Below are positions 1 through 64,000 of a stretch of DNA of 64,000 bases, in pieces. Positions within the stretch are counted from its first letter, which is position 1, and each line of letters starts with the position of its first letter. The notes below the pieces were generated by a model. That model had not been told where the DNA came from and did no database searches. It was given only the letters and a program-made list of their open reading frames with translations. The DNA is from Dehalococcoidia bacterium (GTDB lineage: Bacteria; Chloroflexota; Dehalococcoidia; Lucifugimonadales; JAGWBF01), in NCBI GenBank assembly GCA_965261965.1, contig OZ253489.1, positions 3,365,131 through 3,429,130 on the forward strand. The letters are read 5' to 3'. The position numbers and the translations under genes were made by a program.

Positions 1-2
1 CC

Positions 3-65
3 TTGGAGCAGTTCGAGGAGATTGCGGCGGATCTGTTGCCAGAGACTATGACTACGGCTGGTTAG
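3..65 (+). CDS. 3' end of an unidentified gene cut by the window edge (LEQFEEIAADLLPETMTTAG*)
   Basis: Open frame from the window start to TAG at 63-65; too short to classify. Confidence 0.3.
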   Translation: MEQFEEIAADLLPETMTTAG

Positions 66-239
66 ATTGGCTGCTGGGGCTTGCGGCCGCCTGCCGAGTG
101 GCAAGCCAGGCGGCCTTGAGTTGCTTCGGCTACCTCTACCACGGACTCAGCCCAGGAAGGTAGCGACTGCTGCCCTCCCGTACACCGACACTGCCATGTG
201 ACGGCTGCGCAGATGCCCCTCATTTGCTACGCTCGACCC

Positions 240-1955
240 ATGGCGCTCTCAGACCGACAACTGCTCCACCACCTCAGCCGGATGCCGTTCATCGACACCG
301 CGGAGCTGGCGTGCGTCCTCGGCGAAGCCCACGCGACCGTCCACCGAGCCCTGGCCGGCCTGCTGGCCGACGGCGTCGTCGGGAGGGTGAGCCACGGGAC
401 CGCGCACCTGCCTTCGAGCCGCCGGCACTACCTGACAGCCAAGGGCATCGTCGAGGCCGCAGGCGTTCTGGGCTTCGACACGCCCTCGGACTTCGTCCGC
501 GCCTACCCGGCGTCTAGGGAGTGGCTCACGCTGATTATCCGCCGGATGGACGCGGTGGCCGCCGTCTACCGCCTTGCCGCCTCGATGTCTCCTGGCATCG
601 AGGCGCTCCGGTCTCGCGTGGAGTTCCACCGCCGGGGCCGCTTCGACGCCACCATCACCCTCCACGCCGGCCGCAGCTTCGGCGTAGTGCGCCAGGGTCT
701 GGCCCTGCGTCGCCGGTCACTCTACGACCGGTTGAGGGCCATAGCGGAGTACGACTACACGCGCCGGCCCGACACCGTCCTGGTCCTGACGCCCAGCGTC
801 TGGGAGCAGCGGCTGACGACGAGGTTCTGCGTGGACCTGAATCTCAGCGACTGCTTCGTCGCCGTGGAGTCGAGGGACGCGCTCGAAAGCCGGCATCTAC
901 GCCTGTGGCGGCTCCCCTCGTTCGTGTTCGGCAGCCGGCGCCACACGCTCGAGTTCGTCAGCTCCCACGGCAGCCCCGGCGGCGCGGTTCGCACGGGGTC
1001 GCCCAGCGGCAAGCGCGCCTCCATACCCCGCGCTGAGCGGATGGTCCAGGCTGCGCCGGCCTTCGGCGTCAGCCCGTCGGAGAAGCGGACGCTCGACCTC
1101 GTGACCGACCATCCGATGATCCCCCGCGAGCACCTGGCCCGCTGGCTCGGCGTCTCCGAGGGCCGCGTCAGCCAGACGATGCACAGCCTCGTCGACGCCT
1201 GGGGCCTGGTCGAGCGTCACGGAGGCCGAGGCAGGACCCGCTACACGCTGTCGGCCGAGGGCATACGCTACGTCACCCACCGGGACCGCGCTCAGCTCCC
1301 GACCACGCTGGGCGTCTGGAGCACCGCCCTCACGACCGACCGTCAGGGCCGCAGGCGTCACGTGGGCCACCGCATCGACACATGGTCGCGACAGACGAAG
1401 CACGCCGACGGCGTCACCTGGTTCCTCTCGAAGCTGGATGCGGAAGCCAGGGCCACGCCGGCCAGCGAGTTGCTGTGGTCGGTCCCCACCGCCAGGTCCG
1501 ACCGCGCGTTCAACTGGGGCGAGTCGGCCATCGCACCGGACGCCGTGGGCAAGGTGGTCGCCGCCGGCCTCCATGTCCCGTTCTACCTCGAGTACGAGCT
1601 CCGCGCCCGTCACCCTAGGGGAGTGGCGGCTCGCCTGAGCCCCTACACGCGCTACTACTGGTCCGCCGCGCCAGGCGACGATCAACCCCCGTTCCCCACT
1701 ACGCTCTTCGTCGTAGACAGAGAGGACGTCGAGGCAACCTATGTGCGCACTGCGGCCCGGATGAGCCTGATGTCCCTGCCCATCCTCGTGTCCTGCCGGC
1801 CCGTACTGTCCGACACAGGGGTGCTGGGGAGGTCATGGCGGCCGCTCTGGGAGCCGGAGTCCCCACGACTGGCGCTGTCCGGGCTGGGTGCCTACGGATG
1901 GGACGCGCTCCGCCACCGGGTGCGTCCTGTAGGGGGGCGGGATAGTGCTGATTGA
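240..1955 (+). CDS. Replication-relaxation family protein with two tandem HTH + nuclease-like units (putative relaxase/Rep)
   Basis: Two similar halves (LLHHLSRMPFIDTAELACVLG / TLDLVTDHPMIPREHLARWLG). The second half has IAPDA...FYLEYE, a PD-(D/E)xK-like motif. Clear paralog of 23350-25002 and 61889-63544. Start placed at ATG 240. Confidence 0.7.
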   Translation: MALSDRQLLHHLSRMPFIDTAELACVLGEAHATVHRALAGLLADGVVGRVSHGTAHLPSSRRHYLTAKGIVEAAGVLGFDTPSDFVRAYPASREWLTLIIRRMDAVAAVYRLAASMSPGIEALRSRVEFHRRGRFDATITLHAGRSFGVVRQGLALRRRSLYDRLRAIAEYDYTRRPDTVLVLTPSVWEQRLTTRFCVDLNLSDCFVAVESRDALESRHLRLWRLPSFVFGSRRHTLEFVSSHGSPGGAVRTGSPSGKRASIPRAERMVQAAPAFGVSPSEKRTLDLVTDHPMIPREHLARWLGVSEGRVSQTMHSLVDAWGLVERHGGRGRTRYTLSAEGIRYVTHRDRAQLPTTLGVWSTALTTDRQGRRRHVGHRIDTWSRQTKHADGVTWFLSKLDAEARATPASELLWSVPTARSDRAFNWGESAIAPDAVGKVVAAGLHVPFYLEYELRARHPRGVAARLSPYTRYYWSAAPGDDQPPFPTTLFVVDREDVEATYVRTAARMSLMSLPILVSCRPVLSDTGVLGRSWRPLWEPESPRLALSGLGAYGWDALRHRVRPVGGRDSAD

Positions 1956-1976
1956 GGGATTCAATCAGCACTATCC
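1940..1976. repeat. Perfect inverted repeat (16-bp arms, 5-nt loop) overlapping the stop of the relaxase-like gene
   Basis: GGATAGTGCTGATTGA-GGGAT-TCAATCAGCACTATCC; no U-tract on either side. Confidence 0.85.
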
Positions 1977-2209
1977 TCCCGCCATGTTGGATGGGGGCTG
2001 GGTCAGGCCGCGGTCGACCCGACCTCCGGCGCCGCCAGACCGCGATTCGCGCCCGAATCGCTCCTGTTTCAACTACGAACAGGCTGACACATCGCCTGAC
2101 CGGTCAAGGTGTAGAGTGAGAACCGGCGCTAAAAAGAGAGGCGGGTTGGGCGACAACTTGTCACGCCGGTGCAACCGCTGACGTGTCAGCCGATAGCGAG
2201 GGAAGAGCG

Positions 2210-2641
2210 ATGGATGAGCCCGTCCGCTGGGTCTCGAAAGGGGAGGCAGCGCGGGAGATGGAGGTATCCCTCTCGACCCTGGACCGGATGATCAGGAAGG
2301 GAGAGGTCGAGGTGGTCAGGGATGGCCGCCGGGTCTACGTGCGGATGCAGGGGCCAGAGTATCTGAGCGACGACGAGCTGCTGCGCCGGGCCTTAGACAG
2401 GGCCGAGGAGCTTCGACAGACGGCGCTGGACTGGGAGAGCGCCGCCTGGAAGTTGGAGCAGGAACGGGATGAGGCCAGGGAATCCGCAGCCGCCAGTAGG
2501 GACACATACGAGGAGTTGGAGGAGGCGTACCGCAAGGAGCGCGCCGCGCACGGGAAGACAAGACGAGTGGTTGTCAGACTGGGCATGATCGTCGCCGCGC
2601 TGGTCGTGCTGCTGGTCATCGGCGTTCTGGCCACGTGGTGA
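2210..2641 (+). CDS. Excisionase-like HTH (HTH_17/MerR-type) + coiled coil + C-terminal transmembrane helix, copy 1
   Basis: WVSKGEAAREMEVSLSTLDRMIRKGEV HTH, Glu/Arg-rich helical middle, hydrophobic C-terminus (LGMIVAALVVLLVIGVLATW). Near-duplicate at 5521-5964. Confidence 0.75.
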   Translation: MDEPVRWVSKGEAAREMEVSLSTLDRMIRKGEVEVVRDGRRVYVRMQGPEYLSDDELLRRALDRAEELRQTALDWESAAWKLEQERDEARESAAASRDTYEELEEAYRKERAAHGKTRRVVVRLGMIVAALVVLLVIGVLATW

Positions 2642-2912
2642 CTGCCAATGTAGGGGTGCCTTTGTGCCGCGCTGCAACGGGCCCGCTAGCGCGTTTATGC
2701 GCTCGTTTGGCGGAATGTTGATTACGCTCGGATACCTACCGTGCACTGCAGGGTGGCGCTGCTTATCAGCATAGCCTTCATCTTCTTCCGGGTGCTGATT
2801 GTAGCAATCGTCGTAGGCTAAGGTGGCCCCGTCACGCTCGTCAAGGACCGCAGTGCTTCTTGACCTGAGTGGAGAGGAATTGTATGCTTTGCGCTTTCCT
2901 CGGGAGGCTAAG

Positions 2913-3239
2913 ATGCCGACGCCGGACATGACGCTCAGGGATTGGTTTGCGGGACAGGCTCTCGGCGGCTTTGAAGGTTTGCTTAGCGGAGTCAACACTG
3001 AGCACGCCAACGAGGTTGCGGCTAGGTGCTATGAGATTGCCGAAGCGATGATGAGGGTGCGCGCTCAATTCACACTAATTGGACATCCGGCTGGCAAAAC
3101 ACTTCACAAGGCGTCTTGCACTCTTGCAAACGCTGAATCTTACTTCAAGCAGTCATTCCCTAGTCTGGAGGCTGCGCTCGAATCAGGGAGCGTCGAAGTC
3201 GTTTGTGTGAATTGTTTTCCTCCTGCTGAGCGATCTTAG
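2913..3239 (+). CDS. Small phage-type hypothetical protein (MTLRDWFAGQAL motif) with a C-terminal His/Cys cluster
   Basis: GGGAGG RBS before ATG 2913. TLRDWFAGQAL resembles a motif common in small phage proteins; LHKASC...CVNC could bind metal. Confidence 0.55.
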   Translation: MPTPDMTLRDWFAGQALGGFEGLLSGVNTEHANEVAARCYEIAEAMMRVRAQFTLIGHPAGKTLHKASCTLANAESYFKQSFPSLEAALESGSVEVVCVNCFPPAERS

Positions 3240-3264
3240 CCATTCGAACAGGAGGACTCGAGCG

Positions 3265-3483
3265 ATGGCAACGCCAACGGGTGAGTGCTGGTGTGGATGC
3301 GGAGCTGCCTGCGACTCGTTCTTCTACACGGGCCACGACCAAAGGGCGCTCTATGGCGCGCTCGAAGCTCTCGGCTACCCTCGACACGACATGACCGCCG
3401 TGTTTCTCGAAGCCTACGGCTTCCAGCCTGGCGGAGATAAGAGCGCAGAGCTACGGGCTGTGGTAGCAAGGCGTTGGCTGTGA
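3265..3483 (+). CDS. Small hypothetical protein with a CWCGCG...GHD putative metal-binding motif
   Basis: GGAGGA RBS; motif C-W-C-G-C-G-x6-F-x2-G-H-D. Confidence 0.6.
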   Translation: MATPTGECWCGCGAACDSFFYTGHDQRALYGALEALGYPRHDMTAVFLEAYGFQPGGDKSAELRAVVARRWL

Positions 3484-3922
3484 GCGCCCCTGCGCTGTCA
3501 AGCCTTCCAGACTATCCTACTCCGACCCCAATGGCGGGCGTGGAGAGTTTCGAACGCCCATGCGGTCGTTGGGGGGCAGACCAGCTTGCCGCTTGGCGGA
3601 CACACGCACCCAGAGGCACGGACGGGCCCTGCTCGCAACAGGGGCCGTCAGCATCGTCTCTCGTGCGGTAGGAGGCGTAACCCTGAGCGGGTCACGGTTT
3701 TCGGACTTCCCCAAAGAAGTTCGAACTGACGAGCTAGGGATTCCCGCGCGTGCTTGCACCAAGGACTGTCCGCCCAGGGCAACTCGGAGTTCATCACCGT
3801 GCTGAAGGTGGTACGCTTCCTTGGGTCTCCGGCTTCCGGTCACTCCGACTGCGGACTGGCCCAACCACTAGCAGCATCGAGGGAAGGCAACAGCGCAGAA
3901 ACCTAATCTATCTGAGGTCTAC

Positions 3923-4633
3923 ATGAAACTCGCGTTAATCGATGGTCAGAGAGCGGAACCATCTCCGCTTCTCAGGGCAAGGTGCGCCTACTGCGGCAGT
4001 GAAATGATAGCTAAGTGTGGCCAAGTAAAGATGTGGCACTGGGCAGATAAGAGTAAAGCTAGTTGTGATCCTTGGTGGGAATCAGAGACTGAATGGCATA
4101 GAAGTTGGAAGGATCAATTTCCGACGGATTGGCAGGAATTCATGCATATCGACCAAGCCAGTGGCGAGAAACACATAGCGGATGTCAAGACTCCCTTCGG
4201 TCTAGTGATTGAATTCCAACACTCCCCCATTGAACAAATGGAGGTGGAGAGTCGTGAGACATTCTACGGGAACATGATATGGATTGTGGACGGCGACAGG
4301 GGATCGCTGGATCTGGATTATTTCAGGATGGGGCTCTCAACTGCGGCACCCGCCAGTTTTGTTCCTCTCGCTTACCACTTGAAGTGGTGGGGCACGAGTA
4401 GGCTATTGCACAACTGGACAAAATCCACCGTACCCGTTTATCTTGACTTTGGAGATGAGGAAGCTCTCTGGAAACTTGTTCGTTTTGACATTGATGCAAA
4501 CTTGGGCATCGTCATGCCCACCACTCGTGAGTGGCTCGTTGAGGCATGTTCAAACGGCAAGCCCATCCCCTCGGTTGCAGCCGATGAGAATGACCCGCTG
4601 ACATATCAACGGCAATGGGTTGAGGTTCATTGA
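3923..4633 (+). CDS. CoiA-like competence protein / PD-(D/E)xK nuclease
   Basis: N-terminal CAYCG...AKCG...WHWA...CDPWWE zinc-like region, ETEWHR.WK, and HIADV...VIEFQHS nuclease motif. Confidence 0.8.
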   Translation: MKLALIDGQRAEPSPLLRARCAYCGSEMIAKCGQVKMWHWADKSKASCDPWWESETEWHRSWKDQFPTDWQEFMHIDQASGEKHIADVKTPFGLVIEFQHSPIEQMEVESRETFYGNMIWIVDGDRGSLDLDYFRMGLSTAAPASFVPLAYHLKWWGTSRLLHNWTKSTVPVYLDFGDEEALWKLVRFDIDANLGIVMPTTREWLVEACSNGKPIPSVAADENDPLTYQRQWVEVH

Positions 4634-4862
4634 GGAACAACTCCGAGTCCCAGGCTTCACCTCCAATAGAGGTGGGCTGGACAGGATTGAGGCTCGAGAA
4701 CGGCACGTGCTGGTCCATGGAGGAGAACAGCGCCTGATCCCCGTAGGCAGCGTGCTGGGGCCATGTCGAGAATCGGAGGTAGGACGAAGTTGCCGATGCG
4801 GTGCTATCCTGCCCGCTCAGGGAGCAGCCGCCAATCAGCTCCGCTCGTACGAGGAGAATCGA

Positions 4863-5156
4863 ATGCCCACGTTTGACATCCTTCCGATGAACGAAGCCCG
4901 CGCGAACAGCGCAACCGGGCAGCGCGCCGCGCTGCTTCAAGAATACATCGGGTACATCCGGAGCGTATCCCCCGGACTAGCGGGTAAGCTTGAGCCCGGA
5001 GAGGGCGAGACGACTCAGGCGATCAGGCGGAGGCTTGCTGCAGCGGCTGAAGCGCTGGGGACGGAACTGCAGGTCCGCCGTACCGCCGGCACCATCTACT
5101 TCTGGGCGCCAGATGCCCCGCGCCGCGGCAGGCCCCGCAAGAACCCGGCCGCGTAA
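4863..5156 (+). CDS. Small DNA-binding protein with a C-terminal AT-hook-like RRGRPRK motif
   Basis: GAGGAG RBS before ATG 4863; protein ends APRRGRPRKNPAA. Confidence 0.65.
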   Translation: MPTFDILPMNEARANSATGQRAALLQEYIGYIRSVSPGLAGKLEPGEGETTQAIRRRLAAAAEALGTELQVRRTAGTIYFWAPDAPRRGRPRKNPAA

Positions 5157-5251
5157 CCTACTACCGCAGGTAGTCGGCGCCGTCGGAGTCGAGCCGTGGG
5201 GTTCGTGACCCTGAATCTTATGGCGCTGGGCAAGGCGAGGTCGGAGGCCGC

Positions 5252-5520
5252 ATGACGATACGGCTGGTGGATGAAGGATGGCGTAGGGAACTGGCTGAGG
5301 CTGCGCGCGCCGACGCCAGTGAACTTCGTATCATCTGCCCGTTCATCAAAGTGGGCGCCCTTGAGGGTCTATTGTCTCGCCAGCCCGTCAACGTCCAGGT
5401 CATCACCCGGTTCAACCTCGCCGACTTTGCTGAAGGCGTCAGCGACATCGCCGTCCTCCAAAGGCTACTCGACATCAACGCTCGCGTTCGCGGCGTGCGC
5501 AACCTTCACGCCAAGGCGCG
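5252..5520 (+). pseudogene. Truncated phospholipase D-like (HKD nuclease) gene
   Basis: RIICPFIK...VITRF...FAEGVSD...VRNLHAK is a typical PLD-like N-terminus. Similarity stops right after the HxK motif, where the duplicated HTH gene begins at 5521. Confidence 0.7.
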
Positions 5521-5964
5521 ATGGATGAGCCCGTCCGCTGGGTCTCGAAAGCGGAGGCGGCGCAGGAGTTGGAGATATCCCTCTCGACCCTGGACCGGAT
5601 GATCAGGAAGGGAGGGGTCGAGGTTGCCAGAGAGGGCCGCCGGGTTTACGTGCGGATGCACGGGCCGGAGTACCTGAGCGACGAGGAGCTGCTGCATCGG
5701 GCCTTGGACAGGGCCGAGGAGCTTCGACAGACAGCGCTGGACTGGGAGAGCGCCGCCTGGAAGCTGGAGCAGGAACGGGATGAGGCTCGGGAGGCCGCAA
5801 CCGCCAGCAGAGACGCATACGAGGAGTTGACGGCAGCGTATCGCAAGGAGCGCGCCGCGCACGGGAGGACGAGGCGAGTGGCTTTCCGGCTCGCCCTGGT
5901 CGCGGTCACGTTGTTCGCGCTGCTAGTCATCAGCGTTCTGGCTACGTGGAGACTGGTCAGGTAG
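5521..5964 (+). CDS. Excisionase-like HTH + coiled coil + C-terminal TM helix, copy 2
   Basis: High DNA identity to 2210-2657; ends W-R-L-V-R where copy 1 has TGA in place of AGA. Confidence 0.75.
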   Translation: MDEPVRWVSKAEAAQELEISLSTLDRMIRKGGVEVAREGRRVYVRMHGPEYLSDEELLHRALDRAEELRQTALDWESAAWKLEQERDEAREAATASRDAYEELTAAYRKERAAHGRTRRVAFRLALVAVTLFALLVISVLATWRLVR

Positions 5965-6039
5965 GGGTCCACCGGATTGGCCGATGCGCAAGGCTGGAAT
6001 AACCCTAAGGCAATAGCTCTGTGATTGCCATCGTGGTGG

Positions 6040-6141
6040 CGGTCCTAGCGCTGGCGGGCTTGGCCGCGTGGCTTCTGCGATGACGAGTTCAGATCCTCTT
6101 TGCTGTTCACCGACTAGCCTCCCGTCCTCTCCGCGGAACAC
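6040..6141 (-). pseudogene. Possible eroded JAB (Cap3-like) N-terminal remnant
   Basis: Directly after cap2: GEDGRLVGEQQRGSELVIAEATRPSP resembles the JAB start (E-x-GG-x-LVG...VIxEATxPGP). No downstream H-x-H motif; the frame degenerates. Confidence 0.4.
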
Positions 6142-7691
6142 TAAGCAGTATTGAGGACAACACGCCCGGTGCGGTCGAAGGGCGGAGAGGGAATGGCCCG
6201 GTAGACATCCAACACCTCATCGGCAAGTTCAAAGCGGCCCGTCAGCGCATCTATCGCCGACTGCACGGTGAGAGAGGCACATGCCGATACCGCTGTGGGC
6301 GGAGCGTTGTTGACGGGTGCCGAGCAACCCAGCTGAGATGTGGCGAAGTCCTCCCACCCGTCGCCTGCAGGTATGGGAGGGTATCGCGTCAGGTCGCCGC
6401 GTTGGTGGATTGGCGTATCGCTCGGCAACGCCTGCCGCTGCACCCGACCGATGCGGCCGCCTCTGTAGAGTGCTCCCGAGATCAACGGTGTTCGCGTGCC
6501 CTCGAGCAGCGTAGCCAGCGAGAGAACCAGGGCCTCGTTGCCTGTGGTGTCGATGACGATGTCGGCGCTGCCTACGCGTTCACTCATCTGGCTCGGGGTG
6601 CGAGGGTGCTCCGTGAAGCCGGTGGCCTCCGTCCACGGAGCGTGATTCGCGATGGCGGCCTGGACCGCATGCGCCTTGGAAGCTCCGACGAGGTTGTGGC
6701 CAGCCACGTGCCGCACCACGTTGCCCGGCAGCAGCACGTCAGAGTCGACGATATCCAGGAAGCCTACACCGCTCTCCGCGAGCAGCGTCGCGGTGTGGCC
6801 ACCCAAGGCTCCGGCTCCGAACAGGGCGACCTTGCGGGTACGCAACGCCGTGGCGTCGGGTCCCGCGCGCAGGATGAGGCTGTCTTCGTCATTGGGCCCT
6901 GCCTGCACGGCGATTGCATCCACCTCGTTTCCCGTTCCCTTGCATGCCATCACCAACAGGTCGGTCTGGGCGTGGCGCTCCCAGCAGAAGAGGATGAAGT
7001 CCCCTCCTCCGCTGGGGAGGAGGGGTTCGGGCCGTCCCCGTTCGCCCAACGCCTTCTTCAGATTCCTCCTCTGCGGCCTCGATAAGCGGGGCGGGACCTC
7101 GGAGAAGCGCCGCGGCGGTGGCGTGCTCAGTTCGCCTACATGAAACCACAGCCCGCGCAGCTGGTTGGCCCCGCTTCTTCGCCCAGGCGAGATGTCAACG
7201 CGCAATGGACTCGGGTTGACCACCGCGTGGCATTCGCCCCAGCTACCGGCGCTGATGCCAAGCTGCGGCAGGTTGAAGGTCGCCACGAGAGCATTGTTGG
7301 GCGAGAAGTTCAAGAAGGCGTCTTGGGCGAGCTGGTCGTCCTCCCAGCCGTGCTCTGCATTCCCGCACCACTCCACGATTCTGGAGAACAATCCCTCAAC
7401 TGTCGTCCACCTGCGGCTGAAATCTCCCTCGCGCCACATGCACACAAAGCCGCCAGGGGTTGAATGGTTGGTGTTAAGCCCTTGGACAAAGAGCGCGGGT
7501 GGCTGGAACGGCCATCCTGGCGCGATGACGATATCCATCGTTTCGGCGTCGGTGAGCGCCTTGAAGGCGGGATGGATCCCTCCGGTCCATCGGGGCGGGT
7601 TGGAACCGGCGATGAGCTCAAACCCACCGGCCGCGAGTTCCGCGCTGAACCGCTCGAACGATTCGAGGTGGAAGTACTGCTCCATAGTCAT
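6141..7691 (-). CDS. cap2: CBASS Cap2-like E2-E1 (ThiF) fusion
   Basis: N-terminal E2-like fold (IVIAPGWPFQPP...NH...GFVC); C-terminal ThiF motifs VALFGAGALGG and DSDVLLPGNVVRH; directly downstream of the CD-NTase. Confidence 0.85.
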   Translation of the reverse strand: MTMEQYFHLESFERFSAELAAGGFELIAGSNPPRWTGGIHPAFKALTDAETMDIVIAPGWPFQPPALFVQGLNTNHSTPGGFVCMWREGDFSRRWTTVEGLFSRIVEWCGNAEHGWEDDQLAQDAFLNFSPNNALVATFNLPQLGISAGSWGECHAVVNPSPLRVDISPGRRSGANQLRGLWFHVGELSTPPPRRFSEVPPRLSRPQRRNLKKALGERGRPEPLLPSGGGDFILFCWERHAQTDLLVMACKGTGNEVDAIAVQAGPNDEDSLILRAGPDATALRTRKVALFGAGALGGHTATLLAESGVGFLDIVDSDVLLPGNVVRHVAGHNLVGASKAHAVQAAIANHAPWTEATGFTEHPRTPSQMSERVGSADIVIDTTGNEALVLSLATLLEGTRTPLISGALYRGGRIGRVQRQALPSDTPIHQRGDLTRYPPIPAGDGWEDFATSQLGCSAPVNNAPPTAVSACASLTVQSAIDALTGRFELADEVLDVYRAIPSPPFDRTGRVVLNTA

Positions 7692-7694
7692 GGC

Positions 7695-8726
7695 CTATCC
7701 GAACCTGTCTGCCTCTCTTGGCCTCTGGGCCACCGGTATTCCTCCGGCTGTACTGCCACCTGCACGGGTCGACGGCCCACCGGGCGGGCGATTCGCACTG
7801 CCTCCCTGACGGCCATTCCCGCTGCCGCCGCCACGGGAGCCTCTTCCGAAACCCTCGCCGAACAGTGCTTGCCAGCCCTTGATGGCCTCCTCGCTGGACG
7901 GTTCTCGGGCTGTTCGCCGTGCGGTTTCTGTGTGGGAGTGGACCTTGCTCCTGAAGTTGGCGTACTTGGCCTGGTCCCAGTGCCGGTTGAACGTCTCCGT
8001 CGGCAGGACGGGATTCCTGATCGAGGGCATGTTCGGATGCTGCTGGAGGTAGTTATCCATCCTAGACAGGATGGTAACCAAGGTGTCGGCCACCGTGCCG
8101 ACACCCTCGGTTCCCTTGTCGGACGCGTAAATGGCATTGCCGGCGAGAGTGGTCAGCAGAATCGACTTGACGGTGTAGTTGTTCTTGTGGTCGCGGAGGT
8201 ACTTGAGCAACCTGACCACCCGCTTCAGGTTGCCCCCGGTGATGCGGTTCTTCTCATTGAACCAGTCTCTGTACCCGGTTCCGTCAGTTTCCTCGAACCG
8301 ATCGGTCGTGCGGTTGCATACGTAGTGCTTCCCGCCAAAGGTAACTCGGGGTACTACATCCAAATGAAAGTAACCGGCGTAGTCGACGGTGACGCAGCGG
8401 GTCTTGAGCCGGAGTTTGTCGGCGTAGGTCTCGTTGCTGCGGAGCGTGCCGTGGACAGCGTCCAGGTAGTCCTTGGCCCGCCAGGACGGGTTGGGGTTCA
8501 TCACAACCTGGATGTCGGCGTCGTACTCGTCGTTGTCGTCGACCGGCTTGATGAGCGTCCCGATCGCGTAGGAACCCTGCGGCTCCATTTTCTGATAGCC
8601 GGGCAGATGTTCCTTGAGGTAAGTGTCCACCGCTCCGACGGCGGTCTCCAGTCGGTCAAGTCGCGCCTGGTTGAGATTGACTTCATCCCTGAGGAAGTCC
8701 CGGAATTCCTGGTCGTTCTTGGTCAT
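7695..8726 (-). CDS. cGAS/DncV-like nucleotidyltransferase (CD-NTase, SMODS)
   Basis: QGSYAIGTLIKP...EYDADI (GS...DxD), HLDVVP third Asp, Gly-rich tail ending RFG; lies between a patatin and an E2-E1 gene. Confidence 0.9.
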   Translation of the reverse strand: MTKNDQEFRDFLRDEVNLNQARLDRLETAVGAVDTYLKEHLPGYQKMEPQGSYAIGTLIKPVDDNDEYDADIQVVMNPNPSWRAKDYLDAVHGTLRSNETYADKLRLKTRCVTVDYAGYFHLDVVPRVTFGGKHYVCNRTTDRFEETDGTGYRDWFNEKNRITGGNLKRVVRLLKYLRDHKNNYTVKSILLTTLAGNAIYASDKGTEGVGTVADTLVTILSRMDNYLQQHPNMPSIRNPVLPTETFNRHWDQAKYANFRSKVHSHTETARRTAREPSSEEAIKGWQALFGEGFGRGSRGGGSGNGRQGGSANRPPGGPSTRAGGSTAGGIPVAQRPREADRFG

Positions 8727-8805
8727 CGTGCGCTCCTTTGGCCTAAGGCTTGTGCTGGGTGGCCCTACGGTGAGGGCGTGCTAGAGGACGTGGCCCGGTT
8801 CACCG

Positions 8806-9717
8806 TCACGTCCTCCTCAGATTCTTCAGGATGGCCTGGCTGTGGTAGGTGAAGTCCCTTGCCGCCAGGGCGCTGAGGTTGTCGAGGTGCTCGGTATCGT
8901 CTAGGTCCCACGCCTCGATCTCCGGGTCCAGTCTCAGATACCTGTCCGCCAGGAGCAGCTGCGCCATATTCGCTGACGCCTGAGATTGCAGCCCGAGCAC
9001 GTAGGCAACCAGCTTGCGGTGTCCCCAGCCGGTCATGAGTCCCCAACGCTTGCGCTTGCGATAGAGGTTCACCGAGTGGCCGGTACCGATGGAGAGAATG
9101 TGCACCTGCTCAACGCGCTGCCCGAACTTGGAGGCGGCTTCGGTGAGGGCTATCATGGACGGATTGTTCGCCCACAGGCCGCCGTCGGCCAGGAGAAGGT
9201 CACCGACCGGCACGGGGTCGAAGTAGGTGGGGGCCGCACAGGACGCGACAATGGCGTCGCCCAGAATGATGTCCGCGTCCCTGACATAGGGCTCTCCGAG
9301 GTCCTTCAGGTAGCGGGACTTGAAGACATGCACGCCGCCGGTGGAGATATCGGAGCTCGTGATCATCAGCGGAGTGGTGATTTCCCCCAGCGTCACGCGC
9401 GAGACGCGGTTCCGGACCACTTGCTCGAGAGGGTGCAGCGCGTACTTGCTTCTGACGTGGAAGGAGCCCAACCGTCTCTTCCGGAAGATGCGCGCCGCCT
9501 CCGAGTGGAAGAGGTCGACGACCTGGGTCATGGGGATGCCCACCGCGGCCGCGCCTGCGATGATCGATCCGGTGCTGGTGCCTGCGATGAGGTCGAAGCT
9601 CTCCTTCACGGGAGCGCCGAGGGCCTGCTCGATGCTCGCAAGCAACTGAGCAGGATAGATGCCCCTCGCACCGCCGCCGTCGAGGGCCAGGATGTGGAAT
9701 GTGCCGTTCCGGTTCAT
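8806..9717 (-). CDS. capV: Patatin-like phospholipase, CBASS effector (CapV-like)
   Basis: LDGGGARG, GTSTG and DGG patatin motifs; first gene of the CD-NTase operon. Confidence 0.88.
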   Translation of the reverse strand: MNRNGTFHILALDGGGARGIYPAQLLASIEQALGAPVKESFDLIAGTSTGSIIAGAAAVGIPMTQVVDLFHSEAARIFRKRRLGSFHVRSKYALHPLEQVVRNRVSRVTLGEITTPLMITSSDISTGGVHVFKSRYLKDLGEPYVRDADIILGDAIVASCAAPTYFDPVPVGDLLLADGGLWANNPSMIALTEAASKFGQRVEQVHILSIGTGHSVNLYRKRKRWGLMTGWGHRKLVAYVLGLQSQASANMAQLLLADRYLRLDPEIEAWDLDDTEHLDNLSALAARDFTYHSQAILKNLRRT

Positions 9718-9752
9718 GGGCGTTCGTGCCTTCTCTATACAGGCCAGCAGAT

Positions 9753-9791
9753 AGATGCATTGTATCTCAACTCAACATCGGGCCGCAACAA
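9753..9791 (-). promoter_or_regulatory. Putative sigma70 promoter of capV (TTGCGG-18-TACAAT) overlapped by an imperfect palindrome AGATGCATTGTATCT
   Basis: Read directly from the 80-bp intergenic region; the palindrome matches its reverse complement at 12/15 positions. Confidence 0.45.
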
Positions 9792-9796
9792 GTTCT

Positions 9797-10444
9797 TCAC
9801 GGCACCAGTCGCATCTGGCCGTCGTACTCCTGGCGCGACGGGTGAATCTGCCCATCCTCGGCGACGTAGAGTCGATTCAGCTGCTCTAGCCTTATCCGTA
9901 GCGCGGTGATGGTCACCTGGAAGAGGTCACGCAGTCCGTAGAGGGCGGGCCAGCTCAGTAGGTCTACATCTGTGGTCACCTCTGAGAGCAGCTGTGAGGG
10001 CATCAGCAGGAACCCCATGAACTTGTGAGCCTCGGCCTCCCGTGGTTCCTGGCTCGTTCTGGAGTAGTGGAAGAGGCAGTTGAAGTGGTAGTCGAACTCG
10101 GGCAAGGGTTGTTGAGCCAGAAGCGCTTGGTCAACGTGTGCCACCCAGTGCCCTGCCTCGTGCGCCAAGACCGTGTAATAGAGGCCTGGCGTCCCGTCGA
10201 TGAGGCTTCGCCGGCTCTCATTGAAGAGCACTGTCTTGGAGCATGGATCGAGGGTGGCTAGGATGGATTGGTTTTGTCGCTCGGGGACGGTGTCCCATAC
10301 GATGTTGAGGTCGAGCACATCCTCCACGATGCGCTCTATCGGTACTGGAGGGCTGGCGATCAGTCCACGGAGGGATTCATAGCGGCCCAAGAGGCGGTAC
10401 GCCATCTCTTCGATCTGGAGGTCGGATAGGAACGGGGTCGTCAT
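9797..10444 (-). CDS. ImmA/IrrE-family metallopeptidase (CapP-like)
   Basis: PPVPIE N-terminus, TVLAHEAGHW (HExxH), EAEAHKFMGFLLMP, FQVTITALRIRL; overlaps the upstream XRE stop. Confidence 0.85.
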   Translation of the reverse strand: MTTPFLSDLQIEEMAYRLLGRYESLRGLIASPPVPIERIVEDVLDLNIVWDTVPERQNQSILATLDPCSKTVLFNESRRSLIDGTPGLYYTVLAHEAGHWVAHVDQALLAQQPLPEFDYHFNCLFHYSRTSQEPREAEAHKFMGFLLMPSQLLSEVTTDVDLLSWPALYGLRDLFQVTITALRIRLEQLNRLYVAEDGQIHPSRQEYDGQMRLVP

Positions 10445-10803
10445 CGCTGCCGGGAACGCCGTCCCTGCAAGAGTCTCTGCCAGTCTGCAGCCGAGCGGAC
10501 GTCGTCGCCGATTGACCTGAGCAACTGGACGGCACCCGGGTTCCTGGACAGCGTCGCCGCCAGGTCTGAAGGAATCTTGCCGGCCGAGGTAATCAACTCG
10601 TCGCCCAGCTCTGTCTCGTCCCGCTCAAGCACGACGGCCAACTCGCGGGCAATGTTCTTGATGACGGATTCACTGGGCGGATCGACGCGTCCATTCTCAA
10701 TCTTGCTGAGGTATGTGAAGTCCACTCCGATTCTTTCCGCCAGATCCCGCTGGCTCATCTGGGCTTCCTTCCGCAGTGATCGCAGACGCTCGCGGAACAG
10801 CAT
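10441..10803 (-). CDS. XRE-family HTH repressor (CapH/ImmR-like)
   Basis: FRERLRSLRKEAQMSQRDLAERIGVDFTYLSKIENG; GGAGAGG RBS before ATG 10803. Confidence 0.85.
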   Translation of the reverse strand: MLFRERLRSLRKEAQMSQRDLAERIGVDFTYLSKIENGRVDPPSESVIKNIARELAVVLERDETELGDELITSAGKIPSDLAATLSRNPGAVQLLRSIGDDVRSAADWQRLLQGRRSRQR

Positions 10804-10834
10804 TTCCGTCACCTCTCCTGAAACGTAGGCCATC

Positions 10835-10857
10835 GTTGAGTTGATTGTCAATGACAA
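10835..10857 (-). promoter_or_regulatory. Perfect 13-bp palindrome TTGTCA-A-TGACAA containing a consensus -35 (TTGACA) upstream of the XRE gene; candidate operator
   Basis: Palindrome at 10845-10857; the adjacent TCAACTCAAC motif is also present at 9767-9776. Confidence 0.55.
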
Positions 10858-11002
10858 ATACGTGACGTCCATTTTGAGAAATGTGGGCCTTTCCCTCACT
10901 ATGCCGCAGGAGCTTACGTATTGCGGCGTACCGGACAATGCGGCCGGGCGACGGCGGGACGGGTTTCGCCCTGCCGAGAGTGCTTGTGGGCTTGTACGTG
11001 TC

Positions 11003-11031
11003 TTGCGCCGGAACAACTAACTAACTATAAT
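11003..11031 (+). promoter_or_regulatory. sigma70-type promoter TTGCGC-17-TATAAT for the antitoxin-vapC pair
   Basis: Consensus -10 with exact 17-nt spacing, 44 nt upstream of ATG 11075. Confidence 0.65.
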
Positions 11032-11074
11032 AGGATGAACGATCAGATCGAGCGCGAAGCGATGGAGGCTCGGC

Positions 11075-11479
11075 ATGGCGATAGACCGGGACCAGAAGTA
11101 CCGGGAGATGGTGGTGCGGGGCAAGTATCAGGGGCTGTATGCGCATCTGTGCGGCCTTCGGGCTCAGGAGTGGAGGACCTCCTTCGGCGAGATCGAGTCG
11201 ATCATAGGCTTCGAGCTGCCCGCGTCGGCGCGTCTTCACCGGCCTTGGTGGGGAAACCAGAGCAGCGGCAACGGTCATAGCCAGTCTCTGGCCTGGAGTG
11301 TCGCCGGATGGGAGACGGCGGAAGTCGACATGGACGCTGAGACGCTGCTGCTCAGGCAGAAGCGCCCGGAGGCCGTTCTCGGGTTTAATCTCGACGAGGC
11401 GTGGCCCGTCCACCGTGCGGGGGCGTGGCCGGAGGGCCTCAGCCTCAGACGGGAGGACCTGTACGAGGAGCGGGTGTAG
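11075..11479 (+). CDS. Putative antitoxin: small DNA-binding-like domain (KY..LY..L...SFGEIE.IIG..LP.SA...WW.N) with a VapB-like tail
   Basis: Immediately upstream of a PIN toxin; C-terminal LSLRREDLYEER resembles VapB tails. Confidence 0.6.
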   Translation: MAIDRDQKYREMVVRGKYQGLYAHLCGLRAQEWRTSFGEIESIIGFELPASARLHRPWWGNQSSGNGHSQSLAWSVAGWETAEVDMDAETLLLRQKRPEAVLGFNLDEAWPVHRAGAWPEGLSLRREDLYEERV

Positions 11480-11487
11480 CCAGCCTG

Positions 11488-11910
11488 ATGTTCGTAGACA
11501 CCAACGTCCTCGTGAAGGCCCGCATCCTTGAAGCCCCCGACCACGACATCGCCAGGTCACGACTGAGGCGCGCCTTGCAGGACCGAGAACCGATGCGGAT
11601 CAGCCGTCAGGTCTTACGCGAGTACCTGGCGGTGGTCACCCGCCCGCAGACTTGGCCCATCGCCATCACACGGGAGGAAGCGCTCGCTGACATCGAGGCG
11701 TTGATGAGCGGCTTCGAGATACTTGAAGATGGCCCAGCGGTGACTGCGTCGTTGATGGCGCTGTGTCGCGCAGTCTCCGTAGGAGGACGGCAGATCCACG
11801 ACGCCAACATCGTCGCAACGATGCTGGCGCATGGAGAGCGCAGGCTGCTGACGTTCAACACCGCAGACTTTCGCCGTTACGGCGACCGCATCGAGTTGGT
11901 GGGCGGTTAG
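11488..11910 (+). CDS. vapC: PIN-domain VapC toxin
   Basis: FVDTNVLV, QVLREY, IHDANIVA and LTFNTADF acidic PIN motifs. Confidence 0.9.
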   Translation: MFVDTNVLVKARILEAPDHDIARSRLRRALQDREPMRISRQVLREYLAVVTRPQTWPIAITREEALADIEALMSGFEILEDGPAVTASLMALCRAVSVGGRQIHDANIVATMLAHGERRLLTFNTADFRRYGDRIELVGG

Positions 11911-11970
11911 CAGAATCGCAGCTCACCGACTTGAGCGGAACCCGAAGAAGCAAGAGCAAAGGAAGAGACC

Positions 11971-13743
11971 ATGAAGCAGCATCAACCCTTGACGCCGGCG
12001 GCGCTCTATGCGCGGGTGTCCAGCGACCGGCAGGACGTGGACCTCTCGGTCGCAGCCCAGCTGAGGGCGCTCCGGGACTACGCCAAAGCCAACGGCTACG
12101 TCGTGGCCCGCGAGTACGTCGACGAGGCCGAGAGCGGCCGTGTGGCGGATAGGCCCCAGTTCCGGGAGATGATCGAGGAGGGCGGCCAGCCGAAGGCGCC
12201 CTTCCAGGTCATCCTGGTCTGGAAGTTCTCCCGCTTCACCCGCAAGCGCGAACACGCAGTCGCCTTCAAGGCCATGCTCCGGCGCAAGGGCGTCCGGGTG
12301 GTGTCCATCACCGAGCACGCCGACGACTCGCCCACCGGCAAGCTCATGGAGGCCATCATCGAGAGCGTGGACGAGTTCTACAGCGAGAACTTGGCCCAGG
12401 AGGTTACGCGGGGGATGCGGGAGGCTGCGTCCCGCGGCTTCTTCCTCGGCCCGAAGGCCCCCTTCGGCTACAAGCGGGTCAAGGTCGCCGACGGGGCGAA
12501 GGAGCGTCCCACCCTGGAGGTTGACCCGGACACCGCCCCCATCGTGCGGGAGATGTTCGAGAGTTCCCTACGGGGCAACGGCCTGAAGGAGATATGCCAG
12601 GAGCTGAACGGCCGGGGCGTCACCAATAGGGGAAACCGCTGGTACAAGGGCGGCCTCCACTACCTGCTGACCAACGAGGCCTACACCGGCGCCGCCGTCT
12701 GGGGCCGGACCACCAAGGGAGAGCAGGCCGCCGACCCCGTGCGGGTGGAAGGGGCCTGGCCCGCGCTGGTGTCCAAGGAGATGTTCGAGGCCGTCCGTCG
12801 GGGCATGAAGGAGCGGGCGCCGGTGGTGCAGCGGCCGGGACGGGTGGGCAGCAAGTTCCTGCTGAGCGGGCTGCTGCGCTGCGGGGTGTGCGGCAAGCCC
12901 TACGCCGGCCAGGGAGCCAAGAGCGGTCAGTTCGCCTACTACATCTGCGGCACCCTGTACCGGGAGGGGGCCGGGGCCTGCACGGCCCGCTACCTGAACG
13001 CGCCAAGGGTGGAGGAGTTCATCGTCCGGAAGGTCAGGGACCGCATCCTGACCGACGAGACCGTCACCGAACTGGTGACCTTGGTGGCCGAGGAGATTGA
13101 CGCAATGGCCGGGGAGTTGGGTGGCAGGCTGAAGGCGATCGACGCAGAGCTTACCGATGTGGGGAGCAGGCTGGAGCGGCTGTACGAGGCCCTGGAGACG
13201 AAGCAGCTGACCATAGAGGCGTTGTCGCCCCGCATCCTGTCCCTGCGCTCCCGCCAGGACCAGCTGTCGGCGGCGCGGGAGGAGGCCGCGAATCAGTTGG
13301 AGCAGCGGCGGGTGGAGTTGCCCACGACGGCGGAGATCAGGGGGTACGTCGCCGACTTCCGCACGTTCCTGCAAGAGGGGACGTTCCCGGAGCGGAAGGC
13401 CCTCATCCGTAACTTCGTGAAGGGCATCGAGATCTCGGGAGACGAGGTCGTGCTCACGTACACCATCCCCATGCCGTCGGACGGGGTGACCAGTGAGGCG
13501 GCCTCGGTTCTCGATTTCGTCCAGTCCGGCCCACCATCGGGTAAAGTAGGTAGAACAGACCCGTTCAGGGCCACCTTTTCGGCTGACCTCCCAGGTATCA
13601 AGCTGTCGTCTGGCATGGGGACGGTGTATCTGAGAAGAGCGTCGCCGGGCACGACGATGATCTCCTTGACGAAGGACTTGATGAATGCCCTGCGCTCGGT
13701 CAACTCGCTCTCGTTGAGGAAGTCCTTCATGTCCTTGGCGTAG
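11971..13743 (+). CDS. Large serine recombinase LSR1 (reads through the att-like site into the antisense of LSR2)
   Basis: YARVSS catalytic Ser, WKFSRFTR, recombinase domain, CGVCG...YYIC...C zinc ribbon, coiled coil. Recombinase-like sequence ends near VLDFVQSGPP (~13535). Confidence 0.93.
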   Translation: MKQHQPLTPAALYARVSSDRQDVDLSVAAQLRALRDYAKANGYVVAREYVDEAESGRVADRPQFREMIEEGGQPKAPFQVILVWKFSRFTRKREHAVAFKAMLRRKGVRVVSITEHADDSPTGKLMEAIIESVDEFYSENLAQEVTRGMREAASRGFFLGPKAPFGYKRVKVADGAKERPTLEVDPDTAPIVREMFESSLRGNGLKEICQELNGRGVTNRGNRWYKGGLHYLLTNEAYTGAAVWGRTTKGEQAADPVRVEGAWPALVSKEMFEAVRRGMKERAPVVQRPGRVGSKFLLSGLLRCGVCGKPYAGQGAKSGQFAYYICGTLYREGAGACTARYLNAPRVEEFIVRKVRDRILTDETVTELVTLVAEEIDAMAGELGGRLKAIDAELTDVGSRLERLYEALETKQLTIEALSPRILSLRSRQDQLSAAREEAANQLEQRRVELPTTAEIRGYVADFRTFLQEGTFPERKALIRNFVKGIEISGDEVVLTYTIPMPSDGVTSEAASVLDFVQSGPPSGKVGRTDPFRATFSADLPGIKLSSGMGTVYLRRASPGTTMISLTKDLMNALRSVNSLSLRKSFMSLA

Positions 13744-15113
13744 GCGGCAATCGTGTTTACGTTGTCCAGTACCTTCCGGCGCTGGGCGAGGTCCGCCCTA
13801 GCCTGCTCAGCGAAGTACTCAAGCCGCTCTTGCCGATCCCGATGCTCTCTGATGCGGTCCGAGGCGTCGGCCATGGCGGTATCGGTCGTCTCGATGTGGC
13901 GCCAGATGCGCCCCAGTTTCTTCTTCACGTCCGCTAGCTCATCCTCGATGGCCCGAAGACTCTTGCGCTGCTCTCGGGTCACGTCGTCCATCTCCTCGGC
14001 CACCACCTTCACGAGTTCCTGGATGTTGCCCTTCGTGAGGACGTTGGAGCGGATCTTGGCGACGACCAGTTCCTCGAATCGGCGGGCGTTAAGCGTCGGA
14101 GTTTTGCAGGCGTCCTTGCCGAAATTGATGTTCGACTGACAGACGTAGTAGGAATACTGGCCGCTCTTGGCGAACCGGCCGGTAAGCGGCATCTTGCACG
14201 CCTCACACTTGACTAGGCCGCTGAGCAGGTAGGAGCTTCCGACTCTGCGGGGGTGGCTGAACTTGGGTGCGCGGGAGCTCAGGCACTTGCCAACGAGTTG
14301 GAATTGGGCCTTGGTGACGATGGCGGGGAACGCCTTCTCCACCCGCACTGGGTCAGCGTTGTCCTTGGCGTTGGCGCCCCAGAGCAATGTGCCCGTGTAC
14401 GCCTCGTTGGTAAGGATGTTATGGACGCTGGTCCTAGCCCAGAGCTTTCCCCTGGGACTGGCGATGCCCTCATTGTTGAGGGTGCGGATGATTTCGAGCG
14501 TCCCATTACCGGCTTCGGCCATGTCGAACATGCGCCTGACGATGGAGGACGCATCGGGATTGATCTCCAGGGTGGGTCTCTTCTTGGGACCGTCCTGCAC
14601 CATGACCCGGTTGTAGCCGAAGGGGGCGTGGCTGGAAACCCAGAAGCCTCTCGATGCGGATTCCCGCATCCCTCTCGTGACCTCCTGGGCGAGATTCTCG
14701 CTGTAGAACTCGTCCACGCTCTCGATGATGGCCTCCATGAGCTTGCCGGTGGGTGTGTCGTCGGCGTGCTCGGTGATGGAGACGACGCGAACGCCCTTGC
14801 GCCGGAGCATGGACTTGAAGGCGACGGCGTGCTCGCGCTTGCGGGTGAACCTGGAGAACTTCCAGACGAGGATTTCCTTGAAGGGGGCAGTCGTCCTAGA
14901 AGCCTCGTCGATCATCTTGCGGAACTGCGGCCTGTCGGCGATACGGCCGCTCTCGGCCTCGTCGATGAACTCACGGGCGACCAGGTAGCCGTTCTTCTCG
15001 GCGTAGTCCCTGAGCGCCCTGAGCTGGGCGGCAACGGACAGGTCCACGTCCTGCCTGTCGCTGGAGACCCTGGCGTAGAGGGCCGCTGGCGTGTAGTCGT
15101 ATCGTTCAATCAT
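13293..15113 (-). CDS. Large serine recombinase LSR2 (reads through the att-like site into the antisense of LSR1)
   Basis: MIERYDYTPAALYARVSS start coupled (ATGA) to the RHH stop; same domains as LSR1; near-identical to LSR3. Confidence 0.93.
   Translation of the reverse strand: MIERYDYTPAALYARVSSDRQDVDLSVAAQLRALRDYAEKNGYLVAREFIDEAESGRIADRPQFRKMIDEASRTTAPFKEILVWKFSRFTRKREHAVAFKSMLRRKGVRVVSITEHADDTPTGKLMEAIIESVDEFYSENLAQEVTRGMRESASRGFWVSSHAPFGYNRVMVQDGPKKRPTLEINPDASSIVRRMFDMAEAGNGTLEIIRTLNNEGIASPRGKLWARTSVHNILTNEAYTGTLLWGANAKDNADPVRVEKAFPAIVTKAQFQLVGKCLSSRAPKFSHPRRVGSSYLLSGLVKCEACKMPLTGRFAKSGQYSYYVCQSNINFGKDACKTPTLNARRFEELVVAKIRSNVLTKGNIQELVKVVAEEMDDVTREQRKSLRAIEDELADVKKKLGRIWRHIETTDTAMADASDRIREHRDRQERLEYFAEQARADLAQRRKVLDNVNTIAAYAKDMKDFLNESELTERRAFIKSFVKEIIVVPGDALLRYTVPMPDDSLIPGRSAEKVALNGSVLPTLPDGGPDWTKSRTEAASLVTPSDGMGMVYVSTTSSPEISMPFTKLRMRAFRSGNVPSCRNVRKSATYPLISAVVGNSTRRCSN
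13507..13556. other. 50-bp attP-like site shared by the 3' ends of LSR1 and LSR2
   Basis: GTTCT-N19-CC-N19-AGAAC with inner symmetry GGC|CC|ACC; each 24-bp arm is the 3' coding sequence of one recombinase. Confidence 0.7.
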
Positions 15114-15328
15114 CGGTTCCTCCTGCTTGTCTCTTCCTGTTCGGTCTGGCGTGAGCGCCGCATCTGCATCCGTTCCTGTCTGCGCCGCTCCCTCTCCTCC
15201 AGGTAGAGGCGGAACGCCTCGCGCAGAAGCTCGCTCACGGTACGGCCCTCCTCCTCGACCACCTGCCTCAGCTGCTCGTCCATCTCCGGTGGCAGGGAGA
15301 AGGTGATGACCCTTCTTTTCCTCGGCAT
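15110..15328 (-). CDS. Ribbon-helix-helix (CopG/MetJ-like) regulator
   Basis: VITFSLPPEMDEQLRQVVEEEGRTVSELLREAF pattern; translationally coupled to LSR2. Confidence 0.8.
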   Translation of the reverse strand: MPRKRRVITFSLPPEMDEQLRQVVEEEGRTVSELLREAFRLYLEERERRRQERMQMRRSRQTEQEETSRRNR

Positions 15329-15558
15329 GCCTTTTGCCTTTCATGGTCATACTTAGTCTTACCCTTATCATGGACGACCCGGCCTGCCGTTGTCAAGGTT
15401 CTTCTGGCGCAGGCTCCACCACACTTCCCCGCAGAAGACCTCGGCGGGCCTCCTTCCAGAAGTCCAAGTGTTACAACATCGTGGGGACGGTGCGAGGATC
15501 GGGCATAGCCCCCTGCAAGGGGACTCCGGGGGGATTGCCTGACGAGGCTAACCCTTGG

Positions 15559-15595
15559 AAAAAGTAGAGAGGCTGGCGGCCGCCAGCCTCTCTAC
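15559..15595 (-). terminator. Rho-independent terminator: perfect 32-bp palindrome followed by T5 on the minus strand
   Basis: GTAGAGAGGCTGGCGGCCGCCAGCCTCTCTAC (15564-15595) then TTTTT; downstream of the HEPN gene. Confidence 0.8.
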
Positions 15596-15642
15596 CCGCA
15601 TGAATTCCCATTCAGCCGTGAAGACTGCGACTACCCAAGACG

Positions 15643-16296
15643 TCACTTGTTGGCCTTAAGCCACCCTAGGTAGGCCTGATGGAGCTCTAGTAGAAACCGC
15701 CTCAAGTTCCCTAGCGCGTCCTCACAGAATGGTCGGGTCAATTCCAAGTTCGGTCTCCCGCCCTGGGTAGAGACGATCTGCTTCGCCTTAGCGAAATCAG
15801 TGACGTGTCCTTCGAGAGGAAGGTCCCCTCCTTCGTGCATAATCGTGTTCCTGATTTCTCGGTATTTGGTGATCTCTTGCCACTCTGCGGTTTCCGCAGG
15901 GAACGGTACGCCAAGCTTCTGGAGGTATGTTTTGGCACGGTCTGTGGGGGAAGAAGAACCAAGGTCCCTTACTGAGAAAGGGCTGCCACATTTCCGTTGC
16001 GCGCTCCGACAAATCCGCATCAACTGATTCTCGAACAAAGCAAAGGAAGCCGAAAAGAACGAATTCATTAAGATGCCCCTGAACTCTAAGCGTTCATGGT
16101 ATTCATCCGAGTGGAACTCGTAGAACTCGTCGCGCGCGTCTTCGTCATCTATTTGCTGAGCTTGTTGTTCTATAGTCTGTTCCCAATCTCGCAAAGTATC
16201 TTCCAAATGCGGTTCTACCAGGTCCAAGAACCGACTGTGGAGTTCCCATCTGTGAGAGATTAGAAACCGCTCTCCCTCGTCCCAACCTATGAGCAT
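15643..16296 (-). CDS. HEPN-superfamily protein (putative RNase)
   Basis: Helical protein with FALFENQLMRIC and REIRNTIMHEGG (R-x4-H). Confidence 0.65.
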   Translation of the reverse strand: MLIGWDEGERFLISHRWELHSRFLDLVEPHLEDTLRDWEQTIEQQAQQIDDEDARDEFYEFHSDEYHERLEFRGILMNSFFSASFALFENQLMRICRSAQRKCGSPFSVRDLGSSSPTDRAKTYLQKLGVPFPAETAEWQEITKYREIRNTIMHEGGDLPLEGHVTDFAKAKQIVSTQGGRPNLELTRPFCEDALGNLRRFLLELHQAYLGWLKANK

Positions 16297-16455
16297 GACA
16301 ACCGTACCTCCACATTAGGCTCTGGTGCCAGATTCCTTGGACCAGTGCCATCCTCGGTGCAACAATCCAGTCGCCCAAGCTCTTCCTTCTTTAAGAAAGA
16401 TCAATAGGGCACGGGTATCGAACAAGTTGACACAGGGCGTGGCTGCCCCATTGTG

Positions 16456-17136
16456 TCAAGTCAGAGGCCCAATCCCGTTCATATCAAAGAAGAGATGGGT
16501 GAGACGAATCGCCTGGAACGGTGAAGATCGCGGGTGATTCGATGCAAACACGGTGTCCAGCCATCCAATCGGATTAGCGAGTATCAACGCGTGTGCTGAT
16601 CCCATGCTTGGAGCCCTTGCGACCTGACGGTTCACGCGCCGGAGTACCGCGTTGGGAGCGCCACGGACGACGTAGCCTATTATTGCTCCGCTTTGGGCCT
16701 TGGCTCCGTAGTATCCCCGGACAAACCTGTCGATGCCACAGACGACGTAGAGACGGGCCAGGTCATCTGGCGCAAGTCGCTTACATTCAATGCTAAGGTA
16801 GGCATCTTCCGTAAGTAGGTCCCATGAGACCACCATGTCGATGCGGGGTGCATGGGCGGGGTCTTCATGGCCTTCTAACATTTCATCCGAAGGTTCCACA
16901 TGCTGGTACCGAGGTACGAGGGCCATGTTTCGCTCACGCTGGATTTCCTTCATGCATGCTACCAAGCGAACGGTGTAGTGGTCCTCGTGATCGCCGACCC
17001 GCCTGAATCCGCCCACGCTCCATTGCTCAAAGCCGTCCACAACAAGCTGAAGGACTGCCTTTTCAATCTCGGGGGATATTTCGCGGGCAAGAGAAGCCGG
17101 CGAACCAAAAGCGGAATCCTGCAAGTCCGGAGTCAT
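16456..17136 (-). CDS. Putative PD-(D/E)xK endonuclease coupled to the methyltransferase
   Basis: PRIDMVV...LSIECKRL motif; GIDRFV.G.Y; overlaps the MTase stop by 4 nt. Confidence 0.65.
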   Translation of the reverse strand: MTPDLQDSAFGSPASLAREISPEIEKAVLQLVVDGFEQWSVGGFRRVGDHEDHYTVRLVACMKEIQRERNMALVPRYQHVEPSDEMLEGHEDPAHAPRIDMVVSWDLLTEDAYLSIECKRLAPDDLARLYVVCGIDRFVRGYYGAKAQSGAIIGYVVRGAPNAVLRRVNRQVARAPSMGSAHALILANPIGWLDTVFASNHPRSSPFQAIRLTHLFFDMNGIGPLT

Positions 17137-20105
17137 GAGGTATGCTCCGCTGTTTCGTTGCTATCACGAGAAAGCGTTCGGAGCAACTGGGCAATAGTCT
17201 CGTCGGCATCGTTGTACGCGGCCGACCTTGTCCAAAACCGTCGTTCAGCAGGTTTCACTATATGAATTGCCTCAGCTTCATACACTTTGATATTCCTTCG
17301 GAAATATAGACTCTGCGCATGTTCTTCGGTTGCAACTCGTTCCAGTCTCGCCAAGAGACTATCTAGCTCTGGCTCAGACGCTATATCCGGTTCTCGCCCC
17401 TGTAACCCCCTTGGTGCGAGATGAAACGACACTGCCCGATAGGGGGGCGTTCCTTGGTAGACAATTGGCGCCAACGCTCTACTTCCGCCGGTCGTGTTCT
17501 CGAAGACCTCTGCGTAGGCTTGGGCATATAGAGTCAGCTCTTCGGCCAAGGGCGCCTCGAAAGCACTCGCCCGTAAACCGCGGTAATGTCGATCCATCGC
17601 TGTATTGAAGAAGTCCTGGATTGTCTGCTGCTCAGATGAAGTCACGCCATACGAGCGATATACAAGTTCATCGAGTTCTGGGAGCCTATTCCAGTCGCCA
17701 CTAATTTCCTGTATCTGATCAACTAGGGCTACTATGCTTTGCAAAAGGTCTGTGTCTTCCACGGGGATGGCACACGGGAACTTTGCGTATTCTGTCAATC
17801 TGACAACATCACGCTCAACCCCCCATGTGCTAGCGGTCAAGAAATGGTAGTAGCGAGCGAGCGAAGAGTTATTGTAGGCACATGCAATCTTCAGATAGTC
17901 TGCATCGTCGGATGGACCTGCTATACCGATGATGCCATCCTTAAATACCGCATCATCTGGCAGGAAGACAGAAGCCAATACTCCGCCTCTTATGGCCCCA
18001 CCTCTGATCAAGACGTGCGGACCCCGGTAGATACTACGATTACGCGGTCGATGAAACACCTCTTGACCGATTCGATCCTCTTGGTTCGACGAAACATGAA
18101 AGGGTCTTACAGCATTAACCGGGACGTAATGCATCGCCGCTAGTTCCGGGGCGGGATTCTCATCTCCCCCATTGACTGTGACGCCTTCACGCATCAACCA
18201 GCCACGGCGTTCGACTACTTCATCCAGCGTGGGGAAACGCTCGCTGAGATCATCGATCAACGCGAGATCACGGGGACTGCCCCATAAGGCCACCTTCCAG
18301 ATGTAAGGATGGCTGGCAACCTGCCGGCGTGAGAAGCGCCTCACTTCATCGCCAAATACTACAATCCCTGCTAGGCCCTCAGACAATGGAGATGGATGAG
18401 GGTTCAGGTACGTCAACTCGTTACGTCCGCTCTTGTTACCTGAAGAACTCTGACAAAAGATCGCGACCATCGGTGCAACGGCTTCGCGAAAGAGGGAGCG
18501 TCGGAAAGCCGAGAAATCGACCACCTGTGTTACTTCATTGGCTATGAAGAATTGACGTCGGAATTCCCTGTTGGGGCCGCTTTGATTGAACAGCACACCT
18601 TTGCTGGGGGCCAAGAGGCATACGCGACCTTCATCAGCAAGTAATGTAGGCGCCCGCCACAGGAAGGCCTGCGCGATTTGCTTGTCTCCAATTGTGTGTC
18701 CATTTCTTCGGACATAGTCAGCCGCCAATCTTGTCAGACTGCTCCGCCAAGGTGGATTCCCGACTATGATGTCATAGCGCCGCTCGTTAAACGGAGCCTC
18801 CATGTCGAAAAAATCGTTCACGAACAGATTAGTGCCCTTTAGCGTCGGGAAGCGTACTGTTTCCCAGATGCTCTTAGGTTCGAGGAATTCCAAGAGCGCT
18901 AAGTAGCAACTGAAAGCTGCCACTTGGATCGCCTCCTCACTCAAGTCCACACCATTGATAGATCCTGTCAAGAGGTCACGCAGTTCCTCGAAACTGAGGT
19001 TCTTACCACCACGGGCATGACGATGAAGCGTTACCAACCGGCGATATGCCTCTACAAGGAAGATTCCCGAGCCGCACGCCGGATCTAGAATCCTGACGTT
19101 TCGCGGTTCGGTCTCGAAAGGGAGTACCTCGTTGAGCACGAAATCGACAATTCCAGGAGGAGTATAGTAGGCACTTGTGTTACGCCGGTCCTCATCGAGG
19201 AACGTTTCATAGATGGCGCTGATCAATTCAATCGGAATGTACTTGAAGTCGTAAGCCCAGAAGTACATCTGACCAGAGGTTACCTCTTCACCATCGAGAA
19301 AGCGTCCAAGACGTTGGAGATGCTGTGGCTTGACCTGGTCCCGCTCCAGGTCATTAATAGGAAACAGATCGCCGTTGAAGCGGCGGGCCAATTCATCAAA
19401 CAGTTGATAGGTTTCGATCCACGAACCCTTCAGTAGAGCATGGAAGGTGAGGCCGCTGACAAATCGACCAAAGTAGTCTTCGTTGATGACTCCTCGGTCT
19501 TCCAGGTAGCGAACGAAGATCGACCTGCCCAGCAGACTGTTCGCCACCGACTCGGACAATCCATCATCAATCAGGTGGCGTCGCACATGCCTGAGGTTTT
19601 CGAGCAAGCGGTTGTCGACTCGTTGCCCCCGGTTGAAGTCTCCTTGTTGTGTCCGGACAAAGCGCCCCGATACGATTTCCCTTCGTCGGTACTCGGACAG
19701 CTCTCGTCTAAGCTCCAGAACATTTGTAACCTGCTGAACCGCCTGCTTAAGCAAGGTACTGCCCTCGCCCATTAGCCGGCCAGAGTCACGCTGGGGTGGT
19801 GCAAAGCAATTGTAGACTCGCACCTCTTGCGGCAGGACGGCGATCAGCAGCGGGGCGCGATTGTGATTCCACAGAGAGCGATGGAGGTGCCACAGGTAGT
19901 CGTCATTGACGGTCTGGAGTTCCTTAAAGTAGACAACCGGGATGTTCCCATGGAAATAGGCGGCGTCCATCTGAAGTTTGTCACGGACTTCCTGCCAAAC
20001 GTAGGCGCGTCCATCCCCGACGTCTGGTGTATCAACAGTCACCAAACCCTTGTCGTCGAGGTATTCAAGGGCATCGAGGACGTTTGTCAATGCGCTCCCG
20101 ATCAC
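17133..20105 (-). CDS. Large N6-adenine DNA methyltransferase (Eco57I/type IIG-like architecture, with target-recognition region)
   Basis: YYTP, ILDPACGSGIFL (motif I), IVGNPPW (motif IV), YDFKYIPIELISAIYE. Confidence 0.9.
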   Translation of the reverse strand: MIGSALTNVLDALEYLDDKGLVTVDTPDVGDGRAYVWQEVRDKLQMDAAYFHGNIPVVYFKELQTVNDDYLWHLHRSLWNHNRAPLLIAVLPQEVRVYNCFAPPQRDSGRLMGEGSTLLKQAVQQVTNVLELRRELSEYRRREIVSGRFVRTQQGDFNRGQRVDNRLLENLRHVRRHLIDDGLSESVANSLLGRSIFVRYLEDRGVINEDYFGRFVSGLTFHALLKGSWIETYQLFDELARRFNGDLFPINDLERDQVKPQHLQRLGRFLDGEEVTSGQMYFWAYDFKYIPIELISAIYETFLDEDRRNTSAYYTPPGIVDFVLNEVLPFETEPRNVRILDPACGSGIFLVEAYRRLVTLHRHARGGKNLSFEELRDLLTGSINGVDLSEEAIQVAAFSCYLALLEFLEPKSIWETVRFPTLKGTNLFVNDFFDMEAPFNERRYDIIVGNPPWRSSLTRLAADYVRRNGHTIGDKQIAQAFLWRAPTLLADEGRVCLLAPSKGVLFNQSGPNREFRRQFFIANEVTQVVDFSAFRRSLFREAVAPMVAIFCQSSSGNKSGRNELTYLNPHPSPLSEGLAGIVVFGDEVRRFSRRQVASHPYIWKVALWGSPRDLALIDDLSERFPTLDEVVERRGWLMREGVTVNGGDENPAPELAAMHYVPVNAVRPFHVSSNQEDRIGQEVFHRPRNRSIYRGPHVLIRGGAIRGGVLASVFLPDDAVFKDGIIGIAGPSDDADYLKIACAYNNSSLARYYHFLTASTWGVERDVVRLTEYAKFPCAIPVEDTDLLQSIVALVDQIQEISGDWNRLPELDELVYRSYGVTSSEQQTIQDFFNTAMDRHYRGLRASAFEAPLAEELTLYAQAYAEVFENTTGGSRALAPIVYQGTPPYRAVSFHLAPRGLQGREPDIASEPELDSLLARLERVATEEHAQSLYFRRNIKVYEAEAIHIVKPAERRFWTRSAAYNDADETIAQLLRTLSRDSNETAEHTS

Positions 20106-20602
20106 GGGAACACCCCCACTGAGCCGATTGCTTGAACACTTGGACTGACGCCGTCCTGGGGACCTGAAGCGACCTGTTCCTCGATTTCAGCTAACAGGTC
20201 AGCCAAAGGAAAGCGCAAGACATATTGCCGGGCAAGAGGGTCCAGGAGTTCTTCGTTCGACCTCCTGATAAGAATTCGGTGCCCGTCGGTGACGACCTCA
20301 AGTTCAGTGAGTGGCGCAGGTTCTTCCACTAAGTCGGATAGGCTTAGGAGTGCCTGACGGATCTTCTGCAGGGACAAGCCAGCCTGACGTAGGCGAAGGA
20401 TGAGCTTGAGCTGCACCACGTCCAGCAGTGTGTATAGCCGCCTACTACCGCTGCCCTGAGCCGGACGCCCATGGGGGCGTGCTAGTGCGGGGTCATCCCA
20501 GTATCCCAATCTGCGCTGTGTTAACCCAACGATCTTCTGCACCTCGCCCGAGGTGAACAGACCGGGCAGTTGGGTTGACGGTGTTGCAGCCACGGTAGAC
20601 AT
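20102..20602 (-). CDS. MerR-family HTH regulator
   Basis: FTSGEVQKIVGLTQRRLGYW...GSGSRRLYTLLDVVQLKLILRLRQAGLSLQKIR; coupled to the MTase start. Confidence 0.8.
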   Translation of the reverse strand: MSTVAATPSTQLPGLFTSGEVQKIVGLTQRRLGYWDDPALARPHGRPAQGSGSRRLYTLLDVVQLKLILRLRQAGLSLQKIRQALLSLSDLVEEPAPLTELEVVTDGHRILIRRSNEELLDPLARQYVLRFPLADLLAEIEEQVASGPQDGVSPSVQAIGSVGVFP

Positions 20603-20711
20603 CTTGTCATTCAAAGTACAAGAAACAGTGACTCGTGTCAATGTCGCGTCGTATCTTGCCATGGATGGAGGATCCTCCGAGCAGATGAAACCAGGTGAGG
20701 ACAGGCATCCC

Positions 20712-22289
20712 CTATGATCTGGTAGATAGCACCTCGCCGTTCAGAGCCGTCTCCTCGGCGTTCCTGCCGTGTATGAAGCTATCGTCGGGCATGGGAATGG
20801 TGTAGCGCAACAGAGCACTGCTGGGCATGACGACGATCTCCTTGACGAAGGACTGGATGAAGGCTCTGCGCTCGGTCGGCTCGCTCTCGTCAAGGAAGTC
20901 CCTCAACTCCTGGGCATATGCCGTAATCGTGTTCACGTCGTCCAGTGCCTTCCTGCGCTGGGCGAGCATCGCCCTGGCATCTTCCGCCGCATCCTCCAAG
21001 CGTTCCTGCCGCTCCCGGAGCTCCCTGATGCGGTCCGAGGCCTCGGCCATAACGGTGTCGGTCATCGCGATGTGGCGCCAGATGCGGCCCAGCTGCCTCT
21101 TGACGTCCTCAAGTTCATCCTCGATGGTCTTCAGCCTTTTGCGCTGCTCTCGGGCCACACCGCCCATCTCCTCGTCGACGACCTTCACCAGGTCTTGGAT
21201 GCTACCCTCGGTGAGGATGTCGGAGCGAATCTTGGCAACGACCAATTCCTCGAAGCGGCGGGCGTTGAGCGTGGGAGTATCGCAGGCGTCCTTGCCGAGC
21301 TTGATGTTCGACTGGCAGATGTAGTAGGAATACTGGCCGCTCTTGGCGAACCGGCCGGTAAGCGGCATCTTGCACGCCTCACACTTGACCAGGCCGCTGA
21401 GCAGGTAGGAGCTTCCGACCCTTCGGGGGTGGCTGAACTTGGGCGCCCGGGAGCTCAGATGCCCTCCGACGCGGCGGAACTGGGCCTTGGTGACGATGGC
21501 GGGGAACGCCTTCTCCACCCGCACTGGGTCAGCGTTGTCCTTGGCGTTGATTCCCCAGACCAGGGTGCCCGTGTACGCCTCGTTGGTAAGGATGTTGTGG
21601 ACGCTGGTCCTGGCCCAGAGCTTCCCCCTGGGGCTGGAGATGCCTTCGCTGTTGAGGGTGCGGATGATTTCGAGCGTCCCATCTCCGGCCTCGGCCATGT
21701 CGAACATGCGCCTGACGATGCGGGACGCTTCGGGGTCGATCTCCAGGGTGGGTCTCTTCTTGGGACCGTCCTGCACCATGACCCGGTTGTAGCCGTAGGG
21801 GGCGTGGCTGGAAACCCAGAAGCCTCTCGATGCGGATTCCCGCATCCCCCTCGTGACCTCTTGGGCGAGATTCTCGCTGTAGAACTCGTCCACGCTCTCG
21901 ATGATGGCCTCAAGGAGCTTGCCCGTCGGGGTGTCGTCAGCGTGCTCGGTGATGGAGACGACGCGAACGCCCTTGCGCCGGAGCATGGACTTGAAGGCGA
22001 TGGCGTGTTCGCGTTTGCGGGTGAACCTGGAGAACTTCCAGACCAGAATCTCCCTAAAGGGAGCCTCGGACTTGGTGGCCTCGTCGATCATCTTGCGGAA
22101 CTGCGGCCTGTCGGCTATACGGCCGCTCTCAGCCTCGTCCACGTACTCGCGGACGACCATGTAGTCGTTCTTGCGGGCGTGGTCTCGGAGCGCCCTGAGC
22201 TGGGCGGCCACCGACAGGTCCACGTCCTGCCTGTCGCTGGAGACCCTAGCGTAGAGGGCCGCTGGCGTGTAGTCGCGTCGTTCATCCAT
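20712..22289 (-). CDS. Large serine recombinase LSR3 (close paralog of LSR2)
   Basis: YARVSS, CEACK...YYIC...C zinc ribbon; long stretches of DNA identical to 13560-15110. Confidence 0.93.
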   Translation of the reverse strand: MDERRDYTPAALYARVSSDRQDVDLSVAAQLRALRDHARKNDYMVVREYVDEAESGRIADRPQFRKMIDEATKSEAPFREILVWKFSRFTRKREHAIAFKSMLRRKGVRVVSITEHADDTPTGKLLEAIIESVDEFYSENLAQEVTRGMRESASRGFWVSSHAPYGYNRVMVQDGPKKRPTLEIDPEASRIVRRMFDMAEAGDGTLEIIRTLNSEGISSPRGKLWARTSVHNILTNEAYTGTLVWGINAKDNADPVRVEKAFPAIVTKAQFRRVGGHLSSRAPKFSHPRRVGSSYLLSGLVKCEACKMPLTGRFAKSGQYSYYICQSNIKLGKDACDTPTLNARRFEELVVAKIRSDILTEGSIQDLVKVVDEEMGGVAREQRKRLKTIEDELEDVKRQLGRIWRHIAMTDTVMAEASDRIRELRERQERLEDAAEDARAMLAQRRKALDDVNTITAYAQELRDFLDESEPTERRAFIQSFVKEIVVMPSSALLRYTIPMPDDSFIHGRNAEETALNGEVLSTRS

Positions 22290-22324
22290 TCGTCTACCCT
22301 TTTTCTCTCCGGGACCGCACTCTT

Positions 22325-22582
22325 TCACTCAGGCTGGAGGCCGTCAGGTTCTGGAGGCGAATTCACCATCCCTCCTCCTACGCGGCCGCCGCCATCGGTG
22401 AGTGAGCCAACCCCGTGCTTTCGCATGTAGGAGCGGATGGCGACCCTTGCCCAGATGCGCAGGCCCTTGCGGATGAGCCTCCGCTGCTCCGGCGTGTACG
22501 ACACCTCCTGGCTGTCCGGGGAGGCTTCGGGAGGCAGCTCGTCGGGCCTCTTTCGTCTCTTCTTACCTTCGGTATCTTTCAT
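22325..22582 (-). CDS. Small basic protein directly upstream of LSR3 (candidate directionality factor)
   Basis: MKDTEGKK...TPEQRRLIRKGLRIWARVAIRSY; positional counterpart at 60824-61060 shares the MKDT.GK start. Confidence 0.55.
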   Translation of the reverse strand: MKDTEGKKRRKRPDELPPEASPDSQEVSYTPEQRRLIRKGLRIWARVAIRSYMRKHGVGSLTDGGGRVGGGMVNSPPEPDGLQPE

Positions 22583-22593
22583 GATCGTAGTCG

Positions 22594-22736
22594 CAGCGGC
22601 GGTTCGTGGGCCGCTGGCCTCTCGTTGCAGTTGTGCGGCAGGGCCGCCCGGCGCCGACGGAATGGGCGAGCGCCGGGTGGCCTCCGTGTCGTCTGATGCC
22701 CCGCCTTGCCGCCGTTGCGCCTGCGCGCGGCGGGGC
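22594..22736. other. Conserved non-coding triple stem-loop element, copy A
   Basis: Stems at 22594-22616, 22643-22681 and 22698-22736; homolog at 61073-61213. Confidence 0.7.
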
Positions 22737-22743
22737 GTTCCGG

Positions 22744-23061
22744 TCAGTCCTTGAAGAAGGTCATCTGGAAGCCCTCGCCGATGAGGATCTCCAGGCCGCC
22801 GGGCAACCGGCTTGCGAAGCGGAAGATCGAGTGCATCGCTCCCCCGCACGGCTCGACGCCCTTGCGCCACCTGAGCAGCTGCTTGGGGTCCACGCCGAGG
22901 GCCTTGGCGAAGCCGCGCCAGCTGAGACCGCTGGCCTCCTTGAGGCGTTCGAGGCGCTGACCGAAGTCCTCCGGCAGGACACCGCTCTGCATGGGCTGGG
23001 CGCCTTTCTCTCCAGTGGTGTGAAGCCCGTCCAAACGGGACGAAACGTTAGTGTTGGTCAT
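22744..23061 (-). CDS. XRE-family HTH protein
   Basis: FGQRLERLKEASGLSWRGFAKALGVDPKQLLRWRKG; paralog at 61220-61549. Confidence 0.8.
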   Translation of the reverse strand: MTNTNVSSRLDGLHTTGEKGAQPMQSGVLPEDFGQRLERLKEASGLSWRGFAKALGVDPKQLLRWRKGVEPCGGAMHSIFRFASRLPGGLEILIGEGFQMTFFKD

Positions 23062-23329
23062 GTCTATCCTCCATCGTGAAAAGCTGGTTGAAGTCGTCTA
23101 CGCCGAGGACCTTTTGCATCCGGCGGCGGATGCGTCCGGAGGGCGAGCGCTCCCCGTTGACCAGCATCGACATGTACCCCGGGCTGACCCCGGTCTCCCT
23201 GGCGAGCCAATTCTGGGAGCGGTTCAGCGTGGTGAGCCGCTTCCAGAGGGCCGCCGTGTCGAGCCGGACAACGTTCCGTCCTGCGCGCCTCCGGTGGCCT
23301 TTCTTTTTGTGAATATTTTCCGAACTCAT
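23048..23329 (-). CDS. XRE-family HTH protein
   Basis: SQNWLARETGVSPGYMSMLVNGERSPS; paralog at 61536-61820. Confidence 0.8.
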   Translation of the reverse strand: MSSENIHKKKGHRRRAGRNVVRLDTAALWKRLTTLNRSQNWLARETGVSPGYMSMLVNGERSPSGRIRRRMQKVLGVDDFNQLFTMEDRHDQH

Positions 23330-23349
23330 GGCGTTCCGTTTCCAATCGT

Positions 23350-25002
23350 TCATTGAGGCGGCAGGGCCTGGGGCGATTCCCAGTCGGTGGGCGCGCGCCA
23401 GGCGCGTCCCAGCGGCCCCAGGGCGTCTATGGCCTCCCGATGGGAGATCCACAGGGGCACTGTCTCGCCCGCCGCCCTCATCTCCTCCCGCGCCACGCGC
23501 AGGAAGTGGGTTGCCGCGATGTCGTCGTCGAATACGACCAGGACGGCGGGCCGGACGCCGTGGTCGTCGGTGGGCCTGTGCGATGAGAAGTAGCGCAGAT
23601 AGGGGGCGAGTCGGTCGGACATGGTGGAGGGCCGCACGGCCCTTCGCTCCCACTCCAGGAAGAAGGGCCAGCGTGTGTCGCCCTTGGCGAGGACGCCGAA
23701 GGCGTCGGGGTTGACGGCGCGCATCCCGCCGTCGTGCCGGAAGTGGCGGGAGGCCCTTCTCGGCGGGTCGAGCTGGGCGACCTCCCACCCCAGGAGGGGG
23801 GCCTGCACCGCCAGCGCGGCCAGGAATCCGTGGACGGCGGAGGTGTGCTCGGCGTTCCTCAGCAGCTGCCGCGTCCTCCTGCCGGAGAGGTTGCGCCACT
23901 CCAGGGGGGTCTCGGCGTCTTCGAGGGCGACGCTCCACCGTCTCTTCGCCACGCCCACGGACGTGCGGTCCCTACGGGCCAGGTGTGTCAGTCCCCGGTC
24001 GGTGAGGACGATGCGTCCGCCCGCGTCGCGGGGGCGGCTCACGAGGCCGAAGCCTTCGAGGGGGTTGACGAGCTGGGAGGCCCTTTGGGGCGAGACGCCC
24101 ATGAGCCCGGCCAGCTCCTGGAGAGCGACCCAGGGCCAGTCCGAGACCAGGTCGAGGGCGCGCTTCTCGGCGGACTTGAGAATGACGGGCAGCATATGGT
24201 CGGACATGTCCGACGCCGCCCACCTGTCGGGAAGGTCGGCGGGGAGGTCGGCCCGCTCCGGTTCAGGCTCCCGCGGCAGCTCACTCCCAGGGATCGCCCG
24301 GTCGAGCTCGTAGCGCAGGTCGATGGCGGCGGAGACCTTGACGGGGCTCCATATCCGGTCGCCCGCTCCGGCCAGGACCGCCTCGCGTTCGAGGGCGAAC
24401 AGGGCCGGCACGTCGGTGGTCGAGAGGAGCCTGCGGGCGTGCCTGAGACGCACGTCGTCGGCCATGAGGATGAGGAGGGTTCCGGGGAGCGGCCAGTCGC
24501 GCAGCCGCCAGAGCCGCTTGGCGAAGCCCGACCGGTCGGCGGTGAGTCCCTGCCTGATGATCCCGACGGTCCTGCCGTCCGGCAGCGTCACGGCGGCGTC
24601 CATCGGCATGGCCCGGTACCAGCGGAACCGGATGGGGTAGGCGACGTTGGAGAGGGCGGAGGCGACGTGGTAGACGGAGGCGAGCGGGTCGAGCCGGTCC
24701 ATCAGGATGCGCCGCCACTGGGCGGAGACGGGATGGGAGCGCACCAGCTCGTCGAGGGCGACGCCCTCCTCTCCGGCGAGCCTGCGCAGCCCTGCGGCGG
24801 TGAGATGGAACCTCCGCGCGGGGGGAAGCGGGTCTACGGCGTGGGGCACGGAGGCGCAGAACCCGCCGGACTCCAGGCTCGCTATGGCCTCGTAGACGGC
24901 GCCCCTCGACCAGCCGCAGACGGCGACCATCTCCAGCCGGTCGAGGAAGGGCATTGACGCCAGGGCGCGGAGCAGGTCGGCCTCACATCCTGCGGGTTTC
25001 AT
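23350..25002 (-). CDS. Replication-relaxation family protein, internally duplicated (putative relaxase)
   Basis: Two HTH-led halves; second half VNPDAFG...FFLEWERRA; coupled to the upstream T4CP stop. Confidence 0.72.
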   Translation of the reverse strand: MKPAGCEADLLRALASMPFLDRLEMVAVCGWSRGAVYEAIASLESGGFCASVPHAVDPLPPARRFHLTAAGLRRLAGEEGVALDELVRSHPVSAQWRRILMDRLDPLASVYHVASALSNVAYPIRFRWYRAMPMDAAVTLPDGRTVGIIRQGLTADRSGFAKRLWRLRDWPLPGTLLILMADDVRLRHARRLLSTTDVPALFALEREAVLAGAGDRIWSPVKVSAAIDLRYELDRAIPGSELPREPEPERADLPADLPDRWAASDMSDHMLPVILKSAEKRALDLVSDWPWVALQELAGLMGVSPQRASQLVNPLEGFGLVSRPRDAGGRIVLTDRGLTHLARRDRTSVGVAKRRWSVALEDAETPLEWRNLSGRRTRQLLRNAEHTSAVHGFLAALAVQAPLLGWEVAQLDPPRRASRHFRHDGGMRAVNPDAFGVLAKGDTRWPFFLEWERRAVRPSTMSDRLAPYLRYFSSHRPTDDHGVRPAVLVVFDDDIAATHFLRVAREEMRAAGETVPLWISHREAIDALGPLGRAWRAPTDWESPQALPPQ

Positions 25003-27599
25003 TCCACGGCCTCCTCTTCCTCGTCAGCGGCTTCGCCCGCTCCGTCCCCTCCGGCGCCCGCGGCGTTCGGTCTCCGTTTGCTGGTCTGCTTCCTCCGCTC
25101 CGGGTCCGGCTCAGCCGCCCGCTTGTCCGCCTGCCGGGCGGTTTCGATGTCCTCGACGCCCTTGCGGTAGTCGTCCACCTTGCGGTGGCCGTCGGCGTCG
25201 GCGTAGTCCGCCTGCCGGGCCGAGACGGTGTAGGCGGAGGCAGCCTCGCGGATGCGTGCGGCGGTCGCCGGGTCTCCCTCCTCGCGCTTGCGCACCATCA
25301 TCGAGAAGGCGGGCATCCGCTCCTTGCCCACGGTGGCGCGGACGTAGCAGTGGTGGACGGGCAGCGACGTGATGTCGTCCTCGGTTACCCGCTCCTTGCC
25401 CAGCTCCCAGACCAAGTGGCGGGCGTCGGACCCGGACACCTGGAAGACGGCGAGGCAGCCCACGTTGGCGAGCAGAGTGTCCCGCATGGTGCGGGAGAGG
25501 TCGTCCAGCTTGGCCAGGCTCTGGGTGGCGAGGATGAAGGAGGCCCCGAACTTGCCGAGCTCGGAGAGCATGGACTCGTAGTCCACGCCGGGCATCGACT
25601 GCATCTCGTCCACCACCAGCGCGCCGCGCCGCTTCTCCAACGGCAGGCTCCCCTGCTCCCGGATCACGGCGTCCACCAGGTTGAGCAGGGACGCGCCCAC
25701 CAGGGCGGCCACGTCCCTGCCCACGGTCCCCTGGGAGGTGGAGACCAGCAGGACGCCGCCGTCCAGGATGGTGCGGCGCATGTCGATGGTGGAGCGGCGC
25801 TGGCCGAGGATGGCGCGCGCCCGCTTGGAGGAGGCGTAGTAGGAGAGGCGGGTCTGGACGGGGGCGAGGGCCTCGGCCTTGTACTGGGCGTGCCACCTGC
25901 CGAAGTCCCTGGCCCACCACTCCAGGAGGTAGGGGTCGGAGACCTTCTTCAGCACGTCCTTGCGGAAGGGGTCGTCGGAGAGGAGCTTCAGCCCGTCGAG
26001 GATGGTGTATTGCTGCTCCGCCTCCACCTGCTCGTTGGCCTCGTGGAGGGTCTTGACGGTCTGTTCGAGGATGGACTGCATCCTCGGCCCCCACTGCTCC
26101 CAGAGGCCCTTGGCCACCCTGACCACCGAGTCGGCGGTGCGGTCCCGGTCGGCGAAGACGCGGGTGTCCAGCAGGTTGATGCCGGGGGAGCGGGACTCGT
26201 CGGACAGGTCGATGAGCCGCACCCGGTCGATGAGGGACGCGGGCACGTGTTCGAGGATGCCGGCCGCCAGGTCGGTGTGGGGGTCGATGACGACGATGGC
26301 GTCCGGGTCCCTGCCCTCGGCCTTCTCCCGCAGCTTGTGCGTGACGAGGTGGTGCATCAGCGTGGACTTGCCCATGCGGGTGCGGGCGACGTAGAGGTGG
26401 TGACGCCGGAGCAGGTCCTCGGGGAAGCGGATCTCCCGCTTGGCTCCTGCGGTGGTGTCCCCCACCAGCGCGCCTCCCCGGACCCCCTTGGCGGACGGGC
26501 TGAGCGTCCGTGCGCCGGACCGCTCCACCAGGGGGGTCTCGTCGCCCGCGCCGGGCGGGTGCCACAGGCAGGCGACCTCGCGGACGCCCAGCACACTGCG
26601 CTTTCCGAACAGGCCGGGACCTGCCGGGTGGAGCATGGATGGGTCGGTCGCGGTTGGCCGGACTTTGCCGACCTTGAAGCGCGCCCCGGCGGGGTTGTCG
26701 TAGTGCCGGTAGGCGGCGGCGACCGGGCCGAGAAGCTCCCCCGCCCGCTGCGGCATCGTGTCCGGGGGCAGGATCGCCGTCACCTGAAGCTCGGCGTCGA
26801 AGGCGATGCGGGAGACCTTCGCGCCTATCAGGATGGGGTCCTCAACGCGGTTGCGGGCCTTCTTCCAGCGGTGCCATGCCCAGCCGCCGACGGCCAGCCC
26901 CAGGGCCGTGCCCGCCCCTAGGAGCGCCGCCTTCCATATCTCGCCGTCCTGCACCCACAGGTAGCCCTTCAGGGCCGCAAGCGCGCCCAGGCCGAGGACG
27001 GCCATCGTGATGCCGTCCATCTGCAGGGGCTTGGTCTGGAACGTGTAGGCGGGCTCCCTGGGCTCCATGCCGGGCCGCTTGTGGGCCTTGTCCATGTGGG
27101 CCTGGGACCAGTCGGGGCCGAGGGAGCGCAGCAGCAAACGGGCCACGACGCGCTCTCCCTCGTAGAGGGCAGAGAGCGCGCCCATGAGGGCGATGAGGGG
27201 GTCGGAGCCGGGGTCGAGCAGGTCGTCGTCGCGGAAGGTGCGCAGGGGGACGTACTCGGGGCCGTCGGCCCGCAGGGTGATAGACCACGCCTGCTCGCCC
27301 TCTTCGAGCCTGAGCGGATCGTCGTCGGGGCCAACCTGCTGGATGCGGGCCTGGGGGTAGTGGGCCGAGAGCTGGCCGCGCACCACCTGGGCGTCGAGGC
27401 AGCGGGCCATGAGCGTCACGCCGTCCATGTCCCCGGCCAGCTCCAGGGAGAAGGGTTCGGGGACGGCGATGGACTGGAGCAGGTTCTCGACGCCCAGCAG
27501 GGTGCGCTCGCCGGTCCTTGGCGGCGTCACCGCCAGCAGGACCGGACCCTTCTTGCCCTCGTCGTTTCCAAACAGGATGTTTTTCGGGTTCAGCTTCAA
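24999..27599 (-). CDS. VirD4/TraD/TrwB-like type IV coupling protein
   Basis: Two TM segments, Walker A ARTRMGKST, Walker B ALVVDEMQ, ELGKFG...LATQS motif; GAAAGGAG RBS with TTG start. Confidence 0.85.
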   Translation of the reverse strand: MKLNPKNILFGNDEGKKGPVLLAVTPPRTGERTLLGVENLLQSIAVPEPFSLELAGDMDGVTLMARCLDAQVVRGQLSAHYPQARIQQVGPDDDPLRLEEGEQAWSITLRADGPEYVPLRTFRDDDLLDPGSDPLIALMGALSALYEGERVVARLLLRSLGPDWSQAHMDKAHKRPGMEPREPAYTFQTKPLQMDGITMAVLGLGALAALKGYLWVQDGEIWKAALLGAGTALGLAVGGWAWHRWKKARNRVEDPILIGAKVSRIAFDAELQVTAILPPDTMPQRAGELLGPVAAAYRHYDNPAGARFKVGKVRPTATDPSMLHPAGPGLFGKRSVLGVREVACLWHPPGAGDETPLVERSGARTLSPSAKGVRGGALVGDTTAGAKREIRFPEDLLRRHHLYVARTRMGKSTLMHHLVTHKLREKAEGRDPDAIVVIDPHTDLAAGILEHVPASLIDRVRLIDLSDESRSPGINLLDTRVFADRDRTADSVVRVAKGLWEQWGPRMQSILEQTVKTLHEANEQVEAEQQYTILDGLKLLSDDPFRKDVLKKVSDPYLLEWWARDFGRWHAQYKAEALAPVQTRLSYYASSKRARAILGQRRSTIDMRRTILDGGVLLVSTSQGTVGRDVAALVGASLLNLVDAVIREQGSLPLEKRRGALVVDEMQSMPGVDYESMLSELGKFGASFILATQSLAKLDDLSRTMRDTLLANVGCLAVFQVSGSDARHLVWELGKERVTEDDITSLPVHHCYVRATVGKERMPAFSMMVRKREEGDPATAARIREAASAYTVSARQADYADADGHRKVDDYRKGVEDIETARQADKRAAEPDPERRKQTSKRRPNAAGAGGDGAGEAADEEEEAVE

Positions 27600-27629
27600 T
27601 GCTCCACTCCTTTCTCTAACGGACGCTCT

Positions 27630-28346
27630 CTACGTACCCGTCGTCGCGCTCTCGACAGGCGGCGGCAAGGGGCGTTGCCCGTGCTGGCCCGGCCTCCACT
27701 CGATGACCGCCGTCTCCTCCGGGGTGGCCTCGATGCGTACGGGGAAGCGGTTGCCCTTCGCCAGCAGCAAGCCGTCTCCCCTGGGGCAGGACAGCAGCCA
27801 TCGCTGAAGGTCCTTGGGCAGGTCGAAGGCGTCGCCGACCGTGCTGATGGCGGCGGCGTCCTGCTGGAGCAGGAGCTTGAAGGCGGCGTTTTGAAGCAGG
27901 GCGCGCCCGGAGTGGCCGGTGATGGTCCTTGAAGAATCCTCGGAGAGGAGGTCCTGGACGTCCTGGGTGATGAACTGGAGGCCGAGCCGGTGCTTCCTCG
28001 CCCGCTTCGCCATGCTGACCATGAAGGCCGCGCCTTCGGGGTGCTGCATGATGCTCCACACCTCGTCGACGACCAGCAGGCGGGGCTTGGGGTCCTGGGC
28101 CGCCGCCGCCCACACCGTCTCGGTGCAGACCATCGCGGCGGCGGGCCGAAGCTCCGGCTCCAGGAGGTGTAGGTCGAAGACGGTGATCAGGGCTTCGCCA
28201 CTGAGAAGGTCGTCGCCCTCGTCGGAGAGCAGATGACGCAGGCTGCCGGTGGCGAAGGGCCGCAGCAGCCGGGCCAGGGCCTGCCCCGAACTCGATTCGG
28301 GGTCACGGTCGCCCGCCTCGTCCCCTTGGAGGTACTTGTAGAAGTC
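27630..28346 (-). pseudogene. C-terminal fragment of a VirB4-like ATPase
   Basis: DFYKYL...LLVVDEVW...AKRARKHRLGLQFITQDVQD...LLLQQD; no Walker A or start. The 5' part is replaced by adhesin sequence at ~28346. Confidence 0.8.
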
Positions 28347-31300
28347 TTGTTTTCGCCCGGCGCAAAGGTCAGCGTGCCGCTCGTCAACGTGTAGTCGGAC
28401 CCCACCATCGCCGTCCCGTCCTGGGTCCGGTAGTCGACCGTCGCCTCCCAATCCCGGGACGGCGTCCGGTCGAGCGTCACCACGAAGTCGAGCGTCTCGT
28501 CCACGGTTTCGGACGCCTCCGCGTCCGCCACCGACAGCGCCCCCGCGTCGTCGGCGCGCTCGTCCTCGACCACGACGACATCGGGAAGAATGAGGTCGTG
28601 ATAGGCCGGGTCTTGGCTGGACGACCAGTTCAGGAAGACCCGCTCACCGATCTCCTCGTCGTCGTCGATCGCCGCCCTGAGTTCCATGTAGAACGGGGTC
28701 TCCCACTCGTCCGGCGTGATCGCCATTGTGGCATTGGCCGTCGGCAACACCTGCAGATCCGGGTCGCCGTCGGACGCGATCGCCACCACCCATACCGTGT
28801 GTGTCGGCCGGGTGTTGAGCTTGAACCCGTAGCGCCCTCGGGTGTTCTCGCGAAGCGTCAGCCGGTTGTCCGCCAGCGGATTGCCAAAGGCATCGATGAT
28901 CGTGATCCCGGAACCGGCCGGCGGCTGCGCCGTTCCGCCGTCCACCTTGTGGGCGGGCAGCCGGCCCAGCGCGGCATGGGCGAGGACGGCGTCGGCGCCG
29001 TTCACCTTGTGGCCATCCTCGTCGACGAGGTCCGCAGCGTTCTGGATCCGAGCGCCGCCGAGGTCTATCGCGCTCGCCAACGCTCCCACCTCGATGCCGT
29101 TGCTGTCCACGTCGCCCGGCTGCACCGTGTAGTGGAAGTGCACCTTCACGCCCTCCGGCCGGGGCCGGGGCCGCGGGTCGCTGTCCACGTCGGTGTCCGT
29201 TATGCCCGTGTACCGGGCCTCCCGGGTGCTCCCGCCGAGGTCGAAGGCCAGCGTCGGCTGGGGCTGGCCCGTGACCCTCACCTCCTGGTTGAAGGTCAGA
29301 GTGAACACGATCGTCTCGCCCCACCCGTACGCGTCGCCCGATTGCGGCGCGGACTTCACCGCCACCGACGCAACCGTGGGGGCGTCCGTCGCCGCATTGG
29401 TGCGGACCGCGCCGGAGGGGTCCGACCAGGCGCTCGGCGTCTCGCCGTTGAGCGCCCGCACCCGCACCTGGTGCTCCGTGTTCCCCCTCAGCCCGGTGAT
29501 GGTCCTGGTCACGCCGGCGCCGCTGTGCGTGAAGTTGACCCACGTGCCGCTCGGGCCCTCGCGGTACTGCACCTCGTAGCCGGTGATCGCCGGACCGCCG
29601 TTCCGCCCCGGCTCGGTCCAGCTCGCGTCCAGGCTCGTCGCCGAGCCCGAGACCGCCGCCAGCGTCGGCTTCGCCGGTTTGTCCGGCTGCTCGGCCACGT
29701 CCCTGAGGTTGATGGTCACGTCGACGGTGGCGCTGTCGGCGCCGTCCGACGCCTTCACCGTCACCGCGTAGGACGACCGCTCCTCGTAGTTGTAGGTCAC
29801 CCCGGATTTGGTCTGGATCTGGCCCGAGGTGGAGACGATGTCGAACGACGACGCGTCCGTGCCCTCCAGGGTGTATTCCAGCGTGTCGCCGCTGTCGGCG
29901 GGCGTCGCCGTCACCGGCGCGCCGACGTCGACGCCCGCGGCGCTGTTCTCGGGCACCGCGCGCCTCGGGGCGGTCTCGGAGAAGCCCAGGACGTTGTCGA
30001 CGGTCGCGTCCGGCAGGATGGTCGCCGGCAGGTTCGCGGTCGCCTTGACGAACTCGTAGCCCGTGTGAGCGGGGAGCCCGAATTCCGTGGGCAGCGTCGG
30101 CTGTGTCGTCAGGTCCACGTCCACGGTCGCCGCCGCCGTCGTCCCGGCCGTGCGGGTCATGGTGACCGGCTCGCTGTACACCTCGCCCGCCGCCACACTG
30201 AGCTTCGTCACGCCGCCCGCGAGCGTCCCGTTCACCAGCGTCACCGGAATGTCGACCGCGAACGGCGCCCCCGCGAGCACCTTCGCCCGCACCTGGTCGG
30301 TCCCCACCTTCTCCACCGTCACCGTGAGCTCCATCGGATTGGTGGAGTTGCCTTCCAGGGTGAGCACAGTCAGCGCCGTCAGGCCGGAGAACACCCCGTC
30401 GGGGAGCGACTCCAGATCGTTGTCGTCCAGATAGAGCCAAGTCAGCGCCGTCAGGTCGGAGAACACGGTCCCGAGGAGCGACTCCAGATCGTTGTCGCCC
30501 AGACGGAGGGTTCTCAGCGAGGCCAGGCCGGAGAACACCCCGTCGGGGAGAGCAGTCAGAGCGTTGTTGTTCAGACGGAGCTCAGTCAGCGCGGTCGGGT
30601 CGGAGAACACGTCCGCGGGGAGCGACTCCAGATCGTTGTCGCCCAGGTGGAGGGTTGTCAGCGCCGTCAGGCCGGAGAACAGCCCGGCGGGAAGCGAGGT
30701 CAGCCGGTTTTCGTCGAGGTCGAGTTCCGTCAGCTCCGACAGTCCCGAGAACACCCCTTCCGGGAGCGTGTCGAGCCTGTTGTTCTCAATCCACAAGACC
30801 TCGAGCTTGGCCAGGCCGGAGAACAACGCCGCGGGAAGTTTCACGATCCGGTTGCCGTTGATGTTGATGTTCGTCAGTTCCGACAGCCCTGAGAACAGCC
30901 CGGGGGAAATCGTGTCGAGGCCGATGCCGTTCAGATAGAGTTGCCGCAAACTCGTGAGGCCCGAGAACACCGTCTCAGGGAGCCCGGTCCCCAACGATGG
31001 GTTGTCGCCGAGATAGAGAGACTCCAGCGCCGTTAGCCCGGAAAACACATCCGAGGGAAGCGACTCCAGAGCGTTGTTTGACAGATTGATCTCCCTCAAC
31101 GCCGGCAGGCCGGAGAACAGGTCCGAAGGAAGCTCGGTGAGCGAGTTATTTCTCAGAATGAGATACACCAGAGCCGACATCCCCGCGAAATCGCCCGACT
31201 TGAGCGCCGTGAGGTTCTTTCTGAAGATGTCTATGTCCGTGATCGTGGCCAGGTCTGCCACGGTCACCGCCGCGCAGTCATCCACGTCCGCGAGCGCGGC

Positions 31301-34300
31301 CAGGATCGCGTCCTGCACCAGCTGCGTGCGGTCGCAGATGCCGGGCGTCGGCGTCACCGGACCCGCCTCCGCCGCGTCGCCGCCGCCCGCGGTGTTCACC
31401 GCGCGGAGCTCGAAGGTGTGGGCCTCCTCGTTGGTGAGCCCTGTCACCGTGAACGAGTCCTCGTTCGTCTCGTCCGGCCCGCTGTCCGCAATCGCCGTCC
31501 AGGTCATGGGATAGTCCGCGTCCGTCTTGTACCGGAACTCGTGGCCCGTCACTCCCGAATCCAACGCCACTGCTTTCCAGGCGAGCGTCACCTGCGTGTC
31601 GCCCACTTTCGCGGTGAAGTTGGTCGGCGCGTCCGGGGGCGCGGTGCCGTTGACTTGGAGAAAGAAGGCGGAGCCCCGGTTAGTCCAGCTCGTGGCCGTA
31701 CGTCCACGATACAGGCCCGTATTGGCGATGGTCCAACCGGCCGTGGAGGTCGCGTCTTCGCTATTCGCATTCGTGCTCATCCAATTCCTATTACCTGTTA
31801 GGTCGTAATCCGCCAAGACTACATAGGTGTTACCCGCCTCGAGCGTTGCGCTCGCAGGGGCAGTGAAGCTCGCCGCGACTTCGGCTGTCACGCTCGCCGG
31901 ATTGGTCAAGGTATACAGGGAACTGTCCGGATGGCCCGACGAATCGGCGGACCAGACGCTGACGGTCAGCGAGCCGATATTCGTGGACGAAATGTCTAGG
32001 GAGACGAGAATCTCGATCGAGGTGAGCGTGTAGTTGCCGCCGCCGCTGGGGACCGAAAAGCCCTGCGCTGCCAGCCAAGTGTCATTTATGTTACTACCGG
32101 GGCCGCTGTCGGCCTGGCCCATATTGCTCACCAGCACGTTGGTCGGGGTCGGCGGCGCCTCCGCTGTTTGCGAGCCGTCCACCTTGTGGCCCGACCGCTG
32201 GGTGCGGACGGGATAGGCGAGCGGGGCGTCGGCGCTGGTCCCCGTGAACTGGATCGCATCGTCCGCATCGAGACCCACCGGGCCCTTCACGGTGCTGAAG
32301 TCCGTCTCTCCGCCGAGCTGGTAAATGCCGTTACCGTCCATGTCGGTCGACAGCACGGTGTAGCCGAAGACCAGCTCGGCCGTGCCGCTGCCCGACTCGT
32401 ACGCCGCATTCACGTAGTTAGAACCCCCCGAGTTGGCGAGCGAGAACGTGTAAACCGGGTCCCCGGTCACGTCCACTGCTGCGTTGAAGGTCACCGTGAA
32501 CTGGATCGTCTCATCCGCCCCGTAGGTGTCCGTCTCCAGCATCGGCGTCGACGTCACCTCCACCAAGACGATCGAACGCCCGCCGTCCACTCTGTGGCCG
32601 CCCAGCGTGTTGAGCGCGCTATGGATGAGGTTCGCCTTCACGCCCGTGTCCACACTCGTGATCGTGCCGGCCTGGGCGTTCGACATGCGGTCGCCGACCA
32701 GCGTCCGGTCCTGGTCCCCGATCCAGATGCCGTCGTCGTCGGCGTCCGCGGCCAGCACGGTGTAGCCGAACACCAGCGTCGTCGTGCCCGAACCGCGCAG
32801 CAGCGCCGCGCGCTTGGCTCCATCGACGGACAGCACGAAGTCCGTGTCGCTCGTGGCGTTCACCGCCTCGGTGAAGGTCACCGAGACCTCGATGGTCTCG
32901 CCCACCCCGTAGGTGTGCGTCGTCGACCCGTCCGACGAGGTCAGCAGCGGCGTCGACGTCACCGCCACGTCGGTGATCGTCGGCGGCGTCTCCTCGCGCA
33001 TCCGCAGCGTGACTTCGCTCTCCGACGACCAGTCTAGGCCGGTGCTGGCCCATTCGTAGGTCAAGTTAGAAACGCTGAACGCGAACGTGTCGCTGTTGCC
33101 GTCGATATGCAGCACCAGCTTTGCCTTGTCGGCATCGGTGAGCGCGCTGGCCAGACTGATAGTCAAGACGCCGGCGGTGCTGCCCGCTCCAGTATGAACA
33201 GCACCAATCGTGTAATCGTTCGATCCGACACTGAACGTGGTGTCGGACAGGGCGCCTACGTTTGAAGTGAATCCGTATCCAACAATGCCAAACCCTATGA
33301 AGTCGACCGCCTCCACCGTGACCACGCCGCACCAGAGATCGCCGGTGTTCAGGGTGCAGGTCGGGGCCGCCCGGGTCACCGTGACCGTGTAGGTCTCGGT
33401 GGCGTTACCGTCCTCGGCCGTCACCTTCACCTTGATGACGTTGTCGCCCACCGCCAGCGTCACCTGATGGCCGTCCACCCCGGTGTCCGCGTCGTCGATC
33501 GTCGCGTCGTCCCCGTCCAGATAGGCAACCGACGCGCCGGAATCGGTCGTCTCCGCCGTCACCGTCACCTCGGCGACGGCGCTCGCCACCATCGCCGTGT
33601 AGTCGGTGGTGCCCGACGCGAAGGTCACCAGGTCCGTGCCGCCGGCGGTCACCGTCAGATCGCTCAGCGTCGCGTCCGTGGAGAGCGTTGCCGCCCGCCG
33701 CAGACGCAGCGTGACGTTGGGGCCGCCGTCGGACCAGGTCAGATCGGAATCGGCCCAAAAGTAGCCGTGGCCAGTGGGATATGCGGTGGCCTCGCTCACC
33801 TTGAACGTCTTGCTGCCCACATCAAACTCCAGGGTGTTCACGTCATCAGTCGGAAAACTCTTGTCGAGTGTTATCGCCAACGTCCCCGCCCGGGCGCCGC
33901 TCAGGACGAGCAAAGAAGGAATCGTGTAGGTGTCCGACTCGATTGTGATCGTCTGGTCCCCGTTGTTGTCGGTCAGGGCGCCTACATCGGTGTCGGTTTC
34001 GGTTTCGGCAGCCACAAATCCCACTCCGTTACTGCTCGTCCCAACCGTGACCACCCCGCACCAGAGGTCGCCGGTGTTCAGCGTGCAGGTGGTGTCCGCC
34101 GTGTCGTCGTTGGTGATGGTGATCTTCGCCGTCGTGTCCGAAATCACGGCGTTCGTCGCGTTCGACAGCGTCACCGTGAAGGTCTCGTCGTCCTCGACGA
34201 TCTCGTCGTTGACCATCCCGACCGGTTGGCTAACCCTAATGTCTCCCGGATTGAAGGTCAGCGTCCCCGAAGTCGCCGTGAAGTCCGCGGGCGATTCCGC

Positions 34301-35416
34301 CGTGTCGCCGCTCTCGGCCGACGTCCGCCAGTCCACCGTCACCGTCTTGCCGCTCGAGGGCGAGATCGTTACCACGAACGGCACAGAACCGAAAACGGTT
34401 GTTTCCGACGTCGAGACATCCGCTACGCTCAGCGACGGCGGGTCGTCTTCGTCGGTGATCGTGCCCGTCGCGGTCGGGTCCGTCGCCAGTTGCGCGTTCG
34501 ACGACACACCCGACAGCGTCACCGTGAACGTCTCGTCATGCTCGTCCGTCGAGTCCCCCGCCGCCGTCACCGTGAACGTTCCCGCCGTGTCGCCGCCCCC
34601 GATGGTCAGCGTCCCCGTCGTCGACGCGAGATCCGCCGCCGCCGCGTCCTCCTCGTTGCTCCCGAACGACGCCGTCCAGGTCGCCGTCACGTCGTCCGTG
34701 ACCGCTTCCGACAGCGTGACCGGGAAGGTCATGGTGCCGCCCTCGGTCGCCGTGGCATCCCCGACGCTCAGCTCCGGGGTCGAGGGCGTGCCGCCCCCCA
34801 CCGCGGTGCCGTTGACGCGGAGAGTGAAGGCGTAGGTCCGTGCACTCCAACTCGTGTCCGCAGGTGCACGCCGCAGGCCATTATTGGCGAGGGTCCAACC
34901 GGTGATGGAGGTCGCGTCTTCGTCATCCGAATTCGTGCCCCTCCAAGCGGGGCCGACGAAGATGTCCCGGTCGTTATACGCCACGACGAAATAGGTGTTT
35001 CCCGCCTCGAGCGTTGCGCCCGCAGGGGCGGTAAAGCTCGCCGCGACGTTATCTGCCACGCTCGCCGGATTGGTCAAGGTATACAGGGAACTGTCCGGAT
35101 CGCCCGACGCATCGGCGGACCAGACGCTGACGCCCAGCGAGCCGATATCCGTGGAGGAAATGTCGTCGCCGATGAGCATCTCGATCGAGGTGAGCGTGTA
35201 GTTGCCGCCGCTGGGGACCGAAAAGCCCTGCGCCAACCGGCGGTTGTCATTCATCGAGTGAGCGGGAAATTCATCGACCTTCTCGATATTGCTCACCAGC
35301 ACCCCTGCGGACTGCGCCTGGGCCGTGGCGGGCAGGGCGAGCGCGCCGGAGAGCGCGAGCAGCGCCGCTATGGCGGCGAGCAGGACCGGGAAACGTCGTG
35401 TATCGGTGCGAGTCAT
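28187..35416 (-). CDS. Giant secreted multi-domain surface protein (Calx-beta, cadherin-like, FN3, typical-class LRR); native C-terminus lost
   Basis: Signal peptide (MTRTDTRR...ATAQAQS), Calx-beta motifs (SGTLTFNPG, GTLTFAPGE), FN3 (APTNF...VTLAW...FELRAVN), about 14 LRRs of type LxxLPxxLFSGLxxLxxLxLxxN (~30330-31230), cadherin domain. The last Calx-beta is cut at ~28346. Confidence 0.85.
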   Translation of the reverse strand: MTRTDTRRFPVLLAAIAALLALSGALALPATAQAQSAGVLVSNIEKVDEFPAHSMNDNRRLAQGFSVPSGGNYTLTSIEMLIGDDISSTDIGSLGVSVWSADASGDPDSSLYTLTNPASVADNVAASFTAPAGATLEAGNTYFVVAYNDRDIFVGPAWRGTNSDDEDATSITGWTLANNGLRRAPADTSWSARTYAFTLRVNGTAVGGGTPSTPELSVGDATATEGGTMTFPVTLSEAVTDDVTATWTASFGSNEEDAAAADLASTTGTLTIGGGDTAGTFTVTAAGDSTDEHDETFTVTLSGVSSNAQLATDPTATGTITDEDDPPSLSVADVSTSETTVFGSVPFVVTISPSSGKTVTVDWRTSAESGDTAESPADFTATSGTLTFNPGDIRVSQPVGMVNDEIVEDDETFTVTLSNATNAVISDTTAKITITNDDTADTTCTLNTGDLWCGVVTVGTSSNGVGFVAAETETDTDVGALTDNNGDQTITIESDTYTIPSLLVLSGARAGTLAITLDKSFPTDDVNTLEFDVGSKTFKVSEATAYPTGHGYFWADSDLTWSDGGPNVTLRLRRAATLSTDATLSDLTVTAGGTDLVTFASGTTDYTAMVASAVAEVTVTAETTDSGASVAYLDGDDATIDDADTGVDGHQVTLAVGDNVIKVKVTAEDGNATETYTVTVTRAAPTCTLNTGDLWCGVVTVEAVDFIGFGIVGYGFTSNVGALSDTTFSVGSNDYTIGAVHTGAGSTAGVLTISLASALTDADKAKLVLHIDGNSDTFAFSVSNLTYEWASTGLDWSSESEVTLRMREETPPTITDVAVTSTPLLTSSDGSTTHTYGVGETIEVSVTFTEAVNATSDTDFVLSVDGAKRAALLRGSGTTTLVFGYTVLAADADDDGIWIGDQDRTLVGDRMSNAQAGTITSVDTGVKANLIHSALNTLGGHRVDGGRSIVLVEVTSTPMLETDTYGADETIQFTVTFNAAVDVTGDPVYTFSLANSGGSNYVNAAYESGSGTAELVFGYTVLSTDMDGNGIYQLGGETDFSTVKGPVGLDADDAIQFTGTSADAPLAYPVRTQRSGHKVDGSQTAEAPPTPTNVLVSNMGQADSGPGSNINDTWLAAQGFSVPSGGGNYTLTSIEILVSLDISSTNIGSLTVSVWSADSSGHPDSSLYTLTNPASVTAEVAASFTAPASATLEAGNTYVVLADYDLTGNRNWMSTNANSEDATSTAGWTIANTGLYRGRTATSWTNRGSAFFLQVNGTAPPDAPTNFTAKVGDTQVTLAWKAVALDSGVTGHEFRYKTDADYPMTWTAIADSGPDETNEDSFTVTGLTNEEAHTFELRAVNTAGGGDAAEAGPVTPTPGICDRTQLVQDAILAALADVDDCAAVTVADLATITDIDIFRKNLTALKSGDFAGMSALVYLILRNNSLTELPSDLFSGLPALREINLSNNALESLPSDVFSGLTALESLYLGDNPSLGTGLPETVFSGLTSLRQLYLNGIGLDTISPGLFSGLSELTNININGNRIVKLPAALFSGLAKLEVLWIENNRLDTLPEGVFSGLSELTELDLDENRLTSLPAGLFSGLTALTTLHLGDNDLESLPADVFSDPTALTELRLNNNALTALPDGVFSGLASLRTLRLGDNDLESLLGTVFSDLTALTWLYLDDNDLESLPDGVFSGLTALTVLTLEGNSTNPMELTVTVEKVGTDQVRAKVLAGAPFAVDIPVTLVNGTLAGGVTKLSVAAGEVYSEPVTMTRTAGTTAAATVDVDLTTQPTLPTEFGLPAHTGYEFVKATANLPATILPDATVDNVLGFSETAPRRAVPENSAAGVDVGAPVTATPADSGDTLEYTLEGTDASSFDIVSTSGQIQTKSGVTYNYEERSSYAVTVKASDGADSATVDVTINLRDVAEQPDKPAKPTLAAVSGSATSLDASWTEPGRNGGPAITGYEVQYREGPSGTWVNFTHSGAGVTRTITGLRGNTEHQVRVRALNGETPSAWSDPSGAVRTNAATDAPTVASVAVKSAPQSGDAYGWGETIVFTLTFNQEVRVTGQPQPTLAFDLGGSTREARYTGITDTDVDSDPRPRPRPEGVKVHFHYTVQPGDVDSNGIEVGALASAIDLGGARIQNAADLVDEDGHKVNGADAVLAHAALGRLPAHKVDGGTAQPPAGSGITIIDAFGNPLADNRLTLRENTRGRYGFKLNTRPTHTVWVVAIASDGDPDLQVLPTANATMAITPDEWETPFYMELRAAIDDDEEIGERVFLNWSSSQDPAYHDLILPDVVVVEDERADDAGALSVADAEASETVDETLDFVVTLDRTPSRDWEATVDYRTQDGTAMVGSDYTLTSGTLTFAPGENKTSTSTSKGTRRATVTPNRVRGRPWPGCCGPSPPAACVICSPTRATTFSVAKP

Positions 35417-35802
35417 AAGTAGCTACTCCTCGTATCTGTTTGGGGATCCGGGACGCAGACCGTCCGGTCCGCAGGCGTCAGCCGGTGACGGCGCGGCGGG
35501 CGCCGGCGTAGGGCGTCGCATGGGTGAAGGCTGTTCCGGGTGGATGCGGGACGTGCGAAGGCCGGCGGAAGGCGTCCTTTGAGGACGCTGAAAGGCTTAC
35601 GCGCGCGCGAAGAGGCGCGAAGAGAAACGGTGATGGGTTGGGGCCGGGTCTTCCGGTATGAGCCGGAGGGAGCGAGAGGGCTAGAGCAGAGTGAAAATCC
35701 GGGGGGGGGACATCTGTGCTAGACCGCGATGGAAGGCGGCCTCAAGCGCAGTTGTCGCGTCGGCGGCAAGGGCCGCCGGTGCAGTCGCCGTCGCTGTTCC
35801 AT

Positions 35803-35848
35803 CTACTAGCCTGTCGAAACTCAAGCTACTGGCCTGTCGAAACTCAAG
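35803..35848. repeat. 23-bp tandem duplication (1 mismatch)
   Basis: CTACTAGCCTGTCGAAACTCAAG / CTACTGGCCTGTCGAAACTCAAG. Confidence 0.9.
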
Positions 35849-35900
35849 CGAATCTCTCCCACAAAATGGGTAGTCATCCCGTCCCATTGTACCAAAACGT

Positions 35901-35973
35901 CTGTGAGGTAGCTGTGAGAGTCAAGCCTTTTTGGACCGAATTTGTTGTGAGTTTTTCCTGGGCCAGCTATAAT
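35901..35973 (+). promoter_or_regulatory. sigma70 promoter TTGTGA-17-TATAAT with upstream CTGTGAG direct repeats 11 bp apart
   Basis: -35 at 35945-35950, -10 at 35968-35973; repeats at 35901 and 35912. Confidence 0.65.
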
Positions 35974-36062
35974 TGGGCTGGCCGGGCCGAGCGCGTTCTC
36001 CCATCCGGCGCGGCAACGACGGGCAGCGAACGGTCGGAGGCAGCCCGTTTCAAGGAGGGAAT

Positions 36063-38468
36063 ATGGAACAGGCAGACGATCAGGCGCGGGAGATAGCGGA
36101 GCTGCGGGACCGGCTGTCCCGGCTGAGCCAGGCCAGCCTGCGCATCAACGAGAGCCTCGACTTCGACACGGTGCTCCAGGGGGTGCTGGACAGCGCCTGC
36201 TCCCTGACAGGGGCGCGCTACGGCGTCATCACCCTCCTGGATGAGTCTGGGCGGATACAGGACTTCGTCACCTCCGGGCTGACTGCGGAAGAGCGCCAGC
36301 GATTTGTGGAGCTGCCCGAAGGGCTGAAGCTCTTCGAGCACCTCAGCCGGATCACCGAACCGCTGAGACTGCGGGACTTCCACAGCCATACCAGGGCGCT
36401 GGGCCTTCCCGAGTTCCGCCCGCCGATGGCGGTCAGCCCCGTTCTGACCTTCCTCGCCGCGCCCATCCGCCACCTGGGGGAGAGCGTCGGGGCCTTCTAC
36501 GTGGGCGAGAAGGAGGTGGAGTTCACCCCCGAGGACGAAGAGACCCTGGTGATGTTCGCCTCCCAGGCTGCGCTGGTCATCGCCAACGCCCGCAGGCACC
36601 GGGAGGAGCGGCGGGCCAGGGCCGGCCTGGAGACCCTGGTGAACACGACTCCCGTGGGCGTCCTGGTCTTCGACGCCAGGACGGGGGCTCCGGTGTCGCT
36701 CAACCGGGAGGCGAGACGGATCGTCAACGACCTGTGCGCGCCCGGCGGCTCGGCGGAGCAGCTGCTGGAGGTGCTGACCTTCCGGCGGGCCGACGGGCGG
36801 GAGGTCTCCCTGGAGGAGTTCCCCCTGGCCCAGGCGCTGAGCACGGGGGAGACGGTGCGGGCCGAGGAGATCGTCCTCCAGGCCCCCGACGGGCGGAGCG
36901 TCACCACCCTGATCAACGCCACGTCCATCCGCTCGGAGGAGGGAGAGGTCGAGTCGGTGGTCGTGACCATGCAGGACATGACGCCGATGGAGGAGATGGA
37001 GCGGTTGCGGGCCGAGTTCCTGGGCATGGTGAGCCACGAGCTGAGGACGCCGCTGACCTCCATCAAGGGATCAGCCGCCACGCTGACGGAGGCGGCGTCC
37101 GACCTGGACCCCGCCGAGATGCTCCAGTTCTTCCGCATCATCGGCGAGCAGGCCGACTACATGCGCGACCTGATCGGCGACCTGCTGGACGTGGCGCGCA
37201 TCGAGACGGGCGAGCTGTCGGTGGCCCCCGCGCCTGCGGATGTGGCGACCCTGGTGGACGAGGCCAGGAGCAGGTTCCAGAGCGGAGGGGGCAGGAACAA
37301 CCTCCGCATCGACCTCTCGCCGGAGCTGCCGCTGGTCATGGCGGACGGGCGCCGCATCATCCAGGTGCTGAACAACCTCCTCACCAACGCGGCCCGGCAC
37401 TCCCACGAGGCGTCCGCCATCGGGGTGTCCGCCGTGCGGGAGGGATACCACGTGGCGGTCTCCGTCACGGACGAGGGCAGAGGGATAGCCGCCGAGCGGC
37501 TGCCGCACCTGTTTCGGAAGTTCTCGCGCATCGACGGCGAGGACCGGAGACGGGACATCGCGGGGTCGGGCCTGGGCCTCGCCATCTGCAAGGGGATAGT
37601 GGAGGCCCACGGGGGCCGCATCTGGGCCGAGAGCGACGGGCCGGGCCTGGGGGCGCGGTTCACCTTCACGATTCCGGTGGCCCAGGACGCCGCTATCGGG
37701 GCCGCCCATCTCCCGGTGCGCTCCAGGCGGTCGGAGAGGGAACGGGAGCGCATCCTCGCGGTGGACGACGACCCGCAGACGCTGAGATACGTCCGGGACG
37801 CCCTCACGAATGCGGGCTACGCGCCGATTGTGACCGGCGACCCGCAGGAGGCGACGAGCCTCGTGCGGGCGAACGACCCCCACCTGGTGCTGCTGGACCT
37901 GATGCTGCCGGGGACCGACGGCATTGAGCTGATGGGGGACATCCTGGATATGGCGGACGTGCCGGTCATCTTCCTGTCGGCCTACGGCCAGGAGGAGATC
38001 ATCGCCAGGGCTTTCGAGAATGGAGCCGAGGACTACGTGGTCAAGCCCTTCTCGCCGACTGAGCTTGTGGCGAGGATCAAGGCGGCCCTGCGCAAGCGGG
38101 AAGCGCCCGAATGGGCCGAACCATCGGAACCTTACGTGTTTGGAGAGCTGACCATCGACTACGCCGAGCGCCGCGTGACGCTGGCCGGGCGTCCCGTGCA
38201 GCTGACCGCCATCGAGTACGGGCTGCTCTTCGAGCTATCGGCCAACGCCGGCCGCGTGATGACCTACGACCGGCTGCTGCAACGGGTCTGGGGCCTGCGG
38301 GGCTCCGGCGACTCCCGGCGGGTGCGCACCGCCGCGAAGCAGCTCCGCCGAAAGCTGGGCGACGACGCCAACAACCCCACCTACATCCTCAACGAGCCCC
38401 GCGTCGGCTACCGCATGGAGAAGGGGGAAGGGCAGGAGCGGGAGGACGGTTTCAGCCAGATGCGCTAG
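36063..38468 (+). CDS. Cytoplasmic hybrid sensor: GAF-PAS-HisKA-HATPase-REC-OmpR/PhoB winged helix
   Basis: VSHELRTPL H-box, NNLLTNA N-box, DEGRGI, GSGLGL, REC (VDDD, LLDLMLP, KPF), C-terminal LRRKLGDD...YILNEPRVGY; GGAGG RBS before ATG 36063. Confidence 0.9.
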   Translation: MEQADDQAREIAELRDRLSRLSQASLRINESLDFDTVLQGVLDSACSLTGARYGVITLLDESGRIQDFVTSGLTAEERQRFVELPEGLKLFEHLSRITEPLRLRDFHSHTRALGLPEFRPPMAVSPVLTFLAAPIRHLGESVGAFYVGEKEVEFTPEDEETLVMFASQAALVIANARRHREERRARAGLETLVNTTPVGVLVFDARTGAPVSLNREARRIVNDLCAPGGSAEQLLEVLTFRRADGREVSLEEFPLAQALSTGETVRAEEIVLQAPDGRSVTTLINATSIRSEEGEVESVVVTMQDMTPMEEMERLRAEFLGMVSHELRTPLTSIKGSAATLTEAASDLDPAEMLQFFRIIGEQADYMRDLIGDLLDVARIETGELSVAPAPADVATLVDEARSRFQSGGGRNNLRIDLSPELPLVMADGRRIIQVLNNLLTNAARHSHEASAIGVSAVREGYHVAVSVTDEGRGIAAERLPHLFRKFSRIDGEDRRRDIAGSGLGLAICKGIVEAHGGRIWAESDGPGLGARFTFTIPVAQDAAIGAAHLPVRSRRSERERERILAVDDDPQTLRYVRDALTNAGYAPIVTGDPQEATSLVRANDPHLVLLDLMLPGTDGIELMGDILDMADVPVIFLSAYGQEEIIARAFENGAEDYVVKPFSPTELVARIKAALRKREAPEWAEPSEPYVFGELTIDYAERRVTLAGRPVQLTAIEYGLLFELSANAGRVMTYDRLLQRVWGLRGSGDSRRVRTAAKQLRRKLGDDANNPTYILNEPRVGYRMEKGEGQEREDGFSQMR

Positions 38469-38577
38469 GCGCAAGATGCGGGCATCTCATGTTGTCCGAC
38501 TCTTGGCGGGGTATTGATTATCTTTCTGTGTTTGTCATATTCTTACCTTACAGTATCCACCAAGGGAGGAGTAGGAG

Positions 38578-38880
38578 ATGGAAACCAAGAGGAAGAGACT
38601 TACCTTGGACCTGGACCCCACCTTTCAGCGTCGGCTAAAAGCCATCGCCGCACTCAAAGGCGTCAGTATGCGTGGGTACTGCCAAACTGCGATTGATCGG
38701 GAGTTGACAATGGACGAAGCCAACGGGATGGCCGGACTGTTGTCTGACAAACCGGACCATGAGTTGTTTGCAGAACTCCGGCAAGAGGTATTCGGGGGCA
38801 AGCCTCTTCCTGGAAGTTCCGCCGACTTGATCCGGGAGGCCCGTGAGATCAGGGATGCCGAAACTGCGGGGTGGGCGTGA
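38578..38880 (+). CDS. RHH-like antitoxin
   Basis: KRLTLDLDPTFQRRLKAIAALKGVSMRGYCQTAI; overlaps the downstream PIN gene. Confidence 0.7.
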   Translation: METKRKRLTLDLDPTFQRRLKAIAALKGVSMRGYCQTAIDRELTMDEANGMAGLLSDKPDHELFAELRQEVFGGKPLPGSSADLIREAREIRDAETAGWA

Positions 38881-39320
38881 GCGGGTCCGTCGTAGTCGAT
38901 GCAAGCCTGGCGGTCAAGTGGCTAGTTGAAGAGGATGACTCTGATAAAGCCCACGCCGCCCTCCAGTCCTGGGTTGCCCAGGACATCACCCGCATCGCCC
39001 CGCACCTCATGCCCTTCGAGGTCGCCAACGCCCTCCACCGGCGCGTGTTGCGTGGTGAACTGAACGTAAGCGACAGCACTCGCATGATCGCACGGCTGCT
39101 TGAGTCGCGGCTTGAACTCCATCAACCGCCTGGTCTCCACGTCAGAGCGCTGCAACTTGCAAGCCAGCTCAAGCAGAATGCGGCCTATGACGCCCACTAT
39201 CTGGCGTTGGCCGAAAGTTTCGATTGCGAACTGTGGACCGCTGACGAGAGATTCTACCGGGCGGCAAGCCCAAGCGTTGACAGCGTGCACTGGATTGGCG
39301 AGTTCAGTGTGCCGGAGTAG
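38877..39320 (+). CDS. vapC: PIN-domain VapC toxin
   Basis: VVDASLAVKW, FEVANAL, AYDAHYLALA, LWTAD motifs. Confidence 0.9.
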   Translation: MSGSVVVDASLAVKWLVEEDDSDKAHAALQSWVAQDITRIAPHLMPFEVANALHRRVLRGELNVSDSTRMIARLLESRLELHQPPGLHVRALQLASQLKQNAAYDAHYLALAESFDCELWTADERFYRAASPSVDSVHWIGEFSVPE

Positions 39321-39412
39321 CGGGTAGGGCTGATTCGAATAGGTAACGCCGTGGAGTGCGGTCTCGTTCTCTGGCTTGCCCTATTGGAAATCCAATTGAT
39401 CAGAGGGTCCAA

Positions 39413-42400
39413 GTGTCCATTCAGATAGACTACAACGACCCCCGGTACGCCCAGGCCGCCGCCGAGATTCTGCGGCGGCACGACAGTGGCGAGCCCGAGG
39501 CGAACATCACCAGCGCGGTTCGTGATTTCCTCATCATCACGGGTCTCGTGAGGGCCGATGAGACCGCGGAGGAGAACCCGCCCGCACAAGGTTCGCGCCG
39601 CGCCGTAGACCTTGCCGCCCTCGACACCTTCATCGAGTTCAAACGCCGGATCGGGACCGCGGGAGGCTTCAACCCGAATCCCGAGTACGTCCAGCAACTC
39701 GACGACTACCTGGAGCAGTCAGAGAAGCAGGGACGGATGCGCATGGGCATCCTCACGGACGGCAAGCGATGGCTGCTGCGCTGGCCCAACGCCGGGCCGG
39801 TCAGGACGGCCCTGCCTTATGCCTACACATTGGAGGACGCAGACCGCTGGATTACCCTCTTCGAGTGGCTTCGCGACCATGCCCTCTCCGCAGAGGGAGA
39901 CAAGCAGCCGTCCCGCTCCGCCATCGCACAGCACTTCGGCCCAACGGCCCCATCGTATGAGCGGGACATAGCGGCCCTCAATGCTCTCTACGTCCGGCAC
40001 ACCGAATCCAGCACCATCAGGGTCAAGAGGCAGTTGTGGGAGAACCTGCTTACGGCCGCCCTGGGCGAGATTGCTAGGTCCAGCGCTCAACTGGACGACC
40101 TGTTCGTCCGACATACCTACCTAAGCGCTGTCATCGGCATGGTGGTCCAAGCGTCCTTCGGCGGCGACATCAGGCGCTTGGCGGAGAATGATCCGGCGGA
40201 CCTGCTCCTTGGCCGCGACTTTCGAAGCAAGACCGGTCTTCAGGGGGTCGTGGAGTCGGACTTCTTCGCGTGGCCCACTGAGGTGGGAGGAATGCCCCTG
40301 CTGACAACCCTGGCCCGGCGCATAGCGAGGTTCGACTGGCAGAAGGCTCCCAATGACGTCGCGGCCATCCTCTACGAGACCGTCATTCCGCCCGATGAGC
40401 GGCGTCAGCTGGGAGAGTACTACACCCCGGACTGGCTGGCGCGGACCATCGTGCGGGAGGTGGTGACCGAACCCCTCGACCAGTACGTCCTTGACCCGGC
40501 CTGCGGGTCAGGAACCTTCGTCGCCGAGGCGGTCAGCCACTTCATTGAGGCCGCAAATACTACCGACCTCGATTCCAAAGAGGTGTTGGAGTGGCTGCGC
40601 TTTTCCGTTGCCGGTATCGACATTCACCCAGTGGCGGTGCACCTTGCCAGGGCCGCATGGGTGTTGGCGGCGCAGCCTGCGATAAAGGCTGCGGTCGAGG
40701 ACGGCTTCGCAGCGAACATCACCGTTCCTGTCTACCTCGGAGACGCCCTCCAGCTCCGATTTCGCACCGGCGATATGTTCGCGGAACACAACGTAACCGT
40801 CCAGGTAGAGGATGAGGAAAACACGGAGTTGGTCTTTCCCGTGAGTCTGGTGGAGCAGGCAGAGACCTTTGACGCTCTGATGAGCGACGTTGCAGAGGCC
40901 ATTGAGAAGGGCGACGACCCCACCTTGGCCCTCGACGACAATCAGATAACAGGCTCGGGGCAGCGGCAGACCCTGGGGGAGACCATCTCCACTATGCAGC
41001 GGTTGCACGCCGAGGGCCGCAATCACATTTGGGCATACTACACCCGCAATCTGGTGCGGCCAGTGGCCCTGTCTCGCAGCAAGGTGGACGTGATCGTCGG
41101 CAACCCGCCGTGGCTGAACTACAACCAGACGGTTAGCACGCTGCGAACGGAATTGGAGAGGCAAAGCAGAAGCACCTACGGAATCTGGGCGGGTGGCCGG
41201 TACGCCACGCATCAGGACGTGGCTGGGCTGTTCTTTGCTCGCAGCGTCGACCTGTACCTGAAGGACGGCGGGGTTATTGCCATGGTGATGCCCCACAGCG
41301 CCTTGCAGGCGGGCCAATACACCAAGTGGCGTGGCGGTGCGTGGCGGGCCGAACCAAGCGGCAGGGGAAAAAATCGCGCTCCGGTCCGCGTCCTGACGGT
41401 TGACTTCGGCTACAAGACGGCCTGGGATTTGGAACGACTGGAACCCAACACCTTCTTCCCCGTTCCGGCGTCGGTGGCGTTTGCCAGACGCAGCGGCGAG
41501 GATGGCAAGGCGACTCCTCTGGCTGGCGAAGTGGAGCGGTGGCTGGGCATTGCGGGGGCGACTGATGTTCACCGGACGCGCGTGTCGATCACTGACACCT
41601 CGGTTGGCGGCGATTCACCCTACGCTGGCTACTCCCGACAGGGGGCTTCAATTGTTCCTCGCTGTCTGTTCTTCGTGGAGGAGACCACGAATCTCACAAT
41701 CGTTCAGGCCGGACAGACGGTCACCGTGAATCCGCGTCGAGGCTCTCAGGACAAGGAGCCGTGGAGGAGCCTCGACTTGTTCGCCATATCGGAGCAGACG
41801 GTTGAGGCTCCCCATGTGTTCGACGTTCATCTGGGAGAGACAATCGTTCCTTACGCAACGCTCGACCCGCTACGGGCGGCTTTGCCATTGAGACGAGGTG
41901 AGTTCCGAGTTCCATCTGCCGACGACGGCGTGGGCGGAATTCGCTTGGGCGGATTGAGTCAGAGGATGCGGAACCGATGGCGGATCGTCAGCAGCGTGTG
42001 GAACGAGAATCGGGCGGCGGCCAACAAGATGGGTTTGCTGGGACAGTTGGACTACTACGGCAAAGCTCTCGTCTCAGCTTGAATGGAGGCAGGACCCCGG
42101 GAATAGGCCGGTGCGAGTGGCGTATAACCAGTCAGGAGCGCCGACGGCCGCGCTAATTCAGGGCAATGAGTCGCTGGTAGATTACACGCTATTCTGGATA
42201 ACTTGCTGCGATATTCAGGAAGCCAACTATCTTCTAGCCATTATCAATAGCCAAGCTCTGTATGAAGCCGTGGCTTCATTGATGCCCAAGGGCCAGTTCG
42301 GTGCGCGCCACTTGGAAAAACACTTGTGGAAGCTGCCCATCCCGGAGTTCGACGCCGAGGATTCGTTACACGCCGTCGTATCCGAGGCTGGCAGAGTGGC

Positions 42401-42563
42401 GGCAGAGGGAGCGGCTGAGCGATTGGCCCGGCTGCGCCAGGACCGGGGAGAGGTGACCGTCACCATCGCCCGGCGGGAGATCCGGAAATGGCTACGAGAG
42501 TCGGACGAGGGCAAGGCCGTGGAAGAGGCAGTCGGGGCATTGTTGGCAAACAAGGCAGGTTGA
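39413..42563 (+). pseudogene. Type IIG-like fused restriction-modification gene with a +1 frameshift near 42062
   Basis: N-terminal D...IEFKR nuclease, GEYYTP, VLDPACGSGTF, IVGNPPW. Removing one A from CAAAG (42061-42065) joins LDYYGK to LSSQLEW...RVAYNQSG and the 42111-42563 ORF. Confidence 0.8.
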
Positions 42564-42641
42564 AACCGCGTCTAGTGTCTGTATTGCACTTTAGGCGAAG
42601 CCAGAAGTCAGAGTGCCAACTTCAAGAGGAGTATATGAACA

Positions 42642-43748
42642 ATGACCAGAACGGATCGAACAGTAGCGGATCGCCAACAGTCTCTGCAACCGGCTCATCC
42701 GGAAGCGCACTTTACGTTAGCCGGAGCACGGAGAATGCACGCGGGCCTAGGGGGTAAGGAGTTCTGTTGCACGATCAGTGAGTATTGTCGTACACAGATT
42801 TTCGAGTTTCCGGGGATCGCTTTCCATGCGGACGGCGACGAACCTCACCACGACATTTACGCGTCTTCTTCGGTTCAGGCGTGTGTCGCTTCAAATCTAG
42901 TGGACTACTTCGTGAACTCGACGCGTAGTAAGCATTACGCCATCAGCCCTAGCTTGCGGCATTTGGTCGGCGAGACCGATGAGAAGACCAAACTGCAACA
43001 GAAGGGTCGAGTACCAGTGTTCCTGGTGATCGAGGAGTCTAACCAGTTGACGCCAGTAGAGATGGTCAAGGGTGAATGCAGTATGTCGGACGAGATAGTC
43101 GTGGAAGATGGCGAACAAGTATCCATGTTGGTCGGCGGTAGGGAGGGAGAGGAGTTCATAATCGCTAGTCCTACCATTGACGGAGCGTGGCCCGAACTGC
43201 CCAACAACCAACAGTTGGTAAACATGATACTAGCTGGCGTCCGTGTCGGTCAGAAGACTCCGGATCCGATAGACAAATACGTAGACCAGAACTGTCTAGT
43301 GACAGACGACGGCCGGTTCGTAGTGATGCTGCGCCCTACGGCGTCGGTGAGATTGAGCAAAGTCACGCCGATGGATACCACCGCGTACAGAGGCAGGGCA
43401 TCTGATATGCGCAGGGCCATTGCTGCTATAGAACAGGATATTGGTGCCCCCCACATGGCGCTGCTAGTCAACTCGATGTACAGAGATGAGTACAAGGACG
43501 ATGCCTACCAGCGCCTCCAGTATTTGCAGTTATGGCAATCGTTGCAAGACGCGGGAAGGAAATATCTCAACTACCAGGGGAAGAGTATCAAGCATGACAA
43601 GGTAGTTGTGGCAGGCAAGAAGACTCTGCAGGAGCTAACTGATTACAGGGATGATATCGCTCATTGGTGGACGGACACCATTGATGAGAACTTCTTGGCA
43701 GACCTCCAGCGAACAATAAACGAACTGGTTAGCCGTAAGTATTTCTGA
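42642..43748 (+). CDS. Hypothetical protein with a C-terminal HEPN-like R-x4-H motif
   Basis: YLQLWQSL...YRDDIAHW; RBS GAGGAG upstream. Confidence 0.5.
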   Translation: MTRTDRTVADRQQSLQPAHPEAHFTLAGARRMHAGLGGKEFCCTISEYCRTQIFEFPGIAFHADGDEPHHDIYASSSVQACVASNLVDYFVNSTRSKHYAISPSLRHLVGETDEKTKLQQKGRVPVFLVIEESNQLTPVEMVKGECSMSDEIVVEDGEQVSMLVGGREGEEFIIASPTIDGAWPELPNNQQLVNMILAGVRVGQKTPDPIDKYVDQNCLVTDDGRFVVMLRPTASVRLSKVTPMDTTAYRGRASDMRRAIAAIEQDIGAPHMALLVNSMYRDEYKDDAYQRLQYLQLWQSLQDAGRKYLNYQGKSIKHDKVVVAGKKTLQELTDYRDDIAHWWTDTIDENFLADLQRTINELVSRKYF

Positions 43749-43772
43749 TTGCCTGACTAGTAGGGAGTACAG

Positions 43773-45065
43773 ATGAAGGGAAATTGTCCGAGATGTGGTG
43801 AGCAGGAGCTGGTGCCACAGCCAACAAGAGTCTTTCGACTCAGCCTGCCGTGGCTTAACTCCCTTGCCCAAGCCGAGACTCCGTACGTTTGCCAAAATTG
43901 CGGTAGCGAGGTAAGAACCGAAATCCAGAACTTTGACAATTATTCGCCTAGGGCTTCACTCCGGAGTAGCGGCAAGAGCGAGACAGTAGAACTTACATAT
44001 TTGAATTGGTTCGGCAGACCGTTTCTAGGTATGCATGGCGTGACCCGGCTTCAAGATCGCGTGTTCATACCGACCTCAGAAGGCCGTATCCAAGACGGTA
44101 GCGTTGTTGACCAGTACGGTGATCCTGACCTCATGGCAGAAATGGCACGAGAGTACCTTCGTCAGTTCTGGACTCTGTTGCCCAGGGGCCGGTTTCCGAA
44201 CAGCCTCAAGGAGGCCATGCCGGCGCTTCTATTGCTAGTGACGTCGGCAGAGCAAGCGTTGAAGTCCTTTGGGATTCGCTCGGAGAATCCTGCCCATGTG
44301 CACTCTCTCAAGGACCTGTACGACGATCTCAACAACGAGTACAAGATTGAAACAGAGCGTTTGTTCCGCCAGTCAGAAATAGTCGCTGCAATTCTGGAAC
44401 AAAGACAAGAGGCACCCACAATCGAACAAATCTTGTCGCTCTACTCCAATACGTACGGTCAACGAGATGGAGTGTATGTGGACGTCAGGTACTTCGCAGA
44501 ACCCACTACCATGCTTCCGCAGTCGAGTAATCTTCACGGCAGCAACCTGGTGAAAGGATTAACTCCCTACCCGGTATTCCTGCCTGCGATAGTTGAGGCG
44601 TTGCTGGAGGCGTACAGGATTACTTCTGGGGTAGAGCGCTTACGCCGACGAGGGGCAGACATCCAAGGCAACATCCGGGACGAAGGCACGGGGAGTCACG
44701 GCGACTGGGGTTTAGTCCCCACTTCTTTGGGACTGGTTGTTGTCGCTGCCCCCCAAAGCGTGGCACTGGACTCCGCAGGGCAAGAGACGGAAATCTTCTC
44801 TAACTTCACTGCCAGTCACCCTCCGGGTCTGCAAATCGGTTGGTCGCATGGCGGAAGTAGACTCCTCTTCTATGGTGACGACCAAAGAAGAGGGCGCGAT
44901 GAAGACATAGAAATCGATGGGCTTGGGTGTCGCTTGTGGCGACACGGGCGTCTAGGAATGCATGCCAGGGATGTTAATCAACTGGCGGATGTGCTCGATG
45001 GGGCGGACCGGGGGGACTGGGAACTCGGACCCCTCGTCGCACTCCATGAGTCGGCCTCGGGGTAG
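43773..45065 (+). CDS. Hypothetical protein: N-terminal zinc ribbon + central HEPN-like domain
   Basis: CPRCG...CQNCG; SAEQALKS...HSLKDLYDDL...YVDVRY resembles the classical HEPN pattern. Confidence 0.5.
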   Translation: MKGNCPRCGEQELVPQPTRVFRLSLPWLNSLAQAETPYVCQNCGSEVRTEIQNFDNYSPRASLRSSGKSETVELTYLNWFGRPFLGMHGVTRLQDRVFIPTSEGRIQDGSVVDQYGDPDLMAEMAREYLRQFWTLLPRGRFPNSLKEAMPALLLLVTSAEQALKSFGIRSENPAHVHSLKDLYDDLNNEYKIETERLFRQSEIVAAILEQRQEAPTIEQILSLYSNTYGQRDGVYVDVRYFAEPTTMLPQSSNLHGSNLVKGLTPYPVFLPAIVEALLEAYRITSGVERLRRRGADIQGNIRDEGTGSHGDWGLVPTSLGLVVVAAPQSVALDSAGQETEIFSNFTASHPPGLQIGWSHGGSRLLFYGDDQRRGRDEDIEIDGLGCRLWRHGRLGMHARDVNQLADVLDGADRGDWELGPLVALHESASG

Positions 45066-45309
45066 GAGGCACACCTTTGAGGGTTGGGTAGACTCGGAGA
45101 GCCAAACGCCAGTCGGGACACGTGAGTGTAATCCAGGAGGAGCAGGAGGGCGCAATTGAGCCAAAGGAGATTCACAAAGCCCCCAACCACATCTCGAAGA
45201 CGGTACCACCTACCGTCCACTCAGGCCCACCAGACTTGACGAAATCAAGAACTTTCACGCTGCGGTTCAAGCTGGCGGTATAGGGAAGCGCTGACCTTCC
45301 ACAGCGAAC

Positions 45310-48449
<3,140 letters not shown>

Positions 48450-48453
<4 letters not shown>

Positions 48454-48962
48454 TTCGTCCAGTCCACAACTCCAGCGATCGCCAGAATAATCATAACTGC
48501 CAAGACCACGTGTAGCACGGCAAACAGGATGGGTATCCAACGTTCTATGGTCGTCCCTGCCCGATAGGTATTTCCTTTCCCCTCCTGCGCCAAATGCCAC
48601 TCATACTTGTACAACGCTGCCGGCAAGTGCTGCTCGAGCTCGTGAATCACCTTGAACTTGATGCGGTTCAGGTCGGCGTGGGACTTGATGATCAGATACC
48701 AGAGCAATGAGACGGGAATCCCTATAACAGGGATAAGCAAAGTCCAGTAGCCTTGGCCGAAGTTTGCCGACTGTACGCCGTACAGCGCAACAAGCGCGGC
48801 GTTGAGGGTCAGCAAATAGCGATTTGATGCGACACGCCGTCCACTGACGTTCTCGGCAGATTGCACGTAGAGCTTGTACTGCTCCAATAGGTCTGAACCG
48901 AAAGTGTCACCGTAGGACTCTTTAGTATTGTTAATCAGATGTGTATCAGAATGGCACGACAT
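48450..48962 (-). CDS. Small membrane protein (2-3 TM), candidate effector of the adjacent TIR protein
   Basis: [18 protein letters not shown]...NRYLLTLN, hydrophobic segments; 6 nt from the TIR stop and coupled to hsdR. Confidence 0.7.
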
Positions 48963-48968
48963 GCGCAG

Positions 48969-49358
48969 CTACCTTTGTCCAGCAATCAGCTTCCTCAGAT
49001 TCTCCCAGGTCCAGTTGTATATCTTGTCTGAACTACGGGCCATGCGTGGCTTAGTGCATGTCTTGTTAGGACGCCCCTTCAACAGGAAATACGGCTTTCT
49101 TTCCTCCTGGGTGATGGTCAACTCAGCAGCAACACCCGTGGCATCGTGAGTATGCTCTCCACAGATTACGATCGTGAGGTCAGTTCTACGTATGCGGTCC
49201 CGCACCTTGACCTTCCAATTGCCCGTCAACGCCTCTTGGAGCGACCAGTCTGCGATTTCAAACGGTGAGTCAGGATTCCTAGCCTGACCCTTCAAGGCGT
49301 CTCTGAGCTCTTCGTCATGGTCGAAATCAAAGCTGATGAACGCTCGCTTCATTGCCAT
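48969..49358 (-). CDS. Stand-alone TIR-like domain protein (MTH538/DUF1863, ThsB-like)
   Basis: KRAFISFDFDHD, DWS..E, IVICGEHT, GVAAELTI (catalytic-type Glu). Confidence 0.8.
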   Translation of the reverse strand: MAMKRAFISFDFDHDEELRDALKGQARNPDSPFEIADWSLQEALTGNWKVKVRDRIRRTDLTIVICGEHTHDATGVAAELTITQEERKPYFLLKGRPNKTCTKPRMARSSDKIYNWTWENLRKLIAGQR

Positions 49359-49433
49359 TATCTTGTTGCCTCCCAAGTTTCGTTGTGTTTCGATCTGTGG
49401 AAGCCGTCATGTTTCGCCTATCTCTGTACCCAC

Positions 49434-49502
49434 CTACCAGCAGAGGGCTGCGAGCCAGTCTAGGGCAGCGGAGTCAACATCGGCTTCGGTGATGCTGGTC
49501 AT
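49434..49502 (-). pseudogene. Duplicated 5' stub of hsdR (MTSITEADVDSAALDWLAALCW*)
   Basis: Matches the hsdR start [22 protein letters not shown] at DNA and protein level; its ATG abuts the kwaB stop. Confidence 0.8.
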
Positions 49503-50423
49503 CTAAGTCCCGCTTCCTCCCACCCTAGTGCGGCTCGACGCCTTGTACCGCTCCGTTACGCCCGCTACTAGGCGGCTCACATATCTGCGCCGGTCGACTA
49601 CTTCAAGGAAATCCAGTATCTGTCCATCGGGCACAACCAGCTCTCCTGCTACATCCGTGAGCGAGATACCTCCTGCTTCACAGTCCGACTCGAGCGCTGA
49701 CTTGTCCAGATTATTCCCGTAACCATCAGTGCGAATCGAAGCCAAGAGGCTCGCTGCGCGTGAATGACTGGTAGCGTACTCCTCGATTGCGGACCACTCC
49801 ACATACCCAATTTGAGACTGAATTGCCTGGATATTCCGTGGAACGGCTTCCACAATTGCTTCCTCAATCTGGCCCAGCAGTTTGAAGCTGGTTGGATGGA
49901 TGATGTGAATTGATCCCGAGTCCACAACTACATCAAAGTCGGCATTAAGTTGAAAAATAGGGTTCTCAACAATGCGAAGTGCGTCGGTGCCTAATGACAG
50001 TATGCGATTCTGCTTGTTGAGGGCACCTTTGAACTGTGTTGAACGTCGTATAGCAGTTAGTTGCCTACCCTGGTCATCATGAAATCGTGCGAAATAGCAG
50101 AAAGACTTTGTTATCCACTCCAGATAGTCACTTGCGATTGACAAATTGGGGGTCTGATGAAGCGTCTTGAGGCGGACCGCCAAATCGTCATTGATCGACA
50201 GCGTCAAGTATTCTTCGCCTGCATATTTCTCGGCAGGATCGAAAGTGGATGGATCTTCCGCACTATCCTCCATCCTTTGGCAGGTCGCTGCCACCATCTC
50301 TCCGAGTGTTCGTTGTACTGCTACATGGGCAGGCACCGCAACAAAGACTCTATCGGAACCAATTTGACGGCCTACTCCGAACTCCGTTACTTCGATCTTC
50401 TCAATGTCGAAATTGAGATTCAT
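49503..50423 (-). CDS. kwaB: Kiwa KwaB (DUF4868-like)
   Basis: Soluble ~300-aa protein with FQLNADFDVVV...IHIIHPTSF pattern, coupled to a 4-TM gene inside a type I R-M operon. Confidence 0.75.
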   Translation of the reverse strand: MNLNFDIEKIEVTEFGVGRQIGSDRVFVAVPAHVAVQRTLGEMVAATCQRMEDSAEDPSTFDPAEKYAGEEYLTLSINDDLAVRLKTLHQTPNLSIASDYLEWITKSFCYFARFHDDQGRQLTAIRRSTQFKGALNKQNRILSLGTDALRIVENPIFQLNADFDVVVDSGSIHIIHPTSFKLLGQIEEAIVEAVPRNIQAIQSQIGYVEWSAIEEYATSHSRAASLLASIRTDGYGNNLDKSALESDCEAGGISLTDVAGELVVPDGQILDFLEVVDRRRYVSRLVAGVTERYKASSRTRVGGSGT

Positions 50424-50991
50424 TTGTTCTTCTCCAAGTAGACCATGTTGCTAATTCGATAGGCTATCACTTGTTCATTTGGTTGCACCATCGAACGACG
50501 AGTAATCAAAGCGAAGTTAGTCATATTGGTATACTCACTGTCTCCAACAGGAGATAGTACATTCAATACACGGTATCCGCGTACTGCGAAGAGTATGTTC
50601 ATATAATGATAGTTCAGATGCCAAAACAGAAATACTATGAACACTAACGCAGCTACAAGTGCGGAGAATTCCCTCCAACTATCAACGTTCTGCCGATAGA
50701 ATGGAAGGAGGATAGCAAAAAGATAGACGAGGACATGGCCCCTATGGTCCTCCGTCCGCCCAATCACAAGTGAACGTATGTCGTTCTGTCTTTTCGCGAG
50801 CAACTCTCGAAAGAGCAGAAATGCTGTCGGTAGTACAGCCATCACCAGACAGCCAGTAACGAAATACAAGGCAGGGATCAAGTTTGTGCCCCGGATACCC
50901 CACAGAATGAACAACGGAGACATGCTGCTCAAGACCATTATGAATCGAGCTAGCTTTAGCCCTTCGGCGTGTGGGCCTTGGTCAAAGGGAT

Positions 50992-50995
<4 letters not shown>
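50420..50995 (-). CDS. kwaA: Kiwa KwaA (multi-pass membrane protein)
   Basis: SSMSPLFILW, YLFAILLPF, YMNILFAVRGYRV motifs; four hydrophobic segments. Confidence 0.75.
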
Positions 50996-52550
<1,555 letters not shown>

Positions 52551-54256
52551 GGCTGTCTCAGAAGTCGGAACTGGCAATGGAACCGGGTTAGGTGTACCTT
52601 CGAAGCGACATCAATTGGGGAGAGATTGAGATGCCGCTTCGAGACATGGACCGGGAGCAAATGTGGCTGTTGCCGCCCACCCTTGACGAACTGCTGCCGT
52701 TGGACCATCCGGCCCGATTCGTGGCCGAGTTTGTGGATGCGTTGGATAGGGCGGCCTGGGCGAAGATGGGCGTAGGGATAGAAGGAGACCCGCTAGGAGC
52801 GCCCGCCTACCATCCGCGGGCGCTGTTGAGCGTGTGGCTGTACGGCTTCATGACCAACGTGCGGTCGTGCCGGAAGTTGGAGGCGGCCTGCCGGGACCAG
52901 ATTCCGTACCTGTGGTTGACCGGGTGGCAGCATCCCGACCACAACACCCTGTGGCGATTCTACCAGGGGCACCGTCAAGGCATGAGAGAGCTGTTCAAGC
53001 GCACGGTTCGGACGGCGGTGTCCCTGGAGTTGGTGGACCTGGCGATGCAGGCGGTGGACGGAACGAAGATGGCCGCCAACGCGGCGGCGAGATGGACCTA
53101 CACCGGAGAGCAGTTGCACCAATTGCTGGCTAGGGTGGAGAAATCCATTGCCGACTTGGAGGCCCAGAACGAAGGGGGCGAAGACGGCGATCCAGTTCAT
53201 CTTCCAGAGAAGTTGTCCGACCGCAAGACGTTGCGGCAGCGGGTGAGGCAAGCAATGGAGGAACTGCCAAGCCGGGAGCTTCCCAGGCGCAGTCAGCACA
53301 AGCACCCCCGTCGCATCAATCTGACCGATAGAGACGCTAGGTCGATGAAGACTGCTCAGGGGTTTGTTCTCAGCTACAACGCCCAAGCCATGGTCTCCCC
53401 TCTGGCCACCGGCGAGGGAGTAACCGGCATGATGATCACCGCCGTGGACGTGGTGGATGAAGTCAATGACCTTGCCCGTCTGACCCCGATGGTGGAACAG
53501 GCCGAGGAGGTTACGGGGGTAAGGGTTCCGACGACCCTGGCCGACGCGGGTTACTTCGGCGGCAGGCACCTGGAAGAATGCGCCCGGAGAGGCCAGCAGG
53601 TGGTGATGCCCGATCCGAAACAGCGGTCCATTAAGGAGGACCCGTACCACAAGGACCAGTTCACCTACGACGAGGACAACGACTGCTACTACTGCCCTAG
53701 GGGACAAACCCTGCCCTTCCTTCGAAACAGTCGTAAGAGAGGGGAGTGGGTACGGATATACCGGGCCTCTCGGTTAGTCTGTAAGGAGTGTCCAGCCCTC
53801 GGAGTCTGTACCAAGAATCGCCGCAAGGGACGCGCCTTGGAACTGGGGCCTTACGATGCAGTATCGCGCCGACATCGTGCCTGGATGGAGACGGAGGAAG
53901 CCAAGAGGGTGTACAAGTTGAGAAAGCAGTTAGTCGAACCGGTCTTCGGAATCATCAAGGAACAACAGGGAGCGCGGAGGTTCCTGTTGCGCGGCCTTGC
54001 CAACGTGTCGGCCGAATGGACGGCGTTGGCCACAGCATTCAACTTGCGCACCCTCTGGAAGGTATGGAACTCCCGATCCCGCGCCTCTGCTGAATTACCC
54101 TACGGTCTGGAGCCTTGCCCCGCTTTCTGACCGTTACACAGGTCTCGAGAACGATCCTTACTCTCACCGCTTCACTACCCCCGTAGTGCCTCCGCATGGT
54201 TCGTTAGTCGAATCCATGCGGAGGCACTACGTCATTCAACCTCTCTGAGACAGGCT
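52551..54256 (+). mobile_element. IS1182-family insertion sequence
   Basis: Terminal inverted repeats AGGCTGTCTCAGA / TCTGAGACAGGCT (1 mismatch) around a single transposase; no clear target duplication. Confidence 0.85.
52631..54130 (+). CDS. IS1182-family DDE transposase
   Basis: LLPPTLDELLPLDHPARF, PAYHP, PDHNTL, VDGTK, YNAQ, ADAGY, VEPVFGIIK. Confidence 0.93.
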   Translation: MPLRDMDREQMWLLPPTLDELLPLDHPARFVAEFVDALDRAAWAKMGVGIEGDPLGAPAYHPRALLSVWLYGFMTNVRSCRKLEAACRDQIPYLWLTGWQHPDHNTLWRFYQGHRQGMRELFKRTVRTAVSLELVDLAMQAVDGTKMAANAAARWTYTGEQLHQLLARVEKSIADLEAQNEGGEDGDPVHLPEKLSDRKTLRQRVRQAMEELPSRELPRRSQHKHPRRINLTDRDARSMKTAQGFVLSYNAQAMVSPLATGEGVTGMMITAVDVVDEVNDLARLTPMVEQAEEVTGVRVPTTLADAGYFGGRHLEECARRGQQVVMPDPKQRSIKEDPYHKDQFTYDEDNDCYYCPRGQTLPFLRNSRKRGEWVRIYRASRLVCKECPALGVCTKNRRKGRALELGPYDAVSRRHRAWMETEEAKRVYKLRKQLVEPVFGIIKEQQGARRFLLRGLANVSAEWTALATAFNLRTLWKVWNSRSRASAELPYGLEPCPAF

Positions 54257-54293
54257 CTACGTCAGCGACGACCTCCCCCTGTGCAACCATGTA

Positions 54294-54466
54294 TGAGACC
54301 GTCTCAGAAGTCTGATGTCCTCAAGGTCGTCGATTTCAGGGTGTCGGCTTCCGCTGACATGACGATATTCTCTGACGTATTCCTAAGCTAGTCATGCCGT
54401 AAGACACCAGAATCGGCCTGCCCCGCGTAGCGCGAAACCGAGCAAGAGGCTTTGTGAGACAGGCTC
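54294..54466. mobile_element. MITE-like ~170-bp element with IS1182-type ends
   Basis: GTCTCAGAAGTC (54301-54312) equals the IS left end 52555-52566; TGAGACAGGCTC (54455-54466) equals the IS right end 54246-54257; no ORF inside. Confidence 0.65.
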
Positions 54467-54608
54467 GTATGCGGGCTTTTTTGCGTTTCAGCCCGCTCGG
54501 TTCATGTGTGCGGCCCTTTTCTTTTGCCCATTTTCCGGTGGGGCATTGATTCCTCTTCTTCGTTCGCCCTCTTCTGCGTCAGATGGTCCATCTGGGGAAG
54601 CGGCAGGC

Positions 54609-54730
54609 ATTGAAGCCAATAAGAGGAGACTCACTCTGGACCTGGCCTCCACCCTTCAATGTTGGCAGAAGGTCTGGCGGTCAAGGGCGTCAGCATGCGC
54701 CGGAGCGGTCAAACCGCCGTCGACCGGGAG
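54609..54730 (+). pseudogene. Degenerate copy of the RHH antitoxin at 38578
   Basis: KRRLTLDL...GVSMR...QTAVDRE aligns to KRKRLTLDL...GVSMR...QTAIDRE with a frameshift. Confidence 0.65.
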
Positions 54731-54858
54731 GCCGACGAAGGGAGAGGCTGATACCCCGTTTCTCGGCAGCCCCATGCGCCATAGCCAACACGCGCCGGGA
54801 GTGCCTCCAAGACGATATGGACGATATGCCGTCCGTCCTCGGCTGAGGGCGCGTGGCT

Positions 54859-55864
54859 TTAGCAGAAGGGCAGGCCGCCAAGGCCATAATAGGAGGTAAG
54901 CTGGTCTTCCAGGCTGCTTGGCACGCACCCGCTCAAGGCGTTCTCGATGAGGGCCAGAATTCTCAGGTTGGAGAGGCTGCCCAGCTCCGCCGGTAGCTCT
55001 CCGCTCAAGTCGTTCTCGGTGAGCCACAGCTGTGTCAGGTTGGAGAGGCTGCCCAGCTCCGGCGGTATCTCCCCGCTCAAGGCGTTGACGCTGAGGTGGA
55101 GCTCTGTCAGGTTGGAGAGGTTGCCCAGCTCCGCCGGTAGCTCTCCGCTCAAGTCGTTGCCGCCGAGGGTCAGCAATTGCAGGTTGGAGAGGCTGCCCAG
55201 CTCCGCCGGTATCTCCCCGCTCAAGGCGTTGCTGGAGAGGGTCAGCAATTGCAGGTTGGAGAGGCTGCCCAGCTCCGCCGGTATCTCCCCGCTCAAGGCG
55301 TTGTTGTCGAGGACCAGCCATTCCAGGTTGGAGAGGCTGCCCAGTTCCGCCGGTATCTCGCCACTCAACTGGTTCTCGCCGAGCCACAGTTGTATCAGGT
55401 TGGAGAGACTGCCCAACTCCGCCGGTATCTCCCCGCTCAAGCCGTTGCCGGTGGAGGTCAGCAATATAACGCGCCCGTCGTCGTTGGTGACGACGCCCGC
55501 CCATTCACCGAGGGGGGCGTCGCTCAGCCAGTTATCACTGAACGTCCAGTTCTCACCGTCTGTTGCGTTGTAGAGGGCAACCAGCACTTCCCGGTCCGTT
55601 TCGGCGGAGCCGGAGGCCGCGGGCGGCACTGTCGTAGCCGTAGGTACAGGCGTATCGGTGGCAGTGGGCGCGTCCCCTGCCCCTGGCGTGGAAGGCGTCC
55701 GTGCGGGGGTGGCCGGCGTCTCCGTTGGGGGAGACGCCGGCCGGTCGGGGCCGGTCCCGGCGTCCGGCTCATCAGAGCCGCAGGCCGCCAGCGCTGCCGT
55801 AAGGGCCAGCGCAAGGACAACGCCTCAACAGGGTTATGTATCTTGTCGTGCGTGTACGGGTCGT
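54859..55864 (-). pseudogene. Plant-type LRR lipoprotein with a damaged 5' end (ACG start, +1 frameshift in the signal peptide)
   Basis: About 8 repeats of 24 aa, LSGEIPAELGSLSNL (72-bp DNA repeats). Upstream in frame: Pro/Thr linker and lipobox LAAC, interrupted by TGA at ~55825. GGGAGG RBS precedes ACG at 55864. Confidence 0.7.
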
Positions 55865-56231
55865 TTTCTTTCCCTCCCGGTCCTGACCGGCACCATATAT
55901 CCGCAGATTCATACAGATAATATAGCGGAGTTACTATGGGTGTCAATGCTGAGACACCCGTTTCGCCACTCCCAAATATGTGTTGGCATGTCGGCTTCCG
56001 CGGGGATGAGCGGGCGCCACATGCGCAATAGCCAACACAACCCAGGAATACCAAAAGCGGTGTTCCTAACGTGCGTTGGGTATGGCGCCCGACACAGCCC
56101 ATCCTGAGCCTATCTGTTTCAAACCAGCAGAGGGTCGGGAAGTCAGTCTGGTGGAGGCCGGTCTGAACCAACCTGGGATAGGGGTTGGCGGCCGGAGCGG
56201 TAGCCAGGGCCGTTGGAAGCGTGGTGGCAGG

Positions 56232-56531
56232 CTAGGAAGGCACGTTACTGCAGGCTTCGTCGCGGCTCGCCTTCAGGTCTTCGATCGGAGCGACGGAACT
56301 CACATAGATGAACTGCCCCTTGGCCTCGTCCATATCGTTGGCGGTGGGGAACGTCATGAGCATGCTTGCCTCGAAGACTTCAGTGTTCCCCTGGGCCCAG
56401 CAGTCCCAGGTCTGATTGAGGATGTCCTCCTTGCTCTCGCCGCCTCCGCAGGCGGCCAAGAGTAGGATGGACGCCAAGATACACATAAGCGGAATGGCGA
56501 TAAACAGAAAGGGTTGGGCGTGGGTTCTCAA
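56232..56531 (-). CDS. Small lipoprotein
   Basis: Hydrophobic signal with lipobox LAAC-GG; two further Cys. Confidence 0.7.
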   Translation of the reverse strand: MRTHAQPFLFIAIPLMCILASILLLAACGGGESKEDILNQTWDCWAQGNTEVFEASMLMTFPTANDMDEAKGQFIYVSSVAPIEDLKASRDEACSNVPS

Positions 56532-56909
56532 TGTTCGTTCCTAGTAGTAGTTTGCCTGCCGCCGGAAGGTCCTGCCACAGGCTCCGGCCTGCGCCCATCT
56601 ATGTCACGGAAGGATATGGAGGAAGCCGGAAGCGGCTGGGGGGCTAGGCCAGAAGGACAATCAGGGGGCGACGCTTGCACTAGACCGCCGTGGACGGCGG
56701 CCCCAAGCGCGGTCAGCGCAGCGGCGGCAGGGGTCGCCGGGACGCCCATCACTGTTTGCCTCCAATCGGCACTAGAATACACCTCTTACCGCTCAGGGAG
56801 CGAAATCAGCCCAGATCATCGCCTTTGACATTACCCGACAGCCCGGCCTTTTGTCAATATGCAATATGATTGAGGGATTGGGTTCTGATGGGGTGAGCAC
56901 GGACCGGGC

Positions 56910-58961
56910 TTATCTTCGCCGGGTCGCAGTTATTGTCGGGACCAGGTCACTTTGGCAGAGGCTTATGGCTACGCCGCCGAATACCTTGCCTGCGCCAGGC
57001 TGGCGACCCTCTCCATTGAGGCGTTGCGAGCCGCCCGTGGTACTGGCCGTCTCAAGATCAGGGCGGGCAAAGTGTGTGGGCGCAGCCCCTTCGTTGTGGA
57101 CGGGCCAACCGCGAATAGCGCGTAAGAGAGCGCGATGGCTGGCGCGTTGGAAGGGTGTTTTGCCTCTGCCGAGCGCCAGCCACTCGCCTGCACAAACGAA
57201 GAGACCCTGCCGTATCAGCAGGGGCTCGGCGACTTCGTACTGTACCAGGGGGGCTGCCCGGTGGAGCCTGGCTGGTCTCCCCACCGGGCGAAGCAGGGTA
57301 GATGGACGATTACACCGCCAAAGCGAAAGTAATGGTGAAGGTTCCTGTGAACCAATTGACACGCACTCAGGCTGAGGGGACTCAGGGTCAGGAGAATCAG
57401 GGTCTGAGGAATCATCGTCGATGGGTAAAGCCAGCGTGATGTCCACGTTGTTGTCCCTGTCGATAATGACCTCTTCCACGAGCATCTGGAGATAGTCGTG
57501 ACGCTCCTCGAGGGTCACCTCGTCCAGGCCCTGGCCGAACTCTCTCGCCCAGGTTAGGACCTCCTCCATCAGTCGCCGCTTTTCAGCTCCACTCGTCTCC
57601 TGAACCAGATAATCGTCCAGCTTCGCCCTGGCGCTCTCAAGCCGCTCGGTGATGAACCTACGCTGAAGGTCGAGTTGGGCCTCAGTGATCTTCCCAGACA
57701 CGAACAGCCTGATGGCGCGGTCCTCTTCCATCTGGATGCTCCGCAGGTCTCGCTCGGCCTGGGCGATCTCCTCCTCCATTCCGACGCCATCCTGAGAATC
57801 GAGGTCGGCGATACCGGCGACGATCAGATCGGGGTTCTGGAGTACCCGCTTCACCTCGCGCCATATCGGCTCCTCCAACTGCTCAGCCCGGATGTAGGGC
57901 TTCTCCCGGCAGCCCAGGCGCATACTCTGCATCCCGTTGCACATGTAGTAGCGGCGGGGAGTGGGCAGGTCGTAGGTGTAAGCCTTGCCCTTGCGAACGC
58001 TGGTGGTTGTCCAACTCGCCCTCGCATGGAAGTTGCGGCCGCACTCGCCGCATTTCAGAAGGTGCTGCAACAGGTAGACCACCTTGGTATTCCTCTTGGC
58101 TTTCGTGCCCCGCTGCTTCTTCAACTTCTGCGCCCGTTTCCAGGTCTCATCGTCGACCACCTGCGGGACCGGGATCTCAATCCAGGTGTCCTTGGGTTGG
58201 TCGTAGACCTTCATACCGTCCTCGGTAGAGACGTGGCGGTACCTTCCGTAGACCCAGGTGCCCGTGTAGGTGGCATTCCCCAAAATGTGGTGCACGCGGG
58301 ACTGAAGCCACAGCATCTTGCCGGACTGCGTGGGGACCCCCTCGTCGGTCAGCCGCACGGCAATCGAGTAGGACCCCATCCGCTCATCGACGTACATGCG
58401 GAAGATGCGGCGGACGACCTCCGCCTGCTCCTCAACCACCTCAAACCTGCCGTCGTCCCCGATGCGGTATCCGTAGGGGACGCCGCCGGTGGGCACCCGT
58501 CCCTGCTTGGCAGTCCCCCGCTTGCCCATAGTGGACCGCTCCCGGAAGTTGTCCAACTCTATCTTGCCGATGGCCGCCATGAGTCCGAAGGTCTTCATGT
58601 CGATGGCGTCCAAGACGGCTTCGAGCCGAATCTGATGGGCCTCGACGACCTCCATCAGGGCGGCGGCGGGGTACATGCCCCTGCTGAGGCGGTCGGACTT
58701 CCAGCACACGATGGTATCGAAGCGTCCGCGTCTGGCGTCGGCCAGCATCCGCTGGAACTCGGGTCGTTTCTTCGACCAGCCCCTGCCCACTTCCTGGTAG
58801 CGGGCGGTGATGGTCAGTCCCTTGCTCTCGCAGTAGGCTTCCATGTCGCCCGTCTGCTCGGAGATGGAGGTCTTGTCCTCCCCGTCCTGGCTCTTGTCCG
58901 AGACGCGGGCGTAGATGGCCGCCCGGTTCGCCTCCGTCTTTCTATCGGTGATTCTCGCCAT
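56910..58961 (-). CDS. Large serine recombinase LSR4 (distinct subfamily) with ~140 aa of apparent read-through tail
   Basis: AAIYARVS, WKSDRLSR, CGECG...YYMC...C, coiled coil; recombinase-like sequence ends ~57340. Confidence 0.9.
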   Translation of the reverse strand: MARITDRKTEANRAAIYARVSDKSQDGEDKTSISEQTGDMEAYCESKGLTITARYQEVGRGWSKKRPEFQRMLADARRGRFDTIVCWKSDRLSRGMYPAAALMEVVEAHQIRLEAVLDAIDMKTFGLMAAIGKIELDNFRERSTMGKRGTAKQGRVPTGGVPYGYRIGDDGRFEVVEEQAEVVRRIFRMYVDERMGSYSIAVRLTDEGVPTQSGKMLWLQSRVHHILGNATYTGTWVYGRYRHVSTEDGMKVYDQPKDTWIEIPVPQVVDDETWKRAQKLKKQRGTKAKRNTKVVYLLQHLLKCGECGRNFHARASWTTTSVRKGKAYTYDLPTPRRYYMCNGMQSMRLGCREKPYIRAEQLEEPIWREVKRVLQNPDLIVAGIADLDSQDGVGMEEEIAQAERDLRSIQMEEDRAIRLFVSGKITEAQLDLQRRFITERLESARAKLDDYLVQETSGAEKRRLMEEVLTWAREFGQGLDEVTLEERHDYLQMLVEEVIIDRDNNVDITLALPIDDDSSDPDSPDPESPQPECVSIGSQEPSPLLSLWRCNRPSTLLRPVGRPARLHRAAPLVQYEVAEPLLIRQGLFVCAGEWLALGRGKTPFQRASHRALLRAIRGWPVHNEGAAPTHFARPDLETASTTGGSQRLNGEGRQPGAGKVFGGVAISLCQSDLVPTITATRRR

Positions 58962-58990
58962 TGCTGCCTCCTTTCCGACTCCCTGAAATC

Positions 58991-59022
58991 AAAAAGACCC
59001 GCCTCCTGTCGGGAGCGGGTCT
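58991..59022 (-). terminator. Intrinsic terminator ~30 nt upstream of the LSR4 start
   Basis: AGACCCGCTCC-CGACA-GGAGGCGGGTCT followed by TTTTT on the minus strand. Confidence 0.7.
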
Positions 59023-59176
59023 GCGAGTAGTACAATGCTACTGCATCACCTGTCCAATCAGGTGGCGCCACGGCCCGGGGTGTTTGCTGCATCGCCGGGC
59101 CAACTTTCGCTCCCATGATACCGCGATTGGGGGGCCGGCGTCAAAGCGCGTCACCCGCCAGTAGGTCAGTCATTCT

Positions 59177-59806
59177 CTACCACCCCGCTGGCTTGGTTAT
59201 AGTTCCGATCCCGTCAGTCAACGTGTCGGGAAGCTGGCTCCGTCTCAGGTGGCTCTTCCACAGGCGCTTGACGTAGGTCGCGGCGTCCGCCAGCTCCCTC
59301 GGACTGCTGTTCCTGGGGTCCGGGTTGACCAGCGTGACCCGAAGCCCCAGGTCGTCCCGAACGTAGCGCATCGCCCCCGCAAAGTCCGCGTCATTGGACA
59401 CGACGACCGCCTGCTCGTACTCCCCGTTGAACCCATCGACCAGGAGACGGGTGGCGAGGTTCACGTCCGACCCCTTCTCCTCCGAGTCCCTCACCAGGAC
59501 GTAAGACGGCAGCCCCGTCACAGGCTCCGCCAGCGGACGGCGCTTGACGCCGGACCGGAAGACGCCGTAGTACGTGTCGAATCCAGGCAGCGTCGCCAGG
59601 GCTCTCAGGTAGACGAGCTGGCGACGTGGCTGATTGGGATTACCGGGACGGGCATCAAGCCGGGCGGTGAAGTAGCAGACCCGGTTGATCGAGTCTTGGG
59701 AAAAGAGCGTCTCGGCCAGCCTCCGGAGGTCCAGCCACCTGTAGGGCGTGTCCTTCAGGGTGCGGTAGTAGAGATTGAAGCCGTCGATGTAGACGTTGGT
59801 GATCAA
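59177..59806 (-). CDS. NYN-domain (LabA/DUF88, PIN-fold) protein
   Basis: VYIDGFNLYY, EEKGSDVNLA, VVSNDADF. Confidence 0.9.
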   Translation of the reverse strand: MITNVYIDGFNLYYRTLKDTPYRWLDLRRLAETLFSQDSINRVCYFTARLDARPGNPNQPRRQLVYLRALATLPGFDTYYGVFRSGVKRRPLAEPVTGLPSYVLVRDSEEKGSDVNLATRLLVDGFNGEYEQAVVVSNDADFAGAMRYVRDDLGLRVTLVNPDPRNSSPRELADAATYVKRLWKSHLRRSQLPDTLTDGIGTITKPAGW

Positions 59807-59987
59807 TCGCTACTCCCATACAAAGACAGAGACCGCCCCGGAGGACGGTCTCGACCCTACCGGCGAAGCGATAGGGGTGGTAGAAGAAAAATACCACGAG
59901 CGGCGGCGGCTGTCAACGCTCGATGCCGGTGATAGCCCGTGCAGCTGTGGGTTGCCCAGACCTCTGTCGTTCGACTTCACCCCCACC

Positions 59988-60827
59988 TCACACCCCACAA
60001 TGTCCCTCGCACTCGTTTCCGAACCCGTCTCGCAGCCCGTCCTCTCCTAGGTCCACCTCATCGAGGGCGACCGCCTCGGCCAGGGGCATCCGCAGGGAGT
60101 GCAGGTACGGCGTCTTGTCCAGTGACAGCCCCTCCCGCAATCTGGCGTCGATCTCCACCGCCTCGGCGAACATCTCCGGCCACCTGCGCTTCGTCTCCAC
60201 CCATCTGTGGCGGGACTGGAAGGGGCAGGCGACGCAGGCCGAGCGTTCCAGGGGCCTGTCGTAACGCTTCTTCCACCAGTTCAGGCAGTCGCTGCGGGAC
60301 ATCCCCTTCTCGATGAGCGGGTAACGGTTCGTCATCCACCGGTCGCGGGAGGTCCTCATGCGTATGGCCTCGTCGGTGGAGATACCGAGCCACAGCTCGA
60401 CGGTGGTTCCGGCGGGGACGCGCTGCCGGGGTCTCAGGCCCAGCAATTCCCTTATCCTGCGTCTGATGGGCCTGATCTTGTAGTTGTCGGTGCACTGCCG
60501 CCTGCCGATGCCGTCGCCCTCCCCGTCGCCTCCCTTCAGGTAGACGGGTATGTCCACGTAGTTTCGGGAGTCCGAGTGGTTGGTGAGGGCCTTCACATCC
60601 TCGCGGAGGCTGCGTCCGTTGTCCACGACGTACAGGGGGAAGCTCAGCCGGTCTTTCAGCCACGCCAGGTGCTCGTAGATGCTGGGCGGCTCCCAGCGGG
60701 TGTCGGCGAATATGGCGCAGTCGGGGATGCGGTCGAATGCCCCCTCGTTTGCCATGAGCGCCATGACGGAGGACTGGACGCCTCCGCCCAGGCTGATGAC
60801 GGTAAGAGACGGTTCGGGCTTCATCAT
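59988..60827 (-). CDS. PAPS-reductase-like PP-loop protein with Cys clusters (phage/ICE type)
   Basis: ISLGGGVQS PP-loop, FADT, CT..YKI.PI, GISTDE, SACVACPF, ECEGHC. Confidence 0.75.
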   Translation of the reverse strand: MMKPEPSLTVISLGGGVQSSVMALMANEGAFDRIPDCAIFADTRWEPPSIYEHLAWLKDRLSFPLYVVDNGRSLREDVKALTNHSDSRNYVDIPVYLKGGDGEGDGIGRRQCTDNYKIRPIRRRIRELLGLRPRQRVPAGTTVELWLGISTDEAIRMRTSRDRWMTNRYPLIEKGMSRSDCLNWWKKRYDRPLERSACVACPFQSRHRWVETKRRWPEMFAEAVEIDARLREGLSLDKTPYLHSLRMPLAEAVALDEVDLGEDGLRDGFGNECEGHCGV

Positions 60828-61060
60828 GCCTCCGCCTCGGTGGTGTCATCAGCTTGCGGGTCGCTCGGGGGAGTGTCCTCGCCGTGCGCGGCCTGCCTGT
60901 CCCTGGCGGCGTGCTTGATCATCAGGGTGATGATGCGGCGCAAGCGGTCCCGGGCGTCGGGTCCTGGTCTGGAAGAGACCCTGATGACGCCTATCTCAAA
61001 GGCGTCGCCACGGGGCTTCCGCCGCCTGTTCTGTTCATTCTTTCCGGTGGTATCTTTCAT
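60824..61060 (-). CDS. Small basic hypothetical protein (positional counterpart of 22325-22582)
   Basis: MKDTTGK start; follows the triple-hairpin element. Confidence 0.55.
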   Translation of the reverse strand: MKDTTGKNEQNRRRKPRGDAFEIGVIRVSSRPGPDARDRLRRIITLMIKHAARDRQAAHGEDTPPSDPQADDTTEAEA

Positions 61061-61072
61061 ATTGCGTAGTCG

Positions 61073-61213
61073 CAGCGGCGTCTGGTGGGCCGCTGGCCTC
61101 TCGACACGGGATTGCGGCTGGGCCGCCGGCGCCGACGGAACGGGCGAGCGCCGGCGGCATCCAGCCGTCTCAGGCCCCGCCGTGCCGCCGTTGCGCCTGC
61201 GCCCGGCGGGGCC
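61073..61213. other. Conserved non-coding triple stem-loop element, copy B
   Basis: Stems at 61073-61095, 61122-61158 and 61173-61213. Confidence 0.7.
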
Positions 61214-61219
61214 GCTGGT

Positions 61220-61549
61220 CTAGCTGTGCTCCTTGAAGAAGCTCATCTGGAAGCTCTCGGTCACGAGGATCGCCATGCCTCCGGGCATCCGAGCCGCGAA
61301 GCGGAAGAGGGCGTGCATGGCCCAGCCGCGGGGCTCGACGCCGTTGCGCCACCGGTGGACCAGCTTGGGGTCCACGCCGATGGCCCTGGCGAAGGCGGCC
61401 CACGTGAGGCCGCTGACCTCGTGCAGCCGTTCGAGGCGCTTGGGGAAGTCCTCCGCCAGCACGGCGGCCTGGAGGGCCAGGTCCTGTTCCTCGTCGAAGG
61501 TCTGTTCCGTGGTCCCGTCGAAACGGGACGAATCGTTATGGTTCGTCAT
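61220..61549 (-). CDS. XRE-family HTH protein
   Basis: Paralog of 22744-23061 (LTWAAFARAIGVDPKLVHRW). Confidence 0.8.
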   Translation of the reverse strand: MTNHNDSSRFDGTTEQTFDEEQDLALQAAVLAEDFPKRLERLHEVSGLTWAAFARAIGVDPKLVHRWRNGVEPRGWAMHALFRFAARMPGGMAILVTESFQMSFFKEHS

Positions 61550-61820
61550 CTCTATCCTCCATAGTGAAAAGTTGGTCGAAGTCGTCGAAACCCAGGGCCT
61601 TGAGCATCCGGCGGCGAATGCGACCGGAGGGTGTGCGCCCCGCGTTGACCAGCATCGAGATGTAGCCGGGGCTGACCCCGACCTCCCTGGCGAGCCAGTT
61701 CTGGGAGCGGTTCAGCAGAGTGAGCCGTTCCCATAGGGCCGCCGTGTTGAGCCGGACAACGGTCCGTCCACCACGCCTCCGGGGGCCTTTCTTCTTGTTG
61801 TGGTCGTCTTGCGAACGCAT
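61536..61820 (-). CDS. XRE-family HTH protein
   Basis: Paralog of 23048-23329 (SQNWLAREVGVSPGYISMLVN). Confidence 0.8.
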   Translation of the reverse strand: MRSQDDHNKKKGPRRRGGRTVVRLNTAALWERLTLLNRSQNWLAREVGVSPGYISMLVNAGRTPSGRIRRRMLKALGFDDFDQLFTMEDRDDEP

Positions 61821-61888
61821 GGCTCTTCGTCTCCTCTGGGGGAAGGGAGCGCGAGCCGTCGCGCCGCTTCCCCGATGTCAGTCGTTGG

Positions 61889-63544
61889 TCATTGCGGCGG
61901 CATGGCCTGGGGGGACTGCCAGTCGCCCGGGGCGCGCCATGCGCGTCCCAGCGGCCCCATCTGCTCGATGGCGGCCCTGTGCGACACCCACAGGGGCACC
62001 GTCACGCCCTTCGCCTGTATCTCGTCCCGCGCCAGGCGCAGGAAGTGGGTCTGGACGATCTCGTCGTCGAAGACGATGAGGACGGAGGGCCGCGTGCCGT
62101 GGTCGTCGGTGGGCCGGTGAGAGGAGAAGTAGCGCAGATAGGGGGCGAGGCGCTCCGACATGGTCGAGGGCCGCACGGCCCTTCGCTCCCACTCCAGCAG
62201 GAAGGGCCATGTGGTCTCGCCCTTTCTGAGGACGCCGAAGGCGTCGGGGTTGACCGAGCGCATCCCGTCGCCGTGCTTGAAGTGTCGTGAGGCCCTGCGG
62301 GGCGGGTCGACCTGGGAGACCTCCCAATCCAGGAGTCCCGCCTGCACGGTCATGGCCGCAAGGAAGGAGTGGACGGCTGCGGTGTGCTCGACGTTCCTGA
62401 GCAGCTGGCGGCTCCTCGCGCCGGTCACGTTGTCCCAGACGAATGGGGTGCCGGGGAACAGTGGAGCGGCGCTCCACCGCTTCTTCGCCACGGCGACCGA
62501 GGTGCGGTCCCTGCGGGCCAGGAGGGCCAGGGCCCGGTCGGTGAGGGCCATGCGCCCGCTTCCGGCGATGGGCCGGGTGACGAGGCGGAACCCTTCGAGG
62601 GGGGTGACGATCTGGGAGGCCCTGGGGACCGAGATGGCCATCAGTCCGGCCAGGTCCGTCAAGGTGATCCAGGGCCAGTCGGATATGAGGTCGAGGGCGC
62701 GCTTCTCGGCGGGCTTGAGGGTGGCGGGCAGCAGATAGTCGGAGACCTTCCACCCCGGACCCTCGACGGAGAGGTCGGCTGGGAGCGAGGCCACCTGTGG
62801 CTCGTCCTCCTCGGGAAAGAGGCTTCCCTTCTCTATCCGGTCGAGGACAGAGCGCAGCTCGACGGAGGCGTTGACCGCGGGCGGGCTCCACACCGGGTCG
62901 TCCGGCGACGCCGCGACCGCCTCGCGTTCGAGGGCGAGATAGAATGGAACGGGGGCGCCGGCCAGCGTCCTGCGGACGTGCCTGAGCCGCACGTCGTCGG
63001 CCATCAGCACGAGAACGGCTCCGGGGAGGGGCCCCTGGCGCAGCCTCCACATCCGGTTGGAAAAGCCGGTCCTGTCGGCGGTGAGCCCCTGCCTGACGAT
63101 GCCGACGGTGCGGCCGCCGGGAAGCTCGACGGCGGCGTCCAGGGTCGAGGCCCTGTACCACCGGAACCGTATGGGGTATGCGACGCCGGAGACGGCGACC
63201 GCCAGCCGGTAGATCGCGGCGAGGGAGTCGAGCCGTCCCATCAAGTTGCGCCGCCACTCGGCGGATACGGGGCGGTCGCGTACGAGCTCGTCCAGGGAGG
63301 TCTCCTCCTCCTCGGCCAGCCGCCGGAGCCCGGCGGCTGTGAGGTGGAACCTCTGGGTCGAGGAGGGAAAGAGGGGGGTGGCGTGGGGCACGGCGGCGCA
63401 GAAGCCGCCCGAGTCCAGCTTGTCGACGGCCTCGTGGACCGCGGCCTTCGACCAGCCGGTGACGGCCACCATCTCCGTCCGGTCGAGGAAGGGCATTCCC
63501 GCCAGGGCTCGGAGGGTCTGGGCTTCACATCCTTCAGTTCTCAC
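61889..63544 (-). CDS. Replication-relaxation family protein, internally duplicated (putative relaxase)
   Basis: Paralog of 23350-25002; VNPDAFG...FLLEWERRA. Confidence 0.72.
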   Translation of the reverse strand: MRTEGCEAQTLRALAGMPFLDRTEMVAVTGWSKAAVHEAVDKLDSGGFCAAVPHATPLFPSSTQRFHLTAAGLRRLAEEEETSLDELVRDRPVSAEWRRNLMGRLDSLAAIYRLAVAVSGVAYPIRFRWYRASTLDAAVELPGGRTVGIVRQGLTADRTGFSNRMWRLRQGPLPGAVLVLMADDVRLRHVRRTLAGAPVPFYLALEREAVAASPDDPVWSPPAVNASVELRSVLDRIEKGSLFPEEDEPQVASLPADLSVEGPGWKVSDYLLPATLKPAEKRALDLISDWPWITLTDLAGLMAISVPRASQIVTPLEGFRLVTRPIAGSGRMALTDRALALLARRDRTSVAVAKKRWSAAPLFPGTPFVWDNVTGARSRQLLRNVEHTAAVHSFLAAMTVQAGLLDWEVSQVDPPRRASRHFKHGDGMRSVNPDAFGVLRKGETTWPFLLEWERRAVRPSTMSERLAPYLRYFSSHRPTDDHGTRPSVLIVFDDEIVQTHFLRLARDEIQAKGVTVPLWVSHRAAIEQMGPLGRAWRAPGDWQSPQAMPPQ

Positions 63545-64000
63545 TGCTCGGCCTCCTCTTCCGCCGCGTCCTTACTGGCGGCCTTGTCTTCCGTTTCCTC
63601 GCCGTCCTTCTCCAGGTCGGCGGCGCGGTCCTTGAAGTCCCGGACCTTCTTCTGGGCGGCGGCCCCGGCGTCCTCCAGGTCCTGGGCCGTCAGGGTGTAT
63701 GCGGAGGCAGCGCTGCGGATCTGCGCGGCGACGGCGGGGTCTCCGTCCTCCGGCTTTCTGACCATCATCGAGAAGGCGGGCATCCGCTCCTTGCCCACGG
63801 TGGCCCTGACGTAGCAGTGGTGGACCGGCAGCGACGTGATGTCGTCCTCGGTCACGCGTTCCTTGCCCAGCTCCCACACCAGCTGCCTTGCGTCGTTGCC
63901 GGCCACCTGGAAGACGGCCAGGCATCCGACGTTGGCGAGCAGGGTGTCCCGCATGGTGCGGGAGAGGTCGTCGAGCTTGGCGAGGCTCTGGGTGGCCAGG
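63541..64000 (-). CDS. C-terminal part of a VirD4-like coupling protein (continues beyond the window)
   Basis: LATQSLAKLDDLSRTMRDTLLANVGCL... is near-identical to the 24999-27599 C-terminus. Confidence 0.85.
   Translation of the reverse strand, partial: LATQSLAKLDDLSRTMRDTLLANVGCLAVFQVAGNDARQLVWELGKERVTEDDITSLPVHHCYVRATVGKERMPAFSMMVRKPEDGDPAVAAQIRSAASAYTLTAQDLEDAGAAAQKKVRDFKDRAADLEKDGEETEDKAASKDAAEEEAEQ

Follow-up and report, generated by a model that had tools for sequence, protein, structure and literature searches.

Two genes for large serine recombinases (LSRs), LSR1 and LSR2, lie tail to tail in the 64-kb stretch of Dehalococcoidia DNA analysed here (the window). The preliminary description of this DNA gave their open reading frames (ORFs) an overlap of 451 bp, and our reading of the sequence agrees, with the LSR1 ORF at 11971-13743 on the plus strand (590 aa) and the LSR2 ORF at 13293-15371 on the minus strand (692 aa). 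LSR2 itself most likely starts from the ATG at 15113, and this start overlaps the stop codon of a small ribbon-helix-helix (RHH) gene (Table 1). Both enzymes, as well as a third recombinase within the window (LSR3), combine Resolvase, Recombinase, and Zn_ribbon_recom domains (PF00239, PF07508, and PF13408) and share an invariant YARVSSDRQD near the N-terminus, the serine of which we take, from what is established for this family, to be the catalytic one. The DNA of the catalytic domain is 83-88% identical among the three genes, and the overall identity of LSR1 to LSR2 and LSR3 is just 55-56%. In the structure model, long helices (361-447) follow the zinc-ribbon region.

The family-conserved portion of LSR1 spans 11971-13536 (522 aa) and is followed by a 68-codon run-on out of the LSR2 antisense strand (13537-13743). 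Likewise, the conserved portion of LSR2 (15113-13527) passes into a 77-codon run-on out of the LSR1 antisense strand (13526-13293). In GC-rich genes such as these, antisense frames are as a rule free of stops: LSR1 and LSR2 contain antisense ORFs of 268 and 317 aa, and the frame of LSR1 opens again at 13753 for 128 more codons. A terminator scan between LSR1 and LSR2 found none.

LSR2 belongs to a mobilisable element that is bordered by two junctions, J1 and J2 (Table 1). Its genes comprise the RHH gene, LSR2, two unknowns, a type IIG RM-like gene, a MerR-like gene at 20102-20662, and LSR3, together with genes for Replic_Relax, a TrwB/TraG-like coupling protein, a 2409-aa LRR surface protein, a hybrid sensor kinase, a second Eco57I-like methylase, and three further unknowns. 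The RHH gene is a candidate regulator or directionality factor, and an RHH_1 gene occupies the matching place in a sister locus (L082); that locus, 93% identical, is rearranged inside LSR2 and holds no empty site. LSR3 shares 84% identity with LSR2 and ends at a stop of its own. Its 3′ end (20712) is homologous to LSR2 only until about 12 nt beyond GTTCT, and the stop is conserved in its subgroup, where several homologues (P0001, P0002, P0004, and P0007) end in STRS or STRQ; a weight-matrix scan found no family-type site at this 3′ end. No tRNA or tmRNA gene was found in the window, and the ends of the surrounding LSR1 element fall outside it.

Table 1. Features of the locus, in window coordinates
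Feature	Coordinates	Strand	Remarks
LSR1	11971..13743	+	Large serine recombinase, 'GPP' polarity type
LSR2	13293..15113	-	Large serine recombinase, 'GGP' polarity type
J1, hybrid 50-bp site	13507..13556	+	Shared core GGCCCACCA at 13528-13536
LSR2-bearing integrative element, 31,696 bp (31.7 kb)	13533..45228	.	Bracketed by J1 and J2
RHH gene, 72 aa, ribbon-helix-helix	15110..15328	-	Stop overlaps LSR2 start
LSR3, second recombinase within the element	20712..22328	-	Own stop, after ...VLSTRS
Displaced native LSR2 3′ end, ...GPEWTVGGTVFEMWLGAL	45172..45228	-	Stop TGA 45174-45172
J2, reciprocal hybrid site	45203..45252	+	Core GGCCCACCA at 45224-45232, central CC 45227-45228
Displaced native LSR1 3′ end, ...PPDLTKSRTFTLRFKLAV	45227..45283	+	Stop TAG 45281-45283

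The two junctions and the sites rebuilt from them

The preliminary description correctly located GTTCT (13507-13511), CC (13531-13532), and AGAAC (13552-13556) within J1, and its left arm does code for LSR1 residues VLDFVQSG, the right arm coding on the minus strand for LSR2 residues VLPTLPDG. The switch point that it set at the centre of J1 is borne out in two ways. A set of 240 homologues is conserved up to the codons for GGP or GPP (window 13527-13536) and then splits abruptly into discrete tail classes; all 120 LSR1 homologues are conserved to ...ASVLDFVQSGPP and the LSR2 homologues to ...GGP before they diverge. In addition, a weight matrix made only from the arms of related loci in other genomes returned exactly two sites in the 64-kb window, one at 13531 (44.0 bits) and one at 45227 (49.5 bits), with the next best at -16.6 and a background of -99.6 +/- 18. 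These two family-type sites, J1 and J2, both have CC on the plus strand and share an identical 9-bp core, GGCCCACCA, in direct orientation. Further copies of the core occur at 25911 and, on the minus strand, at 61084. Neither scores anywhere near J1 or J2, and they are therefore treated as chance occurrences, although the left arm at 25911 is loosely X-arm-like.

The symmetry claimed for J1 did not survive. Just 10 of 25 pairs are self-complementary, a level matched by 11% of all 50-mers in the window, and the pattern GTTC-N36-44-GAAC, for which 8.6 occurrences are expected in the window, was counted 13 times. Since these statistics do not rise above chance, symmetry was dropped as evidence for J1. 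Nor is J1 a single symmetric attP-like site, as had been proposed. It is instead a hybrid of two sites, each far more palindromic than J1 itself. To the left of its central dinucleotide, J1 has the 24-nt arm of LSR1, and to the right the 24-nt arm of LSR2 in reverse complement.

The partner site, which had been thought of as lying elsewhere in the genome or in related genomes, is located in the same window. In J2, the 24 nt on the left correspond, in reverse complement, to the LSR2 element's distal arm, while the 24 nt on the right come from the LSR1 site, as its distal arm. The preliminary description held that both genes lack stops at their natural ends and that recombination here would rewrite both C-termini. 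The ORFs do run on and both C-termini are rewritten, but there is nothing special in the missing stops, as the native tails and stops of LSR1 and LSR2 are now present at J2. Because rejoining restores these tails and stops, the 31.7-kb element can be delimited by J1 and J2, and this reciprocal junction also supports the view of J1 as the arm-to-arm recombination product of two elements.

Rejoining 13507-13530 with 45227-45252 yields an LSR1 site with 20/25 palindromic pairs, a number that no 50-mer of the window reaches. It is identical at 49 of 50 positions to an uninterrupted site in another genome (L081), to which the right arm of the displaced LSR1 end is identical at 24/24. The rebuilt ORF, the native form of LSR1, has 538 aa and ends in GPPDLTKSRTFTLRFKLAV / DLTKSRTFTLRFKLAV before its stop; an LSR1 homologue (P0147) of the same length ends in ...GPPDLTKSRTFSLRFKLAI. 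The rebuilt LSR2 site has 14/25 pairs (about 0.3% of the window 50-mers equal that) and matches the uninterrupted site of L068 at 46 of 50 positions, its 3′ end being comparable to uninterrupted sites in L068, L001, L033, and L073. The native form of LSR2 has about 545 aa, with the tail GGPEWTVGGTVFEMWLGAL / EWTVGGTVFEMWLGAL vs. GGPMCTVGGTIFEMWLGAP in L068, a 94% relative. In both genes the crossover lies 17 codons ahead of the native stop, and each site is an imperfect palindrome of about 50 bp within the last 17-27 codons of its own LSR gene. The rebuilt sites and the ORF ends thus support the earlier proposal that each recombinase holds an attachment-site arm within its last codons. The crossover centre, as had also been suggested, is at or adjoining the CC at 13531-13532; within the 9-nt block of identity only geometry places it, and by that measure it would fall at CC. 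Three wobble positions alone are invariant in the arm (TCT, AAT, and GGT), which might fit a DNA-level constraint at the core.

Related loci and half-site geometry

In 29 of 80 Dehalococcoidia loci, a tRNA gene lies on the opposite strand with its CCA end overlapping the LSR end by 7-10 nt, and in 17 of the 80 a convergent LSR is found, the conserved ends overlapping by about 10 nt in most. The tRNA genes targeted by this recombinase family are those for Val, Met, Lys, Ala, Ile, and Glu, and the core GGCCCACCA matches in sequence the acceptor end of the targeted tRNA genes together with ACCA. In this family the attachment site is written into the last codons of the recombinase itself, and several tRNA genes serve as the usual targets through their 3′ ends. 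In L085, a tRNA-Glu 3′ end is joined at ...CC/ACCA to the same distal arm, GACTTGACAAAATCAAGAAC, so that LSR1-type sites behave as real element sites.

Tails from an antisense LSR are present in 51 of 120 LSR1-like proteins, and the tail-to-tail state is seen in about one-fifth of the sampled LSR2-type genes and two-fifths of the LSR1-type genes. Junctions of the J1 type also occur within Mb-scale chromosomes (2-4 Mb), and a J2-type junction is also found in the metagenome loci L083 and L084. The identities of the partners are poorly correlated (r = 0.28): the first LSRs of L042 and L046 are 98% identical and their partners only 80%, and in L086 a 96% homologue of LSR1 stands opposite a different, decayed partner. 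Judging from these sequences, the pairings look independent. For synteny, the flanks of L081, L083, and L085 were compared by tblastx with the window, but in such GC-rich DNA the noise was too high for the result to be used.

The arms, which are conserved across the 80 loci, fall into two classes of spacing. GAAC, presumably the motif read by the zinc ribbon, ends 24 nt from the centre in all element arms vs. 18 nt in tRNA arms, as illustrated by the tRNA arm GCCAGCCTGGAC-TCGAAC and the element arm GCCGGACTGGAC-GAAATC-AAGAAC. An outer motif nearer the centre in attB than in attP half-sites has been described, with shifts of 5 bp and, for SPbeta, 4 bp (PMC11722253). All four arms of J1 and J2 have the attP-type spacing, the tRNA arms being 6 nt shorter. 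For this reason, a direct event between the two sites would be an attP-by-attP reaction, whereas in the canonical LSR model attP pairs only with attB (PMC11722253). The family thereby offers natural attB, attP, and hybrid sites by the dozen, with a clean 6-nt spacer difference, which should be useful for half-site rules and engineering.

Origin of the tail-to-tail arrangement

Probably, two different attachment sites recombined to give J1, a junction of the attL/attR kind, when the LSR2 element integrated at the LSR1 site. The core is read as GPP by LSR1 and as GGP by LSR2, its orientation being opposite in the two genes, and a conservative crossover therefore sets the genes tail to tail. The arrangement would follow from the presence of the 31.7-kb element within the 50-bp site that forms the last codons of LSR1. 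A circular form of the element would integrate into an intact site at the end of LSR1, with LSR2, perhaps together with LSR1, catalysing a crossover at the central CC. The crossover carried each native tail and stop to J2, and each ORF now continues through the open antisense frame of its partner.

The preliminary description had seen in the exchanged C-termini a possible built-in switch for integrase stability or directionality. Such a switch is unlikely to be needed to explain the tails, because the swapped residues lie past the last predicted strands in a part of the model with very low confidence, and because run-on lengths vary widely among homologues. In LSR2, encoded residues 523-606 have a pLDDT of about 25 and follow the last strands at 482-496 and 511-515, so that the swapped stretch is modelled as disordered and lies beyond the fold. 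In light of this model, the run-ons probably arose passively and have no regulatory role.

A different route to the same junctions is stepwise accretion, in which newcomers integrate at the end junctions of residents to give a tandem array of a tRNA gene (outside the window), an LSR1-type element, an LSR2-type element, another LSR1-type element, and the downstream flank; J1 and J2 would then mark the limits between adjoining elements, and the DNA right of J2 and that left of J1 would belong to different elements. This is possible, though we consider it somewhat unlikely. All tail classes match its border types, namely tRNA/G, tRNA/P (L085), G/G (the 'native' X tails), P/P (L081), P/G (J1), and G/P (J2, L083 and L084), and it requires no attP-by-attP reaction. 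Apparently intact sites lie within Mb-scale chromosomes, L086 is array-like in that its LSR1-like gene faces a G-type LSR remnant with a full G-type LSR 2.9 kb further on, and arrays of serine-recombinase islands are documented at the Dehalococcoides tmRNA gene (PMC3146451). However, the 18.7 kb to the right of J2 contain neither a tRNA gene nor a second LSR1-type gene on the plus strand, and every step of accretion needs a target with one attP-type arm, and so is likewise non-canonical. Furthermore, rejoining J1-left with J2-right gives an ORF with exactly the native length and tail of the family, which tells little against an array since arm conservation within the family is so strong. If such an array exists, it should include a left-hand tRNA gene joined to ACCA-GACTTGAC...AAGAAC.

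That a composite element with two integrases uses J1 as its working attP, which the preliminary description had offered as an alternative, appears improbable. LSR1 would act on the left arm and LSR2 on the right, with integration at a tRNA gene after co-excision. Both arms of J1 are indeed attP-type (25 + 25 bp), the J1 type is the commonest state of LSR1-like genes (51/120), and the 83-88% identity of the catalytic-domain DNA could allow mixed tetramers; yet J1 sits on a linear contig with J2 31.7 kb away in direct orientation, the same junctions are found within chromosomes of 2-4 Mb, and partner combinations are poorly correlated, some partners being decayed remnants. A chimeric contig joined at a short shared repeat is scarcely credible. 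The source does resemble a metagenome-assembled genome and the shared core is just 9 bp, but the same junction recurs in the same register in at least 17 independent genomes, closed chromosomes among them, the contig also carries the reciprocal junction, and a second J2-type junction comes from a separate collection.

The preferred reading, integration of the LSR2 element at the LSR1 site, could be extended to a wider and rather doubtful proposal, in which polarity-inverted subfamilies of tRNA-end serine integrases would routinely dock with each other. Such docking would be a heterotypic attP × attP reaction with one dimer per site and synapsis through the near-identical catalytic domains; the junction might then serve as a two-enzyme attP for the composite, and the C-terminal swap might mark the docked state. 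If these junctions do arise by direct attP-by-attP recombination, nature would here depart from the directionality rule that serine integrases otherwise follow.

Relation to known systems

To our knowledge, tRNA targets were long believed to be reserved for tyrosine integrases. Serine integrases were stated not to be known to use tRNA 3′ ends in the Islander paper of 2014 (PMC4383910), and tRNA 3′ ends are not mentioned as targets by Durrant et al. (2022; PMC10083194). The present locus has much in common with LSR integration in general, in which attP and attB recombine to attL and attR: a three-domain enzyme, sites of about 50 bp with two imperfectly inverted arms around a central dinucleotide, a conservative crossover with a short identical core at both junctions, an integrase gene adjoining one junction, and a host (tRNA) arm with its outer motif nearer the centre, here by 6 nt. 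It differs in that both parental sites have attP-type spacing, each within the 3′ coding end of a recombinase gene, and in that the 'host' site is the recombinase gene of another element.

The closest likeness within the same bacterial class is to the Dehalococcoides ssrA islands with DsiB, a reverse-strand recombinase of about 540 aa by a tRNA-like 3′ end, which also form tandem arrays sharing one short repeat (McMurdie et al., 2011; PMC3146451). The DsiB-like geometry, a recombinase convergent with a tRNA 3′ end, is that of the 29/80 relatives described above, whereas the window itself is without a tRNA or tmRNA gene. The DsiB islands have a tmRNA target, a 20-bp repeat, and T-loop insertion (PMC3146451). 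In contrast, the present family uses ordinary tRNA or recombinase genes with a 9-bp core at acceptor positions 71-72, and no small partner gene like DsiA was seen; the comparison is one of described features.

Integration alters or splits the C-terminal coding of the integrase, and excision restores it, in the conversion of Mx8 IntP to IntX (Tojo et al., 1996, cited in PMC4383910) and in the 'suicidal' integrases of the SSV type (PMC7253208). The likeness extends to the present locus, where the crossover lies inside the LSR1 and LSR2 ORFs and the C-terminus changes on integration. The Mx8 and SSV enzymes are tyrosine recombinases with one integrase gene altered, whereas here two serine recombinase genes, overlapping tail to tail, are altered at once. 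Nested or accreted ICEs and IMEs (Tn1806 in the ICESa2603 family, SCC composite islands, and phage-ICE tandems; PMC12942858, PMC9585547, and PMC13651849) are reported also to feature an element inside or beside another, possible co-travel, and some serine recombinases. Within an incomplete coverage of the literature, we found no tail-to-tail fused LSR genes, no att site in the 3′ end of another recombinase gene used as a target, and no polarity-inverted shared core.

Tail-to-tail junctions of this kind show the stacking or nesting of Dehalococcoidia elements that carry defence, restriction, and conjugation genes. For annotation, the long 'fused' ORFs at such junctions are native genes with displaced ends and not novel protein forms.

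Reciprocal hybrid junctions around a 31,696-bp segment

LSR1 and LSR2, two large serine recombinase (LSR) genes that converge tail to tail with a 451-bp overlap, read as in the preliminary description. Each encodes a complete large-serine-recombinase architecture (resolvase, recombinase and zinc beta-ribbon domains), and the true start of LSR2 is probably the ATG at 15113, overlapping the stop of a 72-aa ribbon-helix-helix (RHH) gene. The same description interpreted the overlap as one symmetric attP-like site produced by arm-to-arm recombination. The arm-to-arm hybrid is largely borne out, but the single symmetric attP is not: the 50-mer pairs at only 10 of 25 positions, which 11% of the 50-mers in the window equal, and GTTC-N36-44-GAAC occurs 13 times in the window against 8.6 expected, which counts against the claimed symmetry. 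This site (J1) is instead one of two reciprocal hybrid junctions.

The partner site that this reading implied lies inside the window. A six-frame search places the native tail peptides at a single location, near 45.2 kb (J2), where the plus strand reads ...TVHSGPPDLTKSRTFTLRFKLAV and a stop, the LSR1-type native tail, and the minus strand reads ...GGPEWTVGGTVFEMWLGAL and a stop, the native tail of the closest LSR2 relatives. The native stops of both genes are located at J2, whose core GGCCCACCA (45224-45232) exactly repeats the sequence at 13528-13536. Swapping the halves rebuilds an LSR1 site, GTTCTCGATTTCGTCCAGTCCGGC CC ACCAGACTTGACGAAATCAAGAAC, with 20 of 25 palindromic pairs, above every 50-mer in the window; at 49 of 50 positions (right arm 24/24) it matches the uninterrupted site that follows the LSR1-like gene in the related locus L081. 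The rebuilt LSR2 site (14/25 pairs) is identical to the uninterrupted site of locus L068 at 46 of 50 positions, with a left arm of 24/24. Rebuilt LSR1 has 538 aa, the length of the homologue P0147, with 14 of 16 tail residues identical. When the window is scanned with a weight matrix derived from arms in other genomes, positions 13531 and 45227 score 44.0 and 49.5, and the highest score elsewhere is -16.6. Given the shared core, the rebuilt sites and ORF, and the matrix scores, J1 and J2 are reciprocal hybrid junctions around 31,696 bp.

Coordinates of the features in the window
Feature	Position	Strand	Remarks
LSR1 ORF	11971..13743	+	590 aa
LSR2 ORF	13293..15371	-	692 aa
LSR3	20712..22328	-	third recombinase; 84% identical to LSR2; genuine stop
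LSR4	56910-58961	-	fourth large serine recombinase; ~25% identical to LSR1-LSR3
J1	13507-13556
GTTCT	13507-13511
CC	13531-13532
AGAAC	13552-13556
J2	45203-45252		GTACCACCTACCGTCCACTCAGGC CC ACCAGACTTGACGAAATCAAGAAC
ThiF/E1-like, CBASS-like operon	6141-7691	-
SMODS cyclase, CBASS-like operon	7695-8726	-
Patatin phospholipase, CBASS-like operon	8806-9717	-	operon 6141-9717
Two Eco57I/MmeI-like type IIG methylase-nuclease genes and type I system	17133-20105, 39356-42082, 45310-52509, 52592-54130	-, +, -, +
HsdR, type I system	45310-48600	-
HsdS, type I system	50992-52509	-	type I system adjoins DDE transposase gene
2409-aa protein	28187-35416	-	leucine-rich repeats, Calx-beta, cadherin-like and fn3 domains; built on 72-nt repeats

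Tail classes, tRNA targets and arm geometry

All homologues collected (120 of LSR3/LSR2 and 120 of LSR1) are conserved up to ...VLSTVxxGGP, ...VLSTVHVGPP or ...ASVLDFVQSGPP, and then split abruptly into a few discrete tail classes. The break corresponds to window 13527-13536, read as GPP on the plus strand (P-type, the LSR1 polarity) and GGP on the minus strand (G-type, the LSR2 polarity). Short native tails (GGPxxTxLRTFRWEVxI, GGPxxTVGxTxFEMWLG.. and GPPxxTKSRTFxLxFxLxx, each followed by a stop) occur beside tails from antisense tRNA genes, such as GGAGGTRTP...ALSQLSYSPT, and tails from the antisense of another LSR gene, exactly the kind carried by LSR1 and LSR2. Antisense-LSR run-ons end 51 of the 120 LSR1-like proteins, and the native palindromic tail only 5. 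Run-on length varies widely among homologues. The partner antisense frame is open for both run-ons in the window, as is general in these genes, and a terminator scan finds no terminator between LSR1 and LSR2. The AlphaFold model of the encoded LSR2, of modest confidence overall (mean pLDDT 64), has its final strands at 482-496 and 511-515, and residues 523-606 have pLDDT ~25. The run-on tails are most simply by-products, though they may have a regulatory role. In P0048, P0099 (tails GGPxxTELSLSQK...) and other relatives, the TxLRTFRWEV arm is broken after TEL by an insert of ~190 nt that reads SLSQK...AQ, with LRTFRW resuming behind it; this looks like targeting of the arm by a small element.

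With one genome scanned per species, at least 558 relatives were obtained; the 80 loci retained from these all belong to Dehalococcoidia MAGs, which include many closed chromosomes. An opposite-strand tRNA gene (Val, Met, Lys, Ala or Ile), its CCA end overlapping the recombinase GGP codons by 7-10 nt, is present in 29 loci. A convergent LSR gene takes the place of the tRNA in 17, mostly with a ~10-nt overlap of the conserved end, as in the window. When the sites are aligned by their central dinucleotide, the arm on the recombinase side shows strong conservation, as GT[TA]CTGTCTACCGTCAA...TGGT/GG. This dinucleotide falls at tRNA positions 71-72, and the element arm contributes the discriminator base and CCA. 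In the tRNA arms, GCCnnnnnGGA[CT]-TCGAAC, GAAC ends 18 nt from the centre, and in all element-borne arms GAAC or a degenerate version ends 24 nt from it; the LSR1-type arm GCCGGACTGGAC-GAAATC-AAGAAC resembles the tRNA-Ile arm GCCAGCCTGGAC-TCGAAC with a 6-nt spacer. This 6-nt shift agrees with the published rule for large serine integrases, whose second DNA-binding domain lies nearer the centre in attB half-sites than in attP half-sites, by 5 bp or, in SPbeta, by 4 bp (PMC11722253), and we infer that GAAC is the motif recognised by that domain. Arms behind GPP-type recombinases with GPPxxTRT.. tails (loci L005, L018, L019 and L080) often have TCGAAC spaced as in the tRNA arms (18 nt), and no tRNA gene is called at them; such arms may be relics or the downstream half of a natural attB site.

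Origin of the tail-to-tail arrangement

The arrangement recurs with differing partners. Partner identities in convergent pairs correlate poorly (r = 0.28), and the first LSRs of loci L042 and L046 are 98% identical while their partners are only 80% identical. In locus L086, a 96% LSR1 homologue faces, tail to tail, a ~100-nt remnant of a different G-type LSR (6790-6930), and a full G-type LSR gene lies 2.9 kb beyond (9225-11354); the remnant indicates that junctions of this kind can reach considerable age and degenerate. A metagenome scan with the core and LSR1 distal arm returned two kinds of match: a second J2-type junction, in L083 and L084, and, in L085, a tRNA-Glu gene joined at ...GCGCC/ACCA to the LSR1 distal arm. 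From the latter, LSR1-type elements also use tRNA 3′ ends. Their recombinase gene lies at the end far from the tRNA, and that of LSR2-type elements at the near end; the ~9-nt core is oppositely oriented relative to the gene in the two types, and for this reason recombination between them yields tail-to-tail genes.

The crossover would be a conservative serine-recombinase exchange at the central CC, with LSR2, and perhaps also LSR1, as the catalyst. On one route, a circular LSR2 element would have inserted directly into an intact LSR1 site, in an attP-by-attP geometry. Stepwise accretion in a tRNA-anchored array, with J1 and J2 as borders of neighbouring elements, accounts for every junction class and finds a precedent in Dehalococcoides, where ssrA islands occur in tandem (PMC3146451), but neither a tRNA gene nor a further LSR1-type gene is present in the 64-kb window. 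On balance, direct insertion is slightly favoured.

Integrative elements are known to nest and to accrete (PMC12942858, PMC9585547 and PMC13651849). Integrases spanning their own attP are known from Mx8 (PMC4383910) and SSV (PMC7253208), but those are tyrosine recombinases, whereas the enzymes here are serine recombinases. Serine-recombinase islands are known at a tRNA-like 3′ end in Dehalococcoides (PMC3146451). The 2014 Islander paper states that no serine integrase was known to have tRNA genes as targets (PMC4383910), and Durrant et al. (2022) mention neither tRNA genes nor integrase genes as targets (PMC10083194). The tail-to-tail LSR arrangement is real, and an incomplete coverage of the literature yielded no description of two LSR genes so joined at a shared, polarity-inverted core.

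Gene content and further recombinases

The J1-J2 segment contains the RHH gene, LSR2 and LSR3, a Replic_Relax protein, a TrwB/TraG-like coupling protein, a type IIG restriction-modification-like gene, a second Eco57I-like methylase, a MerR-like gene, the 2409-aa leucine-rich-repeat surface protein, a hybrid sensor kinase, and two genes of unknown function plus three further ones. This gene set is that of an integrative element, either mobilisable or conjugative. To the left of J1, the DNA likewise resembles a mobile element, with Replic_Relax, the CBASS-like operon, an HTH/M78 pair, a PIN gene and, at its end, LSR1. L086, although related in other respects, lacks the CBASS-like operon, which is therefore probably cargo carried by the LSR1 element.

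Beyond J2, a second array of seven 72-nt repeats occupies 54856-55537. Paralogous modules at 22748-25443 and 61230-63910 (~80% identical), each comprising a small ORF, Replic_Relax and the first part of a TrwB-like coupling protein, lie upstream of LSR3 and LSR4, respectively; the copy at 61-64 kb shares 95% identity with locus L082. LSR4 runs on for ~147 codons past ...VSIG. In L082, a sister locus (93% identical), a 537-aa LSR4-like gene (17561-19174) adjoins, with its tail end, an LSR2-like gene that is cut short around codon 141. Together with the LSR4 run-on, this suggests that LSR4-type elements may have junctions of their own, perhaps located within other recombinase genes.

The catalytic-domain DNA of LSR1, LSR2 and LSR3 (11992-12442, 14642-15092 and 21818-22268) is 83-88% identical, despite a protein identity of only 55-56% between LSR1 and the other two, which suggests gene conversion or strong constraint on a common tetramer interface. 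At the left of the window, a 300-nt direct repeat (2207-2506 and 5518-5817, 91% identical) flanks a low-GC 3.3-kb piece, which may be another insertion or a duplication and includes an ORF with a weak CoiA_N match just under the Pfam cut-off.

Follow-up and report, generated by a model that had tools for sequence, protein, structure and literature searches.

The question raised by this locus is what a conserved non-coding stretch, standing between a block of DNA-transfer genes and a recombination module, does for the mobile element that carries it, and whether it works as folded DNA or as RNA. The stretch occurs twice in the window, by which we mean the whole 64,000 nucleotides of Dehalococcoidia DNA that were analysed, and an earlier, sequence-only reading had proposed either an undescribed cis-regulatory RNA, an attenuator gating the integrase, or the origin of transfer or single-strand origin of the element family. 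Our analysis identifies it as a three-hairpin non-coding stretch of about 160 bases that ends the DNA-transfer gene block of a family of conjugative elements in Dehalococcoidia.

Both copies contain three GC-rich hairpins, and their functional strand is the minus strand of the window. The flanking genes all lie on that strand too, so the gene-sense order of the hairpins is the reverse of that first described, and we refer to the former stems 3, 2 and 1 as hairpins I, II and III, respectively. In module A the whole element extends over 22583-22743(-), 161 nt from the stop codon of the HTH gene to the start codon of the small ORF, with a covariance-model match at 22571-22746(-) (156.5 bits, E 1e-36); in module B it is the 159-nt intergenic region at 61061-61219(-), matched at 61049-61222(-) (175.9 bits, E 1.6e-41). 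The coordinates previously assigned to the three stems hold in both modules, with the amendment that the second stem of module A has 13 bp and not 12.

Hairpin I of module A (22698-22736(-)) begins 7 nt past the HTH stop codon, and its outer stem, GCCCCGCC/GGCGGGGC, encloses a GCGC-loop-GCGC mini-hairpin and the conserved unpaired stretch AACGGCGGC; the module B counterpart (61173-61213(-)) has a 10-bp outer stem, GGCCCCGCCG/CGGCGGGGCC. Hairpin II of module A (22636-22688(-), core 22642-22682) consists of a 13-bp core including one G-T, GGCCGCCCGGCGC/GCGCCGGGTGGCC when read on the plus strand, a conserved 15-nt loop, UCGCCCAUUCCGUCG on the sense strand, and a short lower stem. In module B the same hairpin (61115-61167(-)) has an 11-bp upper stem of perfect pairs, GCCGCCGGCGC/GCGCCGGCGGC at 61122-61158, a 15-nt loop, a 2-nt bulge and a 7-bp lower extension, CGGCTGG/CCAGCCG. 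As had been claimed, one C and its partner G are absent from module B relative to module A and the G-T has become G-C, and both sequences bear this out. The apical loop of hairpin II is pyrimidine-rich across the family, with the consensus TCGCCCnTTCCGTCG. Hairpin III, at 22594-22616(-) in module A and 61073-61095(-) in module B, has the stem CAGCGGC/GCCGCTG in both copies and, again in agreement with the initial description, different 9-nt loops (GGTTCGTGG vs GTCTGGTGG, differing at 3 positions); this loop is variable across the family, at 7-11 nt. Directly 5' of hairpin III in module A lies the conserved, Shine-Dalgarno-like single-stranded linker AACGAGAGG (sense; 22618-22626(-)), whose motif CGAGAGG is invariant in a 57-sequence alignment, and the 3' linker CGACUACGAUC (22583-22593(-); consensus CGACTrCGCAmC) leads from hairpin III to the ATG.

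Upstream of the module A element, in gene order, are a type IV coupling protein of 866 aa (24999-27599(-); TrwB_AAD_bind, TraG-D_C), a 550-aa Replic_Relax (PF13814) protein with a MarR-like winged helix that is a putative MOBC-type relaxase (23350-25002(-)), an XRE-type HTH_3 protein whose gene overlaps those of the relaxase and the HTH protein (23048-23356(-)), and a 105-aa HTH protein with weak HTH_31 and HTH_Tnp_1 matches, the gene that always precedes the element (22744-23061(-)). Downstream lies a small ORF of 85 aa (MKDTEGKKRRKRP...; 22325-22582(-)), which overlaps by 4 nt the start of a large serine recombinase of 538 aa with Resolvase, Recombinase and Zn_ribbon_recom domains (20712-22328(-)). 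Module B has the same arrangement on its upstream side, with the C-terminal part of a coupling protein (63541 to the window end) adjoining the gene for a 551-aa Replic_Relax-type protein (61889-63544(-)), and a 109-aa HTH protein (61220-61549(-)) preceding the element; the small ORF that follows, of 78 aa (60824-61060(-)), belongs to a second family that shares only its first few codons with that of module A, and is followed by PAPS_reduct, NYN and serine recombinase genes. PF13814 is the MOBC profile of CONJscan (PMC5357655) and belongs to the PD-(D/E)XK superfamily (PMC3424549). The match of the 550-aa protein to it is weak (27.7 bits against a cut-off of 25.3); a search of PDB sequences with the relaxase gave weak winged-helix matches only, an NCBIfam search gave nothing useful, and no homologue of the protein was found among 72,556 plasmids.

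The general gene order, which runs from T4SS genes through the coupling protein, Replic_Relax, XRE and HTH genes, the element and the small ORF to the serine-recombinase module, is conserved in about 70 of 80 loci. A full element, at locus L096, carries TrbL_3, T4SS pilin, VirB4/TraC, coupling protein, Replic_Relax, XRE and HTH genes, then the hairpins, the small ORF, cargo, an RHH gene and the serine recombinase. From the coupling protein to the HTH gene the genes overlap, and the element is the only non-coding gap in that block; another non-coding gap, of 145 nt, lies upstream between the TrbL and pilin genes. The other genes of the element have strong Shine-Dalgarno sequences (GGAGG, GGAAGG or GAGAGGAG) 6-10 nt before the start codon, and the small ORF of module A has none at a normal distance.

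The hairpins were found in about 80 loci from the genomes of about 60 Dehalococcoidia/Chloroflexota species, together with 6 metagenome contigs, and their position is constant. The covariance model gave one match per locus (E 1e-26 to 1e-44, 65 sources), and in 780 kb searched there was exactly one copy per locus, the two copies in the window being one per module. At the nucleotide level the element is about 80% identical, against about 76% for the flanking coding DNA, and conservation equal to that of coding DNA, where the proteins are only 55-65% identical, counts against a non-functional reading. Comparison of module A with module B gives an identity of 81% in the element, 74.5% in the HTH gene, 82% in the XRE gene, 77% in the relaxase gene and 56% in the small ORF, so the earlier statement that the neighbouring ORFs diverge applies downstream, to the small ORF, and fails for the upstream HTH, XRE and relaxase genes. 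Invariant positions are present in loops and linkers, unlike in simple terminators, and hairpin II is the only hairpin retained in nearly every locus.

The base pairing of the element is under selection. The paired fraction of cells is 98.2-98.3%, whereas slid controls reach 34-63%, and double-sided changes affect 7-8 pairs where shuffles give about 3 (0/500); the outcome was the same with a structure-blind MAFFT alignment and with a model-fitted one. The selection on structure first suspected from two copies thus holds across about 60 species, with covariation and with slid and shuffled controls exceeded. The covariation is all but limited to hairpin II; hairpins I and III are nearly invariant in the close family and owe their support solely to distant members. 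In hairpin II one pair occurs as GC 42, CG 15 and UA 5 and another as GC 41 and AU 16, the arms vary with complementarity kept (CCGGCGC, CCCGCGC, CCTGCGC), and the lower stems differ wholly between clades. Some clades have a strong lower stem and a 'short' class has none, and we rejected universal structural conservation of this stem: pairing with its own rather than a foreign partner gave -9.4 vs -8.7 kcal/mol, with the own partner better in 26 of 47 cases. The outer stem of hairpin I is nearly invariant (CG in 62-64 of 64; closing pair GC 57, AU 3, GU 3), and the loop length inside it ranges over 19-27 nt across the family. In hairpin III an A-U pair is replaced by G.U in 9 of 64 distinct sequences, by G-C in L021 and once by A.C (L005). 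Among the distant members, L021 has a compensated stem, L066 a compensated inner mini-hairpin, and L085 an unrelated hairpin in the place of hairpin III.

The core stems show a wobble bias towards the sense strand, with 133 G.U cells (74 once the constant closing pair is left out) and 12 A.C cells, a bias seen only when the count is restricted to consensus pairs, since a crude arm-against-arm count that includes the poorly aligned lower stems is balanced. Folding energy alone is unremarkable at 72% GC. The RNA folding z-scores were -1.2 for copy A and -3.0 for copy B, a further folding-energy z-score for copy A was -0.6, and DNA folding of module B gave z-scores of -4.6 and -3.6. The antisense strand folds better overall in 66 of 76 sequences because it is G/T-rich, and the comparison is mixed when made per hairpin.

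The description of the element as undescribed was borne out by the Rfam search, which returned no match even at E<=10 that rose above chance. Rfam 15 at gathering score gave 0 matches in the whole window, and permissive searches around both copies gave hits at chance level only (E 0.44-9.6), far under the cut-offs. A terminator scan of both modules found 0 terminator-like sites and no T run after any hairpin, which speaks against a known generic terminator, and a promoter consensus scan of both modules found no sigma-70 promoter-like site. A tRNA/tmRNA scan found none, a viral contig scan with the HTH family revealed no relatives, and the plasmid database gave one 33-nt chance match to the element. 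A dispersed palindromic repeat of the REP or MITE type was rejected: the window holds 2 copies, each locus 1, in a fixed context, always after the HTH gene. Rejected as well were an attP or attB site of the large serine recombinase (the element is intact and internal, and homology between the copies extends past it in either direction), a -10 box at TGyAAC (variable in the first four positions), a conserved leader peptide (the ATG in the lower stem of hairpin II is not conserved) and pairing of the hairpin II loop with GAGAGG in a pseudoknot (no covariation).

The loci in which neighbouring modules have been exchanged show to which side the hairpins belong. Three unrelated downstream modules follow the element, namely the two small-ORF families (smallA and smallB) and an AlpA-like gene with its own Shine-Dalgarno sequence, and when the downstream module is swapped the element, above all hairpin II, stays with the HTH/conjugation side. 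Serine-recombinase copies that lack a conjugation module, including the other copies in the window, have no element. At L061 and L067, GAGAGG and hairpin III are kept and the AlpA-like gene that comes next has a Shine-Dalgarno of its own, 45 nt further along, and at L074, L078 and L087 the small ORF is present without hairpin III and without a Shine-Dalgarno. The junctions of the swaps fall after hairpin II, after hairpin III, or 9-48 nt into the small ORF, a scatter for which site-specific recombination at a single nick was rejected. In the mini-elements L012 and L018/L019 the T4SS, coupling protein and relaxase genes are lost and the HTH gene and hairpins are kept; no relaxase domain was found among their scanned ORFs. 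L018 and L019, from two species, have 5.2 kb in common at 88.5% identity within unrelated flanks, and between L012 and L018 the HTH gene and hairpins form a 640-bp block of 94.5% identity in otherwise unrelated contexts. In distant relatives XRE, HTH and HTH2 genes form a separate, regulatory-looking operon, and L083, L086 and L089-L093, likewise distant relatives, differ in gene order and contain nothing recognisable as the element.

We rank first, as a tentative choice, the reading of the element as the origin-of-transfer (oriT) region, acting as a folded single strand, of conjugative elements with a MOBC-type relaxase; an RNA reading comes close behind, and the sequence alone cannot separate the two. 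After excision, the winged-helix relaxase would assemble on the element, possibly helped by the two small HTH proteins encoded upstream, and the hairpins would form on the mRNA-sense strand, the window minus strand. Hairpin II, with its conserved upper stem GGCGC/GCGCC and 15-nt loop, would be the specific recognition determinant, and the nick would fall in a conserved unpaired stretch, either AACGAGAGG or CGACTRCGCA. With transfer in the 5'->3' direction, the recombination module with its small ORF, RHH gene and integrase would lead and the transfer genes would be the last to enter, placing the hairpins at the trailing end, where they would serve termination and recircularisation and possibly complementary-strand priming in the manner of a single-strand origin.

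Several observations favour this oriT reading: in both modules, and in about 70 of 80 loci, the element is accompanied in cis by genes for a predicted cognate relaxase and a TrwB-type coupling protein, it is the sole non-coding gap from coupling protein to HTH gene, each locus has exactly one copy, its conservation equals or exceeds that of the flanking coding DNA with invariant loop and linker positions, its pairing is selected, and it remains linked to the HTH/conjugation side through module swaps. A retained oriT that is mobilised in trans also predicts relaxase-less mini-elements that keep the HTH gene and hairpins, as found in L012 and L018/L019. The oriT or single-strand-origin option of the initial account thus gains support from the putative relaxase beside the coupling protein and from these mini-elements.

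Known MOBC origins (pAD1 oriT2/TraX and CloDF13 MobC) resemble the element in being non-coding inverted-repeat regions in cis with a winged-helix PD-(D/E)XK or Replic_Relax relaxase, and in neighbouring a VirD4/TrwB-type coupling protein gene. They differ in that the element has no sequence similarity to them and no direct-repeat array, is GC-rich, and resides in the phylum Chloroflexota. In pAD1 the oriT lies between the coupling-protein and relaxase genes, whereas the element comes after the relaxase gene and a further two HTH genes. The bind site of TraX of pAD1, the MOBC prototype, is made up of 5 direct repeats at a distance of about 70-120 bp from nic (PMC12857230), and TraX also catalyses oriT-specific recombination (PMC12857230; PMC5714925). 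The element has no periodic 5-6-bp direct repeats of this kind, a criterion of limited weight since it is known from a single prototype, and its recurrent GC-rich motifs (CGGCGG, GCGGC) occur in hairpin arms only and at irregular spacing. The streptococcal IME_Class_8 has a similarly compact layout of coupling protein, MOBC relaxase, (small protein) and serine integrase (PMC5357655; PMC12857230).

Further points weigh against an oriT. The region is not AT-rich, two genes separate it from the relaxase gene, the Replic_Relax match is weak (27.7 bits), the relaxase has no homologue among the plasmids searched, and the oriT could lie elsewhere, for example in the 145-nt TrbL-pilin gap or in DNA farther upstream. 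The excess of G.U over A.C and the path from A-U through G.U to G-C in hairpin III are the classic signature of RNA from the transcribed sense strand, and under the oriT reading this bias requires that the transferred strand equal the sense strand, a 50:50 assumption. The layout, with hairpin I 7 nt past a stop codon and a Shine-Dalgarno-like motif before the next ORF, is likewise natural for RNA.

A more far-reaching form of the oriT reading, which we consider doubtful, is that the hairpins would be the first recognisable oriT architecture of a PD-(D/E)XK relaxase outside Bacillota and Proteobacteria, with a folded strand recognised through the structure and loop of hairpin II, and would form with the HTH gene a portable 640-bp 'mobilisation cassette' for relaxase-less islands. 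If true, relaxase-less serine-integrase islands would hitch-hike on resident conjugative elements in uncultured Dehalococcoidia. For MOBC-type relaxases a covalent intermediate has not been detected, and the mode of recognition and cutting is still open (PMC12857230). If the element is an oriT, it would offer a concrete, testable DNA substrate for these enzymes and a marker for conjugative and hitch-hiking islands in Chloroflexota, an uncultured and ecologically important phylum.

The RNA reading, a possibility we take nearly as seriously, holds that the element acts in the sense transcript, where it would separate the conjugation/mobilisation operon from the recombination operon as an intercistronic terminator, insulator or riboregulator. 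Hairpin I would end or stabilise the upstream mRNA; hairpin II would be a processing site, a protein-binding site or a riboregulator whose loop, CCUUCC or CCUCC, pairs with purine-rich Shine-Dalgarno sequences; and hairpin III would set the translation of the small ORF by looping out about 28 nt, bringing GAGAGG to about 13 nt from the AUG. This is a generalised form of the attenuator gating the integrase. Since the genes on either side read in one direction, transcription certainly passes through the region on the strand with the structural bias. The sense-strand wobble bias (G.U 133, or 74 without the closing pair, against A.C 12) and the hairpin III path from A-U through G.U (9 of 64) to G-C, with A.C once, point to RNA, as do the C/A-rich unpaired stretches of the sense strand. 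The only Shine-Dalgarno-like motif of the small ORF lies 5' of hairpin III, all other genes having strong ones, and the loop CCUUCC is perfectly complementary to GGAAGG, the Shine-Dalgarno of the coupling-protein and PAPS_reduct genes.

Against an RNA function stand the lack of a U tract after any hairpin and of a promoter-like site in both modules, and loops and linkers far more conserved than in ordinary terminators. L061 and L067 keep the element before an AlpA-like gene that has its own Shine-Dalgarno, and L074, L078 and L087 have the small ORF without hairpin III or a Shine-Dalgarno. The hairpin II loop and GAGAGG are uncorrelated (the winA clade carries CCCAUUCC while the motif stays the same, and the L088 loop lacks U), and the residual spacing of about 13 nt to the AUG is long. 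The attenuator as originally conceived is weakened as the 5' leader of one gene by the three unrelated downstream genes, one with its own Shine-Dalgarno, and by the absence of the element from the other serine-recombinase copies in the window; a generic insulator is possible.

Comparison with known regulatory RNAs is similarly divided. Like terminators and attenuators (lambda nut/N, the Tn916 leader), the element has a GC-rich hairpin 7 nt after a stop codon and lies between co-directional operons, the second of which ends in an integrase, and the small ORF starts with an arginine-rich stretch, as do N-type antiterminators; unlike them, it has no U tract or conserved leader peptide, its loops and linkers are conserved, and it persists before unrelated genes. 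The phage T4 gene 38 type offers a Shine-Dalgarno-like motif parted from the start codon by a stable hairpin that would shorten the effective spacing, whereas here about 13 nt would be left and hairpin III is dispensable (L074/L078/L087) and retained despite an own Shine-Dalgarno (L061/L067). Regulatory RNAs of the RsaE/RoxS type are C-rich and pair through UCCC loops with Shine-Dalgarno sequences. The element's stem likewise presents a C/U-rich loop (CCUUCC, CCUCC, CUCCC) complementary to the GGAAGG and GGAGG of its own genes, but it has no promoter or terminator, shows no sign of a separate transcript and does not covary with a target. If the element acts as RNA, it would be a new and conserved riboregulatory module that governs the switch from transfer to integration genes and back.

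That the element is a single-strand origin only, a site for priming the complementary strand of a transferred or rolling-circle strand and not a nick region, is improbable. It would account for a long imperfect hairpin whose apical loop is kept in sequence and whose stem is less conserved, for strand specificity and single copy number, and for the stable fold with DNA parameters (z -4.6). Single-strand origins lie just upstream of the nick site, and one has reportedly been described for ICEBs1. Like the ssoA-type origins and the ICEBs1 sso, the element is a strand-specific fold of about 150 nt with a conserved apical loop and a stem conserved mainly as structure; unlike ssoA-type origins, it has three hairpins instead of one long one, and it lacks their CS-6 and RSB consensus. 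At the sso sites of the pT181 type a single RNA primer is made by RNA polymerase (PMC5714925). In the element no CS-6 motif (TAGCGT) occurs in any loop, an absence that excludes the ssoA subfamily only and not sso function generally, there is no sign of a -35/-10-like RSB, the GC-rich stems offer no promoter-like duplex, and no rolling-circle Rep gene was seen.

About as improbable is a role of the inverted repeats as double-stranded operators through which the XRE and HTH proteins, or the small basic protein, would control the recombination module. Two HTH genes directly upstream accompany the element in every case, the HTH gene and hairpins move as the 640-bp block shared by L012 and L018 (94.5% identity), and the XRE, HTH, HTH2 operon of distant relatives looks regulatory. 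Against this, the arms change sequence yet stay complementary and the lower stems are clade-specific, loops differ in length (hairpin III, 7-11 nt; inside hairpin I, 19-27 nt), the arms of hairpin II stand about 25 bp apart, a spacing not typical of dimer operators, and the strand bias in wobble pairs is unexpected for a duplex site. Least probable, and already disfavoured, is that these are non-functional GC-rich palindromes kept by recent common descent alone: the z-scores of copy A are unremarkable (-1.2, -0.6) and most pairs of hairpins I and III are invariant in the close family, but there are compensatory changes, replacement hairpins arise in the same position, and the slid and shuffled controls fall short of the observed pairing.

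Under either the oriT or the RNA reading, the covariance model from this analysis serves to annotate, in about 60 species genomes, an element that had no name before. Judging from bin names alone, several of the element-carrying MAGs may be sponge-associated.

The element is a three-hairpin, non-coding stretch between the stop codon of an HTH gene and the start of a small ORF, and all genes around it, in both modules that carry it, lie on the minus strand of the window. Module A runs from a coupling protein of 866 aa (24999-27599) through a Replic_Relax/MarR protein of 550 aa (23350-25002), an XRE HTH_3 protein (23048-23356) and an HTH protein of 105 aa (22744-23061) to the 161-nt gap holding the element (22583-22743), a small ORF of 85 aa (22325-22582) and a large serine recombinase of 538 aa (20712-22328). 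Module B keeps this order down to its own gap (61061-61219), past which the small ORF (60824-61060) is unlike that of module A and is succeeded by genes for a PAPS_reduct protein, an NYN protein and a serine recombinase of a second type. Self-comparison of the window showed the modules to be ~76% homologous from the coupling protein to ~20 nt into the small ORF, with no homology thereafter. In a 20-kb view, full conjugative elements carry TrbL_3, pilin, VirB4/TraC, coupling protein, Replic_Relax, XRE and HTH genes ahead of the element, and small ORF, PAPS_reduct, (Asp protease), RHH_1 and serine recombinase genes 3' of it, which shows that they are type IV secretion conjugative elements. The upstream part of module A is truncated, leaving a VirB4-like fragment of 273 aa beside a 2409-aa surface-protein gene.

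This VirB4-like remnant is C-terminal, with AAA_10/TraG P-loop similarity (27630-28451), and the abutting 2409-aa ORF (28187-35416) has leucine-rich-repeat-like stretches on a by-eye reading of its translation, as well as internal DNA repeats (30347-31142; 31640-32068 versus 34802-35233). The small ORFs of modules A and B represent two unrelated families, also seen at homologous loci from our genome and metagenome scans (L012, L016, L018, L078); between A and B, conservation is confined to a basic N-terminus, MKDT/P followed by an R/K cluster (e.g. RRRKP), similar to arginine-rich RNA- or DNA-binding arms.

In gene orientation, hairpin I starts 7 nt past the HTH stop codon, hairpin II follows, and hairpin III ends 11-12 nt ahead of the ATG. 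The sequence-only reading, which numbered them in reverse, had located all three stems exactly (22594-22736 and 61073-61213), and its account of the A/B differences holds: loop changes in hairpin III, a paired deletion and a G-T to G-C change in hairpin II, and a longer hairpin I in B. Its statement that the neighbouring ORFs diverge applies to the small ORF only (56% identity between A and B), the upstream genes being no more diverged than the element (element 81%, XRE 82%, relaxase 77%, HTH 74.5%). RNA folding z-scores were -1.2 and -3.0 for modules A and B, respectively, and folding energy by itself is ordinary at 72% GC.

To delimit the distribution of the element, we used the 105-aa HTH protein, which has ~400 homologues. 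The genome scan with the HTH alignment provided 80 loci (the best 80 of 157) from ~60 species-representative MAGs, as counted from contig accession prefixes, nearly all named Dehalococcoidia or Chloroflexota; the metagenome scan with the HTH family added 14 loci and the viral scan none. Recognisably the same element follows the HTH stop codon in ~75 of these 80 best genome loci and in 6/14 metagenome loci. Trained on 57 distinct copies, a covariance model gave one match per locus, always 3' of the HTH gene, with exactly two in the window, and over 780 kb it found no element at any other site. Rfam returned no matching family, even at E<=10. The element is real and undescribed, and it is widespread within a single phylum. 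Hairpins II and III, with the relaxase and HTH genes, also occur at one locus in a MAG labelled as Arenicellales (Gammaproteobacteria; L073, CBDDOO010000001.1), through transfer across phyla or else an error in binning. The more distant relatives L089, L090, L092 and L093 lack a recognisable hairpin element; there, XRE, HTH and a further HTH paralogue make up a separate operon, which either converges on the relaxase and coupling-protein genes or diverges from the integrase.

RNAalifold recovered the three hairpins from the alignment, with standard pairs in 98.2-98.3% of cells, against 34-63% when partners were slid by 1-3 columns, and with changes on both sides in 7-8 pairs, against ~3 in shuffles (0/500); these statistics were alike on a structure-blind MAFFT alignment and on the model-fitted one. 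The base-pairing signal is uneven between hairpins. Hairpin II covaries clearly, one pair being GC 42 / CG 15 / UA 5 and another GC 41 / AU 16, and its arm reads CCGGCGC, CCCGCGC or CCTGCGC with a matching partner each time. Its lower extension differs wholly in sequence by clade (GGCTGG/CCAGCC, GCGGCTTTGGGG/CCCCGGGCCGC, TAAGCG/CGCTTG, TTGGACG/TGTCCAA) and is missing from a short class; the partner-swap test on this extension was not significant overall. The outer stem of hairpin I and hairpin III are near-invariant within the close family and thus uninformative on pairing either way, and support for these two hairpins comes solely from distant members: L021 with the stem CGGCGGCC/GGCCGCCG, L085 with an unrelated hairpin in the same position, and L066 with a compensated inner mini-hairpin (GCGT/ACGC). 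Sequence is also conserved in unpaired stretches, namely the 15-nt hairpin II loop TCGCCCnTTCCGTCG and the bulged AACGGCGGC in hairpin I, and in the linkers AACGAGAGG 5' and CGACTrCGCAmC 3' of hairpin III. Identity to copy A over 61 loci is ~80% for the element and ~76% for flanking coding DNA; that the element has no function is very improbable.

Folding energy, whether of the whole element or per hairpin, was not decisive for the choice of strand. Counted over consensus pairs only, G.U occupied 133 cells, or 74 once a constant closing pair is left out, against 12 for A.C and 25 for other non-pairs; G.U variants are fixed in entire clades, and A.C variants are mostly singletons. Because of this bias, the path of hairpin III from A-U through G.U to G-C, with an A.C intermediate once, and the richness of sense-strand unpaired segments in C/A, we conclude from the alignments that the structure is selected on the mRNA-sequence strand.

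Downstream of the same element lie three unrelated modules: small-ORF family A, small-ORF family B, or an AlpA/HTH_17-like gene preceded by a Shine-Dalgarno of its own (L006, L008, L061, L065, L067, L077). The swap point falls 3' of hairpin II, 3' of hairpin III or a few codons inside the small ORF, so that hairpin II stays on the HTH side in every swap and is the sole hairpin left in L065 and L077. Since, in addition, none of the window's other serine-recombinase genes has the element, its evolutionary attachment is to the transfer/HTH module, at the 3' end, rather than to the integrase. T4SS, coupling protein and relaxase are gone from the mini-elements (L012, L018/L019), with no relaxase domain among the five ORFs scanned in the L018/L019 region; what remains of the transfer side is the final 35 codons of XRE, the HTH gene and the hairpins, joined to an integration module. 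The homology of the mini-elements to full elements begins at one point, the upstream DNA being unrelated. L018 and L019, from two species, have 5.2 kb in common at 88.5% identity with unrelated flanks, and L012 shares with L018 a 640-bp block alone (XRE remnant, HTH, hairpins; 94.5% identity). The junction, ..TCGA|TGCTGGTCAAC.., lies in the last ~35 codons of XRE (locus coordinate 3896, ~23155 in the window) and may be a recombination hot spot or a cassette edge.

The element is a cis-acting structured site at the boundary of the transfer and integration modules, either an origin of transfer (oriT) or an intercistronic RNA, both known kinds. We rank an oriT region first, tentatively, because the element is the sole non-coding gap in the coupling protein-relaxase-XRE-HTH block, is single-copy with conserved loops and linkage to the transfer side, and is kept in relaxase-less mini-elements. 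Replic_Relax, PF13814, is the MOBC relaxase family of CONJscan, and a coupling protein, a MOBC relaxase and a serine integrase are known in compact arrangement from streptococcal mobilisable elements (PMC5357655). TraX, the MOBC prototype, belongs to the PD-(D/E)XK enzymes and has a winged helix; it binds repeats away from its nick, leaves no covalent intermediate that was detected, and can recombine oriT copies (PMC12857230; PMC5714925). If transfer used the sense strand, it would bring in the integrase module ahead of everything else and the hairpins at the trailing end, where they might act in termination or priming. The interest of the element would be higher should it turn out to be the hairpin that a PD-(D/E)XK relaxase recognises and to form the core of a portable cassette for mobilisation.

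An intercistronic RNA comes second and is nearly as likely. Selection on the sense strand does not tell an RNA apart from single-stranded DNA transferred with the same polarity. The favoured strand is certainly transcribed across the region, the G.U pattern is an RNA signature, and hairpin I lies just 3' of a stop codon; the C/U-rich hairpin II loop is complementary to the element's GGAAGG-type Shine-Dalgarno sequences, but loop-target covariation was not seen. Likewise, the small ORF alone lacks a normally placed Shine-Dalgarno, its sole similar motif being 5' of hairpin III, yet GAGAGG and hairpin III are kept before a gene with its own Shine-Dalgarno, and the small ORF occurs without hairpin III in L074/L078/L087. 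U tracts are absent, and sequence is conserved more strongly than in terminators. A pure single-strand origin is improbable, and duplex operators slightly more so; sense-strand selection argues against a purely duplex site.

Consensus scans for a canonical terminator or sigma-70 promoter were negative, and no conserved leader peptide was found in the element. A dispersed repeat is rejected by the single copy per locus and the two in the window, and an att site is ruled out because the element is internal and intact.

Several further features were observed. Within 22584-22743, GCAACGGCGG, conserved and unpaired in hairpin I, matches the complement of the hairpin III 3' arm CCGCCGCTGC at 9/10 positions, and the plus-strand fold contains an equivalent long-range helix; this could be an alternative pairing or a mere by-product of the recurring CGGCGG motif. 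In some clades (L061, L066-L071), an additional, fourth hairpin (GGCTCACAC...GCGTGAGCC) separates hairpin I from hairpin II. A related-arm hairpin (GCGTGAGC...CTCACG) in the 145-nt TrbL-pilin gap of full elements (L096:610-640) could be an operator common to both places or a rival cis-site candidate.

The window contains four large serine recombinase genes, at 11971-13743(+), 13293-15371(-), 20712-22328(-) and 56910-58961(-). The copies at 13561-15108 and 20737-22284 are 87% identical, with homology ending ~25 nt ahead of the stop codon, and in two copies a long read-through extends the C-terminus (692 and 683 aa versus 538). These features suggest that the att crossover lies within the 3'-terminal part of the recombinase gene; the right-hand homology of L016/L018/L019 likewise stops at ...GGTAGTCCACC, inside the int coding region. 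The DNA between modules A and B looks like a defence island, with type I restriction R (45310-48600) and S (50992-52509) subunits, a weak KwaB-like match (49503-50423), an Eco57I/N6_Mtase-type enzyme (39356-42082), a DDE transposase (52592-54130) and a histidine kinase/response regulator fusion (35973-38468). Also assigned to this set is a 990-aa protein (17133-20105) with an NPPW methyltransferase motif, read from its translation. A leucine-rich-repeat ORF (54859-55629) contains 72-bp tandem repeats of ~80-85% identity (54928-55465), and self-comparison revealed a 451-bp direct repeat pair (2207-2657 / 5518-5968) with 87% identity.

Follow-up and report, generated by a model that had tools for sequence, protein, structure and literature searches.

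The 64 000-nucleotide window analysed here (contig OZ253489.1 of the Dehalococcoidia bacterium assembly GCA_965261965.1) carries, on its minus strand, an operon with the order hsdS-KwaA-KwaB-TIR-8xMP-hsdR. The two small genes studied here encode a thsB-like TIR protein of 129 aa (48969..49358; MAMKRAF..., with its ATG start at 49358 and a TAG stop) and a 170-aa membrane protein of the 8xMP family, also with an ATG start (48450..48962). A ribosome-binding site of the Shine-Dalgarno type, GGGAGG (49369..49374), was read from the sequence 10 nt before the TIR start codon. The two genes are separated by a 6-nt spacer, CTGCGC (48963..48968), and the TGA stop of the 8xMP gene overlaps the ATG start of hsdR in an ATGA motif (48450..48453). 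A scan for sigma-70 promoters and terminators between the genes yielded nothing above the shuffled expectation, and the module is probably co-transcribed with the type I restriction-modification (R-M) operon in this genome. The neighbouring genes, all on the same strand, are hsdS, encoding the type I specificity subunit (50992..52509; Pfam Methylase_S, PADLOC Specificity_I 1.5e-94), the Kiwa genes kwaA (50420-50995; PADLOC KwaA 3.4e-72) and kwaB (DUF4868; 49503-50423; PADLOC KwaB 3.3e-105), and hsdR, encoding the 1047-aa restriction subunit (45310..48453; Pfam HSDR_N, SWI2_SNF2, ResIII and T1RH-like_C, PADLOC REase_I E=0). The TIR and 8xMP genes are not chance open reading frames, because searches at E ≤ 1e-3 returned 2,488 homologues for the TIR and 1,093 for 8xMP, and because sponge metatranscriptome contigs span both genes with identity of up to about 99%.

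The TIR protein matches PF08937 (ThsB_TIR, formerly the MTH538/DUF1863 TIR-like domain) with an E-value of 1.9e-08; it scores 35.1 bits where the cut-off is 21.2. Its AlphaFold2 (AF2) model (pLDDT 83.5) adopts a TIR fold, and a Foldseek search yielded the TIR/ThsB structures 8FZ9 (E 7e-09, TM 0.71), EcThsB 8WCF, 9B7D and BcThsB 6LHY. Of all the columns aligned for 21 diverse TIRs, only that of Glu79 (codon GAG, 49124-49122, minus strand) is invariant. This residue aligns with the Glu of the ‘YEI’ motif of BcThsB and of the ‘WEI’ motif of the type IV TIR from Pseudomonas sp. 1-7; an E79Q change of the aligned residue abolished defence (10.1101/2024.10.24.620036). With E 2e-20, the window protein shares 35% identity with PsTIR/ThsB, the validated TIR of type IV Thoeris in Pseudomonas sp. 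1-7, which produces N7-cADPR upon infection (10.1101/2024.10.24.620036). By sequence comparison, the window TIR falls in a clade with an experimentally validated signal-producing ThsB, and it has the ThsB-type TIR domain with a catalytic glutamate that characterizes Thoeris systems (Pfam, fold and invariant E79). Pfam and the AF2 model revealed no sensor domain beyond the TIR in the 129 residues.

The second protein belongs to Pfam PF24838, ‘8xMP’ (E 1.2e-36; 126 bits, where the curated gathering threshold is 30; match to positions 1-135 of the 136-position profile), a family of >2,400 clusters at 50% identity that is matched by all 58 aligned relatives and is the only Pfam family matched by the window protein at E ≤ 1. 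The monomeric AF2 model (pLDDT 90.9) contains three long helices (H21-67, H71-110 and H136-162). Residues 72-94 and 138-170 are strongly hydrophobic and a third segment, 46-67, is amphipathic, so the ‘2-3 TM’ of an earlier reading made from the sequence alone was accurate. The predicted layout comprises a cytoplasmic N-terminal helix, an amphipathic TM1 (46-67) bearing a polar stripe of Asn47, Asn54 and Gly62, TM2 (73-93), a cytoplasmic stretch of approximately 50 aa and TM3 (144-165). Hydropathy and conservation analysis placed a conserved charged cluster on the cytoplasmic membrane face, and R42, R43 (codons at 48839-48834, minus strand), K102, E110, E121, W122 and E140 are invariant or nearly so. 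The protein had no PADLOC or NCBIfam match, no nucleotide-binding domain was recognized by Pfam or Foldseek, and the search for solved relatives gave only noise at the sequence level in the PDB and a non-significant best Foldseek E-value of 1.2. Among the 58 members, weak matches to SLATT_1 appeared in two (best E 0.0029) and to S_4TM in one, which hints at a distant kinship with SLATT; for the family overall, the SLATT signal is below significance. The family name implies a homo-octamer (octameric membrane protein family). Literature searches on the name and accession of the family returned nothing relevant, and the origin of the Pfam name is unexplained. We also looked for TIR-8xMP fusions as a Rosetta-stone check: none of the ten longer 8xMP-containing proteins carried a TIR domain. 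Beta-helix/NosD domains were present in one of them, and another gave a weak CorA match.

The sequence-only reading had described a stand-alone MTH538-type TIR with a conserved Glu, placed 6 nt from a 170-aa membrane protein and without an adjacent SIR2, Macro, caspase or deoxyribosyltransferase gene. These points hold at the coordinates given above, the immediate neighbours being KwaB upstream and HsdR downstream (Pfam, PADLOC). It had also proposed a Thoeris-like system with an atypical effector. The conservation of the pair described below, the lack of a match between its partner protein and any PADLOC model, and the clade of the TIR support a candidate system of this type; the effector is a member of PF24838 rather than an unrecognizable orphan. 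The type I restriction operon, the overlap with the hsdR start and the adjoining Kiwa genes had gone unnoticed in that reading.

The pairing of the two genes is obligate across phyla. A TIR gene lies directly upstream of 8xMP in all 84 related loci (8xMP 55-98% identical), which span Chloroflexota, Latescibacterota, Nitrospirales, Proteobacteria, Planctomycetota and Methanothrix, and in 72 of them the two genes are -4 to +7 nt apart. The conservation that the earlier reading had proposed to search for is therefore found, and the two genes make up a genuine module whose pairing is tightly conserved. The 80 related loci used for neighbourhood counts were retrieved with a 6-sequence alignment and are biased towards relatives of at least 55% identity, a bias offset by look-ups of distant members, plasmid matches and a second TIR clade. 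A TIR gene was found upstream in all three distant 8xMP members looked up (L085, L086 and L088; 33-35% identical), and in 8 of 12 plasmid matches, including those from haloarchaea, cyanobacteria, Clostridium and actinobacteria. One further plasmid match, from Rhizobium, is preceded by a TIR-NB-ARC-WD40 fusion protein, and three of the 12 have no detectable TIR neighbour. Overall, the pair occurs in many bacterial phyla and in archaea. The sequence distances of the two proteins co-vary (Mantel r = 0.77, with none of 999 permutations as high), and the effector gene in the same operon, with a pairing kept across genomes, corresponds to what defines Thoeris. Two tandem TIRs precede a single 8xMP in 10 of 80 loci; several TIRs per single effector are a Thoeris hallmark. 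On Clostridium perfringens plasmids the order is caspase-TIR-8xMP-TIR, and 8xMP therefore adjoins a type IV Thoeris effector there.

In the window, the defence island that holds the cassette also contains Kiwa, type I R-M and CBASS, a context that suggests an anti-phage role. Kiwa is complete beside the pair, with both the KwaA membrane protein and KwaB present, and most TIR-8xMP loci have no Kiwa, so the two are separate systems. The R-M system looks incomplete, since hsdM was not found among the large open reading frames of the window and an IS element lies immediately upstream of hsdS, while the cassette is intact. (The odd N-terminal 60 aa of the hsdS reading frame were considered as a nucleotidyltransferase remnant, an idea dropped for want of Pfam support.) A repeat search followed by alignment revealed two 71-nt direct-repeat copies on the minus strand: the true 5' end of hsdR (48383..48453) and an hsdR 5'-end remnant (MTSITEADVDSAALDWLAALCW*) located right after the KwaB stop (49432..49502). 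The copies are 80% identical with starts 1049 nt apart, and therefore bracket the TIR-8xMP unit. Among the 80 related genome loci, 17 have a similar hsdR-5' copy no more than 300 nt upstream of the TIR, and 59 are flanked by hsdS on the upstream side or by a long hsdR reading frame on the downstream side (43 by both). The 8xMP stop overlaps an hsdR start in 23 loci and lies within 30 nt of one in another 11. The same gap between hsdS and hsdR carries unrelated cargo (Kiwa, HicAB and other genes), and for this reason looks like a general insertion hotspot; the flanking hsdR-5' repeats suggest recombinational hitch-hiking. The module occurs on mobile DNA (plasmids and integrative elements), toxin-antitoxin (TA) modules (HicAB, PIN, DUF433/DUF5615 and RelE) are frequent neighbours, and a bare pair with no R-M genes nearby is found in Vibrio, Sulfurospirillum and Paenibacillaceae.

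A configuration of this kind has been listed before. Yirmiya et al. (bioRxiv 10.64898/2025.12.03.692087, Fig. 1C, Table S1) include a putative ‘TIR + 3TM’ Thoeris configuration, which lay outside the set they chose for testing and carries no type number. Its architecture is that of the window pair, with the gene for a small three-TM protein placed after that for a short TIR of the ThsB type. TIRs adjoining 8xMP are 58-80% identical to these ‘3TM’ TIRs (for example L085, L088 and L090), reaching 80% between the TIR of Halorubrum lacusprofundi, which adjoins 8xMP, and the ‘3TM’ TIR IMG 2508570778. On the basis of these identities the TIR-8xMP class appears to have been catalogued already in the 2025 preprint, though not named, and so not to be new. 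As Table S1 gives TIR sequences only, the equation of ‘3TM’ with 8xMP is indirect. The TIR clade of the window itself has its nearest Table S1 counterparts (57-60%) among entries that bear the label ‘Caspase - Type IV’, yet homologues 80-83% identical to one such entry adjoin 8xMP with no caspase nearby. The similarly labelled ‘3TM’ protein of the CRISIS preprint (Guanyin GuyA) was considered as a relative and set aside, being unrelated to TIR systems.

The nearest functional analogue of the pair is type V Thoeris (ThsB with ThsF/DUF2270, signal 3'cADPR), which also combines a TIR with a small effector of three membrane helices; for this effector, an AF3 prediction in the literature shows a homo-oligomeric ring in which charged pockets lie between the protomers. 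Type V nonetheless differs in its effector family and TIR clade, and DUF2270 (PF10028) was absent among the best 25 of the 46 Pfam families matched by the 58 8xMP members. In type IV Thoeris (TIR with the caspase-like ThsE, N7-cADPR) the TIR is homologous, of the same size and with its Glu aligned, and on C. perfringens plasmids the 8xMP and caspase genes share one cluster; the window TIR, however, adjoins a membrane protein, with no caspase-like gene and no peptidase C14 match. Types VII (SLATT, ThsH) and II (Macro-TM) resemble the proposed system in that a TIR signal activates a membrane-disrupting effector, but the window 8xMP has no SLATT or Macro match. An 8xMP-family protein is not in the validated Thoeris effector set (SIR2-SLOG, Macro-TM, SLOG, caspase, DUF2270, DUF6650, SLATT, CMP hydrolase, TIR-SLOG, ion channel and HIT). 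Among solved structures, the one nearest to the window TIR is Bacillus cereus BcTir (PDB 8FZ9; phmmer E 1.8e-4). It too is a short, stand-alone TIR encoded in a defence operon of two genes, BcTir/Tpr, although its partner is a glycosidase-TPR protein rather than a membrane protein.

We propose, with a probability of roughly 0.6, that TIR-8xMP is a self-contained abortive-infection module of the Thoeris type with a signal-gated membrane effector. In the scheme that we infer, from the production and identity of the signal through its binding and the formation of an oligomeric pore to defence itself, the 129-aa TIR, as the ThsB equivalent, would detect phage infection and, by means of Glu79, turn NAD+ into a second messenger derived from ADP-ribose. 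As a best guess, this messenger would be one of the cyclic ADPR isomers, for instance N7-cADPR or canonical cADPR; its identity is extrapolated, and the TIR clusters of Table S1, which mix systems with different signals (Yirmiya et al. 2025), count against it. The messenger may bind the juxtamembrane cytoplasmic part of 8xMP, residues approximately 18-45 and 94-143, with R42, R43, K102, E110, E121, W122 and E140. 8xMP would act as a homo-oligomeric three-helix membrane protein that is opened or disordered by the ligand, after which membrane integrity would collapse and phage replication would halt. Several observations count against the Thoeris-type reading: 8xMP has neither a recognized nucleotide-binding domain nor a significant structural match in the PDB; BcTir, the closest solved relative of the TIR, is reported to have no NADase activity in vitro; and a quarter of the plasmid homologues of 8xMP (3/12) have no detectable TIR neighbour. 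The same neighbourhood logic, by which Yirmiya et al. also predict ‘TIR + 3TM’ to be a Thoeris system, led them to ten new TIR-effector configurations that they tested: seven were validated, which favours the Thoeris-type reading, and three gave no defence, which counts against it (10.64898/2025.12.03.692087). The literature searched contained no experimental work on a TIR-8xMP pair.

Other explanations must be weighed against this one. The roles could be reversed, with 8xMP as a membrane sensor or anchor responding to phage attachment, DNA injection or envelope stress and the TIR as an NAD+-depleting killer, an arrangement in which 8xMP would act much as has been proposed for KwaA in Kiwa. 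The small size of the TIR, with no extra sensor domain, the lack of a known ligand-binding domain in 8xMP and the presence of membrane sensors in neighbouring systems such as Kiwa would all fit, as would the fact that many bacterial TIRs are NAD+-depleting effectors; Yirmiya et al. discarded the TIRs of CBASS, Pycsar and pAgo as such (10.64898/2025.12.03.692087). However, equally short TIRs of the same clade act both as phage sensor and as signal producer in type IV Thoeris, and it is the partner that varies within TIR clusters (caspase, SLATT, CMP hydrolase and 8xMP), which is how effectors behave. The loci with several TIRs for a single 8xMP fit many sensors feeding one effector, and the Rhizobium 8xMP is preceded by a TIR-NB-ARC-WD40 STAND protein, a typical sensor. 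We therefore regard a reversal of roles as unlikely. Less likely again is that the two genes are independent neighbours, or a TA-like addiction pair that stabilizes a mobile island with no diffusible signal. TA modules are indeed frequent nearby and the cassette is located on mobile DNA, but the constant adjacency (84 of 84 loci), the coupling of stop and start codons and the correlated divergence of the two proteins contradict independence, while for an addiction pair the invariant catalytic Glu favours an enzymatic TIR over a simple protein antitoxin and the loci with several TIRs before one 8xMP do not fit a 1 : 1 stoichiometry. We consider this option very improbable.

The position of the cassette invites a further comparison. 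The prrC gene of EcoprrI is located between hsdS and hsdR, and the TIR-8xMP pair of the window, which shares this position and is likely to be co-expressed with hsdR, could similarly be a guard of the type I restriction enzyme, kept silent by or monitoring HsdMSR and firing when restriction is disabled by an anti-restriction protein of a phage. The high frequency of hsdS or hsdR neighbours (59 of 80 loci, 43 with both), the recurrent stop/start overlap (23 of 80, with another 11 within 30 nt) and the unusually strong conservation of the RM-embedded subfamily (76-98% identity across the top 120 matches) are in line with such a role. There is, though, no sequence relationship to PrrC, and the pair also lives away from R-M genes, in Vibrio, Sulfurospirillum and Paenibacillaceae and on plasmids and in archaea. 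The hsdS-hsdR gap holds unrelated cargo too, the window R-M looks incomplete beside an intact cassette and the flanking repeats point to hitch-hiking, all of which makes a guard function doubtful at best. In its most specific form, the RM-embedded subfamily, including the window pair, would be a PrrC-like second line translationally coupled to hsdR, the TIR signalling to an octameric pore once a phage neutralizes restriction and the hsdR-5' repeats serving as a dedicated mechanism of guard cassette exchange; this, too, is a long shot.

If the Thoeris-type reading is correct, 8xMP would represent a further putative class of Thoeris effector, made up of small ligand-gated membrane proteins from bacteria and archaea, and a large one with >2,400 clusters at 50% identity. 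Were its ligand identified, 8xMP might join the receptors of N7-cADPR or cADPR, or a new signal made by TIRs might come to light, and a structure would be informative because the family has no solved structural relative. Since the pairing was already flagged in the preprint, our contribution lies in confirmation, family assignment and context rather than in a new kind of system. The cassette inside the type I operon, bracketed by hsdR 5'-end repeats, is also an example of defence cassettes piling up at one position in sponge-symbiont Chloroflexota.

Carriage of the pair by phages is rare, comprising two viral contigs and one record in a phage collection. The latter shares its accession, CP014526, with a Haematospirillum plasmid.

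The TIR gene (129 aa) runs on the minus strand from an ATG at 49358 to a TAG at 48971-48969, preceded by a GGGAGG ribosome-binding site at 49374-49369. Its stop lies 6 nt from the start of the 8xMP gene (170 aa; ATG at 48962 to TGA at 48452-48450, minus strand), the TGA of which overlaps the hsdR ATG (48453-48451). A sequence-only reading had proposed this pair as a candidate Thoeris-like system, and its coordinates, spacing and gene sizes were all right when the ORFs were re-read from the sequence; it saw the pair itself and missed the restriction-modification (R-M) and Kiwa surroundings. HsdR (1047 aa, start at 48453, minus strand) is a type I restriction subunit (Pfam HSDR_N, SWI2_SNF2 and T1RH-like_C; PADLOC REase_I, E = 0). 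Upstream of the TIR gene, Pfam and PADLOC searches identified KwaB (306 aa, 49503-50423), KwaA (191 aa, 50420-50995) and HsdS (50992-52509), all on the minus strand. Given this shared-strand order, the operon reads hsdS-kwaA-kwaB-TIR-8xMP-hsdR. Kiwa is complete (KwaA and KwaB, 49503-50995, minus strand) between hsdS and the TIR cassette, and the order hsdS-KwaAB-TIR-8xMP-hsdR recurs in three related genome loci (L007, L008 and L067).

The 129-aa protein matched PF08937 (ThsB_TIR) over the curated Pfam cut-off (1.9e-08), and the solved structure nearest to it in sequence is 8FZ9, a Bacillus cereus TIR. Its AlphaFold2 model (pLDDT 83.5) has a flavodoxin-like beta-alpha pattern, and a Foldseek search with it returned 8FZ9 (E 7e-09), EcThsB 8WCF, the ThsB-Tad3 complex 9B7D and BcThsB 6LHY. 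An alignment of 21 TIRs, taking in ThsBs studied by experiment and TIRs paired with distant 8xMP proteins, contained a single invariant column, Glu79 in the numbering of the window protein. In the type IV Thoeris TIR of Pseudomonas sp. 1-7, which shares 35% identity with the window protein (E 2e-20), a Glu aligns with this residue, and an E79Q mutant of that TIR loses defence (10.1101/2024.10.24.620036). The TIR partners of 8xMP fall in two clades, ‘FISFD...DSPFE’, which includes the window protein, and ‘YNLFISHSW’; each holds a validated type IV Thoeris TIR, that of Pseudomonas sp. 1-7 in the first and that of E. coli 328 in the second.

The 170-aa partner matched the whole profile of Pfam PF24838, ‘Octameric membrane protein family (8xMP)’, at 1.2e-36. 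Neither PADLOC 2.0 nor NCBIfam nor the PDB sequence set gave a match. The family is large, with 2447 clusters at 50% identity in an exhaustive search (E <= 1e-3). The AlphaFold2 model (pLDDT 90.9, pTM 0.81) consists of three long helices (21-67, 71-110 and 136-162) and a short one (117-127). Hydropathy analysis gave two strongly hydrophobic segments and a third, residues 46-67, that is amphipathic, with conserved Asn47, Asn54 and Gly62 at intervals of one to two helical turns. The charged residues that are invariant or nearly so (R42, R43, K102, E110, E121 together with W122, and E140) all sit where helices exit the membrane, on the face that we take to be cytoplasmic. Foldseek returned no significant structural relatives of the model. 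Weak matches to SLATT_1 in two of 58 8xMP members, and to S_4TM in one of the 58, offer a lead towards, rather than a demonstration of, distant kinship with CBASS and Thoeris membrane effectors.

Conservation of the pair, which the sequence-only reading had put forward as a check, is very strong. Close relatives comprise four contigs with an 86%-identical 8xMP and 80 species-representative genome loci at 55-89% identity; the end of a TIR ORF adjoins the 8xMP start in all 84, with a gap of -4 to +7 nt in 72. The hosts of the 80 genome loci are for the most part Dehalococcoidia or other members of the Chloroflexota, many of them found in sponge metagenomes; the remaining hosts belong to Caldilineaceae, Latescibacterota, Binatia, Nitrospirales, Alpha-, Beta- and Gammaproteobacteria, Gemmatimonadota, Planctomycetota and the archaeon Methanothrix. 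This sample is skewed to close relatives, and distant members were looked up to offset that: all three (33-35% identical 8xMP) have a PF08937 TIR immediately before 8xMP and lie outside R-M loci. Among 12 plasmid tblastn matches inspected, a short TIR lies directly upstream of 8xMP in eight (Haematospirillum, Synechococcus, C. perfringens, Halorubrum, Polaromonas, Novosphingobium, Paenarthrobacter and Halobacterium), no TIR is near 8xMP in three, and in one, from Rhizobium, 8xMP follows a 1215-aa TIR-NB-ARC-WD40 protein. Pairwise identities of TIR and 8xMP are correlated (Mantel r = 0.77; none of 999 permutations as high). Two tandem TIRs precede a single 8xMP in 10 of the 80 loci, and several ThsB genes per effector are a recognised Thoeris trait. 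The Rhizobium leguminosarum locus (plasmid NZ_CP050092.1, 1131-5238), where 8xMP starts 2 nt past the STAND protein, appears to have the TIR feeding 8xMP fused to an NLR-like sensor. A bare TIR-8xMP pair in Vibrio metoecus (LCUE01000020.1, 4001-4935) lies amid small acetyltransferase, DUF3709 and DUF645 genes, surroundings that resemble a Vibrio superintegron cassette array.

Yirmiya et al. searched defence islands for operons containing a TIR, which yielded 29 putative Thoeris types, and went on to validate types V-XI; ‘3TM’ is an effector category in their Table S1, untested there (bioRxiv 10.64898/2025.12.03.692087). TIRs adjoining 8xMP in three loci (L085, L088 and L090) are 58-65% identical to ‘3TM’ TIRs, and that of Halorubrum lacusprofundi is 80% identical to IMG 2508570778, so, judged on TIR identity, ‘3TM’ is very probably 8xMP. 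Table S1 also has three entries under ‘Caspase - Type IV’ that share 57-60% identity with the window TIR. Homologues 80-83% identical to one of these, from Vibrio metoecus, Sulfurospirillum and a Paenibacillaceae genome, have 8xMP directly after them and no caspase nearby. The order caspase-TIR-8xMP-TIR on C. perfringens plasmids would explain the labelling, and since both effectors occur in that cluster they may have signals in common. One such plasmid (NZ_CP065633.1, 1501-3814) holds the type IV effector and 8xMP in one operon-like cluster that neighbours the cpb2 toxin gene region. Our literature search found no paper testing a TIR-8xMP pair. The module belongs to an already catalogued class of putative Thoeris-like systems, and the class itself is not new.

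The R-M setting is common: 59 of the 80 genome loci have hsdS before the pair and/or a long hsdR ORF after it (both in 43). An hsdR-type start overlaps the 8xMP stop codon (ATGA) in 23 and lies <=30 nt away in 11 more. Such proximity could indicate a guard function, with TIR-8xMP guarding the type I enzyme in the manner of PrrC, which we consider improbable. A stop-broken 71-nt copy of the hsdR 5' end (80% identical) follows the KwaB stop at 49432-49502 (minus strand); the other copy is the hsdR 5' coding end itself (48383-48453, minus strand), so that direct repeats flank the 1049-nt TIR-8xMP unit. An extra hsdR-5' copy lies upstream of 8xMP in 27 of the 80 loci, within 300 nt before the TIR in 17, and 10 loci have three or more copies. 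One Latescibacterota locus (L058, 4312-6465) carries two complete tandem TIR-8xMP units with an hsdR-5' remnant between them and hsdR after; elsewhere the same position is taken by HicAB, Kiwa or unknown genes. We read this as suggesting that cassettes have accrued through recombination at the conserved 5' end of hsdR, rather than as functional coupling, because the pair also lives without R-M genes, because an IS element (DUF772/DDE_Tnp_1_6 transposase, 52592-54130, plus strand) lies directly upstream of hsdS, and because no hsdM was found among the large ORFs of the 64-kb window. The type I system looks incomplete here, with its embedded defence cassettes intact.

A Thoeris-type system is the best-supported model, and the original proposal is upheld, as a candidate, by the conserved pair, the TIR fold with its invariant Glu79 and the type IV TIR relatives. 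Starting from the anatomy, fold, catalytic residue, topology, pairing and defence-island setting of the module, we infer the biochemical steps: the TIR would sense infection and make an NAD-derived signal via Glu79, an 8xMP oligomer would bind it through its conserved, charged region next to the membrane, and the oligomer would then breach the membrane. This would mirror the action proposed for type V Thoeris (DUF2270; three TM helices, ring oligomer, basic pockets) and likewise for types VII (SLATT) and II. We suggest N7-cADPR, or else canonical cADPR, as the signal, an extrapolation from relatives of the TIR since single Table S1 TIR clusters feed effectors using different signals. The same two components with sensor and effector roles reversed make an unlikely alternative. 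That the genes are independent of each other, or TA-like, is very improbable when set against their adjacency and correlated identities.

The cassette is present in sponge metatranscriptome contigs, although such libraries can contain DNA. Contig depth in four runs peaks sharply, up to about 100x, at the hsdR 5' end (48404-48454), and no contig covers 49373-49700, as expected if hsdR 5' sequence is common to many cassette variants in the community. Elsewhere, the window holds a three-gene type II CBASS-like operon (6141-9717, minus strand) of a patatin phospholipase (8806-9717), a SMODS/DncV-like cyclase (7695-8726) and a ThiF/E1-like protein (6141-7691), and two Eco57I/MmeI-like N6-methylases of type IIG-like R-M (990 aa, 17133-20105, minus strand; 908 aa, 39356-42082, plus strand). 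Repeated gene sets at 198-1955, 11971-15371, 20712-27599 and 56910-63544 contain large serine recombinases (four copies), Replic_Relax/MarR proteins (three copies) and a TraG/TrwB-like coupling protein, and the window resembles a stack of several integrative elements. Two ‘eukaryotic-like’ repeat proteins on the minus strand, one of 2409 aa with LRR, Calx-beta, cadherin, fn3 and PKD domains (28187-35416) and a 256-aa LRR protein (54859-55629), fit the origin of many related loci in sponge metagenomes and that of the cassette-bearing metatranscriptomes.
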